A DNA stretch of 64,000 nt, from IMG/VR virus record IMGVR_UViG_3300042449_000787. One strand, given 5' to 3'. The translations under genes and the position numbers were made by a program. This DNA comes from an uncultured virus (IMG/VR IMGVR_UViG_3300042449_000787). Its lineage: Duplodnaviria > Heunggongvirae > Uroviricota > Caudoviricetes. The notes below the pieces were generated by a model that saw only the letters and a program-made list of their open reading frames with translations, did no database searches and was not told the DNA's origin. Position 1 is the first letter of the stretch. Each line of letters starts with the position of its first letter. Positions 1-64,000 of this stretch are shown here, piece after piece.

Positions 1-47
1 TTTGGGAACTTCGTGGGAAAAACTTTTTTGATGGTTTTTGAAGTTTT

Positions 48-166
48 TTGAGGTATTTTGAGGTATTTTGAGGTATTTTGAGGTATTTTTTGTGGATTTG
101 GGGTATTGGAAGGGATTTTTTGTGGATTTGAGGTGTTTTTTGTGGATTTGAGGTATTGGAAGGGGG
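48..166. repeat. G/T-skewed short tandem repeats (TTTGAGGTAT x4, then TTTTTTGTGGATTTG(A/G)GGT variants)
   Basis: Directly visible 10-bp tandem units followed by three GTGGATTTG units; non-coding. Confidence 0.85.
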
Positions 167-222
167 GAGATTAAGGCTATAGACTGAAATTAAATTTTTA
201 TTTTAAGGATATAACCTGATGA

Positions 223-267
223 AAAACCATTGAGTAAAATCTACAAAACCATTGAGTAAACTCAATG
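223..267. repeat. 16-bp direct repeat AAAACCATTGAGTAAA (223-238, 245-260) overlapping hairpin CATTGAG-taaa-CTCAATG
   Basis: Seen directly; possible protein-binding/origin site. Confidence 0.7.
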
Positions 268-448
268 ACTTTTTTTTGGATATAAACAAAATATAAATCG
301 TCCTTTTTTTTATCGCTTTTTAATTTTTTTTTGGACGATTCTAATTTGGAGTTGGAAAGATTATTCACTAAAGGGGAGTGTTATAAAATTTAACAACATC
401 TTAACAAAAAAAAACGAACCAAAAACTTGTTGAACCGAAAAACTAGTT

Positions 449-456
449 TATCTTTG
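449..456 (+). promoter_or_regulatory. Bacteroidota-type -7 promoter element TATCTTTG
   Basis: Matches TAnnTTTG; lies ahead of the first plus-strand gene run. Confidence 0.6.
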
Positions 457-618
457 ACAAAAGAAAAATTAAACTTAATAACTGAATAAAATGAAAAACA
501 ATAAATTATTAGTAAGCATTATAGAATGGATAATTGTTTTGCTATTTGTAATATTTATGTTTGTTGTACTTAGAAAAACATTAAACTAATTTTGGTAAAA
601 CTTAATAAAAATAAAACT

Positions 619-825
619 ATGGAAACATTCAATCTTACTTCTTACGAAAATGGTAGAGTAATAAAAACTATCAAAGCCGAAACCATGCAAGATGCAAAAA
701 ACATTTTGGAGTTAAAGGGTTACGACTGTCAAGACGATTACTTTCTTGAATCTGTTACCGAAAGAAACAGATGGGATATGCAAAATATAAATGGAAGGAC
801 TATTTACATAGACGAAATTAGATAA
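619..825 (+). CDS. hypothetical protein
   Basis: ORF 592..825; ATG at 619 after A-rich leader is the likelier start. Confidence 0.6.
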   Translation: METFNLTSYENGRVIKTIKAETMQDAKNILELKGYDCQDDYFLESVTERNRWDMQNINGRTIYIDEIR

Positions 826-952
826 CAACCATGTTTAGACAAAGAAAATTTCAAATAGGTTTAGCAACATACATAGCGATTTATATTTTGCTAGTGTTTA
901 TCCTTAGAAGCTAATAAAATAACAAATTAAACAACCCTTAAAAAAAAAGAAA

Positions 953-1201
953 ATGAAAAAAGTAATTATGCTTATGGCTATGCCATTATTGTTTGCGTGT
1001 TCAGCAGAAGATTCTAAAGATTGCAATTGTGGATTAGTAGTTAGCGACAACGTAAAAGATTATTCAGTTGTAATAAGAAATAAATGCTCTGGTAACGAGC
1101 AAAAATTTATATTACAAGCAGGCGATTGGATTAATGCTCATGCTGGGAGTGACTATTGTATTACTAATGTTAGTAATTGGAGATTAGCTCCAAAGGAATA
1201 A
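953..1201 (+). CDS. small Cys-rich lipoprotein
   Basis: MKK-hydrophobic-LLFAC lipobox. Confidence 0.7.
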   Translation: MKKVIMLMAMPLLFACSAEDSKDCNCGLVVSDNVKDYSVVIRNKCSGNEQKFILQAGDWINAHAGSDYCITNVSNWRLAPKE

Positions 1202-1202
1202 G

Positions 1203-1445
1203 ATGACAGCAGTAGAATGGTTGGAAGATATGATTGCTAAAATGGAAGCATACGGAGGGGATTTACCACCTCTTATGATTCATATTAAAAAAGCCAAAGA
1301 AATGGAAAAGCAACAACAAGGTTATACAGAGGATGATTTAAGAGAAGCATTTAAACAATCGAGACAAGTGTTAATCTTTGAAAAAGATATGCCTCCAATT
1401 TATGAAAGTTTTGAAGAATGGTTTGAACAATTTAAAAAGAAATAA
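1203..1445 (+). CDS. hypothetical phage protein (TAVEW-type N-terminus)
   Basis: ORF coupled to neighbours. Confidence 0.6.
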   Translation: MTAVEWLEDMIAKMEAYGGDLPPLMIHIKKAKEMEKQQQGYTEDDLREAFKQSRQVLIFEKDMPPIYESFEEWFEQFKKK

Positions 1446-1448
1446 TCC

Positions 1449-1766
1449 ATGCCAAGCAAAATAGATTCAGTAGTTATAAATAACGAGTTATTTGACAAAA
1501 GAGTTAAACTAACTTTTAATCAAAAACAAGAGATTATTTTCATTAGAGAAAAACAACAAATAAGCTATCAAAAAATAGCAGATATGTTTGGGGTTTCCAA
1601 AAGAACAATTATCTTTATATGCAAGCCTGAAACATTACAAGCTTGTTTAGAGAAAAGAAAAGAAAGAGGTGGTTGGAAACAATACTACGATAAAGAAAAA
1701 AGTGCTATTGCAATAAGAGAGCATAGGAAATATAAAAACGAGCTTTTTGAAAACAAACTAATATGA
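1449..1766 (+). CDS. HTH DNA-binding protein
   Basis: SYQKIADMFGVSKRTI helix-turn-helix pattern. Confidence 0.7.
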   Translation: MPSKIDSVVINNELFDKRVKLTFNQKQEIIFIREKQQISYQKIADMFGVSKRTIIFICKPETLQACLEKRKERGGWKQYYDKEKSAIAIREHRKYKNELFENKLI

Positions 1767-1920
1767 AAAAGAACAAAGAAAACAGTCCTTACAAAATAGA
1801 AAAAAAACTATTAGAAGAAAGAAAGATAATTAGAACAGCTTTTATTAAGTTTACCTTGTTTGTTCTTTTATCTTTTTTTATTTTTTTAGTCTTTTTATTT
1901 TACACCATTATTCATTCCTT

Positions 1921-2157
1921 ATGATAAAAATATTTCTACAATCTTTCTTTCAGGTAGGTCTAGTTTCAATATCTACAATCTTTATTACAAAACATTATTA
2001 TTTTGGAGTTTTTATTGTCGCATTTGGAATATCCTTGTTGTGGACATACAATGTTTCTAAAATAGCAATTAGTTCATTTAATCAAAAATTAACTTACGCA
2101 TTAGGTGCTGGAATAGGAGCTGTATTAGGTTTACTTTTAACTCAATTATTCAAATAG
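1921..2157 (+). CDS. small multi-TM membrane protein
   Basis: Three hydrophobic segments. Confidence 0.6.
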   Translation: MIKIFLQSFFQVGLVSISTIFITKHYYFGVFIVAFGISLLWTYNVSKIAISSFNQKLTYALGAGIGAVLGLLLTQLFK

Positions 2158-2313
2158 AATTTTTTTACCAATAAAACAAACATAATGTATCACGAGAGTA
2201 AAAACAATCAGAAATTGCTAAACATAATATGGATTATAGTTATAGCATTTGTATTTTTAATTAAATGGATATTTAGCTAATTGCTAATATAACAAAACAA
2301 AAACTTTTTTAAA

Positions 2314-3042
2314 ATGGAAATAACAAAACCAATTATCTTTTTTGACTTAGAAACTACGGGAGTTGAAATAAACACCGCTAGGATAGTTCAAATAGCTTGT
2401 ATTAAAATAAATGCAGATGGTAGTAAAGAGGAAAAAGAAATCCTAATCAACCCAACAATACCAATTCCAAAAGACGCTACCGAAGTTCATAATATTACCG
2501 ATGAAATGGTAAAGGATGCTCCAAAGTTTTTTAACATAGCTAAATCTTTATTTTCGTTCTTTGAAGGTTGCGATATTGCAGGATATAATTCCGATGCTTA
2601 TGATGTTCCACTTTTGTGTGAAGAGTTCGGTAGATGTAATATAGAATTTCCAACATGGGAGGTAAACCTTATTGATGTGCTAAAATACGAAAGGCTATTG
2701 AATCCAAACAACCTTGCTTCTGTTTACAAAAGATATACGGGCAAAGAATTAGATGGTGCGCATAATGCAATGAATGATGTTAGAGCAACATTTGAAATAT
2801 TAATGTGCCAATTAGAAGGTAAACAAGAACAAAGTCCAGAACAAATAGATTTGTATTGTCAAGGTGAAAGAAAACGATACGACATAGGTGGTAAAACTTA
2901 TATCGATAAAGAAGGTAACGTAAGATGGTCATTTGGTAAAAATATGCACAAGCTAGTATTGGATGATTTAGGCTATTATCAATGGGTGTTAAAAAACGAC
3001 TTTCCAACCGAGCTTAAAAACAAACTTAAAAAACTTAGTTAA
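2314..3042 (+). CDS. DEDDh 3'-5' exonuclease (DnaQ/PolIII-epsilon-like)
   Basis: FFDLETTG, GYNSDAYD, AHNAMND exo motifs I-III. Confidence 0.9.
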   Translation: MEITKPIIFFDLETTGVEINTARIVQIACIKINADGSKEEKEILINPTIPIPKDATEVHNITDEMVKDAPKFFNIAKSLFSFFEGCDIAGYNSDAYDVPLLCEEFGRCNIEFPTWEVNLIDVLKYERLLNPNNLASVYKRYTGKELDGAHNAMNDVRATFEILMCQLEGKQEQSPEQIDLYCQGERKRYDIGGKTYIDKEGNVRWSFGKNMHKLVLDDLGYYQWVLKNDFPTELKNKLKKLS

Positions 3043-3047
3043 AATAT

Positions 3048-3368
3048 ATGAAAAAGAAAGTTGTGTTTATAAAACTAGATGAATCATCGTCACTTTTTAA
3101 GGCTTTAAAGCAAAGAAATTTGATAGACTATAGAGGTTTTTTATCTTTATACTTAAATGATGTTCCGAGAATAGGAGAAAGCTTTACGCTTCCTTATGAT
3201 TCTATGACCTCTGAAAAAAACGAGATACTAAAATTATATCTTACAAAAAGACCACAAAATAAACCAATTATGAAAGTTGAAGATTTAATTATAGACCAAG
3301 TTTGCGCAGAATATAATTTGTACTACTTGAAATGTTCTTATATAAACGATACGAATAATTGGTTATAA
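3048..3368 (+). CDS. hypothetical protein; stop codon lies in the TAAC core of hairpin site 1
   Basis: ORF track; TAA 3366-3368. Confidence 0.6.
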   Translation: MKKKVVFIKLDESSSLFKALKQRNLIDYRGFLSLYLNDVPRIGESFTLPYDSMTSEKNEILKLYLTKRPQNKPIMKVEDLIIDQVCAEYNLYYLKCSYINDTNNWL

Positions 3369-3458
3369 CGTATGGTGCTATGAGCAGGTTTGCCTTGCAG
3401 AAATATTCAAATTTAGCACAAATGTTATTGGCAAACTTGCTTATAGCACGTGTTAGCA
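3363..3458 (+). repeat. attC-like hairpin site 1 (96 bp)
   Basis: TTATAAC, arm GTGCTATGAGCAGGTTTGCC (3375-3394) / GGCAAACTTGCTTATAGCAC (3430-3449), GTTAGCA. Confidence 0.8.
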
Positions 3459-3550
3459 GTAGTACGGTAATTAACCACAAATGCTCATTCGGAGAACCGA
3501 ACCTTTTTCTTTTCTTTTTTGAGCGAGGGCAAAAATATTAAAATAAAATT

Positions 3551-4459
3551 ATGACAATAGATTTAAGATACGGAGATGCAATAGAACAAATGAAATTGAT
3601 AGCAGATGAAAGTGTTGATGCTATAATTTCAGATATTCCTTATGGGATTTCATTTAGTGATTGGGATGTTAAACATTCTAATACCAATACTGCATTATTA
3701 GGGAGTTCCCCTGCACAACAAAATAGTAAAATATTTAAAAGTAGAGGTAAGCCTAAAAATGGATGGAGCGATAAAGACAAGCAAATAAGCATTGAATTTC
3801 AAATATTTTGCGAAAGTTTTTTAAAAGAGTGTTATCGAATTATGAAACCTGCATCTCCAATATTATGTTTTACAGGAAGGCAATATCAACATAGGTTTAC
3901 GGTTGCAGGAGAAAATAGCGGTCTAATATTAAAAGATGTACTTAGTTGGAATAAGAAAAAAGCACCATTTAAAGCACAAAGGATAGGTCAAGTAATAGGT
4001 AAAAGAAATTCAGATTATAGCGATAATAGAAGATTGGGTAATTTAGCACCAATAGTAGAACCAATTGTGTATATGTTTAAGCCATATAAGATTGGTGGAA
4101 CTATTACAGATTGTTATTTGAAGTATGGTACAGGTACTTTTTCTTCTGAAATTTACAAAACAAATTTAATTGAAGAAAGTTCGCATATTTCAGACAAGTT
4201 ACACGAAACCCAAAAGCCGTTAAAACTAATGGAAAACTTAATAAAAACTTTCACAAAAGAACATCAAACTATTTTAGATATGTTTGGTGGCTCAATGACA
4301 ACAGGAATTGCCTGTATAAACACAAATAGAAACTTTATCGGAATTGAGAATAATATGGATTATTTTAATATTTCTTTAAAGAGGGTGGAAGAAAAAAGAA
4401 AAGAAAAAGATTTAAAAAAATTGTGCGATGGTAAAAAAAGAATTTACAACAGAAATTAG
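3551..4459 (+). CDS. beta-class adenine DNA methyltransferase, M.HindIII-like
   Basis: DIPY catalytic motif, HETQKP, DMFGGS SAM motif; the AIISDIPYG..WD..HSNTN.AL.G...AQ....FK.RGKP.NGWS block resembles M.HindIII as recalled. Confidence 0.85.
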   Translation: MTIDLRYGDAIEQMKLIADESVDAIISDIPYGISFSDWDVKHSNTNTALLGSSPAQQNSKIFKSRGKPKNGWSDKDKQISIEFQIFCESFLKECYRIMKPASPILCFTGRQYQHRFTVAGENSGLILKDVLSWNKKKAPFKAQRIGQVIGKRNSDYSDNRRLGNLAPIVEPIVYMFKPYKIGGTITDCYLKYGTGTFSSEIYKTNLIEESSHISDKLHETQKPLKLMENLIKTFTKEHQTILDMFGGSMTTGIACINTNRNFIGIENNMDYFNISLKRVEEKRKEKDLKKLCDGKKRIYNRN

Positions 4460-4631
4460 CAATGAACTAATGAACATTTATTTGTTGCTTGGAATTGACA
4501 AACCGACTAATCACGAAGATATTATTCAGTTTGTTTCAGAAGATGTGGAAGCATCAACAAATGCAGAAACATATACAAGTGAGGACATAAAAATTGCATT
4601 TAGAAGATTAATTGAAACTTATGAATACTAA
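4428..4631 (+). CDS. hypothetical protein (67 aa) within cassette 1
   Basis: ORF overlapping both flanking MTases. Confidence 0.6.
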   Translation: MVKKEFTTEISNELMNIYLLLGIDKPTNHEDIIQFVSEDVEASTNAETYTSEDIKIAFRRLIETYEY

Positions 4632-5463
4632 CTTAATATTTGGAGATTGCCAAGAATATTTACCAAAACTTGAAAGTGAAAGTTTTGATTTAATCCTTTG
4701 CGATTTACCATACGGAACAACAAGGCTGAAATGGGATTGTCCGATTGATTTAGAATTTTTGTTTGGTGAATATGAAAGATTAATTAAACCAAAAGGTGCG
4801 ATTGTACTATTCGGAAACCAACCATTTACAAGTAAATTGATAATGACAAGACCTTCCTTGTACAAATATAGTTGGATATGGGTAAAGCCATTTCCTACGG
4901 GGTTTTTAAATGCAAATTACAGACCGATGCTTTCTTTCGAGGATATACTTGTATTTAGTAAAAGTGGTGCAGGTGCAGGAAGTAAAGACAATAATATGAA
5001 TTACTATCCACAAGGATTGATAGAGATAAATAAGAAGAAGAAAAACAAGAAAGGTACGAGAGGTCAACACATACACGATACTGTTAATTGCGGAATACAA
5101 AATGTTTTGAATAGTGAAAAAGAGTATCAGCAAAAATTTACAGGTTATCCGAATAATATTTTAGAATGTGATAGAGATGAACCGCAATTGCACCCAACTC
5201 AAAAACCGTTATTATTGATTGAATACTTGATTAAAACATACTCAAAAGAAGGAGGTAATGTTTTGGATAATACTATGGGAAGCGGAACGGTTGGTGTTGG
5301 TTGCAAAAATTTAAAAAGAAACTTTGTAGGGATGGAAAACAAAAAGGAATATTTTGACATAGCAAACGAAAGAATACTAACGGCTGTGATAACAGACGAA
5401 AAAGAAGGGGAAAATTTTTTAAAATCTTTTTCTCCACAAACTTTATTCGGAGATGAAAAGTAG
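4612..5463 (+). CDS. beta-class N4-C/N6-A DNA methyltransferase
   Basis: CDLPYG, HPTQKP, DNTMGSG. Confidence 0.92.
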   Translation: MKLMNTNLIFGDCQEYLPKLESESFDLILCDLPYGTTRLKWDCPIDLEFLFGEYERLIKPKGAIVLFGNQPFTSKLIMTRPSLYKYSWIWVKPFPTGFLNANYRPMLSFEDILVFSKSGAGAGSKDNNMNYYPQGLIEINKKKKNKKGTRGQHIHDTVNCGIQNVLNSEKEYQQKFTGYPNNILECDRDEPQLHPTQKPLLLIEYLIKTYSKEGGNVLDNTMGSGTVGVGCKNLKRNFVGMENKKEYFDIANERILTAVITDEKEGENFLKSFSPQTLFGDEK

Positions 5464-5469
5464 TATTGT

Positions 5470-5562
5470 TGGTAACGTTATCGGGCTTGGCGAAGGTGGG
5501 CTTGTAGGATGCTCAATTTTAGCAGAATGTTTCTGCCCACTTTTGCCAAACCCGTGTTACCT
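5470..5562 (+). repeat. attC-like hairpin site 2 (93 bp)
   Basis: TGGTAAC, arm CGGGCTTGGCGAAGGTGGGC / GCCCACTTTTGCCAAACCCG, GTTACCT. Confidence 0.8.
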
Positions 5563-5628
5563 GCTGGTGCGGTTAATTCAGGATAAACTTGATACGAAGA
5601 ACGAAACAAAAATTTTAAATAAAAAAGC

Positions 5629-6438
5629 GTGGGAAATTTTAACTTAGATACAGACGAACAAAAAGAATGGTATGGTATAAGCACTAACCGAAGTAGTGAA
5701 CACTTAGGGGATTGCTTAGAATTGATGCCATTGATAGCAGATGAAAGTATTGATTTGATACTTTGCGACTTGCCATACGGCACTACTCAAAACAAATGGG
5801 ATAGCGTTATTCCACTTGATAAACTTTGGAAAGAGTATGAAAGAATTATAAAGCCTAATGGTGCTATTATTTTAACAAGTGCTGAACCATTTACAAGTGC
5901 TTTAGTAATGAGCAATCCAAAACTATTTAGGTATGATATAATTTGGGAAAAGCAGAAAGGAAGTGACCCATTAAATGCCAATAGAAAACCATTACGAAGC
6001 CACGAAAATATACTTGTATTCTACAAGAAACAACCAACATACAACCCACAATTTGAACAAGGCGAACCATATATTAGAAAAGGTGATTGTAGGGTTAAAT
6101 CAAGCAATTTCAACGAAGCAAAAACTATAAACGATAGAGGTAGTGAAGATGGCAAACGATACCCCAAAACCGTTGTAAAGTTTAGTGGCGAAGGAATGAA
6201 CTCAAACAACTTGCACCCTACACAAAAGCCACAAAATTTAATGGAGTATTTGATTAAACAATATAGCAACGAAAACGAAATAATACTTGACAATACGGCA
6301 GGAGTATTTACAACTGCAATAGCTTGTTTAGAAACGAATAGAAAGTATATTGTAATGGAGCAAGAAAAGGAATACTACAGCAAAGGATTAAAACGAATAC
6401 TTGAATGGGAACGAGAACAAAAAACAAAATTGTTTTGA
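5629..6438 (+). CDS. beta-class N4-C/N6-A DNA methyltransferase
   Basis: CDLPYG, HPTQKP, DNTAG; GTG start uncertain. Confidence 0.9.
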   Translation: MGNFNLDTDEQKEWYGISTNRSSEHLGDCLELMPLIADESIDLILCDLPYGTTQNKWDSVIPLDKLWKEYERIIKPNGAIILTSAEPFTSALVMSNPKLFRYDIIWEKQKGSDPLNANRKPLRSHENILVFYKKQPTYNPQFEQGEPYIRKGDCRVKSSNFNEAKTINDRGSEDGKRYPKTVVKFSGEGMNSNNLHPTQKPQNLMEYLIKQYSNENEIILDNTAGVFTTAIACLETNRKYIVMEQEKEYYSKGLKRILEWEREQKTKLF

Positions 6439-6516
6439 AAAAACAAAAGTGCGATGGCTTTTTATTTAAAATTTTCTTTCACAAATGTTCAATAGTAGCA
6501 GTATCGTAGCACTTGC

Positions 6517-6646
6517 AGGTAACGGTCGGGTATTGCCGAAGGTGGGGCATAGTACCACAAATGTTGATTAAACCACTAAAGTTAAATAGATGCAGAATGT
6601 TGAAAATATAGATGTCAGCCCCACTTTTGGCAATACAGTGTTACCT
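6517..6646 (+). repeat. attC-like hairpin site 3 (130 bp)
   Basis: AGGTAAC, arm GTATTGCCGAAGGTGGGGC / GCCCCACTTTTGGCAATAC, GTTACCT. Confidence 0.8.
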
Positions 6647-7249
6647 GCCGTTGTGGGTTCTCAAACGAAATACCGAACAATAGTAGCAGACCCACCTTGG
6701 AAGTATGGTAAATGGGGTAAAGCATCTGACAGCCCTTTAGCAAGAAAGAAGTTCCCAAATGGACAATGGGAAAAAGATTTTGATATACCATACCAAACGA
6801 TGGGTATTGAAGAAATTAAGGCTTTAAATGTAGCAAATTTAGCAGATGATAATTGCGAGTTGTATTTATGGACTACCCAAAAATATTTACCTGATGCTTT
6901 TGAAGTATTGAAGGCTTGGGGTTTCAAGTATTGCCAAACATTGACTTGGTGTAAAACACCACGAGGAACTGGACAAGGTGGAGTATATTGCCCTACAACC
7001 GAATTTTTAATACTTGGGAGAAAAGGTAAAGCACCAAAAGTAAAACGAATAGATACAACTTGGTGGAATGTAAAAAGAACAAGTAATCATTCTAAAAAGC
7101 CTGAATTTTTTCAAGACTTAATCGAAACGGTTTCAGATGCTCCACGATTAGAAATGTTTGCAAGGCGTGAACGTGTCGGATGGGATATTTGGGGCAATGA
7201 ATTAGAGAATGATGTCGAATTGGAAACGTCTGCTAACAATGGCAGGTAA
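6590..7249 (+). CDS. MT-A70 family adenine methyltransferase
   Basis: ADPPW, LYLWTT, HSKKP, LEMFAR, GWDIWGNE; starts in the loop of site 3 and stops in the TAAC of site 4. Confidence 0.92.
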   Translation: MQNVENIDVSPTFGNTVLPAVVGSQTKYRTIVADPPWKYGKWGKASDSPLARKKFPNGQWEKDFDIPYQTMGIEEIKALNVANLADDNCELYLWTTQKYLPDAFEVLKAWGFKYCQTLTWCKTPRGTGQGGVYCPTTEFLILGRKGKAPKVKRIDTTWWNVKRTSNHSKKPEFFQDLIETVSDAPRLEMFARRERVGWDIWGNELENDVELETSANNGR

Positions 7250-7376
7250 CGGCAAAGTATAACTGTCAGGTGGGGGATTAAATGCACCGAACCTTCACAT
7301 TGACACTAAACTAAATTAGGAGCAGATAGCTTCGGGTGGTTAATCAGCCCCCACTTGCAGTTATACAATGTTATGG
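7244..7376 (+). repeat. attC-like hairpin site 4 (133 bp)
   Basis: AGGTAAC, arm GTATAACTG(T)CAGGTGGGGG / CCCCCACTTGCAGTTATAC with bulged T, GTTATGG. Confidence 0.8.
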
Positions 7377-7399
7377 GCTGGTGTTTAATACTTATTTTT

Positions 7400-7531
7400 A
7401 TGACAGCAACAGATGAAAAGTATGTTGAAATTCTAAAAGCCGTTTTACAATCTGAAAAAGTTTGGGAACGAAACGATTTACTATCGGCTTTCAAGAAAGC
7501 ATTAGCCAAAAAGAAAACGGCTAAAAAGTAA
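7400..7531 (+). CDS. 43-aa basic peptide forming mini-cassette 4 (MTATDEKYVEILKAVLQSEKVWERNDLLSAFKKALAKKKTAKK)
   Basis: Read manually; only ORF between sites 4 and 5. Confidence 0.55.
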   Translation: MTATDEKYVEILKAVLQSEKVWERNDLLSAFKKALAKKKTAKK

Positions 7532-7565
7532 CTGTTATAGGGTGGGTGTGCTTCGGTACACTTGC

Positions 7566-7695
7566 CCATAACGTTTGGTATAAGACCAGTAGCGGAATAG
7601 AAATTACAAACTTTCAAAATTAAACGAATGAATATAGAAACCACAAACTCCCCGAATACCACCGAAACCGCTATTGGTTTTATACCGTGTTATGC
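7566..7695 (+). repeat. attC-like hairpin site 5 (130 bp)
   Basis: CCATAAC, arm GGTATAAGACCAGTAGCGG / CCGCTATTGGTTTTATACC, GTTATGC. Confidence 0.8.
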
Positions 7696-8452
7696 ACAGG
7701 TTTTTTTAGGTGATTGCTTGGAACTATACAAGAATATAGAACCGAAAAGTATTGATTTAATTTTAACCGATTTGCCTTATGGTACAACCGCCTGTAAATG
7801 GGATACAATAATCCCATTTGACAAACTTTGGGAAATGGTTAATTACTTACTTAAACCAAACGGAGCATTTATTACAACTGCTTCGCAACCATTTACAAGT
7901 GCTTTGGTAATGAGTAACCCAAAGATGTTTAAGTATGAATGGATTTGGGATAAAGTACAACCAACTGGAGCATTTAACGCAATTAAGCAACCAATGAAAC
8001 TACATGAAAATATTTTAGTATTTTACAATGAACAGCCAATTTATAATAGACAAATGACTGATAGACCGCTAAAAGATTTAAGACCAAACCAAATTAAAAC
8101 TACTAAAAAACTGGATAAAATAGAATATGAATATTTGGGCGGACAAAAGAAACAATACTCTGAAAATTGGGATTATACCAAAGTAAACCCAAAAACTATT
8201 ATTCAATTTCAAAAATCTGCTGAAAGATTTAAGGAATTTAAACACCCTACACAAAAACCAATAGCGTTATTTGAATACTTACTAAAAACATACAGCAATG
8301 AAGGAATGACAATATTCGACCCTTGTATGGGTTCAGGAACTACTGGAATAGCTTGTAAAATCACCAACCGAAACTTTATTGGAATAGAGAAAGACGAAGC
8401 ATATTTCAAAATCGCAGAACAGCGAATAAATGCACGAACGTTGTTTCCTTAA
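7628..8452 (+). CDS. beta-class N4-C/N6-A DNA methyltransferase
   Basis: TDLPYG, HPTQKP, DPCMGSG; ATG in the loop of site 5. Confidence 0.92.
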   Translation: MNIETTNSPNTTETAIGFIPCYAQVFLGDCLELYKNIEPKSIDLILTDLPYGTTACKWDTIIPFDKLWEMVNYLLKPNGAFITTASQPFTSALVMSNPKMFKYEWIWDKVQPTGAFNAIKQPMKLHENILVFYNEQPIYNRQMTDRPLKDLRPNQIKTTKKLDKIEYEYLGGQKKQYSENWDYTKVNPKTIIQFQKSAERFKEFKHPTQKPIALFEYLLKTYSNEGMTIFDPCMGSGTTGIACKITNRNFIGIEKDEAYFKIAEQRINARTLFP

Positions 8453-8461
8453 ACTTGTGCA

Positions 8462-8498
8462 TAACTAATTGCTAACCGCATAAAATGTATTACAAAAT
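8462..8498 (+). repeat. non-palindromic attI-like site, copy 1
   Basis: TAACTAATTGCTAACCGCATAAAATGTATTACAAAAT; 33/37 identical to 9516-9552. Confidence 0.6.
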
Positions 8499-8682
8499 GG
8501 CAAAAATACTAACAAAAACAAAGGTCATAAGGATTACAGGAACACAACATAAAACACTTCAAAAAATGAAGTCTTACAATGTTGATATAGGTAAGTTTAT
8601 AAGAGATTCGATAAGTGAAAAAATTAAAAGAGAATATCAAGATTTAATACCCAAACCAAATAAAATTATTATACCTTTCTAA
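8485..8682 (+). CDS. small DNA-binding protein, probably ribbon-helix-helix
   Basis: KVIRIT strand followed by two helices (..KFIRDSISEKI). Confidence 0.6.
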   Translation: MYYKMAKILTKTKVIRITGTQHKTLQKMKSYNVDIGKFIRDSISEKIKREYQDLIPKPNKIIIPF

Positions 8683-8735
8683 CAATTATAAATAAATAAA
8701 AATAATTTTAAACCAAACTTAAAAATTAAAAACAA

Positions 8736-9518
8736 ATGATTGATAGAATTACTGAACAGCCATTTTGCCAAACCCGTGTTAGTGGCAGTACTTTTGTAAA
8801 CGCTGATTGCTTTGATGTTTTTCCTTTTATTGAGGATAAATCAATAGATGCTATTATTTGCGATTTACCTTATGGAACAACCGCTTGTAAATGGGACAGT
8901 ATTTTACCTTTAGACAAACTTTGGAATGAGTATAAAAGGATAATAAAAGATAATTGCCCGATTGTTTTATTTGCTCAAATACCATTTGATAAAGTACTTG
9001 GTTGCTCTAATTTAGAATGGTTAAAATACGAATGGATTTGGGAAAAATCAAAAGCAAGTAATTTTTTACAAGCTAAATATATGCCGATGCGAGTACACGA
9101 AAATATTTTGATATTTTGCAATGGTAAGGCTAATTATTTCCCACAAAAAACAGAAGGTAAAGCATATAGAACAAGAAAAATAAATGAGAAACACGGCAAC
9201 CCTGATGCGTACAACAATATTCCTAATTATATGAATAGAGAGCCAATTGAGATGAATGGAAGACTACCAAGAACTGTTCAATATTTTAAAACGGCACATA
9301 CAGAAGGGAAGCTACACCCAACATTAAAACCTTTAGAACTTATGGAATACCTTGTAAAAACCTACACAAACGAAGGAGATATGGTTTTAGATAATACAAT
9401 GGGTTCGGGAACAACAAACTTGGCTTGTATAAAATTAAATCGCAAATCAATAGGGATAGAAAAGGAAAAAAAATATTACGATGTCGCTGTTCGGAGGGCT
9501 TCGGAGTATTGCCACTAA
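8736..9518 (+). CDS. beta-class N4-C/N6-A DNA methyltransferase
   Basis: CDLPYG, HPTLKP, DNTMGSG; N-terminus reads through a half hairpin site. Confidence 0.92.
   Translation: MIDRITEQPFCQTRVSGSTFVNADCFDVFPFIEDKSIDAIICDLPYGTTACKWDSILPLDKLWNEYKRIIKDNCPIVLFAQIPFDKVLGCSNLEWLKYEWIWEKSKASNFLQAKYMPMRVHENILIFCNGKANYFPQKTEGKAYRTRKINEKHGNPDAYNNIPNYMNREPIEMNGRLPRTVQYFKTAHTEGKLHPTLKPLELMEYLVKTYTNEGDMVLDNTMGSGTTNLACIKLNRKSIGIEKEKKYYDVAVRRASEYCH
8763..8784 (+). repeat. half attC-like site (right arm only)
   Basis: TTTTGCCAAACCCGTGTTA identical to 5541-5559 of site 2. Confidence 0.7.
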
Positions 9519-9552
9519 CTACCTGCTAACTGCATAAAATGTATTATAAAAT
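9516..9552 (+). repeat. non-palindromic attI-like site, copy 2
   Basis: TAACTACCTGCTAACTGCATAAAATGTATTATAAAAT. Confidence 0.6.
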
Positions 9553-9586
9553 CATAAAAAAACAAACTTAAAAAACTTAATTAAAA

Positions 9587-10456
9587 ATGAACCAAGAACT
9601 AAACAGAATTATCGACAATTCTTTAATTGAAAAATCAAAGTCAGATTACATTAAAGAAAAATTTGAATCGTTTACAGAAACGGCTTTAGAGTGGAATAAG
9701 AAAGCCAATGAGATATTAGTAACCGATGAAACTCAAACAGACCTTATGGCTTTAGCTAAAGAAGGTAGATTGATACTAAAATCAAAACGCATAGAGATTG
9801 AGAAAACAAGGAAATCGTTGAAGGAGCAGTCTTTAAATGAAGGTAGGTTAATAGATGGTATTGCAAAGCACTTGATGTCTATTGTAGAACCAGCAGAAAA
9901 GCATTTAGAAACTCAAGAGAGATTTTTAGAAATACAAGAGCAAAAAAGAAAAGCTGAACTAAAAGCAGAGCGTTACAAGCTTATGTTGCCTTATGCAGAA
10001 GTATTAGACCCTGAAACTTTGCAATTAGATATAATTACCGATGAAGCTTTTGCAGGTATTCTTAATTATGCTAAAACAACATTGGAAGCAAAGATTGAAT
10101 CCGATAGAATAGCCAAAGAGGAAAAAGAAGCTAAAGATAAAGCTGAAGCTCAAGAGATGGAAAATATACGATTGGAGAACATAAAGCTTCGAGAAGACGC
10201 TTTGTTTAAACAAAAAGAAGCTGATGACTTAAAAGCTAAAACAGATGCCGACCTAAAGGCTATTGCACAAGAGATGAAAAAGCAATCTGCGACTTTAAAG
10301 ACCATCATAAAAAAAGAGCAAGTAATTGTTGAGAATGTGGAAACGCTGAAAGAAAAACTGAATAGTGCAAAGACGACTATGCAAATTTGCTTAAACTATA
10401 TTATCCATGATGACATGAGGAGGATGATTGAGCAAACTCTAAAAGAGATAAATTAG
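9587..10456 (+). CDS. coiled-coil phage protein
   Basis: E/K/A-rich helical sequence. Confidence 0.7.
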   Translation: MNQELNRIIDNSLIEKSKSDYIKEKFESFTETALEWNKKANEILVTDETQTDLMALAKEGRLILKSKRIEIEKTRKSLKEQSLNEGRLIDGIAKHLMSIVEPAEKHLETQERFLEIQEQKRKAELKAERYKLMLPYAEVLDPETLQLDIITDEAFAGILNYAKTTLEAKIESDRIAKEEKEAKDKAEAQEMENIRLENIKLREDALFKQKEADDLKAKTDADLKAIAQEMKKQSATLKTIIKKEQVIVENVETLKEKLNSAKTTMQICLNYIIHDDMRRMIEQTLKEIN

Positions 10457-10484
10457 AAATAATATGAAATATTTTATATAATAT

Positions 10485-10514
10485 TTTGTATTACTAAAAT
10501 ATTTTATATATTTG
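10485..10514 (+). promoter_or_regulatory. Bacteroidota-type promoter (TTTG -33, TATATTTG -7)
   Basis: Consensus match upstream of 10546. Confidence 0.6.
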
Positions 10515-10545
10515 TAAAACAAAACTCAAACTTAATAACAACAAA

Positions 10546-11067
10546 ATGAAAAAAACAATTACCTCTGCTTTAGTATTATTATCAATTAGTACTTATTCTC
10601 AAATTAAAAAACCTTTTATTATTGAACACTGTAAAGACAAAATGACAGACAAGGAATATTACTTTTCTAGTAAAAAATTAATTTGCTCTAATCCAGAAAA
10701 AACAAAAGGATTTACAATTACTCCTAACTTTAAAAAAGTCGATAACGATATGGCAGAAAACGGATTAATTTTATCAAATGTTAATATTGGAAATTGTGAT
10801 GAAAAAGACCAATTAATATTTTTATTTGATGATGATTCTAAAATAACTTTAACTTCGTGGAATAAATTTAATTGCGAAGGAAATGCTTACTTTGATATGT
10901 CTGACGAACAATTTAACATTATAAGTTCTAAACTAATAAAAACAATTAGATTTGTCAATGGATATAAATACGAAACATTTACTTATAGTTTGGAAATTAG
11001 TCAAAAAGATTATTTTGTAAACGCATATTCTAATTATGAAATAAAAGAAGTAAATTGCAATAACTAG
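10546..11067 (+). CDS. secreted protein with signal peptide
   Basis: MKK-hydrophobic-TYS|Q Bacteroidota-type signal peptide. Confidence 0.7.
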   Translation: MKKTITSALVLLSISTYSQIKKPFIIEHCKDKMTDKEYYFSSKKLICSNPEKTKGFTITPNFKKVDNDMAENGLILSNVNIGNCDEKDQLIFLFDDDSKITLTSWNKFNCEGNAYFDMSDEQFNIISSKLIKTIRFVNGYKYETFTYSLEISQKDYFVNAYSNYEIKEVNCNN

Positions 11068-11233
11068 TTAATAATTTAAAAATAATGAACAGCTTATCTG
11101 ATTATTTTTTTAAAAAATATTTTCAATGCAAAAAGCATGATAAGACCTATTGGTTTAATATGTATCTAAAAGCATACTTTAAAGAACAAAAATTAAAATA
11201 AACAATAAACACTAACAACAAAAATTAAAAATT

Positions 11234-11503
11234 ATGGGAATTTTAGACTGCTTAAAATCAAAAAAAGAAACGGTAACCACTCCGACAAAAAAAACTACGA
11301 AACGTCAACAAGTGCTTAGTCATTTGAGAAAACATGGAAGTATTGATAGTTGGACTGCTATTGAACTTTACGGAGCAACACGACTATCTGCTATTATTTT
11401 TAACCTTCGTGCAAAAGGGCTTAAAATTGATTCTATTGGCTGTTCAGCCTTAGATAGAAATTCTAATGTGTGTAACTATACAACCTACAAACTTATATCC
11501 TAA
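11234..11503 (+). CDS. winged-HTH phage protein
   Basis: VLSHLRKHGSIDSWTAIELYGATRLSAIIFNLR pattern. Confidence 0.75.
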   Translation: MGILDCLKSKKETVTTPTKKTTKRQQVLSHLRKHGSIDSWTAIELYGATRLSAIIFNLRAKGLKIDSIGCSALDRNSNVCNYTTYKLIS

Positions 11504-11703
11504 TGGAATTTAAGATGCGAGCTAATCCAAAATGCAATCATACTGGTCAAGGTCTTTATATAATCGTTCATAACTATTCAAATTTAAACGAAGTTGGTAA
11601 TTATTATTATTCAGATAAAATATATACCGACAAGCACCACTATACTGAAACTTTAAACATGAACGCTATTGGTCGTTGGCTTCCTAAAACTATAAAAAAT
11701 TAA
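11503..11703 (+). CDS. hypothetical protein
   Basis: Coupled ORF (TAATG). Confidence 0.5.
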   Translation: MEFKMRANPKCNHTGQGLYIIVHNYSNLNEVGNYYYSDKIYTDKHHYTETLNMNAIGRWLPKTIKN

Positions 11704-11709
11704 AAAAAA

Positions 11710-11922
11710 ATGAACACAATTAAAACTCCTTCTTTTGAGGCTATTGACAATTTTTCTGAAATGTTATCCAAAAAAACAAACAAAACTTCTTATGAAGACA
11801 TAAAGAGAAAAGTGTCTAATTATTTAGTAAATAATGGCTCTTCTAAGTTTGTAAGTCTTTATAATGAATTGGTATCTAATAAAGATTACTCAAAAGCTCA
11901 TGAAGCTTTAAAAATAGAATAA
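11710..11922 (+). CDS. hypothetical protein
   Basis: ORF with A-rich leader. Confidence 0.55.
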   Translation: MNTIKTPSFEAIDNFSEMLSKKTNKTSYEDIKRKVSNYLVNNGSSKFVSLYNELVSNKDYSKAHEALKIE

Positions 11923-12036
11923 TGCAATGTTGTTTGCACGAACAAGACAAAGTAGCTGAAGTGCTATTCAACAAGTTTGGTAAAAAAACAGCAGTATTAA
12001 TTTGCTGTTTAAAATGTTGTTCACAAAAAAAAATAC

Positions 12037-12267
12037 ATGGAAAAAATAGAAATAGAGGTTACGAAATTATCTCAAATAATTTCATTGAGGGGAATGACCC
12101 AAAAAGATTTACAAAATCTAATTAAGAAAACTAACTATGGTAAATGTCCTGCTATGTATATTCTTAACTCCATTATTAATGGCAGAAAAACTAATTACAA
12201 TATAGATACATTAAGACCCATAAAAAAAGCACTAAACGTATCGTATGACGATTTAATTGACGACTAA
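12037..12267 (+). CDS. Cro/XRE-type HTH regulator
   Basis: RGMTQKDL...IINGR...TL..IKKALNVSYDDL. Confidence 0.7.
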   Translation: MEKIEIEVTKLSQIISLRGMTQKDLQNLIKKTNYGKCPAMYILNSIINGRKTNYNIDTLRPIKKALNVSYDDLIDD

Positions 12268-12910
12268 AATGGATGCTATACTTTTTATTCAAGACCTAAA
12301 CAAAAAAGGTAAGATTTATAAAGATGTTTGGCTTCACTTACTTTTGAAGTATGAAGAGAACAAGCCAATTTCATTTAACGTAAATGTTAAATTTAATGGG
12401 GTTTCTTCTAGTACCTATTATCGTATTGTAGATTATGGAATTTCTATATTTCCTAATTTCTTTAAGAATTGTAAAATAGAAAAATTAAGAGGGGAATTGG
12501 TTATAAGCAAAATTGACAACACAGTAGTTCAAATGCCTATACAACTAAAACCTAAAAGAGTTGTCAAACCCAAAATCGAAGTAGAAAAGCCATACGGTGC
12601 TTATGAGGAAATTATTAATTATTTGAATTTATGTACTGGTCAAAAATACAGAACAGATTCAAAAGTAACTATTTCTTTTATTGAACTTAGAATGAAAGAC
12701 GGGTATAATGTAGATGATTTTAAGCAAGTAATTTTGAATAAGTCAAAAGCATGGCTGAATACAAATATGCAAACATATTTAAAGCCACAAACTCTCTTTG
12801 GTAATAAATTCGAAGGATACCTTAATGAAGTTTCATTTGTAGAAAAAAATAAACAAGAACAAAACTATGACGCAGTTAGCCAAGCAACAGAACTCGGTTG
12901 GAATAATTAA
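12257..12910 (+). CDS. phage replication initiator-like protein with conserved C-terminal domain
   Basis: IINYLN..TG..Y, YLKPQTLFGNKFEGYLN motif. Confidence 0.75.
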   Translation: MTTKMDAILFIQDLNKKGKIYKDVWLHLLLKYEENKPISFNVNVKFNGVSSSTYYRIVDYGISIFPNFFKNCKIEKLRGELVISKIDNTVVQMPIQLKPKRVVKPKIEVEKPYGAYEEIINYLNLCTGQKYRTDSKVTISFIELRMKDGYNVDDFKQVILNKSKAWLNTNMQTYLKPQTLFGNKFEGYLNEVSFVEKNKQEQNYDAVSQATELGWNN

Positions 12911-13682
12911 ATCCTTACCCAATACGACTTCTAAAGAAATATCTTTATACAACGCATACCAAACCCACAAAAAGATAAAAGACTTCAATACAAAAGACGA
13001 ATTGCTATTGATGAGTAGCTTAATATTACGTTGGGCTAGTTATGTTGGTATTAAGAAGCCAGAGCCTTCTGAAATAAATACCATTGCGAACTACATAAGA
13101 GAAAACTTTCCTAATTTTAATGCTTATGATATTAATGAGTGCATTACTTTGTTAGTTAATGGCTCCCTAGATACCGATGCAGAACACTATGGTTCCTTGT
13201 CTGTAATATATTGTTCTAAAGTGATGAAGTCTTACCAATCTTATAGGGGTGAGATTATTTTTAAAGTTAGAGATAAGTTGCAAAAAATTGAGCAGGAAAA
13301 GGTTGTTGTTCCAACCGATGCAGAAAGGTTAAGAAACTTTAAGGAGCTGTTGATTTTTGCAAAGGAAAAGGTTTCAAAAAAAGAGGTGTATGATGACTTT
13401 GGAGATGTGCTATATTACTTCTTCTGGAAGAACAATCTAGTTGAAAAACCAATGCCAGAAAGTTTGATTAAAGATGCCATTTCTTATGGGGAAGAAAAGT
13501 TTAGAACTAAAGCTCAAAACGGTGCTTTGAAAAGCGTTATTAACGGTGTTGGATTTACCAAGTTAGTAAGGGAAGATATTGTTAAAAAAAGCGCACGGGA
13601 GTACACTATTAACTTATGGTTAACAAATGCTGATATAAACACTATTTTGAAAAAAATATCGATAGAAATGATTAAGTATTAA
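12867..13682 (+). CDS. hypothetical protein, possible helicase-loader-like partner of the initiator
   Basis: Position directly after the initiator; function inferred. Confidence 0.5.
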   Translation: MTQLAKQQNSVGIIKSLPNTTSKEISLYNAYQTHKKIKDFNTKDELLLMSSLILRWASYVGIKKPEPSEINTIANYIRENFPNFNAYDINECITLLVNGSLDTDAEHYGSLSVIYCSKVMKSYQSYRGEIIFKVRDKLQKIEQEKVVVPTDAERLRNFKELLIFAKEKVSKKEVYDDFGDVLYYFFWKNNLVEKPMPESLIKDAISYGEEKFRTKAQNGALKSVINGVGFTKLVREDIVKKSAREYTINLWLTNADINTILKKISIEMIKY

Positions 13683-13720
13683 AAATAATATTTAACTTTA
13701 CATTTAATATTTTTTAATAA

Positions 13721-14026
13721 ATGGTTGTAAATGGCAAGATAATGAGTATAGTCAACGTAACAGATAATGTTACGCAGATTGTTATTCGTATGAAAAAAGA
13801 CGATATTCATTTGCCAGTAGCCTTTGTTTGCTTCAATGATATAAAAGCTTTGATTACACAGATAAGAATTGAAAAGGGAGATTTTGTAAAAATAACCTAC
13901 TATCTTAAATCCAAAAAAATACAAGAGCATTATAGCACAAGTGCGGTAATCGAAAAGATAAGCATAACTCAAAAAGGAACCAAGCAATATTCAGTTAATA
14001 TGTTCACTGGAGAGATTTATGAATAA
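13721..14026 (+). CDS. OB-fold ssDNA-binding-like protein
   Basis: V.GKI, GDFVKITYYLKS beta pattern, TGEI tail. Confidence 0.5.
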   Translation: MVVNGKIMSIVNVTDNVTQIVIRMKKDDIHLPVAFVCFNDIKALITQIRIEKGDFVKITYYLKSKKIQEHYSTSAVIEKISITQKGTKQYSVNMFTGEIYE

Positions 14027-14057
14027 ATAAAAATTAACAACGATTAAAACCAAGAAA

Positions 14058-14519
14058 ATGAAATCTAAAAAACAAATCCAAAAAGAAATTCAAGAAATTG
14101 AAAAAAAAGTGTCTGCTGTTTGTGGAGATGAAAAAAAAAGAGTTCAAGTAAAAATCAGTGATAATGGACAAATTGTAAATGCTGAAACTGGCGAGAAACA
14201 TTTTCCAGAATTAGGGGAAGAAATAAAAAAACCTGCTAAAAAAATAAGAACGGTTGAAATTATGCTAAGCTACGGTGAGGATAATAAATCATTAAAAAAA
14301 CAGCTTAAAAAACAAGGGCTTAAATTCAACAAAGATGTGATTTATGGTGCTGAACTTACTAGAAAAATTATTTTATCTTTTCTAAATAATAATCTTATAT
14401 CTAATAAGCAAGCTAAAAAAGCGTTTGAGAAACTACATGACCAAATAAGCCAAGGTATAGCTGATTATAATTGCATTGATGGAGAAAAGGCTGTAAAAAG
14501 TAGTGTAGAATTTAAGTAA
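14058..14519 (+). CDS. hypothetical basic protein
   Basis: ORF track. Confidence 0.6.
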   Translation: MKSKKQIQKEIQEIEKKVSAVCGDEKKRVQVKISDNGQIVNAETGEKHFPELGEEIKKPAKKIRTVEIMLSYGEDNKSLKKQLKKQGLKFNKDVIYGAELTRKIILSFLNNNLISNKQAKKAFEKLHDQISQGIADYNCIDGEKAVKSSVEFK

Positions 14520-14670
14520 CCTATTTGCTATGGAAAATTACGATAACTACAAACTACAAACACCACCTGAAGAATTAGAAAATGAATGTCTTTATTGTGG
14601 AGAACCTTGCGACAAAACCTATTGCGACAAAAATTGTAAAAAAGCATACGAACAAGATAATTAAAAAACA

Positions 14671-15315
14671 ATGCAAATAAATCAAGAAATAAAACTAATA
14701 TTAGCTATACCCACACTAAACAGAGCAGACCTACTAAACGAAGCTTTAGAACAATATTTTGAAGACTTTAAAGATACCGATATTGCAATATGCGATAATG
14801 GAAAACAAGATATTATTACAAGGGAAGAAAACTTTATGATTTACAGACCAGAAGCTAATCTTGGGGTTGCTAGTAGTTGGAATATGCTAATGGATTATGC
14901 TGATAAAATTAAAGCTACTCATGTATTAATGCTAAACGATGATGTTATTCTAGGTAAAGCTGAACATGAAATAAAATTATTGATTAATAGCAATCCGAAT
15001 GTTGATTTTATAAACTCTATGCAGAATTGGTGTAGCTATATTTTAAAAGTAGATATGTGGAAGAAAGCAGGTAAGTTTGATGAAGAGTTTTTTCCAGCCT
15101 ATTTCGAAGACAATAGTTTTGATTACAAAATGAGTTTGAATAACGCTAGTAAAGTATGGACATCTTTTTTAAATCCTAAAGTGTATCGTAATTCAATGAC
15201 TATCGCCAAAAATCCCTTGTTAAATAATGGATTTGCAAAGAATAGAGCCTTATATGTGCAAATGTGGGGAGGATTGCCAACAGAAGAAGTTTATAAAACC
15301 AAATTTAATAAATAA
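14671..15315 (+). CDS. glycosyltransferase family 2-like
   Basis: IPTLNR, CDNG, NLGVASSWN, LNDD, FDEEFFPAYFED. Confidence 0.85.
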   Translation: MQINQEIKLILAIPTLNRADLLNEALEQYFEDFKDTDIAICDNGKQDIITREENFMIYRPEANLGVASSWNMLMDYADKIKATHVLMLNDDVILGKAEHEIKLLINSNPNVDFINSMQNWCSYILKVDMWKKAGKFDEEFFPAYFEDNSFDYKMSLNNASKVWTSFLNPKVYRNSMTIAKNPLLNNGFAKNRALYVQMWGGLPTEEVYKTKFNK

Positions 15316-15318
15316 ATC

Positions 15319-15996
15319 ATGGACGACTTAACCCCTTTTCAAAGCCAAAATACCACTAATGAAGAAATGAATTTTGTTTTTAATAATGGTATTACAAACT
15401 ACATACATCCAACTGCCGTAATAGGCGAAAATGTTAAGCTAGGAGAGAATAATTACATTGGAGCTTTCTGCTACATTACTGGAGACACTGTAATTGGAAA
15501 TAACAATAGATTTGAAGCTTTTTGTTCAGTTGGAACTGAACCAGAGCATAAGGCTTATTTTGGCAAACCAAACAAAGGGGTTATCATCGGTAACGGTAAT
15601 GTTTTTAGGGAGTACGTTACTATTAATGCAGGTTGTGAAACACCTACAAAAATTAACGATGACGTGCTTATGCTTAAAGGAAGTCATATAGGGCATGATT
15701 CAACTATAATGAGTAATTCTACTTTAGCTTGTAATGTTTTAATAGCAGGACATTCCCTTATCGGAAGGTATGTAAACATGGGGCTTGGAAGCGTGTGCCA
15801 TCAATATTCAAGAATAGGTAGCGGAAGCATGATTGGAATGGGAACTGTAATTACCAAAAAAGTAAACCCTAAATGCTTTGGGTTATACGTTGGAACACCG
15901 CCACGTTGCTTAAAGATGAACGAACATTTGATGAAGCAATTTACCGAAGAACAGATAAAGTGGATGTGCGATGAGTTTGACGATTTAAAATTCTAA
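15319..15996 (+). CDS. LpxA-like hexapeptide-repeat acyltransferase
   Basis: IHPTAVIG, IGNGNVFREYVTINAG, HIGHD, HQYSRIG. Confidence 0.85.
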   Translation: MDDLTPFQSQNTTNEEMNFVFNNGITNYIHPTAVIGENVKLGENNYIGAFCYITGDTVIGNNNRFEAFCSVGTEPEHKAYFGKPNKGVIIGNGNVFREYVTINAGCETPTKINDDVLMLKGSHIGHDSTIMSNSTLACNVLIAGHSLIGRYVNMGLGSVCHQYSRIGSGSMIGMGTVITKKVNPKCFGLYVGTPPRCLKMNEHLMKQFTEEQIKWMCDEFDDLKF

Positions 15997-16218
15997 AAAT
16001 TATGAAAATAGAAAATAAAGTTCCATACTATAAATGGTCTTACGGAAAGTTTATTTTAGTAGGGTATGTTGAAAAAGATTGAAATTTAAAATTATGACAC
16101 CAAAAGAAAAATACATAGGAGCTTTTTTAGACGGATATTTTATAGATAAAAAGTTTGCTCAATATAATTTTGAATACATAAGAGCATTAGAAGATGGAGA
16201 GAAAAAAGCCAAAAAGAA

Positions 16219-16425
16219 ATGGAAGCAATACAAAAAACAGAAACTATAACCATAGAACAACAAGCTAGAAACTTAGTAAATGAAATGGCTGTTCATCATT
16301 GGAATAATGGTCTTTGTAATTATGAGGGGGCTAAACAGTGTGCATTGATAGCGATTAGACTACTTATCCTTCAAAATGGAAGTAAGAATTGCTACGATTT
16401 AAAAAAAGAAATAGAGAAACTATGA
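16219..16425 (+). CDS. hypothetical phage protein
   Basis: AKQCALIA..EIEKL type small phage ORF. Confidence 0.55.
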   Translation: MEAIQKTETITIEQQARNLVNEMAVHHWNNGLCNYEGAKQCALIAIRLLILQNGSKNCYDLKKEIEKL

Positions 16426-16694
16426 AACTAAAAGACAAATTTAAAATAATAAATTGTAAAGATTGTGATATGCCATATTGTGATATTAAATGTACAATAT
16501 TAGCACCAAGTGAATTAATCAAGTTAGAAAAAGTAGCAGATGATTTTGCTATTGGATTTGCAGAGTGGTGTGCTGATAACTATTTTCGAATGGGCAATAC
16601 ATCATTTTGGGCAGAATCATTAGATTGGGATGCTGAAGATAAACTAACTACAAAAGAACTATTAGAAATCTATAAAAAAGAAAAAGGACTATGA
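16422..16694 (+). CDS. hypothetical phage protein
   Basis: ORF 16389..16694; ATGA-coupled start at 16422 likelier. Confidence 0.55.
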   Translation: MKLKDKFKIINCKDCDMPYCDIKCTILAPSELIKLEKVADDFAIGFAEWCADNYFRMGNTSFWAESLDWDAEDKLTTKELLEIYKKEKGL

Positions 16695-16824
16695 GTGAGC
16701 AATTTATAGAGGGTCTATGTGAATGGCTGAAAGAAAATAAAGGAATTACTAAAATAAATCTTGACGACTTAGTTAGTTATATTCCAGAATATGAAAAATA
16801 TTTAGAGCGTAAATAAAAAGGATT

Positions 16825-17028
16825 ATGAGTACAATATTATTTGAATGTGATGCTACGGAATATGAGGTAATTCCACCCAAAGAGAATATTACCAATTGTT
16901 TTGCTTTGAATGACCAAGCAGTTATAATTAATTTATTGGATAAAAACGAAAAAGTAATTACACAAACAGAAATTGACAAATCCGATGCTATTGAGTTAGC
17001 TAGGTTAATTTTATTAAAATACACATAA
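16825..17028 (+). CDS. hypothetical protein
   Basis: ORF track. Confidence 0.55.
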   Translation: MSTILFECDATEYEVIPPKENITNCFALNDQAVIINLLDKNEKVITQTEIDKSDAIELARLILLKYT

Positions 17029-17029
17029 C

Positions 17030-17656
17030 ATGAGATTAACATTATCAATGCCTTGCTATGGCAGACCTGAAAGAACTATAAGGTCAATAAATTGTATTGC
17101 AAACCAAAACATAAATGGATGGGAAGCTCTTGTAATAGGAGATGGTTGCCCAATAATGCAAGATTTTATAGATAGCAATTACTTTTCGGATATTCAGAAG
17201 GATTGCGAAGCAAGAGGAAACGATTTTTACATATCGAATAACCTCATCAACAAAGGAGGTCACGGTTACGATATTACCAATATAAACATTCAGTTAGCAA
17301 TGGGTAAGTACTTTGTTTTCTATGCTAATGACGATATAATCCTACCTAATCACTTTGAGAATTATTTGTCGCAAATAGAAGGTACTGATTTGGACTTTGT
17401 TTATTTTGACAGCTTTGTCGCACCAAGAAACGCTACGAGAGTTGCTGAGTTGCAATACGGAAGAATAGGTCATAGCGAATTAATTGTTAGAACTGATTTT
17501 TTAAGACAAATGCCACCGCATAACGAACACTACGGACACGATTGGGCATTAATACAAAGTATGATGCAAAATGGAAAAAATAAGAAAGCTTTAAATTGCC
17601 CACAAACTTATAGGGTAATGAGTTTATCTGATAATAGAGAAAAAGGAATAGATTAA
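17030..17656 (+). CDS. glycosyltransferase family 2-like
   Basis: MPCYGR, IGDGC, ANDD, GHDW. Confidence 0.8.
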   Translation: MRLTLSMPCYGRPERTIRSINCIANQNINGWEALVIGDGCPIMQDFIDSNYFSDIQKDCEARGNDFYISNNLINKGGHGYDITNINIQLAMGKYFVFYANDDIILPNHFENYLSQIEGTDLDFVYFDSFVAPRNATRVAELQYGRIGHSELIVRTDFLRQMPPHNEHYGHDWALIQSMMQNGKNKKALNCPQTYRVMSLSDNREKGID

Positions 17657-17689
17657 CCAAGTAAAAATTAACGACTAAAAATAAAAAAA

Positions 17690-18910
17690 ATGGCAAGACC
17701 AAAGATTTCAACAGAAAAAGTATTATCAATTTTAATTGATGCTAAAAATGAAATGGAGTTAGGTACATTCAACTCAGTTTTATTTACTAACAATAACAGT
17801 GCTTGGAGTATTTTAAGACCTATATTGATGCAAAAAGGAATAATAAAAAAAGTTAACAATAAATATAAATGGATTAGCATCAATCCTAATGTTTATATGG
17901 CTAAAGAATTATATACAGCTTTTATACAAAAAAGAAATTTATACCCATCATCAATTATTAAACGAGAAGTTTCAATTTTAAAACGTAATAATATAAATTC
18001 TAAAGAAAAAAAACCTCTTACTCCAGAAAAAATATTAGACATATTGATTTTAGCTAAAGAACAAATGGATTTAGGAATAATGAATAGAGCTGTTTTTTAC
18101 GCAAATCATCCTCAGTGGGCGAGTATAAATTCAATATTAATTCGTCATGGAGTTATAAGAAAGGAATATGATAAATATAGATGGTTAGCATCCGCACCAG
18201 ATTTAAAAATGGCAAAAGGAGTTATAACTAACATAAAATACAAGTCGAATGAATCTCGTCTTAAAAAGAAAAATTATTCTAGGGAAACGATTGATAAAGT
18301 TTTGAAAAAATATAATATTTCACTTTTTGATTCAGTAGAACATGAATTAGATGAATTAAAAAAAGAATCTACTAAATCTAATTATGATGTAAATGATATG
18401 GAATTATTTTTTGATGATAAATCAAAAAAAGGATATATAGCTACGGATAGCTTTTCTGATAAGATTTACACACTATATGACAAACCAAATAATCCTCAAC
18501 CTGAAGTCAGTATTAATCCTTCAGAAGAGTGTTATAGATTAGCAAAAATTATTTCCGAGAATGAAGAGCTAATAAATATTCAAAAAGAAACAATAGCAAA
18601 GCAAACTGAAAAACTGTCTGAACAAGAAAAATATATTACTGAAACAAATAAAGTAATGCGTAGTTATTTAGACGATATTGATATTTTAGAAAAAGAGTTT
18701 GTTGAATTGAAAAGAAGCATAGGGGCTTATAGAGAAGAGAGAGATGAATTATATGGAATAATGGAAAATGATAAACAAAATATAGATACCTTAGAAAAAG
18801 ATATTATTGACCTTAAAGAAAACATCAAAAATCAAAACAATCTTTACATCAAGCCAAATTCTAAAAAAATAAAATTCTTTGGAATACCAGTTTATTCAGT
18901 AGAATATTAA
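17690..18910 (+). CDS. protein with two repeated N-terminal domains (EKVLSIL..AK.. KYKW) and a C-terminal coiled coil
   Basis: Internal duplication visible in translation. Confidence 0.65.
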   Translation: MARPKISTEKVLSILIDAKNEMELGTFNSVLFTNNNSAWSILRPILMQKGIIKKVNNKYKWISINPNVYMAKELYTAFIQKRNLYPSSIIKREVSILKRNNINSKEKKPLTPEKILDILILAKEQMDLGIMNRAVFYANHPQWASINSILIRHGVIRKEYDKYRWLASAPDLKMAKGVITNIKYKSNESRLKKKNYSRETIDKVLKKYNISLFDSVEHELDELKKESTKSNYDVNDMELFFDDKSKKGYIATDSFSDKIYTLYDKPNNPQPEVSINPSEECYRLAKIISENEELINIQKETIAKQTEKLSEQEKYITETNKVMRSYLDDIDILEKEFVELKRSIGAYREERDELYGIMENDKQNIDTLEKDIIDLKENIKNQNNLYIKPNSKKIKFFGIPVYSVEY

Positions 18911-18950
18911 TAGATTTGTAGAAAATATGTTTACGGGCATATTTTTTCAT

Positions 18951-19021
18951 TGGCTTATGGTGTAACGGTAACACAACTGTTTTTGGTGCAGTCTTTCTAG
19001 GTTCGAATCCTTGTAAGCCAA
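18951..19021 (+). tRNA. trnQ: tRNA-Gln (UUG), CCA not encoded
   Basis: Acceptor TGGCTTA/TAAGCCA, anticodon loop TTTTGGT, T-loop GGTTCGAATCC. Confidence 0.93.
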
Positions 19022-19045
19022 CTAAATTAAACTTAAACAACAAAT

Positions 19046-20329
19046 ATGGAAAAATCTAAATTAAAAGCAGTCAAAGGGAAAAGTAATGTTCAAAAATCAC
19101 TATTGCTTTACGCTGACTTTGGATGTACTACTGGCTTTGCAAATGTAGCTAAGTCACTTGTTGACGAATGGAAGAAAGATAAAAACCTAAGCATTGTTAT
19201 CTTTGCAATAAACGATAAAAGCCCTAAGATTTATGATTACGCACCTAATGTAAAAGTAATACCTTCTCTTATAATTGGAAATGGAAGCACTGATGTATAT
19301 AGGAGAATTGAACTTCTTAATTTGATTTATCAAAACGACTTTGATGTAATATTTATGCTTAACGATGTTGAGGTAATCAATGCTATGCACCCAAACTTAA
19401 AGGAAGTAAAAAATAAAAAGAGAGAGGAAAATAGACCTAACTTTAAATCAATTATTTATTTTCCAATAGATAGTGAGCCAAGAATGGCAGACTTAAAAGT
19501 ACTTGACTTTTTTGACGAGGTAATTACTTATACAGAATACGCCAAGTCAGTAATGAAACCATTGCTTTCAGATACCCAATTCAAAAAGATTAAGGTAATA
19601 CCACATGGTACGAATACAGACGATTTCTACCCTTACAAGCAAAAAGCAAAGCTTGACGCTAAAGTAGAAATTTTCGGAAGCGAAGATGTTTTTGTCTTTG
19701 GTAGCGTTAACAGAAATCAGGTAAGAAAGGATATGGGGGCTTTAATTATCGGATTCGCTATGTTCAAGCATACAAGTCAAGCAAATGCCGTGCTTTACCT
19801 GCACTGTAACCCAATCGACCCTATGGGTATTAACATTCCTAGACTATGCGATAGGGTTGGTCTTGAAATAGGTAAAGATGTTATAATTCCTAAAGATTTT
19901 TCAGAAAACAACGGAACTAGCATTGAAGAGTTAAATAAGATATACAACTCTTTTGACTGCTTTATAACCACTACAACATCCGAAGGTTGGGGATTGACTA
20001 TAACAGAAGCTATGGCTACTAAAACGCTTGTGGTTTGCCCAAAACACACTTCTATTACAGAAATAACCAATAATGGCGAAAATAGCTTAAACTTTATGTT
20101 TAGTCAACAAGCGGTGTTTGTAAACGACTTTGAGAAAATAAGGTTTGTAACTAATCCAATGGAAGTTAAAACGATACTAGAGGTTGTATTGAATCTTAAA
20201 AATGAAGAACCAGATGTGCAGTTAATAGTGAAGAAAAAAATAGAAGATGCTTACGAAAAAGTTTCAGCAATGAAATGGGATGGAATAGCAAAAAGATTTA
20301 AAACAATTATCGATAAATTAGCGAAATAA
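19046..20329 (+). CDS. GT-B glycosyltransferase (family 4-like)
   Basis: TGFANV, IPHG, VNRNQVRK, EGWGLTITEAMA (EX7E). Confidence 0.88.
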   Translation: MEKSKLKAVKGKSNVQKSLLLYADFGCTTGFANVAKSLVDEWKKDKNLSIVIFAINDKSPKIYDYAPNVKVIPSLIIGNGSTDVYRRIELLNLIYQNDFDVIFMLNDVEVINAMHPNLKEVKNKKREENRPNFKSIIYFPIDSEPRMADLKVLDFFDEVITYTEYAKSVMKPLLSDTQFKKIKVIPHGTNTDDFYPYKQKAKLDAKVEIFGSEDVFVFGSVNRNQVRKDMGALIIGFAMFKHTSQANAVLYLHCNPIDPMGINIPRLCDRVGLEIGKDVIIPKDFSENNGTSIEELNKIYNSFDCFITTTTSEGWGLTITEAMATKTLVVCPKHTSITEITNNGENSLNFMFSQQAVFVNDFEKIRFVTNPMEVKTILEVVLNLKNEEPDVQLIVKKKIEDAYEKVSAMKWDGIAKRFKTIIDKLAK

Positions 20330-20397
20330 AAAAAACTGCGTTAATGGCAAGTAGTGTGTTTTTTAGGAGGATTGAATTAGTTTTTAGCATTAGCGCA

Positions 20398-20432
20398 AAA
20401 AAAAAGCCACTCTAATCGGGTGGCTATTTTTT
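20398..20432. terminator. bidirectional intrinsic terminator
   Basis: A-tract, AGCCAC/GTGGCT stem, T-tract between convergent genes. Confidence 0.7.
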
Positions 20433-20453
20433 CTCCTTTCTTTAAGATTACAA

Positions 20454-20567
20454 TTATTTACTGTAAGCTTTCCAAACTAAATAGGCAATACCAGCCAAAG
20501 CTAATGTATTGTGGACATTTACGCCACCTAGATATTTCGGAGATTTGATGTTTAATAAATCACCCAT
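20454..20567 (-). CDS. 37-aa membrane peptide (MGDLLNIKSPKYLGGVNVHNTLALAGIAYLVWKAYSK)
   Basis: Read manually; A-rich leader, own TATATTTG promoter (20602-20609, minus strand) and terminator. Confidence 0.65.
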   Translation of the reverse strand: MGDLLNIKSPKYLGGVNVHNTLALAGIAYLVWKAYSK

Positions 20568-20723
20568 TTTTTTTTTAATTTTAAATTAATATTAATTCAA
20601 GCAAATATATAAAAAAAATAAAAGGTATTACATTTAATGTAAAAATTAAATGAAATCTACAAAAAAATAAAGTTACACTTTAATCGCAAAGAAACTTAAA
20701 ATAATTATTATAAATAATATATT

Positions 20724-20754
20724 TTTGTAGTGTCATTTGAATTATTTATATTTG
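20724..20754 (+). promoter_or_regulatory. Bacteroidota-type promoter (TTTG-19nt-TATATTTG)
   Basis: Consensus match; implies the giant ORF starts at ATG 20775. Confidence 0.65.
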
Positions 20755-20774
20755 CTACTTATGTTAAAAAAACT

Positions 20775-23700
20775 ATGAATAAAGAGAAATTAACTGAAAA
20801 TAAAGCCGAAGCAACTCCAAGCGGAGGTGTGCTTATAGGCAAGAGGGAAGGTCAAACCATGATTCACAGCAAAGGCTCCTTATCTGGATATTTGGTTGGT
20901 AGAACTCATGCGGAAGGCGGAATAAAGGCTATCAATAAATCTACTGGACAGCCATTGGAAATGCAGGGAGGCGAGGTGGTTATAACAGCACCAGCCGTTA
21001 GCGATACTACAAAAAGGGAATTTGAAGGTAGGATGATGACAAATAGGGAAATTTTGTCTGAAATAAATGAAAACGGAGGTGGTGTTTCATTTGCCTATGG
21101 CGGTAATATACCTACTGAAATGCACTTTAGCGGTAATTCCTATAAGTATGGAGGTAAAACTGTTTCAGACCATGATATAGCTTATGAAATAAGTATTTGT
21201 GGTTGTGAGCATGATATTTTAGGCGATGGTGGTAAAATAGGAGATATGCCTACTTCTATCAAAAAGAAAGTCTTTACCCCAGACGGTGAGAGAAAAATTA
21301 CTCCAGTTGCAATTTCTATATTGACAAACTATGTGAACTCTTTACCTCAAACAAAGGAACTTAATACCGATTCAAAAGGCAACTACACAAAAGAAAGACA
21401 AGAGCTTCATAAAAAAATAATCAATGAATTTAAGGATGAATTAGTTTGTATTCAAAAAGAAGAGCCTATTGCTATTTTAATGGGTGGTTCACCTGCAAGT
21501 GGTAAAAGCACATTTTTAAGAAAATATGCGCCTTATTTACTTGAAGAAGAAATATTAAAAGTAGATGCTGATGAAATTAGAGCTATGTTGCCAGAATACA
21601 AAGGCTACAACGCTACTCAAACTCATCTTGAAACAAAAGATATTGTCAATACGCTACTAAGCGACAAAACTATTGGTATTCCTTGTAAATACGATATAAT
21701 TTATGATGGAACAATGAATAGTACCAAAAGCTACTTGCCTTTGATTGCTTTGCTAAAATCTTTGGGCTATAAGATTTTTATAGTTTACATAGATAATGTG
21801 CCAGAAGAGGTTGTAAAGAAAAGAGCCTTGGAAAGATATAAAAAAAGCGGAAGGTTTGTTCCAATGGAAGTTATTGACGATTTTTATGGAAAAGGAAAAG
21901 TCGCACTAGAAGAATTAAAATTAAAATCCGATGGGTACATGATAATCGATGGCTCAAGTGGAGATTATAACATTTTAGAAAAAAAGGGTCTTAGGCTACC
22001 AAAAAAGAGGTTGTATTCAAAGCTAGGAGAGCCTATATCTAAACTAGAGCAGTTGGTTCATGGTGGTCATTTGTCAAAAGGTATGTCTTTAAAACAAATT
22101 GCTAAAATGCACGGGGTATCTTTTCTCAAATTGAATAGACAAGTAAAGATGGGATTAAATGCCGAGAGTGAGCATACTCCTAAAGTTACAGAACAAATGA
22201 AGATTGTAAAAGACCACTTGTACGAAAATCCTAATTATTATACGTTACTTAAAGAAGCAGGTTTAGAAAAAGGAGGAAGTTTAAACGGTATTTCCGATTT
22301 GAGTCAAAAAGATTTACAATTATATGACAGAGCTTCTAATGTTAGACCGAGAGATGTAAATCAAAACAATCGGTATCATAGTTATTTAGGATTAAGTGTT
22401 TACACTACTTCTGAAAATAGAAATAATATTTTTATAGAAAATGTAGATAAAGTTTTTCATAACGTAGATGATGCTGAAAAATATATCGAAGGTAACGACA
22501 TGGAAGAATCTAAAATTCCTTTTTGGATAGGTACAGAAAAAAGATATTATGAATTATATCCAGAAAAAAAAGGTCTTTATAAAAAAGGTGGTGAAGTTGA
22601 TTATGTAACTTATAAAGATAAATACAACAAAAAATATAATTACGATAAAAACACTTCTCACGATTTAGATGAAATTTCGAAAGATACTGGAGTTTCGCTA
22701 AAAGGTTTACAGCAAATTTACAATAAGGGAATAGGTGCATATAAAACTAATCCTTCAAGCGTAAGACCTAATGTAAAGTCAAAAGAGCAATGGGCAATGG
22801 CTAGGGTGTATAGTGCAGTAATGGGTGGTAAAGCATCAGAAGTAGATTCTAATGAATTAAAAATGAACTATGGTGGAAGATTTCGTAAAGACAACCTTGT
22901 AAAAGATGCCGAAAATGGAAACACACCAGCAAGAGACTTTAATAACTATAACGATGTTATGGATATTCACGCAGATGGAGCTGTTGGTGGGGATAGTGGT
23001 ATTTTTGCAAACGGAGGTGCTTTAGGAACTTCGGGATTGCCTTTGGTTGATTATATTGAAATAACATCTTCTGGAAGTAGCCTTGTTAATATTGTTGGAG
23101 TTCAGGCTGATAACTTTGAAAGTTTTAAAAATATTGTTTTTGGAGAGTATAAATTGACACAAAAACCTAGAAGTTTTGTAAATATTCAAGCGTATGACTC
23201 GGAAGGTAATAAATTGACAAGTGCTAGTTCAGAAATTTCAGACCAAAAAAATACCGTAAAGAACTTTAATCCTTACACTGGCAAGCCTTCGGATTTAGCA
23301 AAGTCATTCGCTAAATCAAGACCAATCAACTTCAAAAAATACGATTGGAGTGAGTGGTTTTCAGGCAAGAAATCAATGCCTAGTAAACAAGCTTCTGCAA
23401 CTTCTAATTTAGTTACTGGTATTTATATTTCATACACTAACCCAACAAATAATAGTCTTAGCTCCTTTACCGTTGACAATGCTAGTGAGTTCTTATACAC
23501 TTTGCTAAACTTGTATAGAAATTCAATTACAAAAATAGATTATAGAATTATTGTAAATGGTAATATTTTAGAAGAAACTATTTCTGATTTAAAGTTAAAT
23601 GATGACGTAACTGATAATTGGAGATTGAACTCTAACACAATAAATCCTAAAGTAGCTACTCTTGATGATGTTGCATATAGGTTAGAAAAAGAAAATTCTT

Positions 23701-26531
23701 TTTTTGATTTTACAAATTTTATGAAAAGTGGTGGTCTTAATGCAATTGGTCAACCTACTAACACATCAACGGTTTTAAGCGAGGTACAAAAAAATATTTC
23801 AAGAGATAACAAAATAACAGAAATTGTTTTATATAATTCTGTAAGTAAAAGAAATAGCACATATTCTAATTTGCGAAGTCTTTATATGGAAATTAGAGAT
23901 ATTGCTAGTTTAGTCAACGGGGCTACATTAGACGACTTTATTTCATTTAATTTTATTAATGGGGATGGGTATAAAATAAGTGAAACTAGGAGTATTTTTC
24001 ATGGAAATTCCTATGACGCTCTATTTGTAAACGATGTGATTACTCAAAATGAATTTTTTAGAGCGATTTTTAAAAACTTTCCAGAATTAGAGTTCCGTAA
24101 GACACTTACTGAAGATTCGGAAAGAGAGGTTTATGAAGATTTCAAAAAAACTGCTCAATCTACTATTTCTACTGGAGCAAATACTGCCACATCAACATCG
24201 GGTTTGATTGAAATACCAGATTCAAAAAATAATTTTGACGGAAAAGTTTTAAGTCTACCTAGTCCAATATTAGAATTGCTTTCTGTTAGGATAAGAGAAC
24301 AAAATTTAGGTAATATATCTAAAATTTTTGACATGCCTATTGAGGAAATAAAAGATGATAATAAAAAGATTTTTAGTTTTGAAAATTCCGTTGATGGATT
24401 TAGTTTTTGGTCTAATATATCTCAAGGGGATTTTACTGAATTTAAGCAAAAATATGGTAAGTACGGTGAGAAAGTAAAAGATATTATCACAACGGCTCAA
24501 CCTATTGCAAGTAGCAAGTTTACTTCTGCCGAAATTAAATTGTTTGAGGCAATTGATGATATTGTATTAGAAAATAGTTTAAAAAATGTAGAAATACCAA
24601 TTTTTGAATGGAACTCTACTGGTGCAAAAGATTATGATTTAGTAAACGAAGATACTGGTGAAGTTTTTAAACTTCGTTCTTTTGGAGCAGTATTAGGACT
24701 TCAAAATGGAGATATAAATTTAACAAAATCATTAGCTTTATTGAAAGATTATTTAGATTGGAAAAAAGGAGGTAGTTCAACTGCAACTACAAGTGTATCT
24801 AAAACACTGTCTAAAGAAGATTTAGAAGATATAAAAATTAAAATTAATTCCGACTTTGATTTAGCATTAAAAATAGTTCAAAAATTAGAACAAGTTGGTT
24901 TTACCAATACTAGTGGAATAAAAAGAAAAATAGAAAATAAGGAACAATTCCATTCAATTTGGCGTGGTACTGGTAATTATGTAGGATGGTTTATAGATGA
25001 AGATAATTTTAATGATTCTGACAAAAAAGAAATATTTCCTTCCGACATAGGAATAGGTAGTAGTACTGCAACGGCTCAACCTAGTTCAAGTAAATATCCT
25101 ACTATTAATTATCCAACCCAATTAGAACAGACTAAAATTTGGATTGGCGATAATCCTGAACTTTCAAAAAGAGTTCAAGAGAGAGCAATGGAACTTGGAT
25201 GGGATTGGTGGAGTGGAGATAAAAAGCCTCAAAATTTAGATTTCTCATGTTTATTTTTTGATGTTGGACAAAAAATAACTGGTAGTGAGACTAGGGTAGG
25301 TTTTGATTCATTTCAAGATTATAAAGAAATATTTGAATCTGATTTATTTGGTAGCGTAACAACGGCTACACAAAATCAACCTACTGCACCTTTAACGGAG
25401 GAGCAAAAAATAGCTAGTGAGTTTGTAGCTGATGATTCTGTATTGCGCAGAAACGATATATTAGGTAGTGCAAGTCTTCGACAAGAAAGAAATGATTTAG
25501 ATGCCTTAGCTAAACTATTGCCATCGTTTCAACAATCAAAGTTTTCAGTTGAAAAAGCTAGTATTTTAAAAGAAATGGCTAGGATTCAAAAGAAGTTAGA
25601 CTATAAAGGGTTTATTGCTTCTAACGAGGAAGTTTCTAAAGGTAAAGACTTATTTACGCCACAAGGATTGCTAAATTATTACTTTACTCAAGCAACTCAA
25701 AATCCTACTGCTGAATTACAGCCACCGTGTGAATTACCAACTCCTAATGGAGGTAAAAGTAAATTGCCTTTGGTAGCGTATTTGAATGTAAGAAGTACAC
25801 AATTTAAAAAATGGTTCGGTGATTGGGAAAAAGCCTATGAAACCGATAACTATGTTAATTGTTCAAAAATGATTGACGAGGAAACTAAAGAGCCAAAGAT
25901 ATTTTATCATGGTGTTAGGAAGTATATTCCTAGCTTTGGTCAAATGAGTAATATGGGTGTTGGTGTAGTTAGACCTTATGGTTCTTTTGAGCCACCAAAC
26001 TTCCCTGCTTCTTACTTTGCCGACAATGAAAGCTATGCTAATTTCTATGGCGGTATTGCAGAAAATATGCCGAAACCATCTGAAGGGTATAAGCCTTTCA
26101 TTTATAAAGTATTTTTGTGCATTAAAAATCCAATTTCATTACTACCTTTAGATTTTGAAATTAGTTATAAGGATTTGATTGATTATGTTTTAGTTGCTTA
26201 TGGTATAAGGCTAAATGTGAATAGCGTTCTATTGAAACAATTAGGTGAAGACATGGATAAAAAACATCCTATATGGATATATGTCCGTAGAGACATAGGA
26301 TTAATAGAAACTTTAAAAGATTACGGTTATGATGCTTTAATTCAACAAGGCGATATACCCGTTTTCGACAAAAATGGAGAGGTAGTTTCAGATAGAAGTA
26401 AATTTATAAAAGATACGGAATATTTGTCTTTCTATCCTAATCAGGTTAAGAGTGCAACAGTTAAAAAGAGTTTCTATTTTAACTTTTTCAATGATATAAG
26501 ATTTAAAAAAGGCGGTTATGTTCGTATATAA
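20775..26531 (+). CDS. giant polyvalent protein (about 1918 aa): zeta-toxin-like P-loop kinase, DUF5661-like, DUF5824-like and C-terminal ART-PolyVal-like domains
   Basis: GGSPASGKS..DADEIR..YDGT; EHT..IVKDHLYENPNYY; IYNKGIGAY..QWAMARVYS; QFKKWFGDWE..EPKIFYHG..YFA. Confidence 0.8.
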   Translation: MNKEKLTENKAEATPSGGVLIGKREGQTMIHSKGSLSGYLVGRTHAEGGIKAINKSTGQPLEMQGGEVVITAPAVSDTTKREFEGRMMTNREILSEINENGGGVSFAYGGNIPTEMHFSGNSYKYGGKTVSDHDIAYEISICGCEHDILGDGGKIGDMPTSIKKKVFTPDGERKITPVAISILTNYVNSLPQTKELNTDSKGNYTKERQELHKKIINEFKDELVCIQKEEPIAILMGGSPASGKSTFLRKYAPYLLEEEILKVDADEIRAMLPEYKGYNATQTHLETKDIVNTLLSDKTIGIPCKYDIIYDGTMNSTKSYLPLIALLKSLGYKIFIVYIDNVPEEVVKKRALERYKKSGRFVPMEVIDDFYGKGKVALEELKLKSDGYMIIDGSSGDYNILEKKGLRLPKKRLYSKLGEPISKLEQLVHGGHLSKGMSLKQIAKMHGVSFLKLNRQVKMGLNAESEHTPKVTEQMKIVKDHLYENPNYYTLLKEAGLEKGGSLNGISDLSQKDLQLYDRASNVRPRDVNQNNRYHSYLGLSVYTTSENRNNIFIENVDKVFHNVDDAEKYIEGNDMEESKIPFWIGTEKRYYELYPEKKGLYKKGGEVDYVTYKDKYNKKYNYDKNTSHDLDEISKDTGVSLKGLQQIYNKGIGAYKTNPSSVRPNVKSKEQWAMARVYSAVMGGKASEVDSNELKMNYGGRFRKDNLVKDAENGNTPARDFNNYNDVMDIHADGAVGGDSGIFANGGALGTSGLPLVDYIEITSSGSSLVNIVGVQADNFESFKNIVFGEYKLTQKPRSFVNIQAYDSEGNKLTSASSEISDQKNTVKNFNPYTGKPSDLAKSFAKSRPINFKKYDWSEWFSGKKSMPSKQASATSNLVTGIYISYTNPTNNSLSSFTVDNASEFLYTLLNLYRNSITKIDYRIIVNGNILEETISDLKLNDDVTDNWRLNSNTINPKVATLDDVAYRLEKENSFFDFTNFMKSGGLNAIGQPTNTSTVLSEVQKNISRDNKITEIVLYNSVSKRNSTYSNLRSLYMEIRDIASLVNGATLDDFISFNFINGDGYKISETRSIFHGNSYDALFVNDVITQNEFFRAIFKNFPELEFRKTLTEDSEREVYEDFKKTAQSTISTGANTATSTSGLIEIPDSKNNFDGKVLSLPSPILELLSVRIREQNLGNISKIFDMPIEEIKDDNKKIFSFENSVDGFSFWSNISQGDFTEFKQKYGKYGEKVKDIITTAQPIASSKFTSAEIKLFEAIDDIVLENSLKNVEIPIFEWNSTGAKDYDLVNEDTGEVFKLRSFGAVLGLQNGDINLTKSLALLKDYLDWKKGGSSTATTSVSKTLSKEDLEDIKIKINSDFDLALKIVQKLEQVGFTNTSGIKRKIENKEQFHSIWRGTGNYVGWFIDEDNFNDSDKKEIFPSDIGIGSSTATAQPSSSKYPTINYPTQLEQTKIWIGDNPELSKRVQERAMELGWDWWSGDKKPQNLDFSCLFFDVGQKITGSETRVGFDSFQDYKEIFESDLFGSVTTATQNQPTAPLTEEQKIASEFVADDSVLRRNDILGSASLRQERNDLDALAKLLPSFQQSKFSVEKASILKEMARIQKKLDYKGFIASNEEVSKGKDLFTPQGLLNYYFTQATQNPTAELQPPCELPTPNGGKSKLPLVAYLNVRSTQFKKWFGDWEKAYETDNYVNCSKMIDEETKEPKIFYHGVRKYIPSFGQMSNMGVGVVRPYGSFEPPNFPASYFADNESYANFYGGIAENMPKPSEGYKPFIYKVFLCIKNPISLLPLDFEISYKDLIDYVLVAYGIRLNVNSVLLKQLGEDMDKKHPIWIYVRRDIGLIETLKDYGYDALIQQGDIPVFDKNGEVVSDRSKFIKDTEYLSFYPNQVKSATVKKSFYFNFFNDIRFKKGGYVRI

Positions 26532-27768
26532 TAGTGGTAAATTAGTTGAAAATCCTACACCCATTTCTAGTACAGAGTTTATCTACAGATTAACTCACAC
26601 TACTAGTGGAATGAATATAGAGGTTTATGTAAATACAGAAATTGAGAACAGCGACAAGCCTTATAAGGTTTATCGTGAGGAGAATGGTGTGTACACTGTT
26701 TACGAAGAGTTCTACCGAAAAGGCAAAACAACAAAAGAAAATTTCGAGGATGCTATTCTCTACTTTGAAGACAATATCTACAAAGCAATGAAAGAAGTTG
26801 CCCCAACTGAAGAAAGCATAAGACCTGATGATGAAGCTGTGAAACCAGAAACATTTAAAGAGGTTCCTATTGTTGGAGATATAATTCAAGTAGGTAAAAA
26901 CTACGGTATTGTGATAGATGTTAAAGATAATGAAGTGAGTGTTAAAAACTTGACAAAGGAAGAGGCTATGCGAATTTTGAAAAATCAACAAAATGCACAA
27001 ATAGCAACTTCTATTGAGGATGTAGAATTAGCTTTTGGTGGGGATTTAAAGCTTGAAGATGGAGGAACATTTTCTAAATTTTACGCTGATAAAGACAACA
27101 TAATAATTTTGAGGGTTAGCCCTCCAAAACCACAAGGAGGTACACCACCACCACAAGAGGGTGAGGAAGAGCCACCACAGCCACCAACGCCACAAGAGCC
27201 AATTCCAGAAAACGTGAAAAACCCTTTTGATGAAGCTCCTGAACAAGAAGAAGGGGGTAATCCTCCGCCACAAGAAGGTAATCCACCACCACAAGGAGGA
27301 GAGCAAGAGCCACCGCAAGAAGGCGAAGGAGAAGGCGAAGGAGAAGGCGAAGGAGAAGGCGAAGGAGAAGGCGAAGGAGAAGGCGAAGGAGAAGGCGAAG
27401 GAGAAGGCGAAGGAGAAGGCGAAGGAGAAGGCGATGGAGAAGGCGATGGAGAAGGCGATGGAGAAGAGCCAAAAGGCGGAAACGCAGAGGGCGATGATTT
27501 TGGAGATGAAAATGGTGAGCCTACAAAAACCTTAGAGGAACTAATGAGAGATATTCAAGAATCATTCGAAAAAGGACAAAGTGCTGATGATATTCAGTTG
27601 AAAAGCGATGTTGAAACTTTAGAAAGAGCTTTGGCTACTCCAAAAGATAGAATAAAAGAAACATTTAAAACCTTAGCTGTTGCCAAGTCAGCAATTGGAA
27701 GAACAAACATATTTGGCACAGACAACGAGAACAGATTAAATCAAACATTAAACGAAATATTCAAATAA
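26518..27768 (+). CDS. acidic protein with Pro/Gln-rich and (EG)n linker
   Basis: ORF overlapping the giant gene; low-complexity centre. Confidence 0.75.
   Translation: MFVYNSGKLVENPTPISSTEFIYRLTHTTSGMNIEVYVNTEIENSDKPYKVYREENGVYTVYEEFYRKGKTTKENFEDAILYFEDNIYKAMKEVAPTEESIRPDDEAVKPETFKEVPIVGDIIQVGKNYGIVIDVKDNEVSVKNLTKEEAMRILKNQQNAQIATSIEDVELAFGGDLKLEDGGTFSKFYADKDNIIILRVSPPKPQGGTPPPQEGEEEPPQPPTPQEPIPENVKNPFDEAPEQEEGGNPPPQEGNPPPQGGEQEPPQEGEGEGEGEGEGEGEGEGEGEGEGEGEGEGEGEGEGEGDGEGDGEGDGEEPKGGNAEGDDFGDENGEPTKTLEELMRDIQESFEKGQSADDIQLKSDVETLERALATPKDRIKETFKTLAVAKSAIGRTNIFGTDNENRLNQTLNEIFK
27319..27462 (+). repeat. 12-bp coding tandem repeat: 9x GAAGGCGAAGGA + 3x GAAGGCGATGGA
   Basis: Seen directly. 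Confidence 0.95.
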
Positions 27769-27769
27769 A

Positions 27770-29119
27770 ATGGAAGGAATTACAAAAGACGAATTATTAA
27801 ATTTTGCCGAAAATAGCAATAACACGCTTATACAAACTTTAGCTAAACAGAAAATGCAAGATGAATTTGCTGGCGATATAGTCGCTCAAAAAATGATTCA
27901 GCTTTCACAATTATTAGGTCAATCTAGTGGAGGTTCAAGCCTTGACGAAGAAGAAGTCAAAAGAATAGTTAGAGAGGAAATCGAAACTGATAAAATTACT
28001 TTTGAGGATTTAGATGACACCGTAAAAAAACTATTGTCTAATCAAACCGCTAATGTAACTTTAAATGTTACAAAAGGGGGTGTTGTAACTGTTGTTAAAT
28101 TAGCTTTAGACCCTGAGTTCAAAAGACCTTTAATACAAAAGATGCTTAGTGATGTTTTAGCAAGAAACAATGTGTATTTGTATGGTGGTGCAGGAACGGG
28201 TAAATCTTATTCTGCCAATATTCTAAAGAAAATATTAGGTTGGGATGTAATAGAAATTAGTTGTAGTCAATTTACTTCTGCATTAGAAATTATAGGAGGT
28301 CAAACTATCGATGGTTATCAAGAAGGAAAAGTTGTTAGAGCTTTTGGAAATTTAGATAAAAACGGTAATCCTACTGGTAGGGGATGTATTTTACTGTTAG
28401 ATGAGTTACCTAAAATCGACCCAAATACAGCAGGTATGTTAAATTCCGTGTTAGCTAGAGTTGGTGAATATAAAGATGGCATAGCATCGACTATACAAAA
28501 TGCAAGAGGAGATGTTATAGAACGTGGAGAATGTTTTATTATGGCTACTGGAAATGCGTTGTTAAACACAAAAGACCCAGATTACGAAGCTAACTTTAAG
28601 CAGGATTTATCGTTACAAGACCGTTTTGCTGGTTCTACTTACAAAGTGGTGGTAGACATTGAAGGTGAATGGGAAGGCATATTGAATAAAAAATGGGCTT
28701 TCATTTTTATTTATTTGAATAAACTAAGAAAGGCAATACAACAAGAAGGCTTTTTATCTAAAGCTTTTGTTTCTATTCGTTTAATCATGTCTGTTCAAAA
28801 AACTTACAATGTATTTAGACAAGTTAAAGAAAATGCAGGAAATGTTAAGTCTTTTAAACAAGATGAAGAGGTGTCTTACACTCCAGTAATTAATGAAAGA
28901 GGATTAGGGATAATAGAAGCTAGTCAAGTTAAAACGGTTAAAGACTCTATGGACGAATTTTTCAGCTTATTCACAACAGAACAATCTGATATTTTGAAAA
29001 GCAAAACGGATTATGAGGGATGGTTGCGTATTGTGAATGAAAAGAACAAAATTCCAATGGACAAATTAAATACTCCATCTGAATTAGAAGAAGTAAAAGA
29101 AATTATAAAAAATAAATAA
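27770..29119 (+). CDS. MoxR/CobS-like AAA+ ATPase
   Basis: GGAGTGKS Walker A, LLLDE Walker B, ATGN sensor, DLSLQDRF Arg finger. Confidence 0.88.
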   Translation: MEGITKDELLNFAENSNNTLIQTLAKQKMQDEFAGDIVAQKMIQLSQLLGQSSGGSSLDEEEVKRIVREEIETDKITFEDLDDTVKKLLSNQTANVTLNVTKGGVVTVVKLALDPEFKRPLIQKMLSDVLARNNVYLYGGAGTGKSYSANILKKILGWDVIEISCSQFTSALEIIGGQTIDGYQEGKVVRAFGNLDKNGNPTGRGCILLLDELPKIDPNTAGMLNSVLARVGEYKDGIASTIQNARGDVIERGECFIMATGNALLNTKDPDYEANFKQDLSLQDRFAGSTYKVVVDIEGEWEGILNKKWAFIFIYLNKLRKAIQQEGFLSKAFVSIRLIMSVQKTYNVFRQVKENAGNVKSFKQDEEVSYTPVINERGLGIIEASQVKTVKDSMDEFFSLFTTEQSDILKSKTDYEGWLRIVNEKNKIPMDKLNTPSELEEVKEIIKNK

Positions 29120-30792
29120 TGCAATTAGACAACTTATTTGAGGTAATTAAACAAGTAGGGCAAAAGCCCTTTGCTTCTTTTGTAAGTAGTTCAACTTCGG
29201 CTTCTGTTCAAGGCTCTTCATCATTTGATAATATGAGTACAAATGGCTTTATTTTTCAGCAATTTAAAACACTAGAGGATGCTTTTAATAAGAAAAGCGA
29301 AATAGAGGCTAAAATAAAGAAAAAAAGGTATGAAACAATAGCATTATCGTATGTGTCAGAAGTAAGGTTTAATGATTATAAATCTTTTACAGATTACATA
29401 AATCAACCAAAACGTGATTTTGAAAAAACAAAGGAACTAAGTGCTTCTTTTATTGAAAACATAAAAACCTTAATAAATTTAGGAGGGCTTTTCAAAAATG
29501 ACAAAATTATAGTTACCGAAGATACTAGAGGTGTTTTTGACTTTGGACTAGCTAGTTTGGGATTATTCAGACCGATTGAATTTTATTCACAAGATTTAGC
29601 TGATGATATAAAAGCAGGAATAGTTAATAATCCTTTCCCTAGTTATGAAAATGGAATTGTTGATGGCGATAATATAAAAAAACAAGTTATAGGCGAACTA
29701 AGTATTTTTACATACGTTCTTGACGGTAAAAAATACGATTGCGAAAGAAGACAAAGAGGAGCCACTAAAGTTTTTAAAACCTTTTTTGAAGAGTGCTTTT
29801 TGAAACCAGATAAAGATGGACTTTTGATAACCTACTACCTTGAAAATAAAGAAAAGGTTTTTAATGGTAGAGGTGATGTTAGATTGAAATACGCTTCTAG
29901 CAACAAAAAGTCTTACTTGATTTACAATAAGAAAGATGATTCTGTAAAGAATGTAGATATTTTTATGCCCATAAATCTTATGGGAGTTCAAGACGGTGCT
30001 AGAGCTTTGGCTTTATTGCCTGCTTATCTAATATCTGCATCATTAGAAAACTTTGGTATTCAGTCAAGAATTAGCGCATTGAGGTTAGGCTCTGATGAAG
30101 AAACTTCAATAACTATTTCAATACCAGTTAAGGATTACGAAGAATCCACGAATGAAGCTTTTAATAAAGCATTTACCTTACTTTCTTTAGAAAGTGCTGG
30201 AGGAAGTTTTTTTGCTTTTCATAAGGTTATTGCTGGAAATGAAGGTATTCAAGCAAATCCAACTAAGGTTACTAAAGCAGGATTTGATAGTGTTTATTAT
30301 TGGTCGCAAAGGTATATTGACGATATGATGCAACGATACAAAAATTGGGCTAATGTAAACAAGGATAAGGATTTTGTTAATACAAAGGTTATAAATCAAA
30401 ATTTTCAATTTGGTTTAACAACTCCAGATAATTCTCCAGTTGGTAGGGTATTAGGTTATGCTGATATTTTAGAAGGACTGCACCAAGTGTTTTATCTTTT
30501 CTATTTCTATATGGATTATTTATCTATTGAAATGTTGGATATGAAGGATTTTATTAAGAGCGTTTACACTAGATTTACAGAAGATGTTACTTTTAGAAAA
30601 ATATATCAAATGCCGAGTGCAAAAGACGAAATTAAAGCCCTATTAAGGTCTTATGTTTTGACAATGTTAGTTCAAAAATATAAGTTAGTTTCGGGTGGTG
30701 CTTATTCAGATACGGCAGAGCAAAAGCAAAACAAAGAGGAAACTTTTCAGAAGAAAGTAATTTCGTTGAACGAACAAATAAATAATATATAA
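29119..30792 (+). CDS. putative MoxR partner (divergent vWA/CobT-like)
   Basis: Coupled to the AAA gene; G.FD and LENFGI..VKDY segments; MIDAS not evident. Confidence 0.45.
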   Translation: MQLDNLFEVIKQVGQKPFASFVSSSTSASVQGSSSFDNMSTNGFIFQQFKTLEDAFNKKSEIEAKIKKKRYETIALSYVSEVRFNDYKSFTDYINQPKRDFEKTKELSASFIENIKTLINLGGLFKNDKIIVTEDTRGVFDFGLASLGLFRPIEFYSQDLADDIKAGIVNNPFPSYENGIVDGDNIKKQVIGELSIFTYVLDGKKYDCERRQRGATKVFKTFFEECFLKPDKDGLLITYYLENKEKVFNGRGDVRLKYASSNKKSYLIYNKKDDSVKNVDIFMPINLMGVQDGARALALLPAYLISASLENFGIQSRISALRLGSDEETSITISIPVKDYEESTNEAFNKAFTLLSLESAGGSFFAFHKVIAGNEGIQANPTKVTKAGFDSVYYWSQRYIDDMMQRYKNWANVNKDKDFVNTKVINQNFQFGLTTPDNSPVGRVLGYADILEGLHQVFYLFYFYMDYLSIEMLDMKDFIKSVYTRFTEDVTFRKIYQMPSAKDEIKALLRSYVLTMLVQKYKLVSGGAYSDTAEQKQNKEETFQKKVISLNEQINNI

Positions 30793-31115
30793 TGAGAAAT
30801 ACTGTAAAAATAACCCAAGAGCAAATTAAAGGTATGTACGAACATTTACAAAAGCTACCTGCTAACTCGCATAAAAAAGATTTAAAGATTTTTTACAATC
30901 CATTAATGCCAAAAAACGTATATATTAGATATACTAGTTTTTTTCTTGAACCCGATAATAGCATTAGTTCTAATGTGACATTGAGTTGTATTAAGCCTGA
31001 CGGTTCAAAAGGAAATTGCGCAGACGATTTTGATAATTTAAAACAAAGATTAGAATTTGAATCACAATTTTTACCAATCGATTTAGATGCTAATAGAAAC
31101 ATAGTTTTTTTATGA
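30792..31115 (+). CDS. hypothetical protein
   Basis: Coupled ORF. Confidence 0.65.
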   Translation: MRNTVKITQEQIKGMYEHLQKLPANSHKKDLKIFYNPLMPKNVYIRYTSFFLEPDNSISSNVTLSCIKPDGSKGNCADDFDNLKQRLEFESQFLPIDLDANRNIVFL

Positions 31116-31480
31116 GGAATTTTAAAAACATATCTGGAGACCTTTTAGCTATTGCATATTTACCTAAAGAGGATAGAAATTCTGCTTTGGAAGACTTGAA
31201 CATAATTATAGGCGCATATCCTGATAGCGATATATCAAGAGAGCAAAAGCAATTAATACAAGAAATTATTGAGGATTTAATTAAAGAAAATACTCTTATA
31301 GAAGGGGTTTCTCAAAAGCCAAAAGCGAAGACAAGAGCGACTAAAAAGAGTATTGAGCAAGTAGAGGTAGTCCAACCTGAAATCGTTGAAGAAGAAGTTG
31401 TACAAGAGCAACCTAAAGCAATAGTAGAGCAAGAAGTAGAAACCATAACATCAATAGAAGATATTGATGACGCATTTTAA
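31112..31480 (+). CDS. hypothetical protein, acidic C-terminus
   Basis: Coupled ORF. Confidence 0.65.
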   Translation: MRNFKNISGDLLAIAYLPKEDRNSALEDLNIIIGAYPDSDISREQKQLIQEIIEDLIKENTLIEGVSQKPKAKTRATKKSIEQVEVVQPEIVEEEVVQEQPKAIVEQEVETITSIEDIDDAF

Positions 31481-31499
31481 ACAATAAAACAAAAGAGAA

Positions 31500-34400
31500 A
31501 TGACTATTAAACAAAAATTCGAAAGGATAGACCAAAGCAAACTTGAGCCAAATCAAGTAAATGCCTTAAAAATTGTGGTAGATTTTACTGAAAATTTTAA
31601 AACAAAGGACAAGGAAAAAATTAAGATTACTAACGACAAGCTAGATACTATTATTGGTAAGTTGCAGGAAAAAAATCCTGATGCTTTGAAGCCAATTCCT
31701 ACTGCTAAAAAATCAGTAGGTGCTAAAAAAACTACTAGTGTTAAAACGCCAAAAAGAAATGTTTTTTCGGTTGCCAAAGAAATTAAGAAAGCAGGAGAAA
31801 CTTTTGAGCAAGCAAAGGTTAGAGCTTCTAAAATGATGAAGCAAGAAAAGGAAGAGGCTAATAAAATAGTCAAAACTGAAATGCAAAAGCTACAAGAGTA
31901 CATTAAAGAGCATAAAGAGCTTCAAGGTATTTCTGGAACTGATTTAGGTAGAGATGCGGTTAGAGTTGCTAAAGTTGGTGGTGTAAGAACTGTAACTCGT
32001 TCAGGCTCTACAACAAATCAATATGGTACTTTTGACAATAAGCTAGGTAGAAGATATAGCGAAAATAGAGAAAACCGTAAAGATAGACTTGCGCCAAACT
32101 ATCCTAAATATGCTCCTTTGTTGGAGAATGGTGGAGTGGTTAGAACTTTTGATGATGTTTTTGGAAAGACTAAAATTTTTAAAGAAGAAAAGGTAGGTAA
32201 ATTTACAATCGGAATAAGTAGTGGCTTTAGAGATAATAGACACGTTTATATTTACGAGGGAGGATTAGGAGAGTACAATGGAAAATCATTGCCAAAAAAC
32301 TTCAGACAATCTCCACAACTATCAATTTCTGAAGCAAACGACTATTATTCTCATTTAAAGAAAAAAAATGAGAAAATGGAATTAGGCGGTACTTTCGCTC
32401 CAAATGTTTCAAACGGAACTCAATTCATGGGTAGTGTTTATGCAAAAGGCGGAGACCTTAAAGGTTTTAGCGATAATCAACTTATGATAATGAATCAAAA
32501 TAATCAGCTAGAATATTACCAAGAAGAATTGGAGGATATTTTAGAAGATAAGACCGAAGTCCCTGCTTGGGTAGTTGCCGAGATGGCTACTGCCACTCAA
32601 AACATTTCTGATGTCACACATTATTTAGATGGAGAAAAAGAAATTTTAGAAGAAGAGCAAGAAAATTTAATGGAGCAAGAGGATGAAGACGAAGTAATTG
32701 TAAATAACATTCCTCTTCCTTCGGCTAAAAAAACTGAACTAACCAAAAAGTTTACTGAAGATGCTTTAGTTAATTTGAAAGGGTTCTTAAAAGGCAAAGA
32801 AGGAGTAGAGTTAGAAGACGATTATACTTTTATTTACAACGGAGAAAAATATGAAATTGAACCAATAATTGATAGTGATGATGATGGTGTTTTAAATGCC
32901 TTGTTTACAGTTTACAATAAAGATGATGAGGAAGTTGGAGAAATAACCTATATGCGTGGAAGTGGAAAACAAAAGTTTAATGCTAAATCAAATTTCTTCA
33001 AGTGGAGTAATACAAAATTTGCAGATGGTGGTGCTATAAAAAATCAATATGAGAGCAGGACAATCGAAAATATTTGGAATAATTGGACACTATCACAAAA
33101 ACTACATTTTTTAAGTGACCATTCTGAAGAGGTTTATGGAAGTCCATCGGTAAAAGGTCAAGTTAATAATAAAATAAATGAGTTTTTCGGTAAACTAATT
33201 TATCAAAAATATGACGATTTGCCTTTAAATACAAAAGTTGCTTTGATTATGCACACAACTCGTGGTCAATATGCTTATGGTGGAGGAATGGAAGGAAATA
33301 ACATTGATGCTGAATTAGAAGACTTTGATATAGATGAATTAGACGATTTTGAAACTATGCAGTACAATCAGTTTTTACCAAGTTCAGGTAAAGTTGGTGC
33401 ATTGCAGATTCTTATAAATAATGTTGAGGGAGATTATTCTCAATTAAGCGAAGAATTGGCTGAATTGGCTGAAAAGCAAATGTCAAGCGAAGAATATGAC
33501 GAAGCGACAAGGGATATGAGATTTGAAAGAGATGGGTACGCCAACGGCGGAATGATGGCTAAAGGCGGTGCTTTTAAACCTTACGGAAAAACAAAAGGAA
33601 GATATACAATAAATTACATAGCAGATTCTAAAAAGCAGTCAGAAATTTGGGAAACAAAAGAAATGGCTGTAACTAATGCAAAAAGATATACTAAAATTGA
33701 TGAATATTCAGATGTAATGGTTTTTGATGATAAAGGCACAAAAATAGATTTTCTATACGGAGGGTCTTATGCTGACGGGGGAGAATTAAAAGGCAAATTT
33801 TTAGCAGAAATTGGAGTTCCTTACAATTACGAAAAAGTTGTTGAAGATAAATTCGGATTTACTGAATTTTTATCAAAAACACTTACAAAAAAATGGTTTG
33901 GTAATGGTGTTTGGCGTGTTACAATGGTAAAGCCATTATTTGAAAAAAACTACGGGCAAAAAATAGTTGTTGAAATTGACATACCTTTAGGGGTAACTCA
34001 AGGAGGCGGGTTAGATAAGTTTGACGTTTTAGAATTTATGTCAAAAACATTAACTAAAAAATGGTTTGGTAACGGTGTCTGGAGTGTTGAAGTAGTTAAC
34101 AGTTACGCTGACGGTGGAGAGTTAAATGGACAAGAAACTATAAATTTAAAATCTTATAATATTCACGGTCAACTTTTAGATAGTGGTAAAATCGTTGTAG
34201 ATTACGATGATAGCACAATTCAGTTCCCATCGGGAAAAACACTTAAAGTTGTTCCCGACAGGGAGTTTACTTATAGGTTTCAAAAAACACAAATCAAAGC
34301 ATCACAAGGAATAAGAGGTTTGGTTGAGTTCTTAAAAGAAATAAACAATGAAAAAAGTCCTTTTAATCCGTCAGTAACAAGTTTATTTATTGATTTTGGC

Positions 34401-37400
34401 AAAGATGGTAAATACGCTAACGGAGGCTCACTTCCATTTATGACAGACCCTACTTTTGGAAACTTTCAAAATCAAGTTTATGCTAAAGGCGGTATTATTG
34501 TTACTAAAATTAAAGATATACCTAACTTGAAAGACAAGGTAGAAAAAGGACAAGTAACTTATAGAGGTTTGGGCTTAGGAAAATTGGCTGATGACTTTTA
34601 TAAATTAGCAGGTCAAAACGGAACTAGAATTAAAGTTGATGGGCAAGAGTATTTTATAACCGATGATGATTTTAAGGAATTGGATTGGGATTTTAAAAAT
34701 GAAAAATGGATGAACAAAGTTAGATTTAGTGCATCTGCTAGAAAATATGATATAGGCGGAGTTGTGGTTGAGGATTTAGCTGGTCATACTGGCGGTTCTT
34801 TTAGCACAAATACTCCAACTTTATTAAGTGGAGTTAGCGACACTAATTATGGTGGTCTTACAGGTGAAACTGGCGCTATGTCTGCTGGTGAAATGTTTGC
34901 AACAGGAGGTTCCCTTGAAGAATTTAGCGATAATCAACTTATGATAATGAATCAAAATGTTGAACTAGAACATCACCAAGAGGAATTGGAGGATATTTTA
35001 GAGGATAAGACTGAAATACCTGCTTGGGTAGTCGCTAAAATGGCTACTGCTACTCAAAGCATTTCTGATGTTACGAATTATTTAGACGGAGAAAAAGAAA
35101 TTTTAGAAGAAGATGACGAAATCGTAAATGAAACTACTCTTACTTTGGCAAAAAAAAATGAACTAACAAATAAGTTTACAGAAGACGCTTTGGTTAATTT
35201 CAAAGGGTTCTTAAAAGGTATGGAAGATATTGATTTGAGAGATGATTATAGTTTTGACTATAGAGGACAAAGATTTGAAATATACCCAATTGTAAACGCT
35301 GACGAAAATGGTGTTTTTGATGCCATGTTTAGTATTTTTAATGTGGATGGAGAAAAAGTGGGAGATGTTTCTTATAGTATCTACGGTGGAAAACAAAAGT
35401 TTACAGCCAACTCTGAATTTTTCGGTTGGAATAATACGAAGTTTGCATACGGTGGAAAGACTAAAATAGGGCAATCAATGAAAGAACTTTACATTGGACA
35501 AATTGCCTCATTAACAGGCACAAGAACAGTTGGTATTGAAAAGTTTTTAGATGATAATAAATTAACTGAATCTGAATTATCAAATTTGATGACAGGTATT
35601 GGTAGAGGTATGGTAAAAAGAAACGATTTTGTTACTGCTTTAGTAGGAGAAAAAGGAAACCCTATTCAAAAAGAAATAATTGCCTTTGCAAAATCTGATA
35701 AAGCATATAAAATGGCTTATGGCGGAGTTGTGGTTGAGGATTTAGCTGGTCATACTGGCGGTTCTTTTAGCACAAATACTCCAACTTTATTAAGTGGAGT
35801 TAGCGACACTAATTATGGTGGTCTTACAGGTGAAACGGGCGCTATGTCTGCTGGCGAAATGTTTGAAATGGGCGGAGGACTTCCATCTGGTGCAGAACAA
35901 AGGTATGTAGATTATTATTTAAACCCTTCTCCAATTTTAGCAGAAGGAGGTAAAGTAGATTCGTTCATCCCTAATGTTGGTACTATAGACAATTATATGT
36001 TAAAATCATTGTTGATTAGGAATCCTAAAGTAAAATTGGCTTTGGGTGACAAAGAATTTGAATTTTTAAAAAATAAAAATACTGATTGTATTGGAGTAAG
36101 TAGTAAACCGTATAACGTAATTGTTACAGATGGTAAAGAAGAGTTTGAGTTAGATATGAAAAAATGGTCGCTTACAAAACCTCTTACAGAAGCAAGAACT
36201 AAAATAAAATCTCATTATTCTGCAAATTACGCAGAAGGAGGTTCACTAGAAGCCCACGGTATAGAAGAAGGAGATACTTTTATTAAAACAATAGCAGGTA
36301 GTATTCAAAAAGTAAAAGATGTAGACGGAAAAATTGTTTTCATTAACCTATCTACGGGCGAAAGAGATTCTCAACCACCTTTGCCGTTTAAAAAAGGAGG
36401 CAATGTTGATGGCAAGTGGGTAAACCATAGTCAAGACTACGAGGTTAGATATGCAAAAGGTAAAAACCGACATGGTTACGGTCATATTAAATATTTAGGA
36501 GGCGGTGTAGTTGATGGGGCTTTAAACAAAAAAGTTTATGATTTAGCGAGTAAAAGCGGTTTTTTAATTAGTGATTGGAGTACTTCTGAATATAACTTAA
36601 TTTTAGCTCAAGCATTAGTTGAATCTTTAACGGATGCTAATTTCCACAGTGAAGCTAAAGAGGTTGTTGCTAAATTAGAAAAGAAACCGTGGTCTGATGA
36701 AATGTATGAAACAGTTTATTATGACCCTGATAAAGATGTTGTTGAATTTTCTATCACAGTAGCTAGAATTTGTGATTATGGTGGAGATGATATTGTAAAC
36801 GCATATTACTATTTGGCTAAAATGCAAGGCTCAAGCGTTGGTAATTTGATTGACGACTTATTTTTAAGTAAATCTAAAACAACTGGCTATAAAATAAAAC
36901 CAAGTACTGTTAGCTTTTCTATATTTGAAAAAATAATTAATGAAAGTAAATCTGAAGAAGATGCTTTTAACAAAGCAAGAGAAGTAAAAGGTATTCCTCT
37001 TGAAGTATCTAAATCTTTTATGAATAAATACGACCCAAATAGAGAATTAACACCTAGACAATCTTTTTCTAAATTTTATAAAGAAGTAAAAGCAAATGCT
37101 TCAAAACCAAGCACTGTTAGCTTCAAACCAACTGTTGAATTTAACGTAGGTGATGTGGTTTGGAATAAAGAAGATAAAAGATACGGAGTTGTAATGGATA
37201 ACTACGACAATAAGACAGACGGAAATAGAGGTGAAATAAGGCTTGATTCTACTGGCAATACTTATATTTTTGAATACGACAAAAAATCTAATAGAAACGG
37301 CTACAATCTTGTTAAGTTTGGCTCTAGCGAAGATGATGGAGACGGAGATGTTCAAGATATAAAAGACAGTGCCAATAGATTGATAAAATCTCAAATTGAA

Positions 37401-39227
37401 TATAAAGACAAAAAAAAGGAAAAGTATTATAGAGAAATTTTCAAAAGAGTTTTAGGGGGTGAGTTTGATAAAAAAACAAAATCAAACTTAAATCGACATG
37501 GATTTAATGTAAAAATCGAAGAGGTTTCTGCAACCGAAAACGGAAAAAACAAATTGCTATATGGAGCAAATATCTTTTTTAAAGACGATTTAGTAAGGTT
37601 TTTTCCAGCAGTTAGTGGTGATAGAAAAAAAATAGAAGATAGCATAGAATCTTGGTTTAAAAGTTTAAAATCTTGGGAAAAAAATAATCCTCAATCAAGA
37701 AAAAGCGGAGACTTTGTTGTTTTTTACAATCAGAGAGGTGATGAGGCTAAAATGACTTTTGACAACAAAAAAGATGCCTATGATTTTTACGATGCTTTGA
37801 AAAAGGTAGAAGCTGATAACATTATTGTTTCAGAAGCACCTATTGCAAAAATGATTCCTAATCTTAAAAAATATTACGTTTCTCACGACAATATTGAGAG
37901 CGTTACATTAAAAAAAGGAGGTAAAGAGGTAACTTACGATGCAAAAGATGTTTTGAACGGTGCTAATATGCTTGAAAAAGGAGGTCGAGTAGAAAAGATA
38001 GCAAACTATATTTCTAAAAACAATGTAGTTCATGTTGAATTAAAAGACGGAACACACATTAAGCCTTCTAATGGATATTGGATTAAGAAAGGGGCTACTC
38101 CAATTAATAAAATGGATGAAGGCGGAAACTTAGATAAAGTTAAATGGCAAGATGCAGAAATAGGAGATAGCGCAAGGGTTAAAGATGTGAATAGAATGGG
38201 GCTTATAATTAAAAATTATGGTAGAAAATTTCATTTAATGTTTCCTAACGGAACAGAAAAAACTTTTGACGCTTCTGATTTAGAGTTTTTCAAATTAGAA
38301 AAAGATGAATATGAAATGGACGATGATTATAATTACAAAAAAGGCGGAAAAGTAGAAGAAGCAACTATCAATAAAGATGGTATTCGAGTACGTTCTGTTT
38401 CACAACCTAAAAAGAAGCTTACAGAAGCTGAATGGTTGGCTAAATATAGCGAATCTAAAGAAGCTAGAAGCTACAAGTCAGGTGGTGATTTAAGCAAGTA
38501 CAGCGAGTTTATACAAGACGAGTTTGCTTCATCAAAAAGATTGGCTAATAAGTTTGCTAAAAAATACAATTTACCGTTCTTAGTTTTGGTTGAAAAAGAT
38601 AATGATGATGAAATTTATGTAAAAGAAGCAAACGGATTTTACGCATTTCCAAAATCATATATCGATGCTCACGATGTGCTTTATGTAACTGCGGATAAAA
38701 TGGCTGAAGGTGGAGTAACCTTTGATGAAAAATCAAGCTCAATAGCCAAGAAATTTGTAGGCAAAGCTGTCGAACCTAAATACCAAAAAGAATACGGAAA
38801 AGTTTACTCTAAAGAGGAGGCTAATGAAGTAGGAGACAAGATTGCAGGTAGTATGGTAGCAAAAGAGAAAATGAAAAAAGGTGGTGATTTTCCAGATTAC
38901 GGAGAAACAGTAGATGCAAAAGACATTGATTACGATATGAAAAGTTATTTTAATAGGACTAATAAAAAATTAGTGATAACTACTAAAGATAACAAGAAAT
39001 CGAATGGTTCAGTTACCAAATTCTACAATGATTTAATATTTGTGACAAAAGAAAAACACGATATTCCATTAAAAGATATTCGAAATGTAAAAATTTTGGA
39101 AGAAAAAATGGCTAAAGGTGGTGTGACTAATAGAGGTGGTATTATGCTATTAGCTAAACAGATACGAAAAGAAAACGAAAGTTGGAAAGACGCATTAAAG
39201 AGAGCTGGAGAGCAATTGAGAAAGTAG
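31500..39227 (+). CDS. giant modular protein (2575 aa) with >25 [FYML]xxGG motifs and internal duplications; candidate virion polyprotein
   Basis: YAKGG, FADGG, YAYGG, YANGG, MAKGG, YADGG, FATGG, MAYGG, YAEGG, FKKGG, MAEGG etc. Confidence 0.8.
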   Translation: MTIKQKFERIDQSKLEPNQVNALKIVVDFTENFKTKDKEKIKITNDKLDTIIGKLQEKNPDALKPIPTAKKSVGAKKTTSVKTPKRNVFSVAKEIKKAGETFEQAKVRASKMMKQEKEEANKIVKTEMQKLQEYIKEHKELQGISGTDLGRDAVRVAKVGGVRTVTRSGSTTNQYGTFDNKLGRRYSENRENRKDRLAPNYPKYAPLLENGGVVRTFDDVFGKTKIFKEEKVGKFTIGISSGFRDNRHVYIYEGGLGEYNGKSLPKNFRQSPQLSISEANDYYSHLKKKNEKMELGGTFAPNVSNGTQFMGSVYAKGGDLKGFSDNQLMIMNQNNQLEYYQEELEDILEDKTEVPAWVVAEMATATQNISDVTHYLDGEKEILEEEQENLMEQEDEDEVIVNNIPLPSAKKTELTKKFTEDALVNLKGFLKGKEGVELEDDYTFIYNGEKYEIEPIIDSDDDGVLNALFTVYNKDDEEVGEITYMRGSGKQKFNAKSNFFKWSNTKFADGGAIKNQYESRTIENIWNNWTLSQKLHFLSDHSEEVYGSPSVKGQVNNKINEFFGKLIYQKYDDLPLNTKVALIMHTTRGQYAYGGGMEGNNIDAELEDFDIDELDDFETMQYNQFLPSSGKVGALQILINNVEGDYSQLSEELAELAEKQMSSEEYDEATRDMRFERDGYANGGMMAKGGAFKPYGKTKGRYTINYIADSKKQSEIWETKEMAVTNAKRYTKIDEYSDVMVFDDKGTKIDFLYGGSYADGGELKGKFLAEIGVPYNYEKVVEDKFGFTEFLSKTLTKKWFGNGVWRVTMVKPLFEKNYGQKIVVEIDIPLGVTQGGGLDKFDVLEFMSKTLTKKWFGNGVWSVEVVNSYADGGELNGQETINLKSYNIHGQLLDSGKIVVDYDDSTIQFPSGKTLKVVPDREFTYRFQKTQIKASQGIRGLVEFLKEINNEKSPFNPSVTSLFIDFGKDGKYANGGSLPFMTDPTFGNFQNQVYAKGGIIVTKIKDIPNLKDKVEKGQVTYRGLGLGKLADDFYKLAGQNGTRIKVDGQEYFITDDDFKELDWDFKNEKWMNKVRFSASARKYDIGGVVVEDLAGHTGGSFSTNTPTLLSGVSDTNYGGLTGETGAMSAGEMFATGGSLEEFSDNQLMIMNQNVELEHHQEELEDILEDKTEIPAWVVAKMATATQSISDVTNYLDGEKEILEEDDEIVNETTLTLAKKNELTNKFTEDALVNFKGFLKGMEDIDLRDDYSFDYRGQRFEIYPIVNADENGVFDAMFSIFNVDGEKVGDVSYSIYGGKQKFTANSEFFGWNNTKFAYGGKTKIGQSMKELYIGQIASLTGTRTVGIEKFLDDNKLTESELSNLMTGIGRGMVKRNDFVTALVGEKGNPIQKEIIAFAKSDKAYKMAYGGVVVEDLAGHTGGSFSTNTPTLLSGVSDTNYGGLTGETGAMSAGEMFEMGGGLPSGAEQRYVDYYLNPSPILAEGGKVDSFIPNVGTIDNYMLKSLLIRNPKVKLALGDKEFEFLKNKNTDCIGVSSKPYNVIVTDGKEEFELDMKKWSLTKPLTEARTKIKSHYSANYAEGGSLEAHGIEEGDTFIKTIAGSIQKVKDVDGKIVFINLSTGERDSQPPLPFKKGGNVDGKWVNHSQDYEVRYAKGKNRHGYGHIKYLGGGVVDGALNKKVYDLASKSGFLISDWSTSEYNLILAQALVESLTDANFHSEAKEVVAKLEKKPWSDEMYETVYYDPDKDVVEFSITVARICDYGGDDIVNAYYYLAKMQGSSVGNLIDDLFLSKSKTTGYKIKPSTVSFSIFEKIINESKSEEDAFNKAREVKGIPLEVSKSFMNKYDPNRELTPRQSFSKFYKEVKANASKPSTVSFKPTVEFNVGDVVWNKEDKRYGVVMDNYDNKTDGNRGEIRLDSTGNTYIFEYDKKSNRNGYNLVKFGSSEDDGDGDVQDIKDSANRLIKSQIEYKDKKKEKYYREIFKRVLGGEFDKKTKSNLNRHGFNVKIEEVSATENGKNKLLYGANIFFKDDLVRFFPAVSGDRKKIEDSIESWFKSLKSWEKNNPQSRKSGDFVVFYNQRGDEAKMTFDNKKDAYDFYDALKKVEADNIIVSEAPIAKMIPNLKKYYVSHDNIESVTLKKGGKEVTYDAKDVLNGANMLEKGGRVEKIANYISKNNVVHVELKDGTHIKPSNGYWIKKGATPINKMDEGGNLDKVKWQDAEIGDSARVKDVNRMGLIIKNYGRKFHLMFPNGTEKTFDASDLEFFKLEKDEYEMDDDYNYKKGGKVEEATINKDGIRVRSVSQPKKKLTEAEWLAKYSESKEARSYKSGGDLSKYSEFIQDEFASSKRLANKFAKKYNLPFLVLVEKDNDDEIYVKEANGFYAFPKSYIDAHDVLYVTADKMAEGGVTFDEKSSSIAKKFVGKAVEPKYQKEYGKVYSKEEANEVGDKIAGSMVAKEKMKKGGDFPDYGETVDAKDIDYDMKSYFNRTNKKLVITTKDNKKSNGSVTKFYNDLIFVTKEKHDIPLKDIRNVKILEEKMAKGGVTNRGGIMLLAKQIRKENESWKDALKRAGEQLRK
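34755..35865 (+). repeat. 145-bp direct repeat (34755-34899 / 35721-35865, 2 mismatches)
   Basis: Encodes GGVVVEDLAGHTGG...AGEMF twice. Confidence 0.9.
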
Positions 39228-39248
39228 TTTTCACGATGTAATCTCAAT

Positions 39249-39284
39249 AAAAAAAGGGCGGTATTAATTTACCACCCTTTTTTT
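39249..39284 (+). terminator. intrinsic terminator
   Basis: GGGCGGTA/TACCACCC stem with A- and T-tracts. Confidence 0.75.
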
Positions 39285-39344
39285 ATACATATAAAATAAA
39301 ATAATAAAAACCTAATCTAAATGCCTTGATATTTAATAAATTAT

Positions 39345-39352
39345 TATATTTG
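39345..39352 (+). promoter_or_regulatory. -7 promoter element TATATTTG
   Basis: Consensus match ahead of 39385. Confidence 0.6.
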
Positions 39353-39384
39353 CTAATTATATAAACTTTAAAAATAAAATTACT

Positions 39385-39909
39385 ATGGAAAAAATTAATG
39401 AATTACTAGGAAAATTAGAAAACAGAGTTACTCCTGCAATTGCAAAAAGATTGAAAGGATATGAGGGGTTGAATCAAAAGGTTGCTTTAGCCGAAGCAGA
39501 ACATTTAGAAAATCCAACTGACGAGTCAGAGGAATCATTAAACGATATTAAAGAATACGTTTCTGAAGTGTTAGATGATTTGATTGAAGATTTGGAAAAT
39601 TTAGTAGAGGTTAAAAATAAAAAATCAGAGGAAAAAGCTGAACAACAAAAAGCTGAACAACAAAAAGCTGAACAACAAAAAGCTGAACAACAAAAAGCTG
39701 AAGCAGAAAAAGCTGAAGCAGAAAAAGCTAAAGAGGAAAAAGCTCCCGTATCAGTAGAGCCGATAAAAGTAGTAGAAAAAGCAGAAGAGACCAAAACAGA
39801 AATTGTTAAGGAAAAGAAAAGTGGTCTTGGCGTGGTTGGACTAGTAATAGGTGTCGCTTTACTTATTGGTTCTGTCGGAGCATTTAATATAATGAAAACT
39901 AATAGATAG
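39385..39909 (+). CDS. C-terminally anchored membrane protein with KAEQQ repeats
   Basis: 15-bp tandem repeat 39634-39729; C-terminal TM helix. Confidence 0.75.
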   Translation: MEKINELLGKLENRVTPAIAKRLKGYEGLNQKVALAEAEHLENPTDESEESLNDIKEYVSEVLDDLIEDLENLVEVKNKKSEEKAEQQKAEQQKAEQQKAEQQKAEAEKAEAEKAKEEKAPVSVEPIKVVEKAEETKTEIVKEKKSGLGVVGLVIGVALLIGSVGAFNIMKTNR

Positions 39910-40076
39910 TGGATACTAAAAAGAAAATAATTTTAGGTGTTGTTTTTGTCGTAGTCGCAATAGGCGGATTTGCGCTTACTAAATACCTTACAAGGAATAC
40001 AAAGCGTTATAAATATAATACAATAATACTACCAAAGGAAGACATTAAACCAATGTCATCCGAAGATGTACAATAA
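39909..40076 (+). CDS. 55-aa N-terminal TM protein
   Basis: GTG start, KKKIILGVVFVVVAIGGFAL; read manually. Confidence 0.55.
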   Translation: MDTKKKIILGVVFVVVAIGGFALTKYLTRNTKRYKYNTIILPKEDIKPMSSEDVQ

Positions 40077-40081
40077 AAAAT

Positions 40082-40795
40082 ATGGAAAAATTTACAAAAT
40101 TAGACGATTTTAATATTTCTGATTTACCGTATAGATTTGTATTTGGTAAAGAAGACTACTCTTTACCTAATGTTAAACAAGCTAACGTAAAAACTCTTAT
40201 TGATATAAAGACTAATTATGGAAAATCCATAGAAAAGTGGTCTAATGTATTTGAGTTAGGTATTCCGATGTTATCTTCTTTTATAGCAGTGGAAAGCTCT
40301 GGTAAAATGGTAGGCAAAAATCAAGCAGGTGCAATAGGATTAACACAAGTTACTTCGGTATTAATTAGGGAATCTATTTCTAAATTTAAAATAATTACAA
40401 ACGTAAATCTACCTCAGATAGCGGAGTCGTCAATAAAACTAAAAGCACCTTTTTTATTATCCCTTACCCCAAATAACCAAAGTCTGTCTGCCTCAGAAAC
40501 TTCTAAATTAGAGGCTCTATTAAAATCAGATAGTGATTTTAATATTCTCATGGGTGCGTTAGGTTTAAGATGGGGGTTAGAAATTACAAAAGCATTAGGG
40601 AAGACTTATTTGCAAAAAGGAATAATTGCTTATAACCAAAGCGCTTATGGTGATATTTCTAGGTATAAAAATAAATATGTAAAAACAATAACCTTGTTTA
40701 AAGATAGAGGAATACCTAAAGAAACTAGAAATTATCTAGTTAAAATTTTAGGCATAGACGGATTCTTAGAGCTATATGCAAAGGAAAATATATAA
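40082..40795 (+). CDS. lytic transglycosylase (SLT-like)
   Basis: AVESSG, GAIGLTQV, AYNQ, ETRNYL. Confidence 0.85.
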   Translation: MEKFTKLDDFNISDLPYRFVFGKEDYSLPNVKQANVKTLIDIKTNYGKSIEKWSNVFELGIPMLSSFIAVESSGKMVGKNQAGAIGLTQVTSVLIRESISKFKIITNVNLPQIAESSIKLKAPFLLSLTPNNQSLSASETSKLEALLKSDSDFNILMGALGLRWGLEITKALGKTYLQKGIIAYNQSAYGDISRYKNKYVKTITLFKDRGIPKETRNYLVKILGIDGFLELYAKENI

Positions 40796-40801
40796 AAAAA
40801 A

Positions 40802-43141
40802 ATGGTTCAATTTCTGATTGTAAGTGGAAGCTTAAAAATAATTGACGGTACTAAAACTGTTGTTTTTATCGCCAAAAAGGATGTGTTTGCTATTAGCCAA
40901 TCTCTTTATCAAGAAGTTCCAATTGCTGAAATTTACAACTTAAATATAGGCTATTTAGGATTAGTTTTCACTAGAAAGCTATCTGAATGTTTAGACCCAA
41001 ATGGAGATGTTTTTACGGTAGATTCTTTTATAGTATTCGTAGAGACTTATCTGGGTTTTAATTCGGGCGGAATCCCTCAAACTATAAATCTTCAAGAAGT
41101 AACGGATAACGGTAATACTACTACTAATTCAATAGAAGCAAACTCATTTATAAAAACTGGCGGTACTTCTTCTGAGATATTAATGGCAGACGGCTCTATT
41201 GTTACTGCTGGTGCAAATATTAGTATAAGTGGAGGTTTAATATCATCAAGTGGTGGAGGAGGTGCAGGAGGTAGTTCAGTTAATTTTTACTTGAACGGAA
41301 GTGTACCAAGTAGCGTAGCTACTTATTACCAAATAAGCACAACTCCAATTTTGGGAGCAGGAACAAATTTCACTAAAACGGGTAATGGGCTAATTGCCCA
41401 ATTTTTAACGGATATTGGGAGTCCAAATAGATTAGATATTCCATCAGGAGCTTGGAACTTTGAAATGTTTTTCAATATGTCATCAAATGGAGGTACTCCT
41501 AAATTTTATATAGATTTGTTGACGTATGACGGAAGTACATTTACAACAATATCTAGTGGTATTTTAAATCCAGAATTTATAAGTGGAGGAACGACAGTTG
41601 ATTTATATTTAACTTCATTAGCAGTGCCACAAACAACTATATCAGCAACCGATAGATTTGCAGTTAGGGTATATATAGTTAATAATTCAGGCGAAAGAAC
41701 AGCTACACTGCATACTGAGAACGGCAATCTTTGTGAAATCATTACTACTTTATCTTATGGGATAACTTCTTTAAATGGTCTAACTGTCAATTCGCAGAAT
41801 TTTGTCACTAGTACAAGCGGAACTGATTTTAATATAGTTTCAAGTGGAAATACGCATAAATTTGATATGCCTAGTGCAAGCACATCAGCAAGAGGACTTG
41901 TTACGGTAAATAACCAATCATTTTCAGGACTAAAAACCTTTACGGATAATATTATAGTAAATACAATTAGAGTATGGAGAGGTGATAATAATTCTGCCAC
42001 TAATATAGGAATTGGTTTAGATACATTAATTGGTAGTACGGGAAATCAAAATACAGCTATTGGTTATCAAGCATCATCTTCTTTACTATCAGCTAGTAGT
42101 TTTGCTACAGCACTTGGCTATCAAGCCCTAAAAAACATTTTAGGAAATAACAATACTGGAATTGGACATAGCGCAGGCTCATTAATTACTAATGGTTTTC
42201 AGAATACATTTATTGGGGCGCTATCAGGCGCTGTTATTGGGCAATTAATATCTGCTCAAAATAGTACTGCCATAGGTTATAATGCGTTTACAACTAAAAA
42301 TAATCAAGTTGTTTTAGGTAATGCACTTGTCACTGAAACTGTATTGCGTGGAAAAATTGATTTAGATAGTGTACCAACAACAAGTGCAGGAACGTATGAT
42401 ATTTTAACAAGAAATATATCTACTGGAATTATTGAAAAAATACTGTCAAGTAGTTTACAAATAACATTATCTGCTATTGGTTCAAATCCTAATGAAAATG
42501 GGTCTACAATAACTGGTACGGTATTAAATTTACAACCCGCAAATGCTTCATTTGGAGGTGTAATCACAACGGGTACACAAACTATTGCAGGAGCAAAAAC
42601 ATTATCTACTGCACCGAAGCTAAGTTCATTGACTGCTTCTGAAATATTGGCTTTGGACGCTAGTAATAACATTCAATCTTTGGCAGTAGCTACATATCCA
42701 AATTTAACTGAATTAAGTTATGTGAAAGGAGTTACAAGTGCTGTTCAGACACAAATTGATGGGAAATTAACATCTCCAACTTTCATAGATTATTCTGCAA
42801 CATCTACAGTAGTAGGTTGGACAACATTCACACAAAAAACAATAAGATATTCGGTAATTGGAAAATTATTGATTGTAGAATACTTTATTAGTGGTATATC
42901 TAATGCTACAACAACATCTTTCACATTACCACTAGCTTCTGCTACTGTAAGTGGTATGATTTGGGCAAATAACAATCAAACACAAAATAATGCAGTCAGT
43001 TATATGGGTTATTCAAATGTTCTTTCAAATAGTTCAACTGCTACATTTGGTTATTATCCAACTGGCTCAACTATTACTGCAACTTGGACTGCAGGTGGAA
43101 CAAAGACTATAAGGGGCTTATTAACAATAGAAATAGCATAA
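40802..43141 (+). CDS. fibre/spike (receptor-binding-like) protein
   Basis: G/S/T-rich, LQEVTDNGNTT, repeated NTAIG/NTGIG units. Confidence 0.7.
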   Translation: MVQFLIVSGSLKIIDGTKTVVFIAKKDVFAISQSLYQEVPIAEIYNLNIGYLGLVFTRKLSECLDPNGDVFTVDSFIVFVETYLGFNSGGIPQTINLQEVTDNGNTTTNSIEANSFIKTGGTSSEILMADGSIVTAGANISISGGLISSSGGGGAGGSSVNFYLNGSVPSSVATYYQISTTPILGAGTNFTKTGNGLIAQFLTDIGSPNRLDIPSGAWNFEMFFNMSSNGGTPKFYIDLLTYDGSTFTTISSGILNPEFISGGTTVDLYLTSLAVPQTTISATDRFAVRVYIVNNSGERTATLHTENGNLCEIITTLSYGITSLNGLTVNSQNFVTSTSGTDFNIVSSGNTHKFDMPSASTSARGLVTVNNQSFSGLKTFTDNIIVNTIRVWRGDNNSATNIGIGLDTLIGSTGNQNTAIGYQASSSLLSASSFATALGYQALKNILGNNNTGIGHSAGSLITNGFQNTFIGALSGAVIGQLISAQNSTAIGYNAFTTKNNQVVLGNALVTETVLRGKIDLDSVPTTSAGTYDILTRNISTGIIEKILSSSLQITLSAIGSNPNENGSTITGTVLNLQPANASFGGVITTGTQTIAGAKTLSTAPKLSSLTASEILALDASNNIQSLAVATYPNLTELSYVKGVTSAVQTQIDGKLTSPTFIDYSATSTVVGWTTFTQKTIRYSVIGKLLIVEYFISGISNATTTSFTLPLASATVSGMIWANNNQTQNNAVSYMGYSNVLSNSSTATFGYYPTGSTITATWTAGGTKTIRGLLTIEIA

Positions 43142-43143
43142 TT

Positions 43144-43464
43144 ATGAACTACTATAGATATAACGAAAATTTTGAATATATAGGGGTAACAGAAACGGAA
43201 CCTACTGATTCTTTATGGACTAATACCGACTATATTGATTCATTTATTAAACCAATGTTTATTAACGGTTCTTGGATTGAAGGGGCTTCTATTGAAGAGT
43301 TAGCAGAAGCAAAAATCGAAGAAAACAAACAAAAGGATTTTGCTTGTTACAATGAACTTTTGAAAACTGATTGGTATTTTATTAGGAAGCAAGATATTGG
43401 GGCAGAAATTCCTCAATACATAATTGACGAGCGAAATGCAATAAGACAAAAATACGCATACTAA
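43144..43464 (+). CDS. fibre-associated chaperone-like protein
   Basis: LLKTDWY..R..IR motif after the fibre gene; ATG 43144. Confidence 0.55.
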   Translation: MNYYRYNENFEYIGVTETEPTDSLWTNTDYIDSFIKPMFINGSWIEGASIEELAEAKIEENKQKDFACYNELLKTDWYFIRKQDIGAEIPQYIIDERNAIRQKYAY

Positions 43465-43517
43465 TTTAGATAAAATAAATAATAAACAGGTATAATACCT
43501 TAATGGCAGAATAAAAA

Positions 43518-43811
43518 ATGGCTTATAAAATATTACCATATTCCTTTCTACAAGCAATAAAGCTTAATGTAACAATTAAGCCTTCAACTAATATTTTTAA
43601 AAAAATTGATGTTTTCAAGAAGGGTAATAAAGTCGCTAGTATAGGTGCAAGGGGAATGAATGATTACCCTACTTACATGGAAAAAGAAAAAAAAGGATAC
43701 TACGAAAAGGGGTATGCAAGTAAAAGACGAAAATTGTATAAAGAAAGACACGAGAAAGACCGACACGTTATTGGAAGTGCTGGATATTATGCAGATAAAA
43801 TATTATGGTAA
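43518..43811 (+). CDS. DUF5754-like small basic protein
   Basis: PST..KK.DV...IGA.G..DY..RR..Y..RH...GYYA.KILW. Confidence 0.7.
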   Translation: MAYKILPYSFLQAIKLNVTIKPSTNIFKKIDVFKKGNKVASIGARGMNDYPTYMEKEKKGYYEKGYASKRRKLYKERHEKDRHVIGSAGYYADKILW

Positions 43812-44477
43812 ATGGCAGATTATAAAAACATCGTTAGCTTTATAAAAGCAAGAGAGGGCGGTTTAAGTTCCGCCACAACAGATACGGCAAGTAGAAATTC
43901 TTCTAACTGTGGAAATGGCAGTAATATGAAACCTTATCATACAAACAAAGGAGTTACTTGGACAACTTTTACTTCTTTAGCAAGCAAATTAGGTTACAGT
44001 GCAACTTGCTCTAATTTCATGGCAATGCCAGATAGTATATGGTTGAAAATTTATAGAAGCTCTTATTGGAATCCAATGATGGGAGATAAAATTAAAAATC
44101 AGGCTGTTGCAAATGTTTTTGTGGAAATGGCATGGGGTTCTGGAGTGGGCGGTGCGACAAATGCTTTAAAGAAATTTTTCATTTCTAATTACAATAAAAG
44201 CTTTGTGGATGTTAGTGAAATGGTTAAGTATGTAAATGAGTTAGATTCAGAAGGCAAAAGCTCTGATTTATTTGAAAAATTAAATACTTATAGAAAATCT
44301 TTTTATAAAAGTCTTGGTCAGCCAGCAAATCTTACGGGATGGATAAATAGGTTAAACGCTTTCTATATTGTTAATAAACCTTATGCAATTAGCAAAAAAG
44401 AAAAAAAAATCGGAATTTTGGCAATATTATTAGTTATTATAGGAGGGTTATATTTATATAAAAAATTAAAGAAATAG
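43812..44477 (+). CDS. GH108-like lysozyme with C-terminal TM anchor
   Basis: REGG, TNKGVT, YW, GW.NRL motifs; terminal hydrophobic helix. Confidence 0.75.
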   Translation: MADYKNIVSFIKAREGGLSSATTDTASRNSSNCGNGSNMKPYHTNKGVTWTTFTSLASKLGYSATCSNFMAMPDSIWLKIYRSSYWNPMMGDKIKNQAVANVFVEMAWGSGVGGATNALKKFFISNYNKSFVDVSEMVKYVNELDSEGKSSDLFEKLNTYRKSFYKSLGQPANLTGWINRLNAFYIVNKPYAISKKEKKIGILAILLVIIGGLYLYKKLKK

Positions 44478-44479
44478 TT

Positions 44480-44647
44480 ATGTTAGAAAAAAAACAACAA
44501 CAGGAAAATATCAAAATAGAAGTAGAGTCACAGCTACATAAACATTTATCAACTATATTTGTAGTTGTAGGCATTATGTCATTTAGTTTAGGAATCATTG
44601 TTAATTGGTACACAATAAAGAGATTAAAATCAGGAGGTCAATCGTGA
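44480..44647 (+). CDS. 55-aa TM protein
   Basis: Read manually; IFVVVGIMSFSLGIIVNW. Confidence 0.55.
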   Translation: MLEKKQQQENIKIEVESQLHKHLSTIFVVVGIMSFSLGIIVNWYTIKRLKSGGQS

Positions 44648-45051
44648 AAATAGATGGCAAAATAATTGATTCTAAAGGCGAAGCATTAGCATTAGCTAGC
44701 GTTACTATTCAAGATGGTACTCGTGCTAAAAAACTAGGAGTTTCAGCAGACTTGGACGGTAATTTCACTCTAGAAAATGAAATCATAGAGCCAGATTCTG
44801 TCTTTATGATTAGCTATATAGGGTATGAACCAAAGTTGCTTAAAGCAAGCGAGTTAAATGGTAAAACTGTAAAGTTATTAGAATCATTAGAGGAATTACC
44901 AGAATTAACAATAATTGGCAGACCTAAACCAAATATACCAATAGTGGAAAAAGTAGATTTTAAAAAAAAATCAGTAAAAAACAATCAAGTTTACGCAGGA
45001 TTAGGTGTGTTAGCAGGAATATTGTTAATTATAAAATCAGTAAAAAAATAA
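44644..45051 (+). CDS. carboxypeptidase-regulatory-like (SusC N-terminal-type) domain protein with C-terminal TM
   Basis: GKIIDSKGEAL..ASV..DLDGNF..ISYIGY; GTG start 44644. Confidence 0.75.
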   Translation: MKIDGKIIDSKGEALALASVTIQDGTRAKKLGVSADLDGNFTLENEIIEPDSVFMISYIGYEPKLLKASELNGKTVKLLESLEELPELTIIGRPKPNIPIVEKVDFKKKSVKNNQVYAGLGVLAGILLIIKSVKK

Positions 45052-45060
45052 ATAAATAAA

Positions 45061-45411
45061 ATGGAAGGACAAGCACCAGATTTAATGGTAGAAACAATAG
45101 TTGCACCATCACCAATAGCATTAGCTACAACAGTAGCACCAGTAGCACAAGTGACGACACAAGCCCCACAAAATTATGAGGATGGCGGAGTGTTTGAGGG
45201 AAGGACAAAATCAAAGTGGAAAATGGTTGATATTTTTATTATGTCGCTTTGGATTATAGCACCTATTTACATTATTATGTACAATAGAAAAGCAATCAAA
45301 AAATTAGACGAACAGCCAACTGTCGAAGAGTTTGAAACAATGGTTGGAGATATAGAAGAAGTGAGATATAATCTCAAAAAAGAACTTGGCGATAAATATA
45401 AAAATATATAA
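45061..45411 (+). CDS. TM protein
   Basis: Central hydrophobic helix; contains YEDGG. Confidence 0.65.
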   Translation: MEGQAPDLMVETIVAPSPIALATTVAPVAQVTTQAPQNYEDGGVFEGRTKSKWKMVDIFIMSLWIIAPIYIIMYNRKAIKKLDEQPTVEEFETMVGDIEEVRYNLKKELGDKYKNI

Positions 45412-45414
45412 ATT

Positions 45415-46020
45415 GTGAGTAAAATAGCAGTAGATAACGAAAGCATATTTAGTGGAGGTATTGGCGTTCAACTGAATAAAATATTATTAGATTATAATAA
45501 AATTACAGAACAAGATTTAATACAGTTAGAAAAAATTAAAAAACAAAAAATTATTTTAACAAAGGATTTTGTAAATTATAAAGTAGGAGATATTTTGGAA
45601 GTTAAATTCTTTCCTAATTTATTAAGGAGCGAACCGCCAAGTTTTTTAGTGATAGATGAAAAATTAGGTTCTCCTAAATATGGATTTGGAGGTAGAGGTT
45701 CTACTCCTTTTTATGAGATTTATAAAGAAAAAGAAAAAGAAAAAATAGCAGATGTAAATTCAAGTCCACAACCAAAGGTGATGCCACAACCAAAGGTGAT
45801 ACCACTGATGTGGCTACCAGCACCAATAACTGAAGCAGTAAAGCAACAAAATTTAAAAATGCGAGATACTTTAACCGCAGAAGATAAGTTTTACGAAAAA
45901 TTAGGTATAAAATACCATAATACGCACATGTTTGGTCGCCCTTCAAGAAGAAAAGGCAGACTTTTGGTAGCACTAGCTTTAGTAGCAGGATATTTCGCAT
46001 ACAAAAAATTTAAAAAATAA
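45415..46020 (+). CDS. C-terminally anchored protein (GYFAYKKFK)
   Basis: C-terminal TM + basic tail. Confidence 0.7.
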   Translation: MSKIAVDNESIFSGGIGVQLNKILLDYNKITEQDLIQLEKIKKQKIILTKDFVNYKVGDILEVKFFPNLLRSEPPSFLVIDEKLGSPKYGFGGRGSTPFYEIYKEKEKEKIADVNSSPQPKVMPQPKVIPLMWLPAPITEAVKQQNLKMRDTLTAEDKFYEKLGIKYHNTHMFGRPSRRKGRLLVALALVAGYFAYKKFKK

Positions 46021-46042
46021 AAAAAATTTAAAAATTAAGATT

Positions 46043-46519
46043 ATGAAAATACAATTTATAAAAGATTATACATTAACGGTTGATAATCCGTCTTGCAAAA
46101 ATGGAATGATAGGTTGTCAACCAAGTACAACGACAAACTTTAAATTAGGTCAAATTGTTTCGGGTGGAATTAGAGGAGGAAGTTTAGATAGTAAAAATTT
46201 CTATATTGATTATGGTAATTATACTAATGCAATTCCTCTTGAGTATCTCAAAGTATTAAATGATGACGGAACTCCTTACGGGAATCCAAATAACATGGGC
46301 AATAACCAAACAAACCAAGTTGCACCAAAAAAATTATTTCCTACTACACAAAATACAATTAAAACAATTCAACCAATATCTGTAATAGACCCTAAACTTG
46401 CCCAACAAATTAGCGAACAAATGGATAAAGAGGATAAAAAACGAAGACAAATAAAATTTGGAATTGTGTTATTAGCAATAGCATTAGGCTATTTCGCATA
46501 CAAAAAATTTAAAAATTAA
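46043..46519 (+). CDS. C-terminally anchored protein (GYFAYKKFK)
   Basis: Same anchor as preceding gene. Confidence 0.7.
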   Translation: MKIQFIKDYTLTVDNPSCKNGMIGCQPSTTTNFKLGQIVSGGIRGGSLDSKNFYIDYGNYTNAIPLEYLKVLNDDGTPYGNPNNMGNNQTNQVAPKKLFPTTQNTIKTIQPISVIDPKLAQQISEQMDKEDKKRRQIKFGIVLLAIALGYFAYKKFKN

Positions 46520-46523
46520 CATT

Positions 46524-46661
46524 ATGGCAAAAGAAATAAATGGGTATTTCAAAGCAATGTTGGAAGCCAAAAAGGAAAAATCATCATCGTTTACTTATAA
46601 TGGTAAAACTTATGTAGCTTCAAAAACAAAAACTGGAATGACAGTATATAAGGCTAAATAA
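46524..46661 (+). CDS. 45-aa basic protein (AKK..FTYNGKTY)
   Basis: Read manually. Confidence 0.55.
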   Translation: MAKEINGYFKAMLEAKKEKSSSFTYNGKTYVASKTKTGMTVYKAK

Positions 46662-46673
46662 ATTATTTATTAG

Positions 46674-47270
46674 ATGGCAACTTTAACAAAATCAGATTAC
46701 GATAAGATGACTAATGAACAATTAGTTGCTTATTTAGATAAAGTAGATAAAAGCACATTTAATGGCTATGTAGATGCTGATACAAAAGTGAGATATTTTG
46801 TAGATAAGTATGGAGAGGCTTTTATTAATGCAATAAAGGGTACTGGATTATTTTTAAGTGGAATTATGGCACAATCAATTCTTGAGAGTGGTTATGGAAG
46901 GAATTTACCCACTGATAAAAAAACGGGTGCTTTAAGCAATAATTTTGCAGGAATAAAATACAATCCTAATGTTCACGATGCTTTTGTTGTAATTGACACA
47001 AACGAATTTGTAAATGGGAAAAAAGTCCTTTTTAAAGATGTTAAATTTGCTAAATTTACAAATGCAACAGAGGGTATAAAACAGCATTTTAAAGTTTTAC
47101 TTGCTGATAGGTATAAAAAAGCTAGGACTAATGCTAAAAGCCCAGAAGAGCAAGTTAAAATGATAATTGAGGCAGGGTATGCAACAGCAAATCCTACCAC
47201 ATACGTCAATCTTTTAAAAGGCAATATTGCAAGGATTAGAAAATTACTGCCTTTTGGTAAAATCGAATAA
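46674..47270 (+). CDS. GH73 glucosaminidase/FlgJ-like muramidase
   Basis: AQSILESGYG, NNFAGIK, GYAT. Confidence 0.88.
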   Translation: MATLTKSDYDKMTNEQLVAYLDKVDKSTFNGYVDADTKVRYFVDKYGEAFINAIKGTGLFLSGIMAQSILESGYGRNLPTDKKTGALSNNFAGIKYNPNVHDAFVVIDTNEFVNGKKVLFKDVKFAKFTNATEGIKQHFKVLLADRYKKARTNAKSPEEQVKMIIEAGYATANPTTYVNLLKGNIARIRKLLPFGKIE

Positions 47271-47280
47271 TAATTACAAA

Positions 47281-47436
47281 ATGAAAAAAGCATTATCCTA
47301 TACATTGTTAGCACTTGGGCTAGGTTTAGTTTCATATTCTACATTCCTAATTATTAAAAAACTTAGTGATGCAAGAATAGACTCTAGAACTGTTACAGTT
47401 GAAGAAGCAATGGAAGAATTAAAAAAATCAAGATAA
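47281..47436 (+). CDS. small N-terminal TM protein
   Basis: ATG 47281 MKKALSYTLLALGLGL. Confidence 0.6.
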   Translation: MKKALSYTLLALGLGLVSYSTFLIIKKLSDARIDSRTVTVEEAMEELKKSR

Positions 47437-47458
47437 AAAAACCAAAAAAACTAACAAC

Positions 47459-47722
47459 ATGAAAAACGGAGGATTAAGAGCAATTTGCATACCTAAAAAA
47501 GATATTTCTAAAATGGGCTTTGACCCAAAGTATTTTAGCTATTATGTAAATATTACTTATACAGAAAAAAATGAGGTGATAACGCTTAAAAATTGCAAAG
47601 CAGTTGAAGACTTAGAAGACGAAGAAGAAACTCTTTATTTTTCAGAAGGGAATAACACCATATTGCTAATTAGAGCTTCTGATAACCCAAAGGCTATAAT
47701 TAAAAAAGTATTTTTAAATTAA
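47459..47722 (+). CDS. hypothetical protein
   Basis: ORF track. Confidence 0.6.
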   Translation: MKNGGLRAICIPKKDISKMGFDPKYFSYYVNITYTEKNEVITLKNCKAVEDLEDEEETLYFSEGNNTILLIRASDNPKAIIKKVFLN

Positions 47723-47734
47723 AAAAATCTAAAT

Positions 47735-48379
47735 ATGGAACTTAACAATGTAACCTATGGAAATCCAACAATCGAACAAAAGCAATCAATAGAAGCAAAA
47801 TGTTTGGTTGATGACTTATTTGAAAAAATAAAAGAAAATATTTGTCCTTTCAATGATTCTGAAATGGTCAAAGACGAGCTTAACGAAATAGTCGATTCTC
47901 TTAAATCTATGGAAGATGAAGAAAATACTATTTATTTAAAAAGGTATAGAGCTTATGATAGGAATTTATTACAAGTAATAATTACCTTATTTAAGCAAAA
48001 ATCAATAGATGTAGAAGCTCTTTCTAAAGAAATAGTAGAAGATATAGAAAACCTTATTTTTAAGCTGAAATACCACTACAATAGACCTAGACCAAATCAA
48101 TTGGCTAACTATTATAAGCTAAGGCTATTTCCATACAAAAGCTTCTCTGATGATACACCATCATTCCCATCAGGACATACAGTTCAGGCGTATGTTATTC
48201 TAAATGTAATTGCTAACAAATATCCAATCCATTATACTTACTGTAAAGAAATTATTGATGACATAGCTTACAGTAGAATATACATGGGATTACACTATCC
48301 TTCAGATAATGATTTTGGAAAATTAGTCGGAAAAGAAATTTTAAAACATAAAGCGTTTACCGAAAAATACGAGATATAA
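47735..48379 (+). CDS. PAP2/vanadium-haloperoxidase superfamily phosphatase
   Basis: KYHYNRPRP, SFPSGH, SRIYMGLHYPSD. Confidence 0.9.
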   Translation: MELNNVTYGNPTIEQKQSIEAKCLVDDLFEKIKENICPFNDSEMVKDELNEIVDSLKSMEDEENTIYLKRYRAYDRNLLQVIITLFKQKSIDVEALSKEIVEDIENLIFKLKYHYNRPRPNQLANYYKLRLFPYKSFSDDTPSFPSGHTVQAYVILNVIANKYPIHYTYCKEIIDDIAYSRIYMGLHYPSDNDFGKLVGKEILKHKAFTEKYEI

Positions 48380-48765
48380 TGAAACATCAAGAATTTGAGT
48401 TGCAAGTAGCGATTTCAAGATACTTGTCGTACCAATATCCAGAAGTTCTTTTTATTTCGGATACAATTGCAAATATGAAATTAACGCCAATGCAATCTGT
48501 TAGAAATAAAAAAATTCAAAAATCTGACTTTAAGACACCTGATTTACTTATCTTAGAGCCGAAAAATGGATTTAGTGGATTATTTATTGAATTAAAGATA
48601 GAAACTCCTTTTAAAAAGGACGGGAATATAAAAGCTAGTGCAAATGACCACCTTAAAGGACAAATGGAATCTTTATGTGAGTTGAGTAAGAAGGGTTATA
48701 AGGCTTGCTTTAGTTGGTCTTTTGAAATGACAAAAAATATAATAGATGAGTACTTAAAAAAATAA
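48379..48765 (+). CDS. VRR-NUC-like PD-(D/E)xK nuclease
   Basis: PDLLI, LFIELK, Q..L..KGY. Confidence 0.8.
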   Translation: MKHQEFELQVAISRYLSYQYPEVLFISDTIANMKLTPMQSVRNKKIQKSDFKTPDLLILEPKNGFSGLFIELKIETPFKKDGNIKASANDHLKGQMESLCELSKKGYKACFSWSFEMTKNIIDEYLKK

Positions 48766-48770
48766 CGATA

Positions 48771-49223
48771 ATGAACCAAGAAAAAACAAACATTACAGAT
48801 ACATCCCGTATATTACAGCAGGTAGGCAAAACGCTAAATGTAATAGGTACGGAAAAATTACTTGAAATTTTAATCTATTCAAGAAAAAACAATAATCAAA
48901 TTACCGAAGAACAAATTAAGTTTTCCGAACAGATAATTCAGATTACTTGCGATGAGTTTGGCATTAGCTTATTAGAATTTTACTCTTATAAAAGAAAAAA
49001 TAATAGGCGAAATGCAATAGGCGTTTGCGCTCTTTTTTTACAAGATAATTTAGGGCTAGATAATTCCAACATATCGTATATCCTAAAAAAACCACAGAAT
49101 CTTACTTGCATTTACAAAAATGAAATTGTATCTTTAAATCCTAGTCATAAGATGGATATAATAATATTAGACAAAATAAAAAATATTAAAAACAAACTAA
49201 ATACATTAAAAAATGAACAATAA
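48771..49223 (+). CDS. DnaA C-terminal-like HTH protein
   Basis: IIQITCDEFGIS..SYKR...ISYIL pattern. Confidence 0.5.
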   Translation: MNQEKTNITDTSRILQQVGKTLNVIGTEKLLEILIYSRKNNNQITEEQIKFSEQIIQITCDEFGISLLEFYSYKRKNNRRNAIGVCALFLQDNLGLDNSNISYILKKPQNLTCIYKNEIVSLNPSHKMDIIILDKIKNIKNKLNTLKNEQ

Positions 49224-50391
49224 CCAAGAAACAGAAGAAATTTACGCAGAAGTAGTGGAAACAATTGACAACGACTTTTCTCCACTAGACGCACCAGTTA
49301 AACAGCGTAGCTACACACAACATAAGATGGATGCGCACCAAGTTATGCCAGAACTTGAAGAGCCTACTTTTCAAGCGCCTAGCTATACTGATTTTGACGA
49401 ACCTACTGAAAAAGAAAAAGAGCCAGAGAGACCTTTCAATGAAGCTTATTCTGAATTAGACGGAAAAGAAAAGACTATGGGTGCAGAAATGATGGCAGAA
49501 ATGACATTAGACATATATGAAAAAGGTTGTGGGTTATTAGGTAAAATACCAGAAATAAGCGAGGATAAATTAGACAAGCTAATTTCAGAAGGCGAAATCG
49601 ATGCTGATTCTAAACTTCCAACTGAAAATGGTGAAATCCCAATTAAAGAATTTGCAGTAGATTATAACGAAAGTATTAAGGAAGCGTTCCAAGTTAGTGA
49701 CGAATTTAAGGAAAAGGTAAAACCGCCATTAATTCGTGTTTTCAAAAAACGTGGAGTAGGAATGACAGATGAGCAGTTATTGGCTTACTACTTTGTAACA
49801 GATTTAGGAACAAAAGGAGTGCAGGCTTTTATGCTTAAAAAGACTGCTAACAGCATTTTGGACAGCTTGAAGGAAAATACAATTGCAATTAGAGAGGGCA
49901 ATGCACAAAGAGAAAGAGCAGAAAGAGCAGAACGAACAGAAAGAACAGAAAGAGCAGAAAGGGCAGAAAGAGCAGAAAGAGCAGAAAGGGCGGAAAGAGC
50001 AGAAAGAGCAGAAAGAGCATCTTCTACAACGCAAAAAACAAATTCAAAACCAATAAAAGTAAATACTACCGATACAGAGCAAACAGACAATGATGATTAT
50101 GTTGAGGTTACAGTTATAGACAAACCAAAGACAAAGAGAAAGAATATGACCGACATGCAAAAACAAGTTATGAATTTTTCTGAACCCGAAGAAGAAGGAG
50201 TTTATTCTATTTTAACTGATAGAGGTGGATTTTCAGATGAAATTGTAATGCCAAATAATATGCCTGTTTTTGGAGATAAAAAGATATTGTCCGAGTTAGA
50301 GAGATTGAGCCAAGAACCAGTTAAGCCAGTTCGTAAAACAAGAGCCAATTCTGTAGATAAAAAAACAACTACTCGAAAATCTAAAAAATAG
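49213..50391 (+). CDS. acidic protein with (ERA)n repeat, adjacent to packaging ATPase
   Basis: 9-bp repeat about 49911-50019. Confidence 0.7.
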   Translation: MNNNQETEEIYAEVVETIDNDFSPLDAPVKQRSYTQHKMDAHQVMPELEEPTFQAPSYTDFDEPTEKEKEPERPFNEAYSELDGKEKTMGAEMMAEMTLDIYEKGCGLLGKIPEISEDKLDKLISEGEIDADSKLPTENGEIPIKEFAVDYNESIKEAFQVSDEFKEKVKPPLIRVFKKRGVGMTDEQLLAYYFVTDLGTKGVQAFMLKKTANSILDSLKENTIAIREGNAQRERAERAERTERTERAERAERAERAERAERAERAERASSTTQKTNSKPIKVNTTDTEQTDNDDYVEVTVIDKPKTKRKNMTDMQKQVMNFSEPEEEGVYSILTDRGGFSDEIVMPNNMPVFGDKKILSELERLSQEPVKPVRKTRANSVDKKTTTRKSKK

Positions 50392-51210
50392 ATGGAAGAA
50401 AGAGAACCAAGATTAGGAGTAGCAGTTGGCAGAAAGGGTTGTGGCAAAACTTATACTACCAAACAAATGATACAAAAATATGTACAAGGAAACCCCTCGA
50501 AAGGGGTTATTCCTCGTAGGGTATTAGTATTAGATGTTAACGATGAGTTTGAGGACATAAGGGCTATTAGGGTTAGTGATGTTATGCGTTTTTCCGCACA
50601 CCCAAAAGTAGAAGCTAGAAGGATAAGACCATTGCATGAAAACGGAGTTAGAATGACACTTACTGAAATTCAAGAGGTGCTATTCAAAATCTTAAACGAT
50701 TATAGAGGTGGGCTTTTATTGATTGAGGATATTAACAGATACATTTCTGATTATTTGCCTAATGACCTTGTGGGGGCTATATGCACCAACAGACATACGG
50801 ATACAGATATTATTTTGCATTTTCAATCGGTAGGAAGGATTTCACCTAAAATATGGCAGAACTTGAATTGGATTAGGTTTCACAAAAATACCGATTCAGT
50901 AGATAAACACCGTACAAAGTTTGAGGACAAATACGAATTATTGAAATTAGTAGAGAACTATGTTAATGCCGAGTATCATGCAGGAGACCAAAGAATTTAT
51001 ATTTATGTAGATATAGATGATGAAAAAATAAAGGGAGTTGACCGTAAAAAGTTCGATGCTGTTTTAGACCAATATTTATCTGAAAATTACAGAAAGCTAA
51101 TTTCCCCAATGTTACAATCAAAGGATTTAGGTAAGGGCGCAAAGAAATATACACCTCAAGAAGCGGTGGCAATTCAAAAAGAACGAATAACCAAATATTA
51201 TTTAACATAA
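50392..51210 (+). CDS. A32/FtsK-HerA-type genome packaging ATPase
   Basis: N-terminal GRKGCGKT, VLD, LLLIED Walker B, NRH motif, HFQS; small stand-alone size. Confidence 0.75.
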   Translation: MEEREPRLGVAVGRKGCGKTYTTKQMIQKYVQGNPSKGVIPRRVLVLDVNDEFEDIRAIRVSDVMRFSAHPKVEARRIRPLHENGVRMTLTEIQEVLFKILNDYRGGLLLIEDINRYISDYLPNDLVGAICTNRHTDTDIILHFQSVGRISPKIWQNLNWIRFHKNTDSVDKHRTKFEDKYELLKLVENYVNAEYHAGDQRIYIYVDIDDEKIKGVDRKKFDAVLDQYLSENYRKLISPMLQSKDLGKGAKKYTPQEAVAIQKERITKYYLT

Positions 51211-51328
51211 AAAAAATGAGTTAGTAGCTCATTATTTATATTTCGGCTTCCACTCCGACAACACAAATATAAAAAAAAATATTATCTTTACCATAAATAA
51301 TCAATTTTTTAATTAAAAAAAAGAAAAA

Positions 51329-51592
51329 ATGGAAAAAAAATTAGAAGAAAAAAAAAGAGGGTTTATTGCAAAATTATTTTGTGAAAAAAACGAACCAAGT
51401 TCAAAAAGATTTGTTGGCATTATAGGGTCAATAACATTATTTAGTACTTTATTTGCAAACAGCTTTACGCATATAAGCCAAGCACCAAGCGAAGCATTGG
51501 TAAACGCAGTAGCATTATTGTCTTTTGGTGCATTAGGTATCACTGGGGCAGAAAGAATATTTGGTAAAAAAGAAAATAATAACGAACAATAA
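51329..51592 (+). CDS. holin-like protein
   Basis: SSKR followed by 2 TM helices, upstream of endolysin. Confidence 0.65.
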   Translation: MEKKLEEKKRGFIAKLFCEKNEPSSKRFVGIIGSITLFSTLFANSFTHISQAPSEALVNAVALLSFGALGITGAERIFGKKENNNEQ

Positions 51593-51604
51593 AAATTAAA
51601 AATT

Positions 51605-52072
51605 ATGAAATTATCAGAGCATTTGGATTTATCAGAAGTAACAAGAAGTGAAACTGCAAAAAGAAAAGGTATTAGCAACATGCCGACACCAGAGCATTTG
51701 GAAAATTTTAAAAAATTGGCTGAAAATATTTTTGAACCGATTAGAAAACATTTTGGAGTGCCAATTCACATTTCAAGTGGATATAGAAGCAAGGCTTTAA
51801 ATACTGCTATTGGCGGAAGTTTAACAAGTCAACATTGCCAAGGTGAGGCTATTGATATTGATATGGATGGTAGTTCTAATGGGGTTACTAACAAAATGGT
51901 ATTTGACTACATAAAAGCTAATCTAAATTTTGACCAATTAATTTTTGAGTTTGGAACAAAAGATGCACCTGATTGGGTACACGTTTCATTTGAATCAACT
52001 GGAAAACAACGTAAGCAAATTTTAAGAGCAATTAAAAGTGGTGGTAAAACTGCATACCAACCTTATGCGTAA
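51605..52072 (+). CDS. peptidase M15 endolysin
   Basis: ISSGYRS, SQHCQGEAID, WVHVS. Confidence 0.9.
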   Translation: MKLSEHLDLSEVTRSETAKRKGISNMPTPEHLENFKKLAENIFEPIRKHFGVPIHISSGYRSKALNTAIGGSLTSQHCQGEAIDIDMDGSSNGVTNKMVFDYIKANLNFDQLIFEFGTKDAPDWVHVSFESTGKQRKQILRAIKSGGKTAYQPYA

Positions 52073-52096
52073 CATTTAACAGTTTAAATAGATTTA

Positions 52097-53212
52097 ATGA
52101 AAAACCTATCAAAAGAAGAGTTATTGAGCAGATTGGAAGCAATCAATAGGAGCAATGCTATTATTTACTTTGACCTGCATGGTACTATATTAGGTGTCAA
52201 TGACATTTTTTTAGAAGTAATGGGTTATGGAATAGGTAATCACGAAGAACTTATTGGAAAACACCATAGCACTTTTGTGTGTCAAGAATACGCAAAATCT
52301 CTTGAATATGAGAAGTTTTGGGACATATTAAGAAGCGGTAAATATTATCAAGGAGAATTTGAACGAAGAAAAAAAGATGGAAGTCTTATCAATCTTCAAG
52401 CAACTTATAATCCTATTTTTGATGATAGTGGCAAGATTACTAAAATAATGAAAATTGCTACTGATGTTAGTGCTATCGTTAGTAGTAAAAAACAGATAGA
52501 TGCTATCAATAGAAGTACAGCTCTTATTACTTTTAATGTTGAAGGAATCATAACAGATGTTAATTCTATATTTTTAGAAGCTATGGGATATAAATCTAAT
52601 GAAAAAACTAAAATAATTGGAAAGCATCATAGTATTTTTGTAACTTATCAGTATTCACAGTCTGATGAATATAACAATTTTTGGGAAAATTTAAGAAAAG
52701 GTAAGTTTTTTGATGGAATTTTTGAAAGGGTAAAAGTAGATGGTTCTACAATTTATTTACAAGCATCTTATAATCCTATCCTTGATAGTAAAGGCAACAT
52801 TACAGATGTGGTTAAAATTGCAACTGATATTACGGAATCTATAAATAGTAAGAAAAAAATAGAGGAACTAACAAATAATTTGAAATTTGAATTGGAAAAC
52901 TCACAAAAACTTAAAGATTCAATAGAAGTCGAAAAAAATATGGCTTTGAATGATTTAGATGTAATGATAAAAAAAAGTCAAAGTGAACTGATAAAAATAA
53001 TCGTTAAATGTGCTTTAGCAGTAATAATTGGTGTTGGAATTGTAACTACTATATTATATTGGGTAGCGATTGTAACAAACAAAGAAACTCAAATAATTGG
53101 CTCAACTTGGAGTAATATGTTTAGTGTTTTATTGACAAACGCATTTTCAATAGTTGGTACAATTATGGGCATTAAATATGCCACTCAAGAAAATAATAAT
53201 AAAAATAATTAA
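52097..53212 (+). CDS. tandem PAS-PAC domain protein with coiled coil and two C-terminal TM helices
   Basis: Two repeats AINRS.A.I.F..G.I..VN.IFL..MGY..IGKHHS.F..FW..LR.G..G.FER..DGS...LQA.YNPI.D..G.I..V.KIATD. Confidence 0.9.
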   Translation: MKNLSKEELLSRLEAINRSNAIIYFDLHGTILGVNDIFLEVMGYGIGNHEELIGKHHSTFVCQEYAKSLEYEKFWDILRSGKYYQGEFERRKKDGSLINLQATYNPIFDDSGKITKIMKIATDVSAIVSSKKQIDAINRSTALITFNVEGIITDVNSIFLEAMGYKSNEKTKIIGKHHSIFVTYQYSQSDEYNNFWENLRKGKFFDGIFERVKVDGSTIYLQASYNPILDSKGNITDVVKIATDITESINSKKKIEELTNNLKFELENSQKLKDSIEVEKNMALNDLDVMIKKSQSELIKIIVKCALAVIIGVGIVTTILYWVAIVTNKETQIIGSTWSNMFSVLLTNAFSIVGTIMGIKYATQENNNKNN

Positions 53213-53217
53213 AAATT

Positions 53218-53868
53218 ATGATTACAACAATTAACAAAAATAGGATATTTACATGGGTATTACTAATATCTTGCTTGGTACTAGTTTCACAACTATTTCA
53301 AAAATGCGAAAGTGAGAAATTACAATTAGCTAACGTGGAAGCTCTAAATAGTCAATCTAAAGTTTATAAGCTTAAAAATGGACAATTAGTAACTAGCGTT
53401 GAAACTTTATCTTATAGCAATAGTCAGTTAAAAAACTCTATTGTAATGAAAGATAAAAAAGTTAAAGAGCTAACTAATAAATTTTCTAAAGTTCAATCTC
53501 TTACAAAGTATGTTACAAACACAAAATTTGATACAATAGAGCTTCGATACAAAGATACCGTACCTTGCGTATTTGAAAGAAAAGATAGTTTATTAAAGGA
53601 ATGGTATCATATAGCTTATAAGTCAAATCAAAAGGGAATTGAAATAACCGAACTATCAATACCAGACAGTGTGATTGTAGTTACTGGAATTAAGAGAAAA
53701 TGGTTTTTAGGTAAGCAAACACAAACCACAGATATAACTCATGCAAACCCATTTGTTCAGACTAACAATGTTCAACACATTGAAGTAGTAACTCAAAAAA
53801 AATGGTACGATACTTTCCTATTTAAAGTCGGATTAGGATTTATAGGCGGAGTTTTAATAACTAAGTAA
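53218..53868 (+). CDS. putative spanin-like membrane protein
   Basis: N-terminal TM, coiled coil, KRKWFLG; end of lysis cassette. Confidence 0.55.
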   Translation: MITTINKNRIFTWVLLISCLVLVSQLFQKCESEKLQLANVEALNSQSKVYKLKNGQLVTSVETLSYSNSQLKNSIVMKDKKVKELTNKFSKVQSLTKYVTNTKFDTIELRYKDTVPCVFERKDSLLKEWYHIAYKSNQKGIEITELSIPDSVIVVTGIKRKWFLGKQTQTTDITHANPFVQTNNVQHIEVVTQKKWYDTFLFKVGLGFIGGVLITK

Positions 53869-53897
53869 GTTACCAAAAAAATAATTAACTACTAAAC

Positions 53898-53923
53898 AGC
53901 TATCGGAAACGGTGGCTTTTTTT
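53898..53923 (+). terminator. intrinsic terminator
   Basis: AGCTATCG-GAAA-CGGTGGCT + T-tract. Confidence 0.8.
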
Positions 53924-54010
53924 GTGCTTTGTAAATTAAAAAAAATCTTTTCAAAAAAATTATTTCAGTTTATTTTTAAATAAATGCCTAGATACTTCTT
54001 TCATTTAACA

Positions 54011-54018
54011 TAATTTTG
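54011..54018 (+). promoter_or_regulatory. -7 promoter element TAATTTTG
   Basis: Consensus match upstream of candidate capsid gene. Confidence 0.5.
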
Positions 54019-54101
54019 GATTGTAATTATATCTGAATATAATTATCATTTAAAATAAGTTTAGTTACAATCATTCTGAAATGAGAAACGAGATTAAAAA
54101 G

Positions 54102-54164
54102 GTTACAAAGATTACAAAGATTACAAAGATTACAAAGATTACAAAGATTACAAAGATTACAAAA
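54102..54164 (+). repeat. 9-bp tandem repeat (ATTACAAAG)x7 within a possible 41-aa ORF 54081..54206
   Basis: Seen directly. Confidence 0.9.
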
Positions 54165-54301
54165 ACATTAGCCATCGTAATAGATGGAGTTTTAATAGCT
54201 AATTAAATAGATAGAAAATTTTTATCTTCAAGGATTAGTTTGCCGAACAAAATTTAAGAGTAAAAAAACACAAAACACAAAACAAATAAAAACATAAAAA
54301 A

Positions 54302-55003
54302 ATGTCAGTAAGAAATTATTTAGCAAGAGCGCAAAGAAGCGCAATGGAGAATTTTTCTAATGCAGATGGATTTATAGATGATGATTTATCATTCTCTGGT
54401 GAAGACTTCTTCAATGCACAAGGAAATTCAATGATAGGGCAACAAGCGGCTCAAACGTCTCAACCATATATTATAGATATTACATCTACTTCTGGTTCAG
54501 CAGTATCAAATTTTGAAGTATTAGGGTCTTACCAATACATCAATAACGCAGGTTTTACACCAAACGGAGAATTGACTATTGGGTCAATTACAGTTAGTTC
54601 TGGAATTTCAGACATCTCTTATAGAGAGATGCTATATCAATTTATGAACAATCCTTATTCTGTTGGTTTGACTTATATTCAATCAGCTACGGCTAACCAA
54701 GTATTAGAAACTCTTTCAGTTAACACTAAAGATGCAAATGGTAACTTGGCTCAAAAGACTTTAGTTCCGACTATTGACCCTTACCAACAACAAACTACAA
54801 TCATTGCAATGAAATATGCTTATCGTATTGATGGTTTCACAAAAATCATCATCCGTCAAATTCTTGCAAATGCAACTGTAAAACTTTACTTCTACCCAGC
54901 AGACAACATAAACCTTGCTCGTGCTTTAGGAGGACAGTCAGTTAGTAAACAATTTGGTTCTCCAAAAGTTGCTAGTGGACAAACTATTAAGATTGCGCAA
55001 TAA
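54302..55003 (+). CDS. candidate major capsid protein (single jelly-roll-like, beta-rich)
   Basis: Soluble beta-rich 233 aa, own promoter and strong terminator, heads the TM-protein cluster; fold is inference. Confidence 0.55.
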   Translation: MSVRNYLARAQRSAMENFSNADGFIDDDLSFSGEDFFNAQGNSMIGQQAAQTSQPYIIDITSTSGSAVSNFEVLGSYQYINNAGFTPNGELTIGSITVSSGISDISYREMLYQFMNNPYSVGLTYIQSATANQVLETLSVNTKDANGNLAQKTLVPTIDPYQQQTTIIAMKYAYRIDGFTKIIIRQILANATVKLYFYPADNINLARALGGQSVSKQFGSPKVASGQTIKIAQ

Positions 55004-55039
55004 TTTATGTTATTGAGGTAATCAAATTAATGTATAATT

Positions 55040-55079
55040 AAAGAGAGCAAGTCTGATTTAGTCAACTTGCTCTCTTTTT
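55040..55079 (+). terminator. intrinsic terminator
   Basis: AAGAGAGCAAGT/ACTTGCTCTCTT stem + T-tract. Confidence 0.85.
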
Positions 55080-55095
55080 ATTTAAAATAAAAAAT

Positions 55096-55578
55096 ATGTC
55101 AGATTATAACGATATTGCATTAAGAAATCCACAAGGAGCTGTAAGCGTTATATCCTCTTTCGGATATGAAATACTAGACCGAAGTAATTTAGGTCAAAGC
55201 TTAAACGAGTTAATAGCTCAAGAAGGTGAGCCAGCTTTAAGAAAAGTTATGGAAATACACCCAGACAAAGATGTTATTTTAGAATTATTTTCTAATAAAA
55301 CTACAGAACCAGAAAAAAACGGGTGTGGCTGTTCGTCTTGTAATGAAAAAAAATCCGATAAAATATTTGAGCGTAACTCTGAAGGAAATTTTGAAAGATA
55401 TGAAAACTTCATTAACTTCAACGGAATACTAGAAGAAGCAAAAAAAACTGCTAGCACAACTGCTAACACAAATGCTAACACAACTTCTAATACTAATATT
55501 TTAGCACATCAAACAAACAATATATTAATAGTCGCAAGTTTATTTATAGCGACTGTTTTAATTCTAAAAATTAAATAA
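55096..55578 (+). CDS. C-terminal TM virion protein with CGCSSC motif
   Basis: HPDKD, Cys cluster, FINFNG, terminal TM. Confidence 0.7.
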   Translation: MSDYNDIALRNPQGAVSVISSFGYEILDRSNLGQSLNELIAQEGEPALRKVMEIHPDKDVILELFSNKTTEPEKNGCGCSSCNEKKSDKIFERNSEGNFERYENFINFNGILEEAKKTASTTANTNANTTSNTNILAHQTNNILIVASLFIATVLILKIK

Positions 55579-55579
55579 A

Positions 55580-56347
55580 ATGAACGAACTATCAAATTTA
55601 GGGGCAGATGTAATTGTAAACAGCGTTATAGAAAATAGAGGCGATGTTGTAGACTTACTTTTTAAAAACGGAGCAATAGTGCCTGACGACTTAACTAATT
55701 TAGAGTTGTCTCAAATAGTCACAGAGCTTTTAAAAAATTCAAGTAATTTCCAAAATGAATATTTGGATTTTATAACTAATCTTATAATTTCAAAAAATCA
55801 GATTGTAACGAGTAATTATAGTAACTTAGATGGTGATTTTTACAATGAAGATGAGATGGGTAATTATAATAACGTAGAAGGAACTTTTTACGATGTAGAT
55901 GAAATGAGTGATTATAATAACTTAGAAGGAACTTTTTACGATGAAGATGAAATGAGTGATTACAGTAATGCTGTAGGTAGCTTTTCAGATACTTTTAGCG
56001 TAGCTCCAAGTCCTTTTACTCCAAAAAATACAGCTCAGACTAGTCCAAGTACAGGTTCAACAAATACAACAACTACAACGCCAAGAACTGGATTTACGTT
56101 AGATAAAGGCTTAGATATTATAACCAAAGGTTTAAATGCTTTTTTAACTTTAGATACTAACAAAACAAATAGAGCTTTGGCAGATGCTTCTGTAAAAACT
56201 ACTCAATCTTCAACGATTATTAGTACGCCAGATACATATACAAAAACTAAAAAATCAAATACTACAACGTATGTTATTTTAGCATTAGTGGGTGTTTTAG
56301 TAGTTGGTGGTGGAATTATGTATGCAGTTAAACGTAAAAATTCTTAA
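55580..56347 (+). CDS. C-terminal TM virion protein with YxNxxG repeats
   Basis: YSNLDG/YNNVEG/YNNLEG/YSNAVG; terminal TM. Confidence 0.7.
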   Translation: MNELSNLGADVIVNSVIENRGDVVDLLFKNGAIVPDDLTNLELSQIVTELLKNSSNFQNEYLDFITNLIISKNQIVTSNYSNLDGDFYNEDEMGNYNNVEGTFYDVDEMSDYNNLEGTFYDEDEMSDYSNAVGSFSDTFSVAPSPFTPKNTAQTSPSTGSTNTTTTTPRTGFTLDKGLDIITKGLNAFLTLDTNKTNRALADASVKTTQSSTIISTPDTYTKTKKSNTTTYVILALVGVLVVGGGIMYAVKRKNS

Positions 56348-56349
56348 TT

Positions 56350-56661
56350 ATGTCTTTTTTTACAACAGACGCAGGACGAAACACTATAGGTGCAGGTATA
56401 AACAGTTTATTGAGCTTAGGAGTAACAGCAGTAGGTGCTAATCAAGACAGAAAATTATTAGCAGGTCAAGCAAATATTTCGGCTCAACAAAATCAAACCG
56501 CAATAGAAGTCGAGAGAGAAAGAACAAGACAAGCTCAATTAAACCTCGAAGCTTCAAGGGCTAAAGCTCCAGAATCTGGAAGTAAGGCTCTTTACATTGG
56601 ATTAGCAATAGGAGGAGTAGTTATTTTAGGAGGTATTATTTTTGCGGTAACTAGAAAATAG
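56350..56661 (+). CDS. membrane protein
   Basis: C-terminal TM + RK. Confidence 0.7.
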   Translation: MSFFTTDAGRNTIGAGINSLLSLGVTAVGANQDRKLLAGQANISAQQNQTAIEVERERTRQAQLNLEASRAKAPESGSKALYIGLAIGGVVILGGIIFAVTRK

Positions 56662-56667
56662 AAAAAA

Positions 56668-56892
56668 ATGGGAGCAGTAAAAGGTTACATGGCAGATGTA
56701 AAAAGCATTGTGAGTAAGGACAAAAGAGATATTCTATTGCATACATCAAAGGCTTCGGTTAACGGAGCTGTCACTGGTCTTGTGCTAGGACTAATGATAG
56801 GATATTACAAAAACAAAAATGTTTATGTAAGTGGTCTTATAGGAGCCGTAGTTGGCGGTGTTGCCACTGCAATTATTGTATCTAAAAAATAA
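56668..56892 (+). CDS. two-TM glycine-zipper membrane protein
   Basis: GAVTGLVLG, GLIGAVVGG. Confidence 0.7.
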   Translation: MGAVKGYMADVKSIVSKDKRDILLHTSKASVNGAVTGLVLGLMIGYYKNKNVYVSGLIGAVVGGVATAIIVSKK

Positions 56893-56897
56893 AAAAA

Positions 56898-57383
56898 ATG
56901 GAAAATAAAACCACAATTGGTATTGGAGTTGTATTGTTAGCAGGTGTTGGGTATTACTTATACACCAAAAACAAAAAAAATCAAACTCCTTTGGTTAATA
57001 TGCCAAATAAACCTGCTTTACCTACTTTTGATAGGGATAAAGCTTCAAGAGAGTGGGCGGAATTGCAGTTTAAAAGAGAAGCTGAGTTTAGGGCTAAAAA
57101 TAACGGCGTGGTTAAGCAAGGTGTCTCTTTGGTTACTGATGCAAAAACTGGAAAAATAACTGAGGTAGCTGTGATGAATAAAATTAAATCAGAGCTTAAT
57201 CTTTACTATGACATGTTAAAAGTTTTAAATTCTATTACAGATGATTCTGATGCTGAATTTATGTTTAATCAATATAAAACAATCTTTAAATCAGGTGATG
57301 ATAGGAATTATAAACCAGACTTAAATACTCAAATTAGAACGGATTCTATTCTAAAAAAATATCCAAGCGCAAGAATCGATTAA
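56898..57383 (+). CDS. N-terminal TM protein
   Basis: IGIGVVLLAGVGYYLY-KNKK. Confidence 0.7.
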   Translation: MENKTTIGIGVVLLAGVGYYLYTKNKKNQTPLVNMPNKPALPTFDRDKASREWAELQFKREAEFRAKNNGVVKQGVSLVTDAKTGKITEVAVMNKIKSELNLYYDMLKVLNSITDDSDAEFMFNQYKTIFKSGDDRNYKPDLNTQIRTDSILKKYPSARID

Positions 57384-57402
57384 TTAAAATAAAAAACAAA
57401 AA

Positions 57403-57684
57403 ATGGATAATAAAAAAATTATTATAGGAGTTGGTGCAGTTGTTTTATTAGGTGTAGTTTACTACATGATGACAAAAAAGAAAGCGCCATATACAATACA
57501 ATGGAAAGGAGACCCTACTGGGGCTGTTTTTGTAGTTATAAATGGTAAGAAATATGGTTTTATTAGTGGAAAAGCATTTGATGCTTATGGGCGTTCGGAG
57601 CCTAAATCAGTTACAAAAGAAGAAGTAGACGCTATTCCTAGTGGGGGAAGGGTTGACGAACTTGGAAAAGTTGTTCCGAATTAA
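57403..57684 (+). CDS. N-terminal TM protein
   Basis: IIIGVGAVVLLGVVYY-KKK. Confidence 0.7.
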   Translation: MDNKKIIIGVGAVVLLGVVYYMMTKKKAPYTIQWKGDPTGAVFVVINGKKYGFISGKAFDAYGRSEPKSVTKEEVDAIPSGGRVDELGKVVPN

Positions 57685-57735
57685 AAACTGTATATGGAAA
57701 AGGTTTGAAAAAAAGGCATCAATAAAAATAAAAAC

Positions 57736-58410
57736 ATGAAGAAATTAAATTTATTAGGTATATTAGCGATAGGAGGAATTGGTTATTACTTGTTAAAAAA
57801 CAAAAAATCAAAGCCAATTTCTTCATCGTCAGCTCCATATACTAAAGAAATAACTTCGGAAAATAAATTAGTTGAATATCCTGTCAATACCTATGCTAAA
57901 ATTAATACAGCCCCATCGCCAATTACAAATTGGAGTGGAAATAATAACATGCCAACTCCAATAAAAGTCGATGTTAGCTCCGTTAGTACAATTAAGCCGA
58001 GTACAACTACTGTAAAAAATAATTCAAGCGTAAAAATAGAAAATGCGTTATCGCCTCTAGGAATTGCTAATCCAAAAGCATTGCCTAAACTTAGTTTAAT
58101 TGACGCTGTTAGTAAAACAGTATTTGATTTATATCCTAAAGACGGAATTTGGAAAGCAGAACCATGGCAATTAAATAATCCTTTATGGGATAGGTATGGA
58201 ATTGAAAAAGCAATGAATGAAAATCACAGTAATTATATTGGAATGGGAACTAAATTTTTAATTTTAAATCCTTCTAAAAGAAACAAATATACTGCTTATG
58301 TAGACCAATTTGGAAATATAATTGATGCTGGAAGGACTGCAAATGGCACGGCTATGGCTTCTGCTCTTGCAATTTCACAATATAGAATAAAAAATAACAT
58401 ACCTTTTTAA
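57736..58410 (+). CDS. N-terminal TM protein with S/T/P stalk
   Basis: LLGILAIGGIGYYLLKNKK. Confidence 0.7.
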   Translation: MKKLNLLGILAIGGIGYYLLKNKKSKPISSSSAPYTKEITSENKLVEYPVNTYAKINTAPSPITNWSGNNNMPTPIKVDVSSVSTIKPSTTTVKNNSSVKIENALSPLGIANPKALPKLSLIDAVSKTVFDLYPKDGIWKAEPWQLNNPLWDRYGIEKAMNENHSNYIGMGTKFLILNPSKRNKYTAYVDQFGNIIDAGRTANGTAMASALAISQYRIKNNIPF

Positions 58411-58424
58411 AAAAATAAAATAAA

Positions 58425-58831
58425 ATGGAAAATTTATCAAAAAATACAAAAATAATAATCGTATTAGGTCTTTTAGGATTATCTTATTATCTTTGGAATC
58501 AGCAGAAAAAAAATAAAAACACTAATTTAAAAAAATAATAATTATGAGTCAGATACAAAATCAAAATATGTCAAAAAATGAAAAACAAAAATCTCTTACC
58601 AAAACTTTGGTTAGTGTGGGAGCGAGTGTATTGGTGCTGTTTGCAACCGTTTGGGTTATAGGCATTGCTTGGAAAAAAAGCCAAAACTAATAATTTTAGA
58701 TTATGGATAAAAAAACAATCGGGAGCATTTTAGTAGTCTTAGGGATAGGTGCTTTAACTTATCTATATGTCGGCTACCTTAGACCTAAACAACAAGGAAT
58801 ACAAGACGCATTACGAGAAAATAAAAAATAA
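58425..58831 (+). other. three tiny TM ORFs (58425..58538, 58544..58690, 58703..58831)
   Basis: Read manually; each has one hydrophobic helix plus basic tail. Confidence 0.6.
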
Positions 58832-58836
58832 CAACA

Positions 58837-59142
58837 ATGGAAGATGAATTATTGGGTAAAAGTGCAAATCAGCTATGGAAAGAAAGCGGAACTACTTTAA
58901 GTTTTAAAGATTGGATTCAAAGAGAAAAAGAAAAGGGAATGTTAATTCCTAATAAATTAATTAATGATTCCATTGCTTTAATTAAGAGTAGGGTTGGCAT
59001 AAGAGATAGCGAAATTAGCAATGTTTCTTTAGAACAAGGAACTTCTAAAACAGTTTTAGGATTAAATAAATTGGCTATAATATCAAGTGTTTTAATTATT
59101 GGGGGGGCTTTGGCTTACAACTTTTATAAAAAAAGAAAGTAA
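58837..59142 (+). CDS. C-terminal TM protein
   Basis: SFKDWIQREK; terminal TM + KKRK. Confidence 0.7.
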   Translation: MEDELLGKSANQLWKESGTTLSFKDWIQREKEKGMLIPNKLINDSIALIKSRVGIRDSEISNVSLEQGTSKTVLGLNKLAIISSVLIIGGALAYNFYKKRK

Positions 59143-59144
59143 AT

Positions 59145-59930
59145 ATGAATTTTAGACTTCAGACAAGATACGATGAGATGTGTTTGGTTATCAATTTAGC
59201 CGTAAAAACACCAACAGTTGTAAGAATAAAAATTTATGACGAAATGAAGCCTAAAATAGTCTTTACAGATAGGTATAAAACTGTTTTTTCAGAAGAAACT
59301 TTTTATGTTAGATTGCCCCTTACATCTGATAACATAGTAATTTCTATTTATGATGATAAAATAGGTAATATGCCAAAGGAACAAGAGAATAATATAATGA
59401 TTAAAGTAATTGATAAAATTCCTTTGGAAAAAAGACTTGATGTAGTTGATGTAAAAAATAGAACCGTTGCTAATTTTATAAATTTCGCTCAGAGGTTTTG
59501 TTATAATTCAGCATATTTAGAATCTAATAAAGCGTACCAATCTGATGATGGAGAGTTTTTAATAGAACTTGAACCATATATAACTGGAAAAAACGGAAAT
59601 ACTTTAACAACGCCAGCAAGAATCTCTAAAGTAACTGGAAGGATTCAAGTGTCAAAAAAAGAATTTGATACCTATACAGTGCCTATGAAGTTTGCTATTT
59701 TGTGCCATGAGTTTTCGCATTTTTATTTGAATGAAAATATGGACGATGAGAGCGAAGCAGATATAAATGGTTTGTTAATATATTTAGGATTAGGTTATCC
59801 TAGAATTGAGGGATACCAAGCTTTTTTAGAAGTTTTTAAGGACAGCCCTAACGAGCAGAATAAAAAGCGTTTCGACAGAATTGATGCTTTCATACAAAAT
59901 TTTGAAAAAAATAAAATGATTTTACAATAA
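59145..59930 (+). CDS. zincin-like metalloprotease (candidate maturation protease)
   Basis: ILCHEFSH ... E.EAD motif. Confidence 0.7.
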   Translation: MNFRLQTRYDEMCLVINLAVKTPTVVRIKIYDEMKPKIVFTDRYKTVFSEETFYVRLPLTSDNIVISIYDDKIGNMPKEQENNIMIKVIDKIPLEKRLDVVDVKNRTVANFINFAQRFCYNSAYLESNKAYQSDDGEFLIELEPYITGKNGNTLTTPARISKVTGRIQVSKKEFDTYTVPMKFAILCHEFSHFYLNENMDDESEADINGLLIYLGLGYPRIEGYQAFLEVFKDSPNEQNKKRFDRIDAFIQNFEKNKMILQ

Positions 59931-59935
59931 AAATT

Positions 59936-60208
59936 ATGAAAACAAAAAATATATTGATTGGTGCGGGGGTTTTAGTGGTTGGTTACTTGCTTTTGAAAAA
60001 AAGTAAAAATAATCAGCAACCTTTTAATATTCAGACAATAGTAAAAGACCAATCTAAAGCAGTTGTAGGCAGACCTATGACAGAAGATGAGTTGAAAAAG
60101 TTTAAATGCGAAATGGAATATTCTAAATTAGCAAAGCCAATGGTTATGATGCCTCCAGAATATTGGAGTAAACGGAAAGAAGAATGGATGAAAGCTAATT
60201 GTAAATAA
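59936..60208 (+). CDS. N-terminal TM protein
   Basis: ILIGAGVLVVGYLL-KK. Confidence 0.7.
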   Translation: MKTKNILIGAGVLVVGYLLLKKSKNNQQPFNIQTIVKDQSKAVVGRPMTEDELKKFKCEMEYSKLAKPMVMMPPEYWSKRKEEWMKANCK

Positions 60209-60216
60209 ATAAAAAC

Positions 60217-60786
60217 ATGAAAATAGATAACAAAAAATTATTGATTGGTGCAGGTATATTAGCCGTTGGAACTGCAATATACCTATTCTTAAAAAATAAA
60301 CGCAATAAAAGTCAGGTTGGAATATTAGATGACGAATCGATAGAAATTGACTATAATAACGCAAGTGGTAAACCCTCTTCTACTGCTAGTGGAATAGCAA
60401 GCGGAGTAGAAAAACCTTTGTCGGTTAACGATTATAATACTAGTATAGAAAAGGCATTAAATGATAAAAAATATCAAAATTACATAGGACAAAAAATATA
60501 TACTCTAGTTGATAATGTGAATGTAAGAATGGGTGCAAATGTAAATAATGGTATATTTCATAACAAAGCTGGCACAATACCAAAGAAAAAAACATTTATA
60601 GGAAAGGTAGTTACTGCAAAATTAGGAAATGATAAAAAAATATGGTTTGCGGTAAATGAAGAAAACTCAAATATATTATATAATGTTAAAAAGCATTTTA
60701 ATTGGAGCATTTATTTAGAAAGAGACCCTTCTCTACGTTGGTTTAGGTCGGATGTAGTAATTGTTAAATTAGATAAAAATAAATAA
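60217..60786 (+). CDS. N-terminal TM protein with SH3b-like domain
   Basis: VNVRMGA..IG.V..W..W.RSDVV pattern. Confidence 0.6.
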   Translation: MKIDNKKLLIGAGILAVGTAIYLFLKNKRNKSQVGILDDESIEIDYNNASGKPSSTASGIASGVEKPLSVNDYNTSIEKALNDKKYQNYIGQKIYTLVDNVNVRMGANVNNGIFHNKAGTIPKKKTFIGKVVTAKLGNDKKIWFAVNEENSNILYNVKKHFNWSIYLERDPSLRWFRSDVVIVKLDKNK

Positions 60787-60788
60787 AA

Positions 60789-61157
60789 ATGGAAATAGAT
60801 AAAAAAAAATTATTGATTGGTGCAGGGGTTTTAGTAATTGGGTACTTAGCTTATAAAAGTATGAAAAATAAGTCTACTATATCTAAAACAGTAGTTGCTC
60901 CTACTGTTGATACTATTGTTAAACCTACTGTTCGTACTGCTGTCGCTTTAACACCAGAGCAAGAAAAAATACAATTATTTGAAAGAGGTGTTTTAAGTTA
61001 TGAAGGGGGCGTTGCTCCAAATAAAATGGTTTTAGACAATATTGCAAAAACAAGAAATGATGCGCTTGCTAAAATTAAGAATTTAATGCTAGATGCAGAA
61101 TTTGCTACTTGGAAAAGCAAACGTACAATAGATAAAAAAGCTCCTCCAAGACAATAA
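60789..61157 (+). CDS. N-terminal TM protein
   Basis: KKLLIGAGVLVIGYLAY. Confidence 0.7.
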   Translation: MEIDKKKLLIGAGVLVIGYLAYKSMKNKSTISKTVVAPTVDTIVKPTVRTAVALTPEQEKIQLFERGVLSYEGGVAPNKMVLDNIAKTRNDALAKIKNLMLDAEFATWKSKRTIDKKAPPRQ

Positions 61158-61169
61158 AAAATAAAAAAT

Positions 61170-61466
61170 ATGAACTCAAAAACATTAAAATACGGACTTA
61201 TTGGTGGGGCGGTTTTAGTAGCTATATACATCTTTAATAAAAAAAGTTTTAAAGGCACATCACAAGACCCTAATATAGACGAGCCTAGCGCAGTTGCAGA
61301 CAAGGACAAATATTTGTCATTAGGTTCAACTGGTTTGGAAGTTATGTTGCTACAAAAAGCTCTTGGAAATCTTGCAGTAGATGGTATTTTTGGAGTTAAA
61401 ACACAAGCTAGATTAAAAGAGGTAAAAGGGCTTAGTTTAATCACACTTAATCAATTAAATAAATAA
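61170..61466 (+). CDS. N-terminal TM protein with peptidoglycan-binding domain
   Basis: LSLGSTGLEVMLLQKAL..VDGIFGVKT. Confidence 0.8.
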   Translation: MNSKTLKYGLIGGAVLVAIYIFNKKSFKGTSQDPNIDEPSAVADKDKYLSLGSTGLEVMLLQKALGNLAVDGIFGVKTQARLKEVKGLSLITLNQLNK

Positions 61467-61469
61467 AAA

Positions 61470-61688
61470 ATGAATCGCAAATCATTTTATATATTAGGAG
61501 GTTCGTTAGCCGTTATTATTGCCGTTTTGTATTTCACAAAAAACAAGGCTATAATAGTTAAAAAAGAAGAGCGAGTTGTCACTGGGGGTCAATCAGCGAC
61601 TATACCACCAATGGAAGCTCCGACTTTAAGAACTCCTCCTTTAGTTGGAGATGTTTGGCTTACTCTCAAAGGAATATTTAATAAATAA
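61470..61688 (+). CDS. N-terminal TM protein
   Basis: Hydrophobic N-terminus. Confidence 0.65.
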   Translation: MNRKSFYILGGSLAVIIAVLYFTKNKAIIVKKEERVVTGGQSATIPPMEAPTLRTPPLVGDVWLTLKGIFNK

Positions 61689-61705
61689 CAATTAAAACAA
61701 TAAAA

Positions 61706-61969
61706 ATGGATGACAAAAAATTTAAAATAGCAGGATTGTTGATTTTAGCTGTTGGGGCTTATTTCTTATATTCAAGGGTAAAGCTTAATCAAAAAGTTGG
61801 AGATGTGGACGCTATTATTTCTTCTGGAAATTCTTCTAACAAGCCAGTTTTACTTACGTTCCAAAAAGAATTTCTTTCTGCATGGGCTAGTGCTATAAAA
61901 CAAAGTATCCCTACGTTTGTATTTGAGAATAAAACATACAACACTAAAGGCGGAAAAGCAATTAAATAA
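61706..61969 (+). CDS. N-terminal TM protein
   Basis: Hydrophobic N-terminus. Confidence 0.65.
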   Translation: MDDKKFKIAGLLILAVGAYFLYSRVKLNQKVGDVDAIISSGNSSNKPVLLTFQKEFLSAWASAIKQSIPTFVFENKTYNTKGGKAIK

Positions 61970-61980
61970 AAAATATAAAA

Positions 61981-62490
61981 ATGGAATCTAAATTTATATC
62001 AAAAGCAGGTGATTTTATTGCTAATAATAAAAAGCCATTAATATATGTGGGAGGTGCTATTGCAATTGTTGTAATAGGGTATTCCATTATTAGAAAATTG
62101 CAAGGTGGTATTGGCTCATTTCTAAAAGACAAAAGTGTCGGAGCAAAAGACTTTGTGCCAGTTCAGGTAGATGTTGCAAAATCTACAATTTCAGATGCCA
62201 TTGCTAATAACTATGCAAATCAATTGTTTAACGCTATGGATGGTTTTGGAACTAATTCAAGTGCAATTTACGAGATTATAAATAAGCTACAGCAAAAGGA
62301 AGATTTTAGAAAAGTGTACAACTCTTTTGGAAGAAAAAGTTACTACATAGACGGAAGTCCTACTGCAAGCGCTTATATTTTTGGTTACAAAAACCTAGAT
62401 TTAATCGAATGGTTGGATAAAGAAGTTGGGTACTCGAATCCATTAACATACAACTTAGTTAAAAAAACAATTAAAAACGCAAATTTATAA
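61981..62490 (+). CDS. TM protein with annexin-repeat-like domain
   Basis: ANQLFNAMDGFGTNSSAIYEII resembles annexin A..L..AMKGxGTDE.AI..IL. Confidence 0.6.
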   Translation: MESKFISKAGDFIANNKKPLIYVGGAIAIVVIGYSIIRKLQGGIGSFLKDKSVGAKDFVPVQVDVAKSTISDAIANNYANQLFNAMDGFGTNSSAIYEIINKLQQKEDFRKVYNSFGRKSYYIDGSPTASAYIFGYKNLDLIEWLDKEVGYSNPLTYNLVKKTIKNANL

Positions 62491-62494
62491 AAAA

Positions 62495-63388
62495 ATGAGA
62501 AAAACATTAGCAAAAAAAATGCCTTCTAAAGCATCTTCACCAACTAGCGGTGTTTTATTTAAACCATCAAAAGTTTTAGGTGTAAAAGTTCCAAGACCAG
62601 AAAAAAATAAAATTCAGCCAAGAATTTTAGGCGGAAAAATTGCACGACCATCCTCAAAATTAGTTGCGGATATTTCTTTAGGGCTAACACCTAAAAAGTC
62701 AAATGCAAATTTACCTAGCACAAGTTTAGCATCTTTATCTGATTGCGAACAAAAAGCAAGGCAAAAAATGTCGAATATGAGATTCATATCAGCTAAAGCT
62801 ATGAGTGATTACAAAACAGACTTTATAGCTAAATGTATGGGCGTAAAAACAGTACTGCCAGTACCGCAAAGTATTCCACAAAAAGAACAAGAAAATAAAT
62901 ATTCGCAGATGTTAAGTATGATACCTAATGAGTTTGTAATTAAGTCAAGTGGCTATAATACATCTTACTATAAAGGCAAATCTAATATTCATACAAAATT
63001 AAGCGCTACAACGGTTGGGATTGGTACTGGTTCTCCAATACAAATTTCTAATGAAGAATTTATAGATGCTTACAGTCAATTTTTGAAACAACCAAAAGTA
63101 ATGATGCCGATAATGCCATCAGCGCCATCAGCGCTATCAGCGCCATCAGCGCCATCAGCGCCATCAGAAATAACATCAGATTCAGAGTTAGAGCAAGAGC
63201 AAGAGTTAGAAACTATTACTCCTAGTAATTCTGCTGATACTGTTGCTCCTATTAATCCTACTAATAATGGCACATCCAACATTCAAGTTAATAGTGCGCC
63301 TAAAACAAAAAAAACTAATTACTTATTGTATTTTGTTTTGGCTATTTCTAGCGTAATAGTTTTAAAAAAATTTTTAAAAAAAAAATAA
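62495..63388 (+). CDS. C-terminally anchored low-complexity protein with (APS)n
   Basis: 9-bp repeat about 63115-63167; terminal TM. Confidence 0.7.
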   Translation: MRKTLAKKMPSKASSPTSGVLFKPSKVLGVKVPRPEKNKIQPRILGGKIARPSSKLVADISLGLTPKKSNANLPSTSLASLSDCEQKARQKMSNMRFISAKAMSDYKTDFIAKCMGVKTVLPVPQSIPQKEQENKYSQMLSMIPNEFVIKSSGYNTSYYKGKSNIHTKLSATTVGIGTGSPIQISNEEFIDAYSQFLKQPKVMMPIMPSAPSALSAPSAPSAPSEITSDSELEQEQELETITPSNSADTVAPINPTNNGTSNIQVNSAPKTKKTNYLLYFVLAISSVIVLKKFLKKK

Positions 63389-63389
63389 T

Positions 63390-63521
63390 ATGAAAAGCTC
63401 AACAATTTTATTAGTCGTTGGTGGATTAGCAATAGGTTATTTATATTTAGAAAATAAAAAACCACAATCTACCGTATCAAAAAAAGTCAAGCAAATCAAT
63501 CAAAAGCTAAAACAACTTTAA
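63390..63521 (+). CDS. 43-aa TM peptide, paralogue of the next gene's N-terminus
   Basis: [25 protein letters not shown]. Confidence 0.55.
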
Positions 63522-63531
63522 AAAAAATAAG

Positions 63532-64000
63532 ATGAAAAATTCAACAATTTTATTAGGCGTAGGTGGATTAGCAATAGCGTATTTTTATTTAAAAAATAAA
63601 AAACCACTATCTACTACATCGACAACTCAAACAAATGAACCAACAGGTTCAACAGGTTCAACAGGTTCAACAGGTTCAACAGGTTCAACAGGTTCAACAG
63701 GTTCAACAGGTTCAACAAGTTCAACAGGGTCAACAGGGTCAACAGGGTCAACAGGGTCAACAGGGTCAACAGGGTCAACAGGGTCAACAGGGTCAACAGG
63801 GTCAACAGGGTCAACAGGGTCAACAGGGTCAACAGCATTAGTGGAAGAAATGGAAGAAATGGAACCAACGGTACAAACATCACCAACGGTACAAATACCT
63901 CCAACGGTACAAATACCTCCAACGGTACAAACATCACCAACGGTACAAATACCTCCAACGGTACAAATATCTCCAACGGTACAAACATTACCAACGGTAC
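63532..64000 (+). CDS. N-terminal TM protein with (TGS)n and (PTVQxx)n mucin-like stalk; truncated by window end
   Basis: Frame from ATG 63532 is open to the end; 9-bp and 18-bp tandem repeats. Confidence 0.75.

Follow-up and report, generated by a model that had tools for sequence, protein, structure and literature searches.

An integrase-less array of probably mobile cassettes with integron-like hairpin sites in a Flavobacterium-type phage

The viral DNA analyzed here (the window, 64,000 nucleotides) comes from a freshwater, Flavobacterium-type, lytic phage and carries a cluster of DNA methyltransferase genes, which raises the question of whether a phage can hold genes as exchangeable cassettes in the manner of an integron while encoding no integrase. 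The preliminary description had proposed an integron-like cassette array dedicated to methyltransferases, collected and shuffled by means of a host or distant IntI-like recombinase. Our results indicate that the region is very probably an integrase-less array of mobile cassettes, belonging to an integron-like system common to Flavobacteriia and their phages. The array works like an integron without the integrase feature that defines one.

Five strong imperfect hairpins bounded by TAAC and GTTA were found within 4.3 kb of the window (Table 1), with folding energies of −32 to −54 kcal/mol under RNA parameters and −16 to −25 under DNA parameters. They show an attC-type structure, with invariant AAC/GTT cores and an unpaired spacer. 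A covariance model search on both strands had been proposed as a check; the model built here from 38 related hairpins matched only these five places on the + strand of the window (52–102 bits), and scores on the − strand did not exceed 30 bits. The array begins on its left with the first site, whose core contains the stop codon of the ORF at 3048–3368. Stop codons lie within TAAC cores at 3366–3368, 7247–7249, and 9516–9518, all three as first described. The claim of five hairpins between the genes held for five that fold strongly, but not for the gap between cassettes E and F, which contains only the 3′ part of one. This remnant corresponds to the loop and right arm of a 120-nt hairpin found before the F-type cassette elsewhere and is unable to fold here; by alignment, the flank X1 occupies the expected place of the left arm, and its first 60 bases are repeated at 9516–9575 with 80% identity.

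Table 1. Hairpin sites, cassettes, and flanks of the array, in window coordinates.
Feature	Position	Strand	Content	Basis	Own-end pairing (of 11)
Hairpin site 1	3366–3455	+	TAAC 3366–3369, GTTA 3452–3455	Fold; 52.3 bits	
Cassette A	3452–5476	+	Two N6_N4 methyltransferases (3551–4459, 4612–5463); small ORF 4428–4631	Pfam	7.5
Hairpin site 2	5473–5559	+		Fold; 61.1 bits	
Cassette B	5556–6523	+	N6_N4 methyltransferase 5629–6438	Pfam	9.5
Hairpin site 3	6520–6643	+	Start codon of next gene (6590) in loop	Fold; 102 bits	
Cassette C	6640–7250	+	MT-A70 methyltransferase 6590–7249; stop in TAAC	Pfam	10.5
Hairpin site 4	7247–7373	+		Fold; 52.9 bits	
Cassette D	7370–7572	+	Small ORF only (within 7355–7531)		9.5
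Hairpin site 5	7569–7692	+	Start codon of next gene (7628) in loop	Fold; 81.3 bits	
Cassette E	7689–8465	+	N6_N4 methyltransferase 7628–8452; terminal TAAC 8462–8465	Pfam	10.5
Flank X1, non-cassette	8466–8704	+	65-aa ORF 8485–8682, function unknown	phrog_25647	
Truncated hairpin	8705–8781 (about)	+		Alignment; partial model match 8705–8757, 15 bits	
Cassette F	8778–9519	+	N6_N4 methyltransferase 8736–9518	Pfam	10.5
Flank X2	9520–9575	+	Repeat of X1 start; right boundary of the array		

Six methyltransferases were identified in the window with Pfam. As cassette D has only a small ORF, with no family match in Pfam or PHROGs, the array is not purely made of methyltransferases, and its description as dedicated to them was too narrow. 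Arrays of related phages also carry Mom, PAPS-reductase-like, and TAGT genes and many small unknown genes; DNA-modification enzymes are encoded by 25 of their 41 cassettes, a count that is biased because most phage loci were retrieved with a methyltransferase query.

We then scored the pairing of each cassette start (GTTA + 11 nt) with its own end (11 nt + TAAC) over the 11 outer positions. Five of the six cassettes of the window pair well, with a fixed G.T pair. Among 43 distinct cassettes from Flavobacteriaceae phage contigs, the mean score was 7.88/11 versus 4.67 for shuffled partners, a value that none of 10,000 shuffles reached, and 22 of the 43 scored at least 9.5. Pairing across the same site averaged 4.65/11 (55 site flanks), so that the cassette start complements its own end rather than the adjacent core, as had been proposed. 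Cassette A, for which such a pairing with G.T pairs had also been claimed, matches poorly because it is a fusion of two cassettes; in its single-gene homologue in phage mymlan6-1 (L001), the end does match the start. A lake-metagenome contig carries 3451–4410 followed by an alternative 46-letter end, then joined to 8462. In the F-type homologue of mymlan6-1, both ends are altered together (GCCGC/GCGGC versus GTGGC/GCCAC). Within the hairpins themselves (38 from phages and bacteria), compensatory changes were observed at all 16 variable pairs, and 91.4% of cells were paired, compared with 64% after partners were shuffled and about 40% after they were slid; the first share is partly built in because the hairpins were chosen by a stability scan. 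Of 53 phage hairpins, 48 folded more stably on the + strand. Two marks of integron cassettes, a boundary within the core and first bases that pair with the inverse core of the same cassette, are present.

The same grammar of sites and cassettes was found in many Flavobacteriaceae phage contigs. The F-type cassette occurs at 11 loci, in at least 10 contexts besides the window, and its homology begins at TAAC|G and ends right after ...CACTAAC, with differing surroundings. Of 60 right ends of similarity blocks, 14 lay no more than 8 nt from a TAAC boundary (chance 1.6%). Hairpin and gene were linked across GTTA in 22 of 32 similar pairs and across TAAC in 0 of 24; we infer that the crossover occurs at the 5′ TAAC core and that the hairpin therefore belongs to the downstream gene. 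Lake-metagenome contigs diverge exactly at 5473, 5559, 6520, and 8782, with loose contig ends at 5473 and 5559, the very edges of hairpin site 2. One variant contig lacks 4411–8461 and 8697–9581, so that 8462 immediately follows an A-type end. Against the linkage of hairpin and downstream gene, one cassette body, 96% identical between two contigs, has a different upstream hairpin in each. Relatives thus break at the AAC/GTT cores, as the preliminary description had anticipated, and the breakpoints, new contexts, and linkage suggest that cassettes are indeed collected and shuffled. About three quarters of the block ends lie inside genes, and chimeric methyltransferase contigs are present in lake metagenomes, showing that homologous recombination also reshuffles the array.

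The prevalence of block ends inside genes, the chimeric genes, and an F insertion flanked by a 7-letter shared motif are what would be expected if modularity resulted from homologous recombination and the hairpins acted only at the RNA level, as terminators, RNase sites, stabilizers, or translation start platforms. The mismatches in the stems of the window, which resemble those of RNA stems in being exclusively G.T when the coding strand is read, and the start codons of three genes, which lie in loops, would also fit. This explanation is nevertheless very unlikely, since in bacterial arrays the cassette genes run antisense to the strand that folds stably, so that their mRNA lacks it, and since pairing with compensatory changes between starts and ends 0.2–2 kb apart has no RNA rationale here. 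Moreover, the arrays are polar and adjoin a recombinase, linkage breaks sharply at TAAC, and no Rfam family matches the hairpins.

We next considered the distribution of the hairpins in bacteria. The model matched 117 of 151 genomes of one host-type genus (that of L117; E ≤ 1e-6), with more than 1000 matches over the whole set, some of them single copies at a distance from any cluster. Such abundance might suggest a selfish dispersed repeat of Flavobacteriia (REP, BIME, or MITE-like) that invaded phages and made cassettes only apparent. We regard this as extremely improbable: within a cluster the copies all point the same way, with single genes between them; whole hairpin and gene units are found in new contexts; the two ends of a gene pair with each other, which an inserted repeat would not bring about; and neither a transposase nor a target duplication was observed. 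The host arrays carry GNAT, glyoxalase, hydrolase, Mrr, and GmrSD genes and many unknowns. Cassette genes are antisense to the folding strand in host chromosomes, whereas phage genes are sense on it, often with their start in the loop of the hairpin.

With mobile cassettes as the preferred reading, the nature of the enzyme has to be considered. No tyrosine recombinase was detected with Pfam among the 43 ORFs of the window, in agreement with the preliminary description, nor any PF00589 match at E ≤ 1 in the 101-kb record G001 (101,210 bp, CheckV 100%, with 96% of the sampled words of the window), and none was found in mymlan6-1. As its five sites lie within 4.3 kb and the 101 kb searched contain no integrase, the array is a CALIN (at least two close attC sites without an integrase), provided that the hairpins count as attC-type. 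In related phages, however, a Xer-like integrase lies directly 3′ of the last cassette (L007/L082, L009/L083, L085, and L086), and in three phages with 91–100% identical integrases and an identical junction after TAAC, three different last cassettes were observed. Such an arrangement would fit a putative attI site, for which the window has no counterpart; a search of 401 genomes returned no copy of this conserved junction. Among 80 bacterial integrase loci, of which 54 had at least 3.9 kb of upstream DNA, 15 had hairpins within 4 kb upstream, with 26 sites upstream versus 2 downstream. One complete chromosome carries about 45 sites in 42 kb, with one gene per cassette and the integrase at the array end. 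The orientation of the integrase varies (+ and downstream in Chryseobacterium and the phages, − in chromosome G096), and two of the four chromosomal clusters examined had no integrase in the stretch retrieved.

The tyrosine recombinases adjoining arrays in related temperate phages and in chromosomes of Chryseobacterium, Epilithonimonas, and Flavobacterium type are close to XerA and IntI. They match the IntI model TIGR02249 in two stretches, skipping its positions of about 180–250, with 133–211 bits, below the cut-off of 265, and their match to IntI4 (PDB 2a3v) is likewise split; the additional domain around patch III that is characteristic of IntI is absent. The integrase of the temperate phages may be just their lysogeny integrase. 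This array-linked family is nonetheless a plausible enzyme for the cassettes, so that the suggestion of a host or distant IntI-like recombinase gains a candidate found beside arrays in phages and host-family chromosomes, but one without the IntI insertion.

That insertion is central to the possibility that these are ordinary integron cassettes (CALIN) of bacterial origin, recombined by a canonical IntI with its I2 domain. The AAC/GTT cores, hairpins, and own-end pairing do follow the classical attC grammar. According to the available text of Qi et al. 2023 (PMC9892861), Polaribacter phage P12002L carries a CALIN with two reported sites, both flagged by HattCI and INFERNAL and read as bacterial integron sites usable by IntI1, in “divergent directions”. 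In that text, attC2 recombined with attI1 under IntI1, and attC1 gave no verified recombinants with IntI1. We found that the attC1 oligo, for which HattCI had taken the gene-sense strand as bottom, is a hairpin of the family described here, located between two methyltransferase genes. Site attC2, in contrast, corresponds to the junction at the array end, taken from the opposite strand; it is thus the true family member, attC1, that failed with IntI1. In addition, the outer stem is 15 bp and not 7, and every array-adjoining integrase skips the insertion. Surveys with IntegronFinder, in the part of PMC9024848 available, list for Bacteroidetes only In0 elements and one complete integron (Salinibacter), yet our model matches most genomes of the genus searched. 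A canonical IntI system is therefore very unlikely.

We propose instead that the unit of the cassette system runs from C-G through the hairpin to GTTA, followed by 11 nt, the gene, 11 nt, and TAA. It would be excised as a circle in which both ends and the hairpin form one long imperfect hairpin. Its outer stem would span 15 bp, made up of TAAC/GTTA and 11 pairs specific to the cassette, the fixed G.T among them, and would be followed by an unpaired spacer and then by the inner stem. An enzyme of the XerA/IntI group of tyrosine recombinases would read this folded single strand by its shape and cut at the 5′ TAAC core, and cassettes would be joined to one another or to a site beside the recombinase gene. 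Since the phage has no recombinase, its cassettes, if presently active, would move only by homologous recombination or with the help of an enzyme that the host, or a temperate phage infecting the same cell, supplies. The array would serve as a stock of DNA-modification genes against host restriction; as far as its gene content tells, the phage seems to store anti-restriction genes through an integron-like system.

More broadly, we tentatively suggest that Flavobacteriia and their phages may share a very common and essentially undescribed integron-type exchange, run by XerA/IntI-like recombinases without the I2 helix. Hosts would hold tens of cassettes, including some restriction genes, phages would hold mirror-image arrays of DNA-modification genes that start in the site loop, and the host recombinase would reshuffle the counter-defence cassettes of an integrase-less lytic phage. 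If so, attack and defence draw on one cassette currency, and the fast turnover of phage anti-restriction methyltransferases would find a concrete mechanism. The I2 helix, or IntI-specific domain, is regarded as the innovation that permits folded single-strand recombination and as necessary for attC recombination (PMC9668308; Escudero 2020, as available), whereas here the full integron grammar occurs across most genomes of one genus and in many phages, beside recombinases without that domain. Should the enzyme prove to act on the hairpin sites, a broader view of how integrons arose and are defined would be called for, and the cassette pool of a whole phylum would become visible to annotation. 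A tractable system for studying the mechanism is offered by Flavobacterium hosts together with phage isolates such as those of the Muminvirus group.

The system resembles sedentary chromosomal integrons in its arrays of mostly single-gene cassettes and its AAC/GTT hairpin sites, which are conserved in structure and variable in sequence, in the pairing of cassette start and own end, and in the better folding of one strand. The crossover would likewise fall on the folding strand at its 5′ AAC, which would make the site move together with a single cassette. At one end lies a tyrosine recombinase, by a conserved junction with variable first cassettes, and the host cargo (GNAT, glyoxalase, unknowns, and some restriction genes) is also similar. 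In contrast to integrons, the IntI insertion (I2 helix) is missing from the linked recombinase, the window itself contains no recombinase, the outer pairing extends over 15 bp with a fixed G.T instead of the classical 7 bp, and extra unpaired bases lie on the 5′ arm. The gene sense and loop starts of the phage cassettes are also unlike integrons, host arrays being classical in this respect; the unit here is an integron read on its bottom strand, with its genes turned round.

In Vibrio cholerae, Xer integrates the folded single-stranded DNA of the CTX phage, which likewise would combine a Xer-type recombinase without the IntI insertion and a single-stranded DNA hairpin. Unlike here, that case involves a single dif-like site and whole-phage integration, without cassettes or arrays. 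Another close known case is the CALIN of P12002L, which belongs to the same system as an integrase-less cluster in a lytic Flavobacteriaceae phage; the extended own-end pairing, the unit of hairpin and downstream gene, the many phage arrays, the bacterial arrays, and the insertion-less recombinase go beyond the account available in PMC9892861. Finally, the likely benefit of the array, anti-restriction self-methylation, is that of phage orphan methyltransferases (Murphy et al. 2013, 2014, as cited in the available text of PMC9892861), which are fixed single genes, unlike the site-bounded, exchangeable array described here.

Between 3366 and 9575, the window holds six methyltransferase genes (five N6_N4 and one MT-A70) and three small ORFs, and the arrangement of these genes in a hairpin-bounded cassette array was confirmed. 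Five imperfect hairpins, each with a TAAC core at its 5' end and a GTTA core at its 3' end, lie among the gene units (cassettes A to F). Folding of whole segments gave too noisy a picture of these hairpins and was superseded. A covariance model trained on 38 related hairpins matched exactly the five sites over the 64 kb, with 52–102 bits on the + strand against at most 30 bits on the − strand, and it matched the same five sites and none besides in the nearest phage record, G001. The stem mismatches were, without exception, G.T on the + strand, which is the better folder. At the gathering level, the tRNA was the sole Rfam match, and at E ≤ 1 only chance-level matches were obtained for the phage array and for a host array alike.

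Hairpin sites and cassettes of the array. Pairing compares the 11 nt 3' of GTTA with the 11 nt 5' of the next TAAC.
Hairpin, TAAC to GTTA	Strand	Cassette that follows	Cassette span	Own-end pairing (of 11)
3366–3455	+	A	3452–5476	7.5
5473–5559	+	B	5556–6523	9.5
6520–6643	+	C	6640–7250	10.5
7247–7373	+	D	7370–7572	9.5
7569–7692	+	E	7689–8465	10.5
		F	8778–9519	10.5

The loops of the 120–130-nt hairpins (for example, window 6555–6615) contain two or three loose repeats of about 18 nt each (like CCACAAATGTTGA). A loop motif, CA..AA..GTT, was dropped as a claim, its enrichment being weak (0.37 per hairpin vs. 0.09 in shuffles). An A-rich motif, AAACTTAAAAA...TTAAAAA, was observed just 5' of start codons (3020–3045, 8712–8735, and 9560–9586), in ordinary intergenic spaces and also within hairpin loops, and it flanks the deletion of cassette F in a variant contig. 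It may act as a region for translation initiation and as a hotspot of homologous exchange.

The preliminary description had claimed that the start of each cassette complements its own end, and this cassette logic is real. Across 43 distinct cassettes from the window and related contigs, own-end pairing averaged 7.88 of 11, compared with 4.67 for shuffled partners, and a value at least as high as that observed was reached in none of 10,000 shuffles; pairing across one and the same site averaged 4.65 of 11. Consensus ends read NNNN-TTG-NNNN-TAAC and consensus starts GTTA-NNNN-CAG-NNNN; one G.T pair between them is fixed. In the cassette F homologue of Flavobacterium phage vB_FspS_mymlan6-1, both ends are altered in step. 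The exception is cassette A, which pairs poorly as the product of a fusion between two cassettes; in its single-gene form in mymlan6-1, the end matches the start, and a lake contig contains 3451–4410 followed by 46 other letters and then a joint to 8462.

Related contigs were also compared for gain, loss, or reordering at the cores, as had been proposed. The F-type cassette was found in 11 loci, and in the boundary alignments (nine left, eleven right) homology starts at TAAC|G and ends directly after ...CACTAAC, with unrelated sequence outside. Linkage was then scored among 79 sites in 30-nt flank windows at ≥80% identity, whole-body identity being too strict (only one pair). Among pairs with similar right arms, 22 of 32 were also alike after GTTA; none of the 24 pairs with similar left arms was alike before TAAC. 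The hairpin therefore travels with its downstream gene, which places the exchange at the 5' TAAC. Right ends of similarity blocks fell within 8 nt of the TAAC boundary in 14 of 60 cases (chance, 1.6%), and left ends were less sharp (4/62 at each core). Most block ends lay inside genes. At ≥90% identity, only three inter-locus blocks were left.

These block ends inside genes, together with chimeric methyltransferase contigs in lake metagenomes and a cassette body 96% identical in two contigs with different upstream hairpins, indicate that homologous recombination also reshapes the arrays. Cassette F of the window seems, from its sequence context, to have arrived by this route: its hairpin lacks the left arm, the start of the flank found in its place (8466–8704) is repeated after F (9520–9575), and a variant lacks exactly 8697–9581, with a shared 7-letter motif at the joint. 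The lake-metagenome variants were compared as contigs, and stretches lacking cover were left out of account. One of these contigs is a natural chimera of paralogous cassettes, in which the front of methyltransferase B (5779–6258) and the tail of methyltransferase F (9363–9519) are joined at a conserved motif region.

No tyrosine recombinase was found in the window, as the preliminary description had stated, nor in G001 or mymlan6-1. Related phage contigs (L007/L082, L009/L083, L085, and L086) encode, on the strand of the cassettes and directly 3' of the last one, a tyrosine recombinase of 294–298 aa. In three contigs, the integrases are 91–100% identical and the sequence from TAAC to the integrase start is identical, and the last cassettes are three different ones. 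A conserved junction next to a varying last cassette is the pattern that an insertion site beside the integrase would give. Alternatively, the array-adjoining phage integrase may be a lysogeny integrase; the integrase-proximal junction of the L083 contig was absent from the 401 genomes searched, and therefore no attB or prophage copy was identified.

In bacterial genomes, a scan with the phage integrases returned 80 loci. Strict hairpins were present at most 4 kb upstream at 15 of these 80 loci, of which 54 had that much upstream DNA, and the sites around the integrases numbered 26 upstream vs. 2 downstream. The loci belong to Chryseobacterium, Epilithonimonas, Cyclobacteriaceae, Bacteroidales, and others. 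For all linked integrases, the best-scoring model was NF040815 (XerA/integron integrase), and the IntI model matched them in two pieces only, skipping the IntI insertion. Their nearest solved structures were archaeal XerA and Vibrio IntI4, the IntI4 match being likewise split.

Such sites are widespread in bacteria of the host group. Of 151 genomes sampled from the Flavobacterium-type genus of one bacterial locus (L117), 117 were matched by the covariance model, many with at least 22 sites; the Flavobacterium MAG containing this locus gave no matches to the model. One Chryseobacterium genome carries about 38 sites. In a complete chromosome (G096), about 45 sites span 42 kb and share a single orientation; each cassette holds one gene, and the array ends at an integrase oriented opposite to that in Chryseobacterium and the phages. 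At two of four chromosomal clusters examined, an integrase was absent from the fetched DNA. Cassette genes of the bacterial arrays lie on the strand opposite the folding strand. In the array of G096, one GNAT acetyltransferase cassette occurs three times (L177 12512–13066; L178 961–1515 and 11441–11995), and two further integrase homologues were seen at the far end (L177 1–540 and 3648–4499).

The 66 ORFs of host cassettes include GNAT acetyltransferases, glyoxalase/bleomycin-type proteins, hydrolases, beta-lactamase-fold proteins, regulators, Mrr and GmrSD nucleases, and a DndE-like ATPase, and 36 of the 66 had no Pfam family. The 41 ORFs of phage cassettes in relatives comprise 15 N6_N4, 3 C5, 1 Dam, and 1 weak D12 methyltransferase, a share biased upward because most loci were found by a methyltransferase query; the rest are 2 Mom, 2 PAPS-reductase-like, 1 TAGT, 1 DUF4326, and 15 unknown.

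The phage genome is about 101 kb, of which the window is a part; the nearest record, G001 (101,210 bp, rated complete), contains 96% of the window's sampled words, and the stretch is present in metagenomes of lakes and fresh water dated 2016–2024. A 65-aa ORF of unknown function (phrog_25647), which from its sequence pattern might encode a small DNA-binding protein, follows the last hairpin-bounded cassette in the window (8485–8682) and in mymlan6-1 (L001 5257–5454). Other window genes encode a phage polyvalent protein of 1,933 aa (20730–26531; Zeta-toxin-like kinase, DUF5824, DUF5661, and ART-PolyVal at the C-terminus), a 2,575-aa ORF without a Pfam match (31500–39227), followed by lysis-type genes (GH108, 43812–44477; glucosaminidase, 46674–47270), and a protein with two PAS domains (52097–53212), a sensor-type feature unusual in viruses. 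Glycosyltransferase genes and a hexapeptide acyltransferase gene cluster (14671–20329) around tRNA-Gln (18951–19022) and may have a role in DNA or surface sugar modification.

CALINs in phages, including Polaribacter phage P12002L with two methyltransferases, are described in the passages of Qi et al. (2023; PMC9892861) on these elements. The attC1 oligo used there is a hairpin of the same family as the window sites, its bottom strand being the gene-sense strand; for attC1 with IntI1, the corresponding passages give no verified recombinants, and attC2, which recombined, is an array-end junction read on the opposite strand. The P12002L hairpins are short, matched neither by the TAAC..GTTA scan nor by covariance model R1 at E ≤ 0.001, and were recognised from the sequence by eye. 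For Bacteroidetes, the relevant part of the IntegronFinder 2.0 paper (PMC9024848) lists a single complete integron, the remaining elements all being In0. Our literature search, with bioRxiv supplements outside its scope, found no description of the extended system or, for Bacteroidota, of any integron-like system lacking the insertion. The additional domain of IntI is regarded as necessary in the text concerned of PMC9668308, and its I2 helix is credited with single-strand recombination in that of Escudero et al. (2020); an "integron-like" subgroup in which the insertion is not fully conserved appears in the section of Smyshlyaev et al. (PMC8138268; 2021) on that subgroup. As the integron family is defined, the array is not a member: the integrase feature that defines the family was looked for and found missing. 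The proposal of an integron-like cassette array was supported along its main lines. The integrase of Chryseobacterium, divergent from the cassette genes, follows the classical integron layout, and, judged by its sequence, the array of the window would work like an integron and most like a CALIN, being an array of hairpin sites without an integrase.
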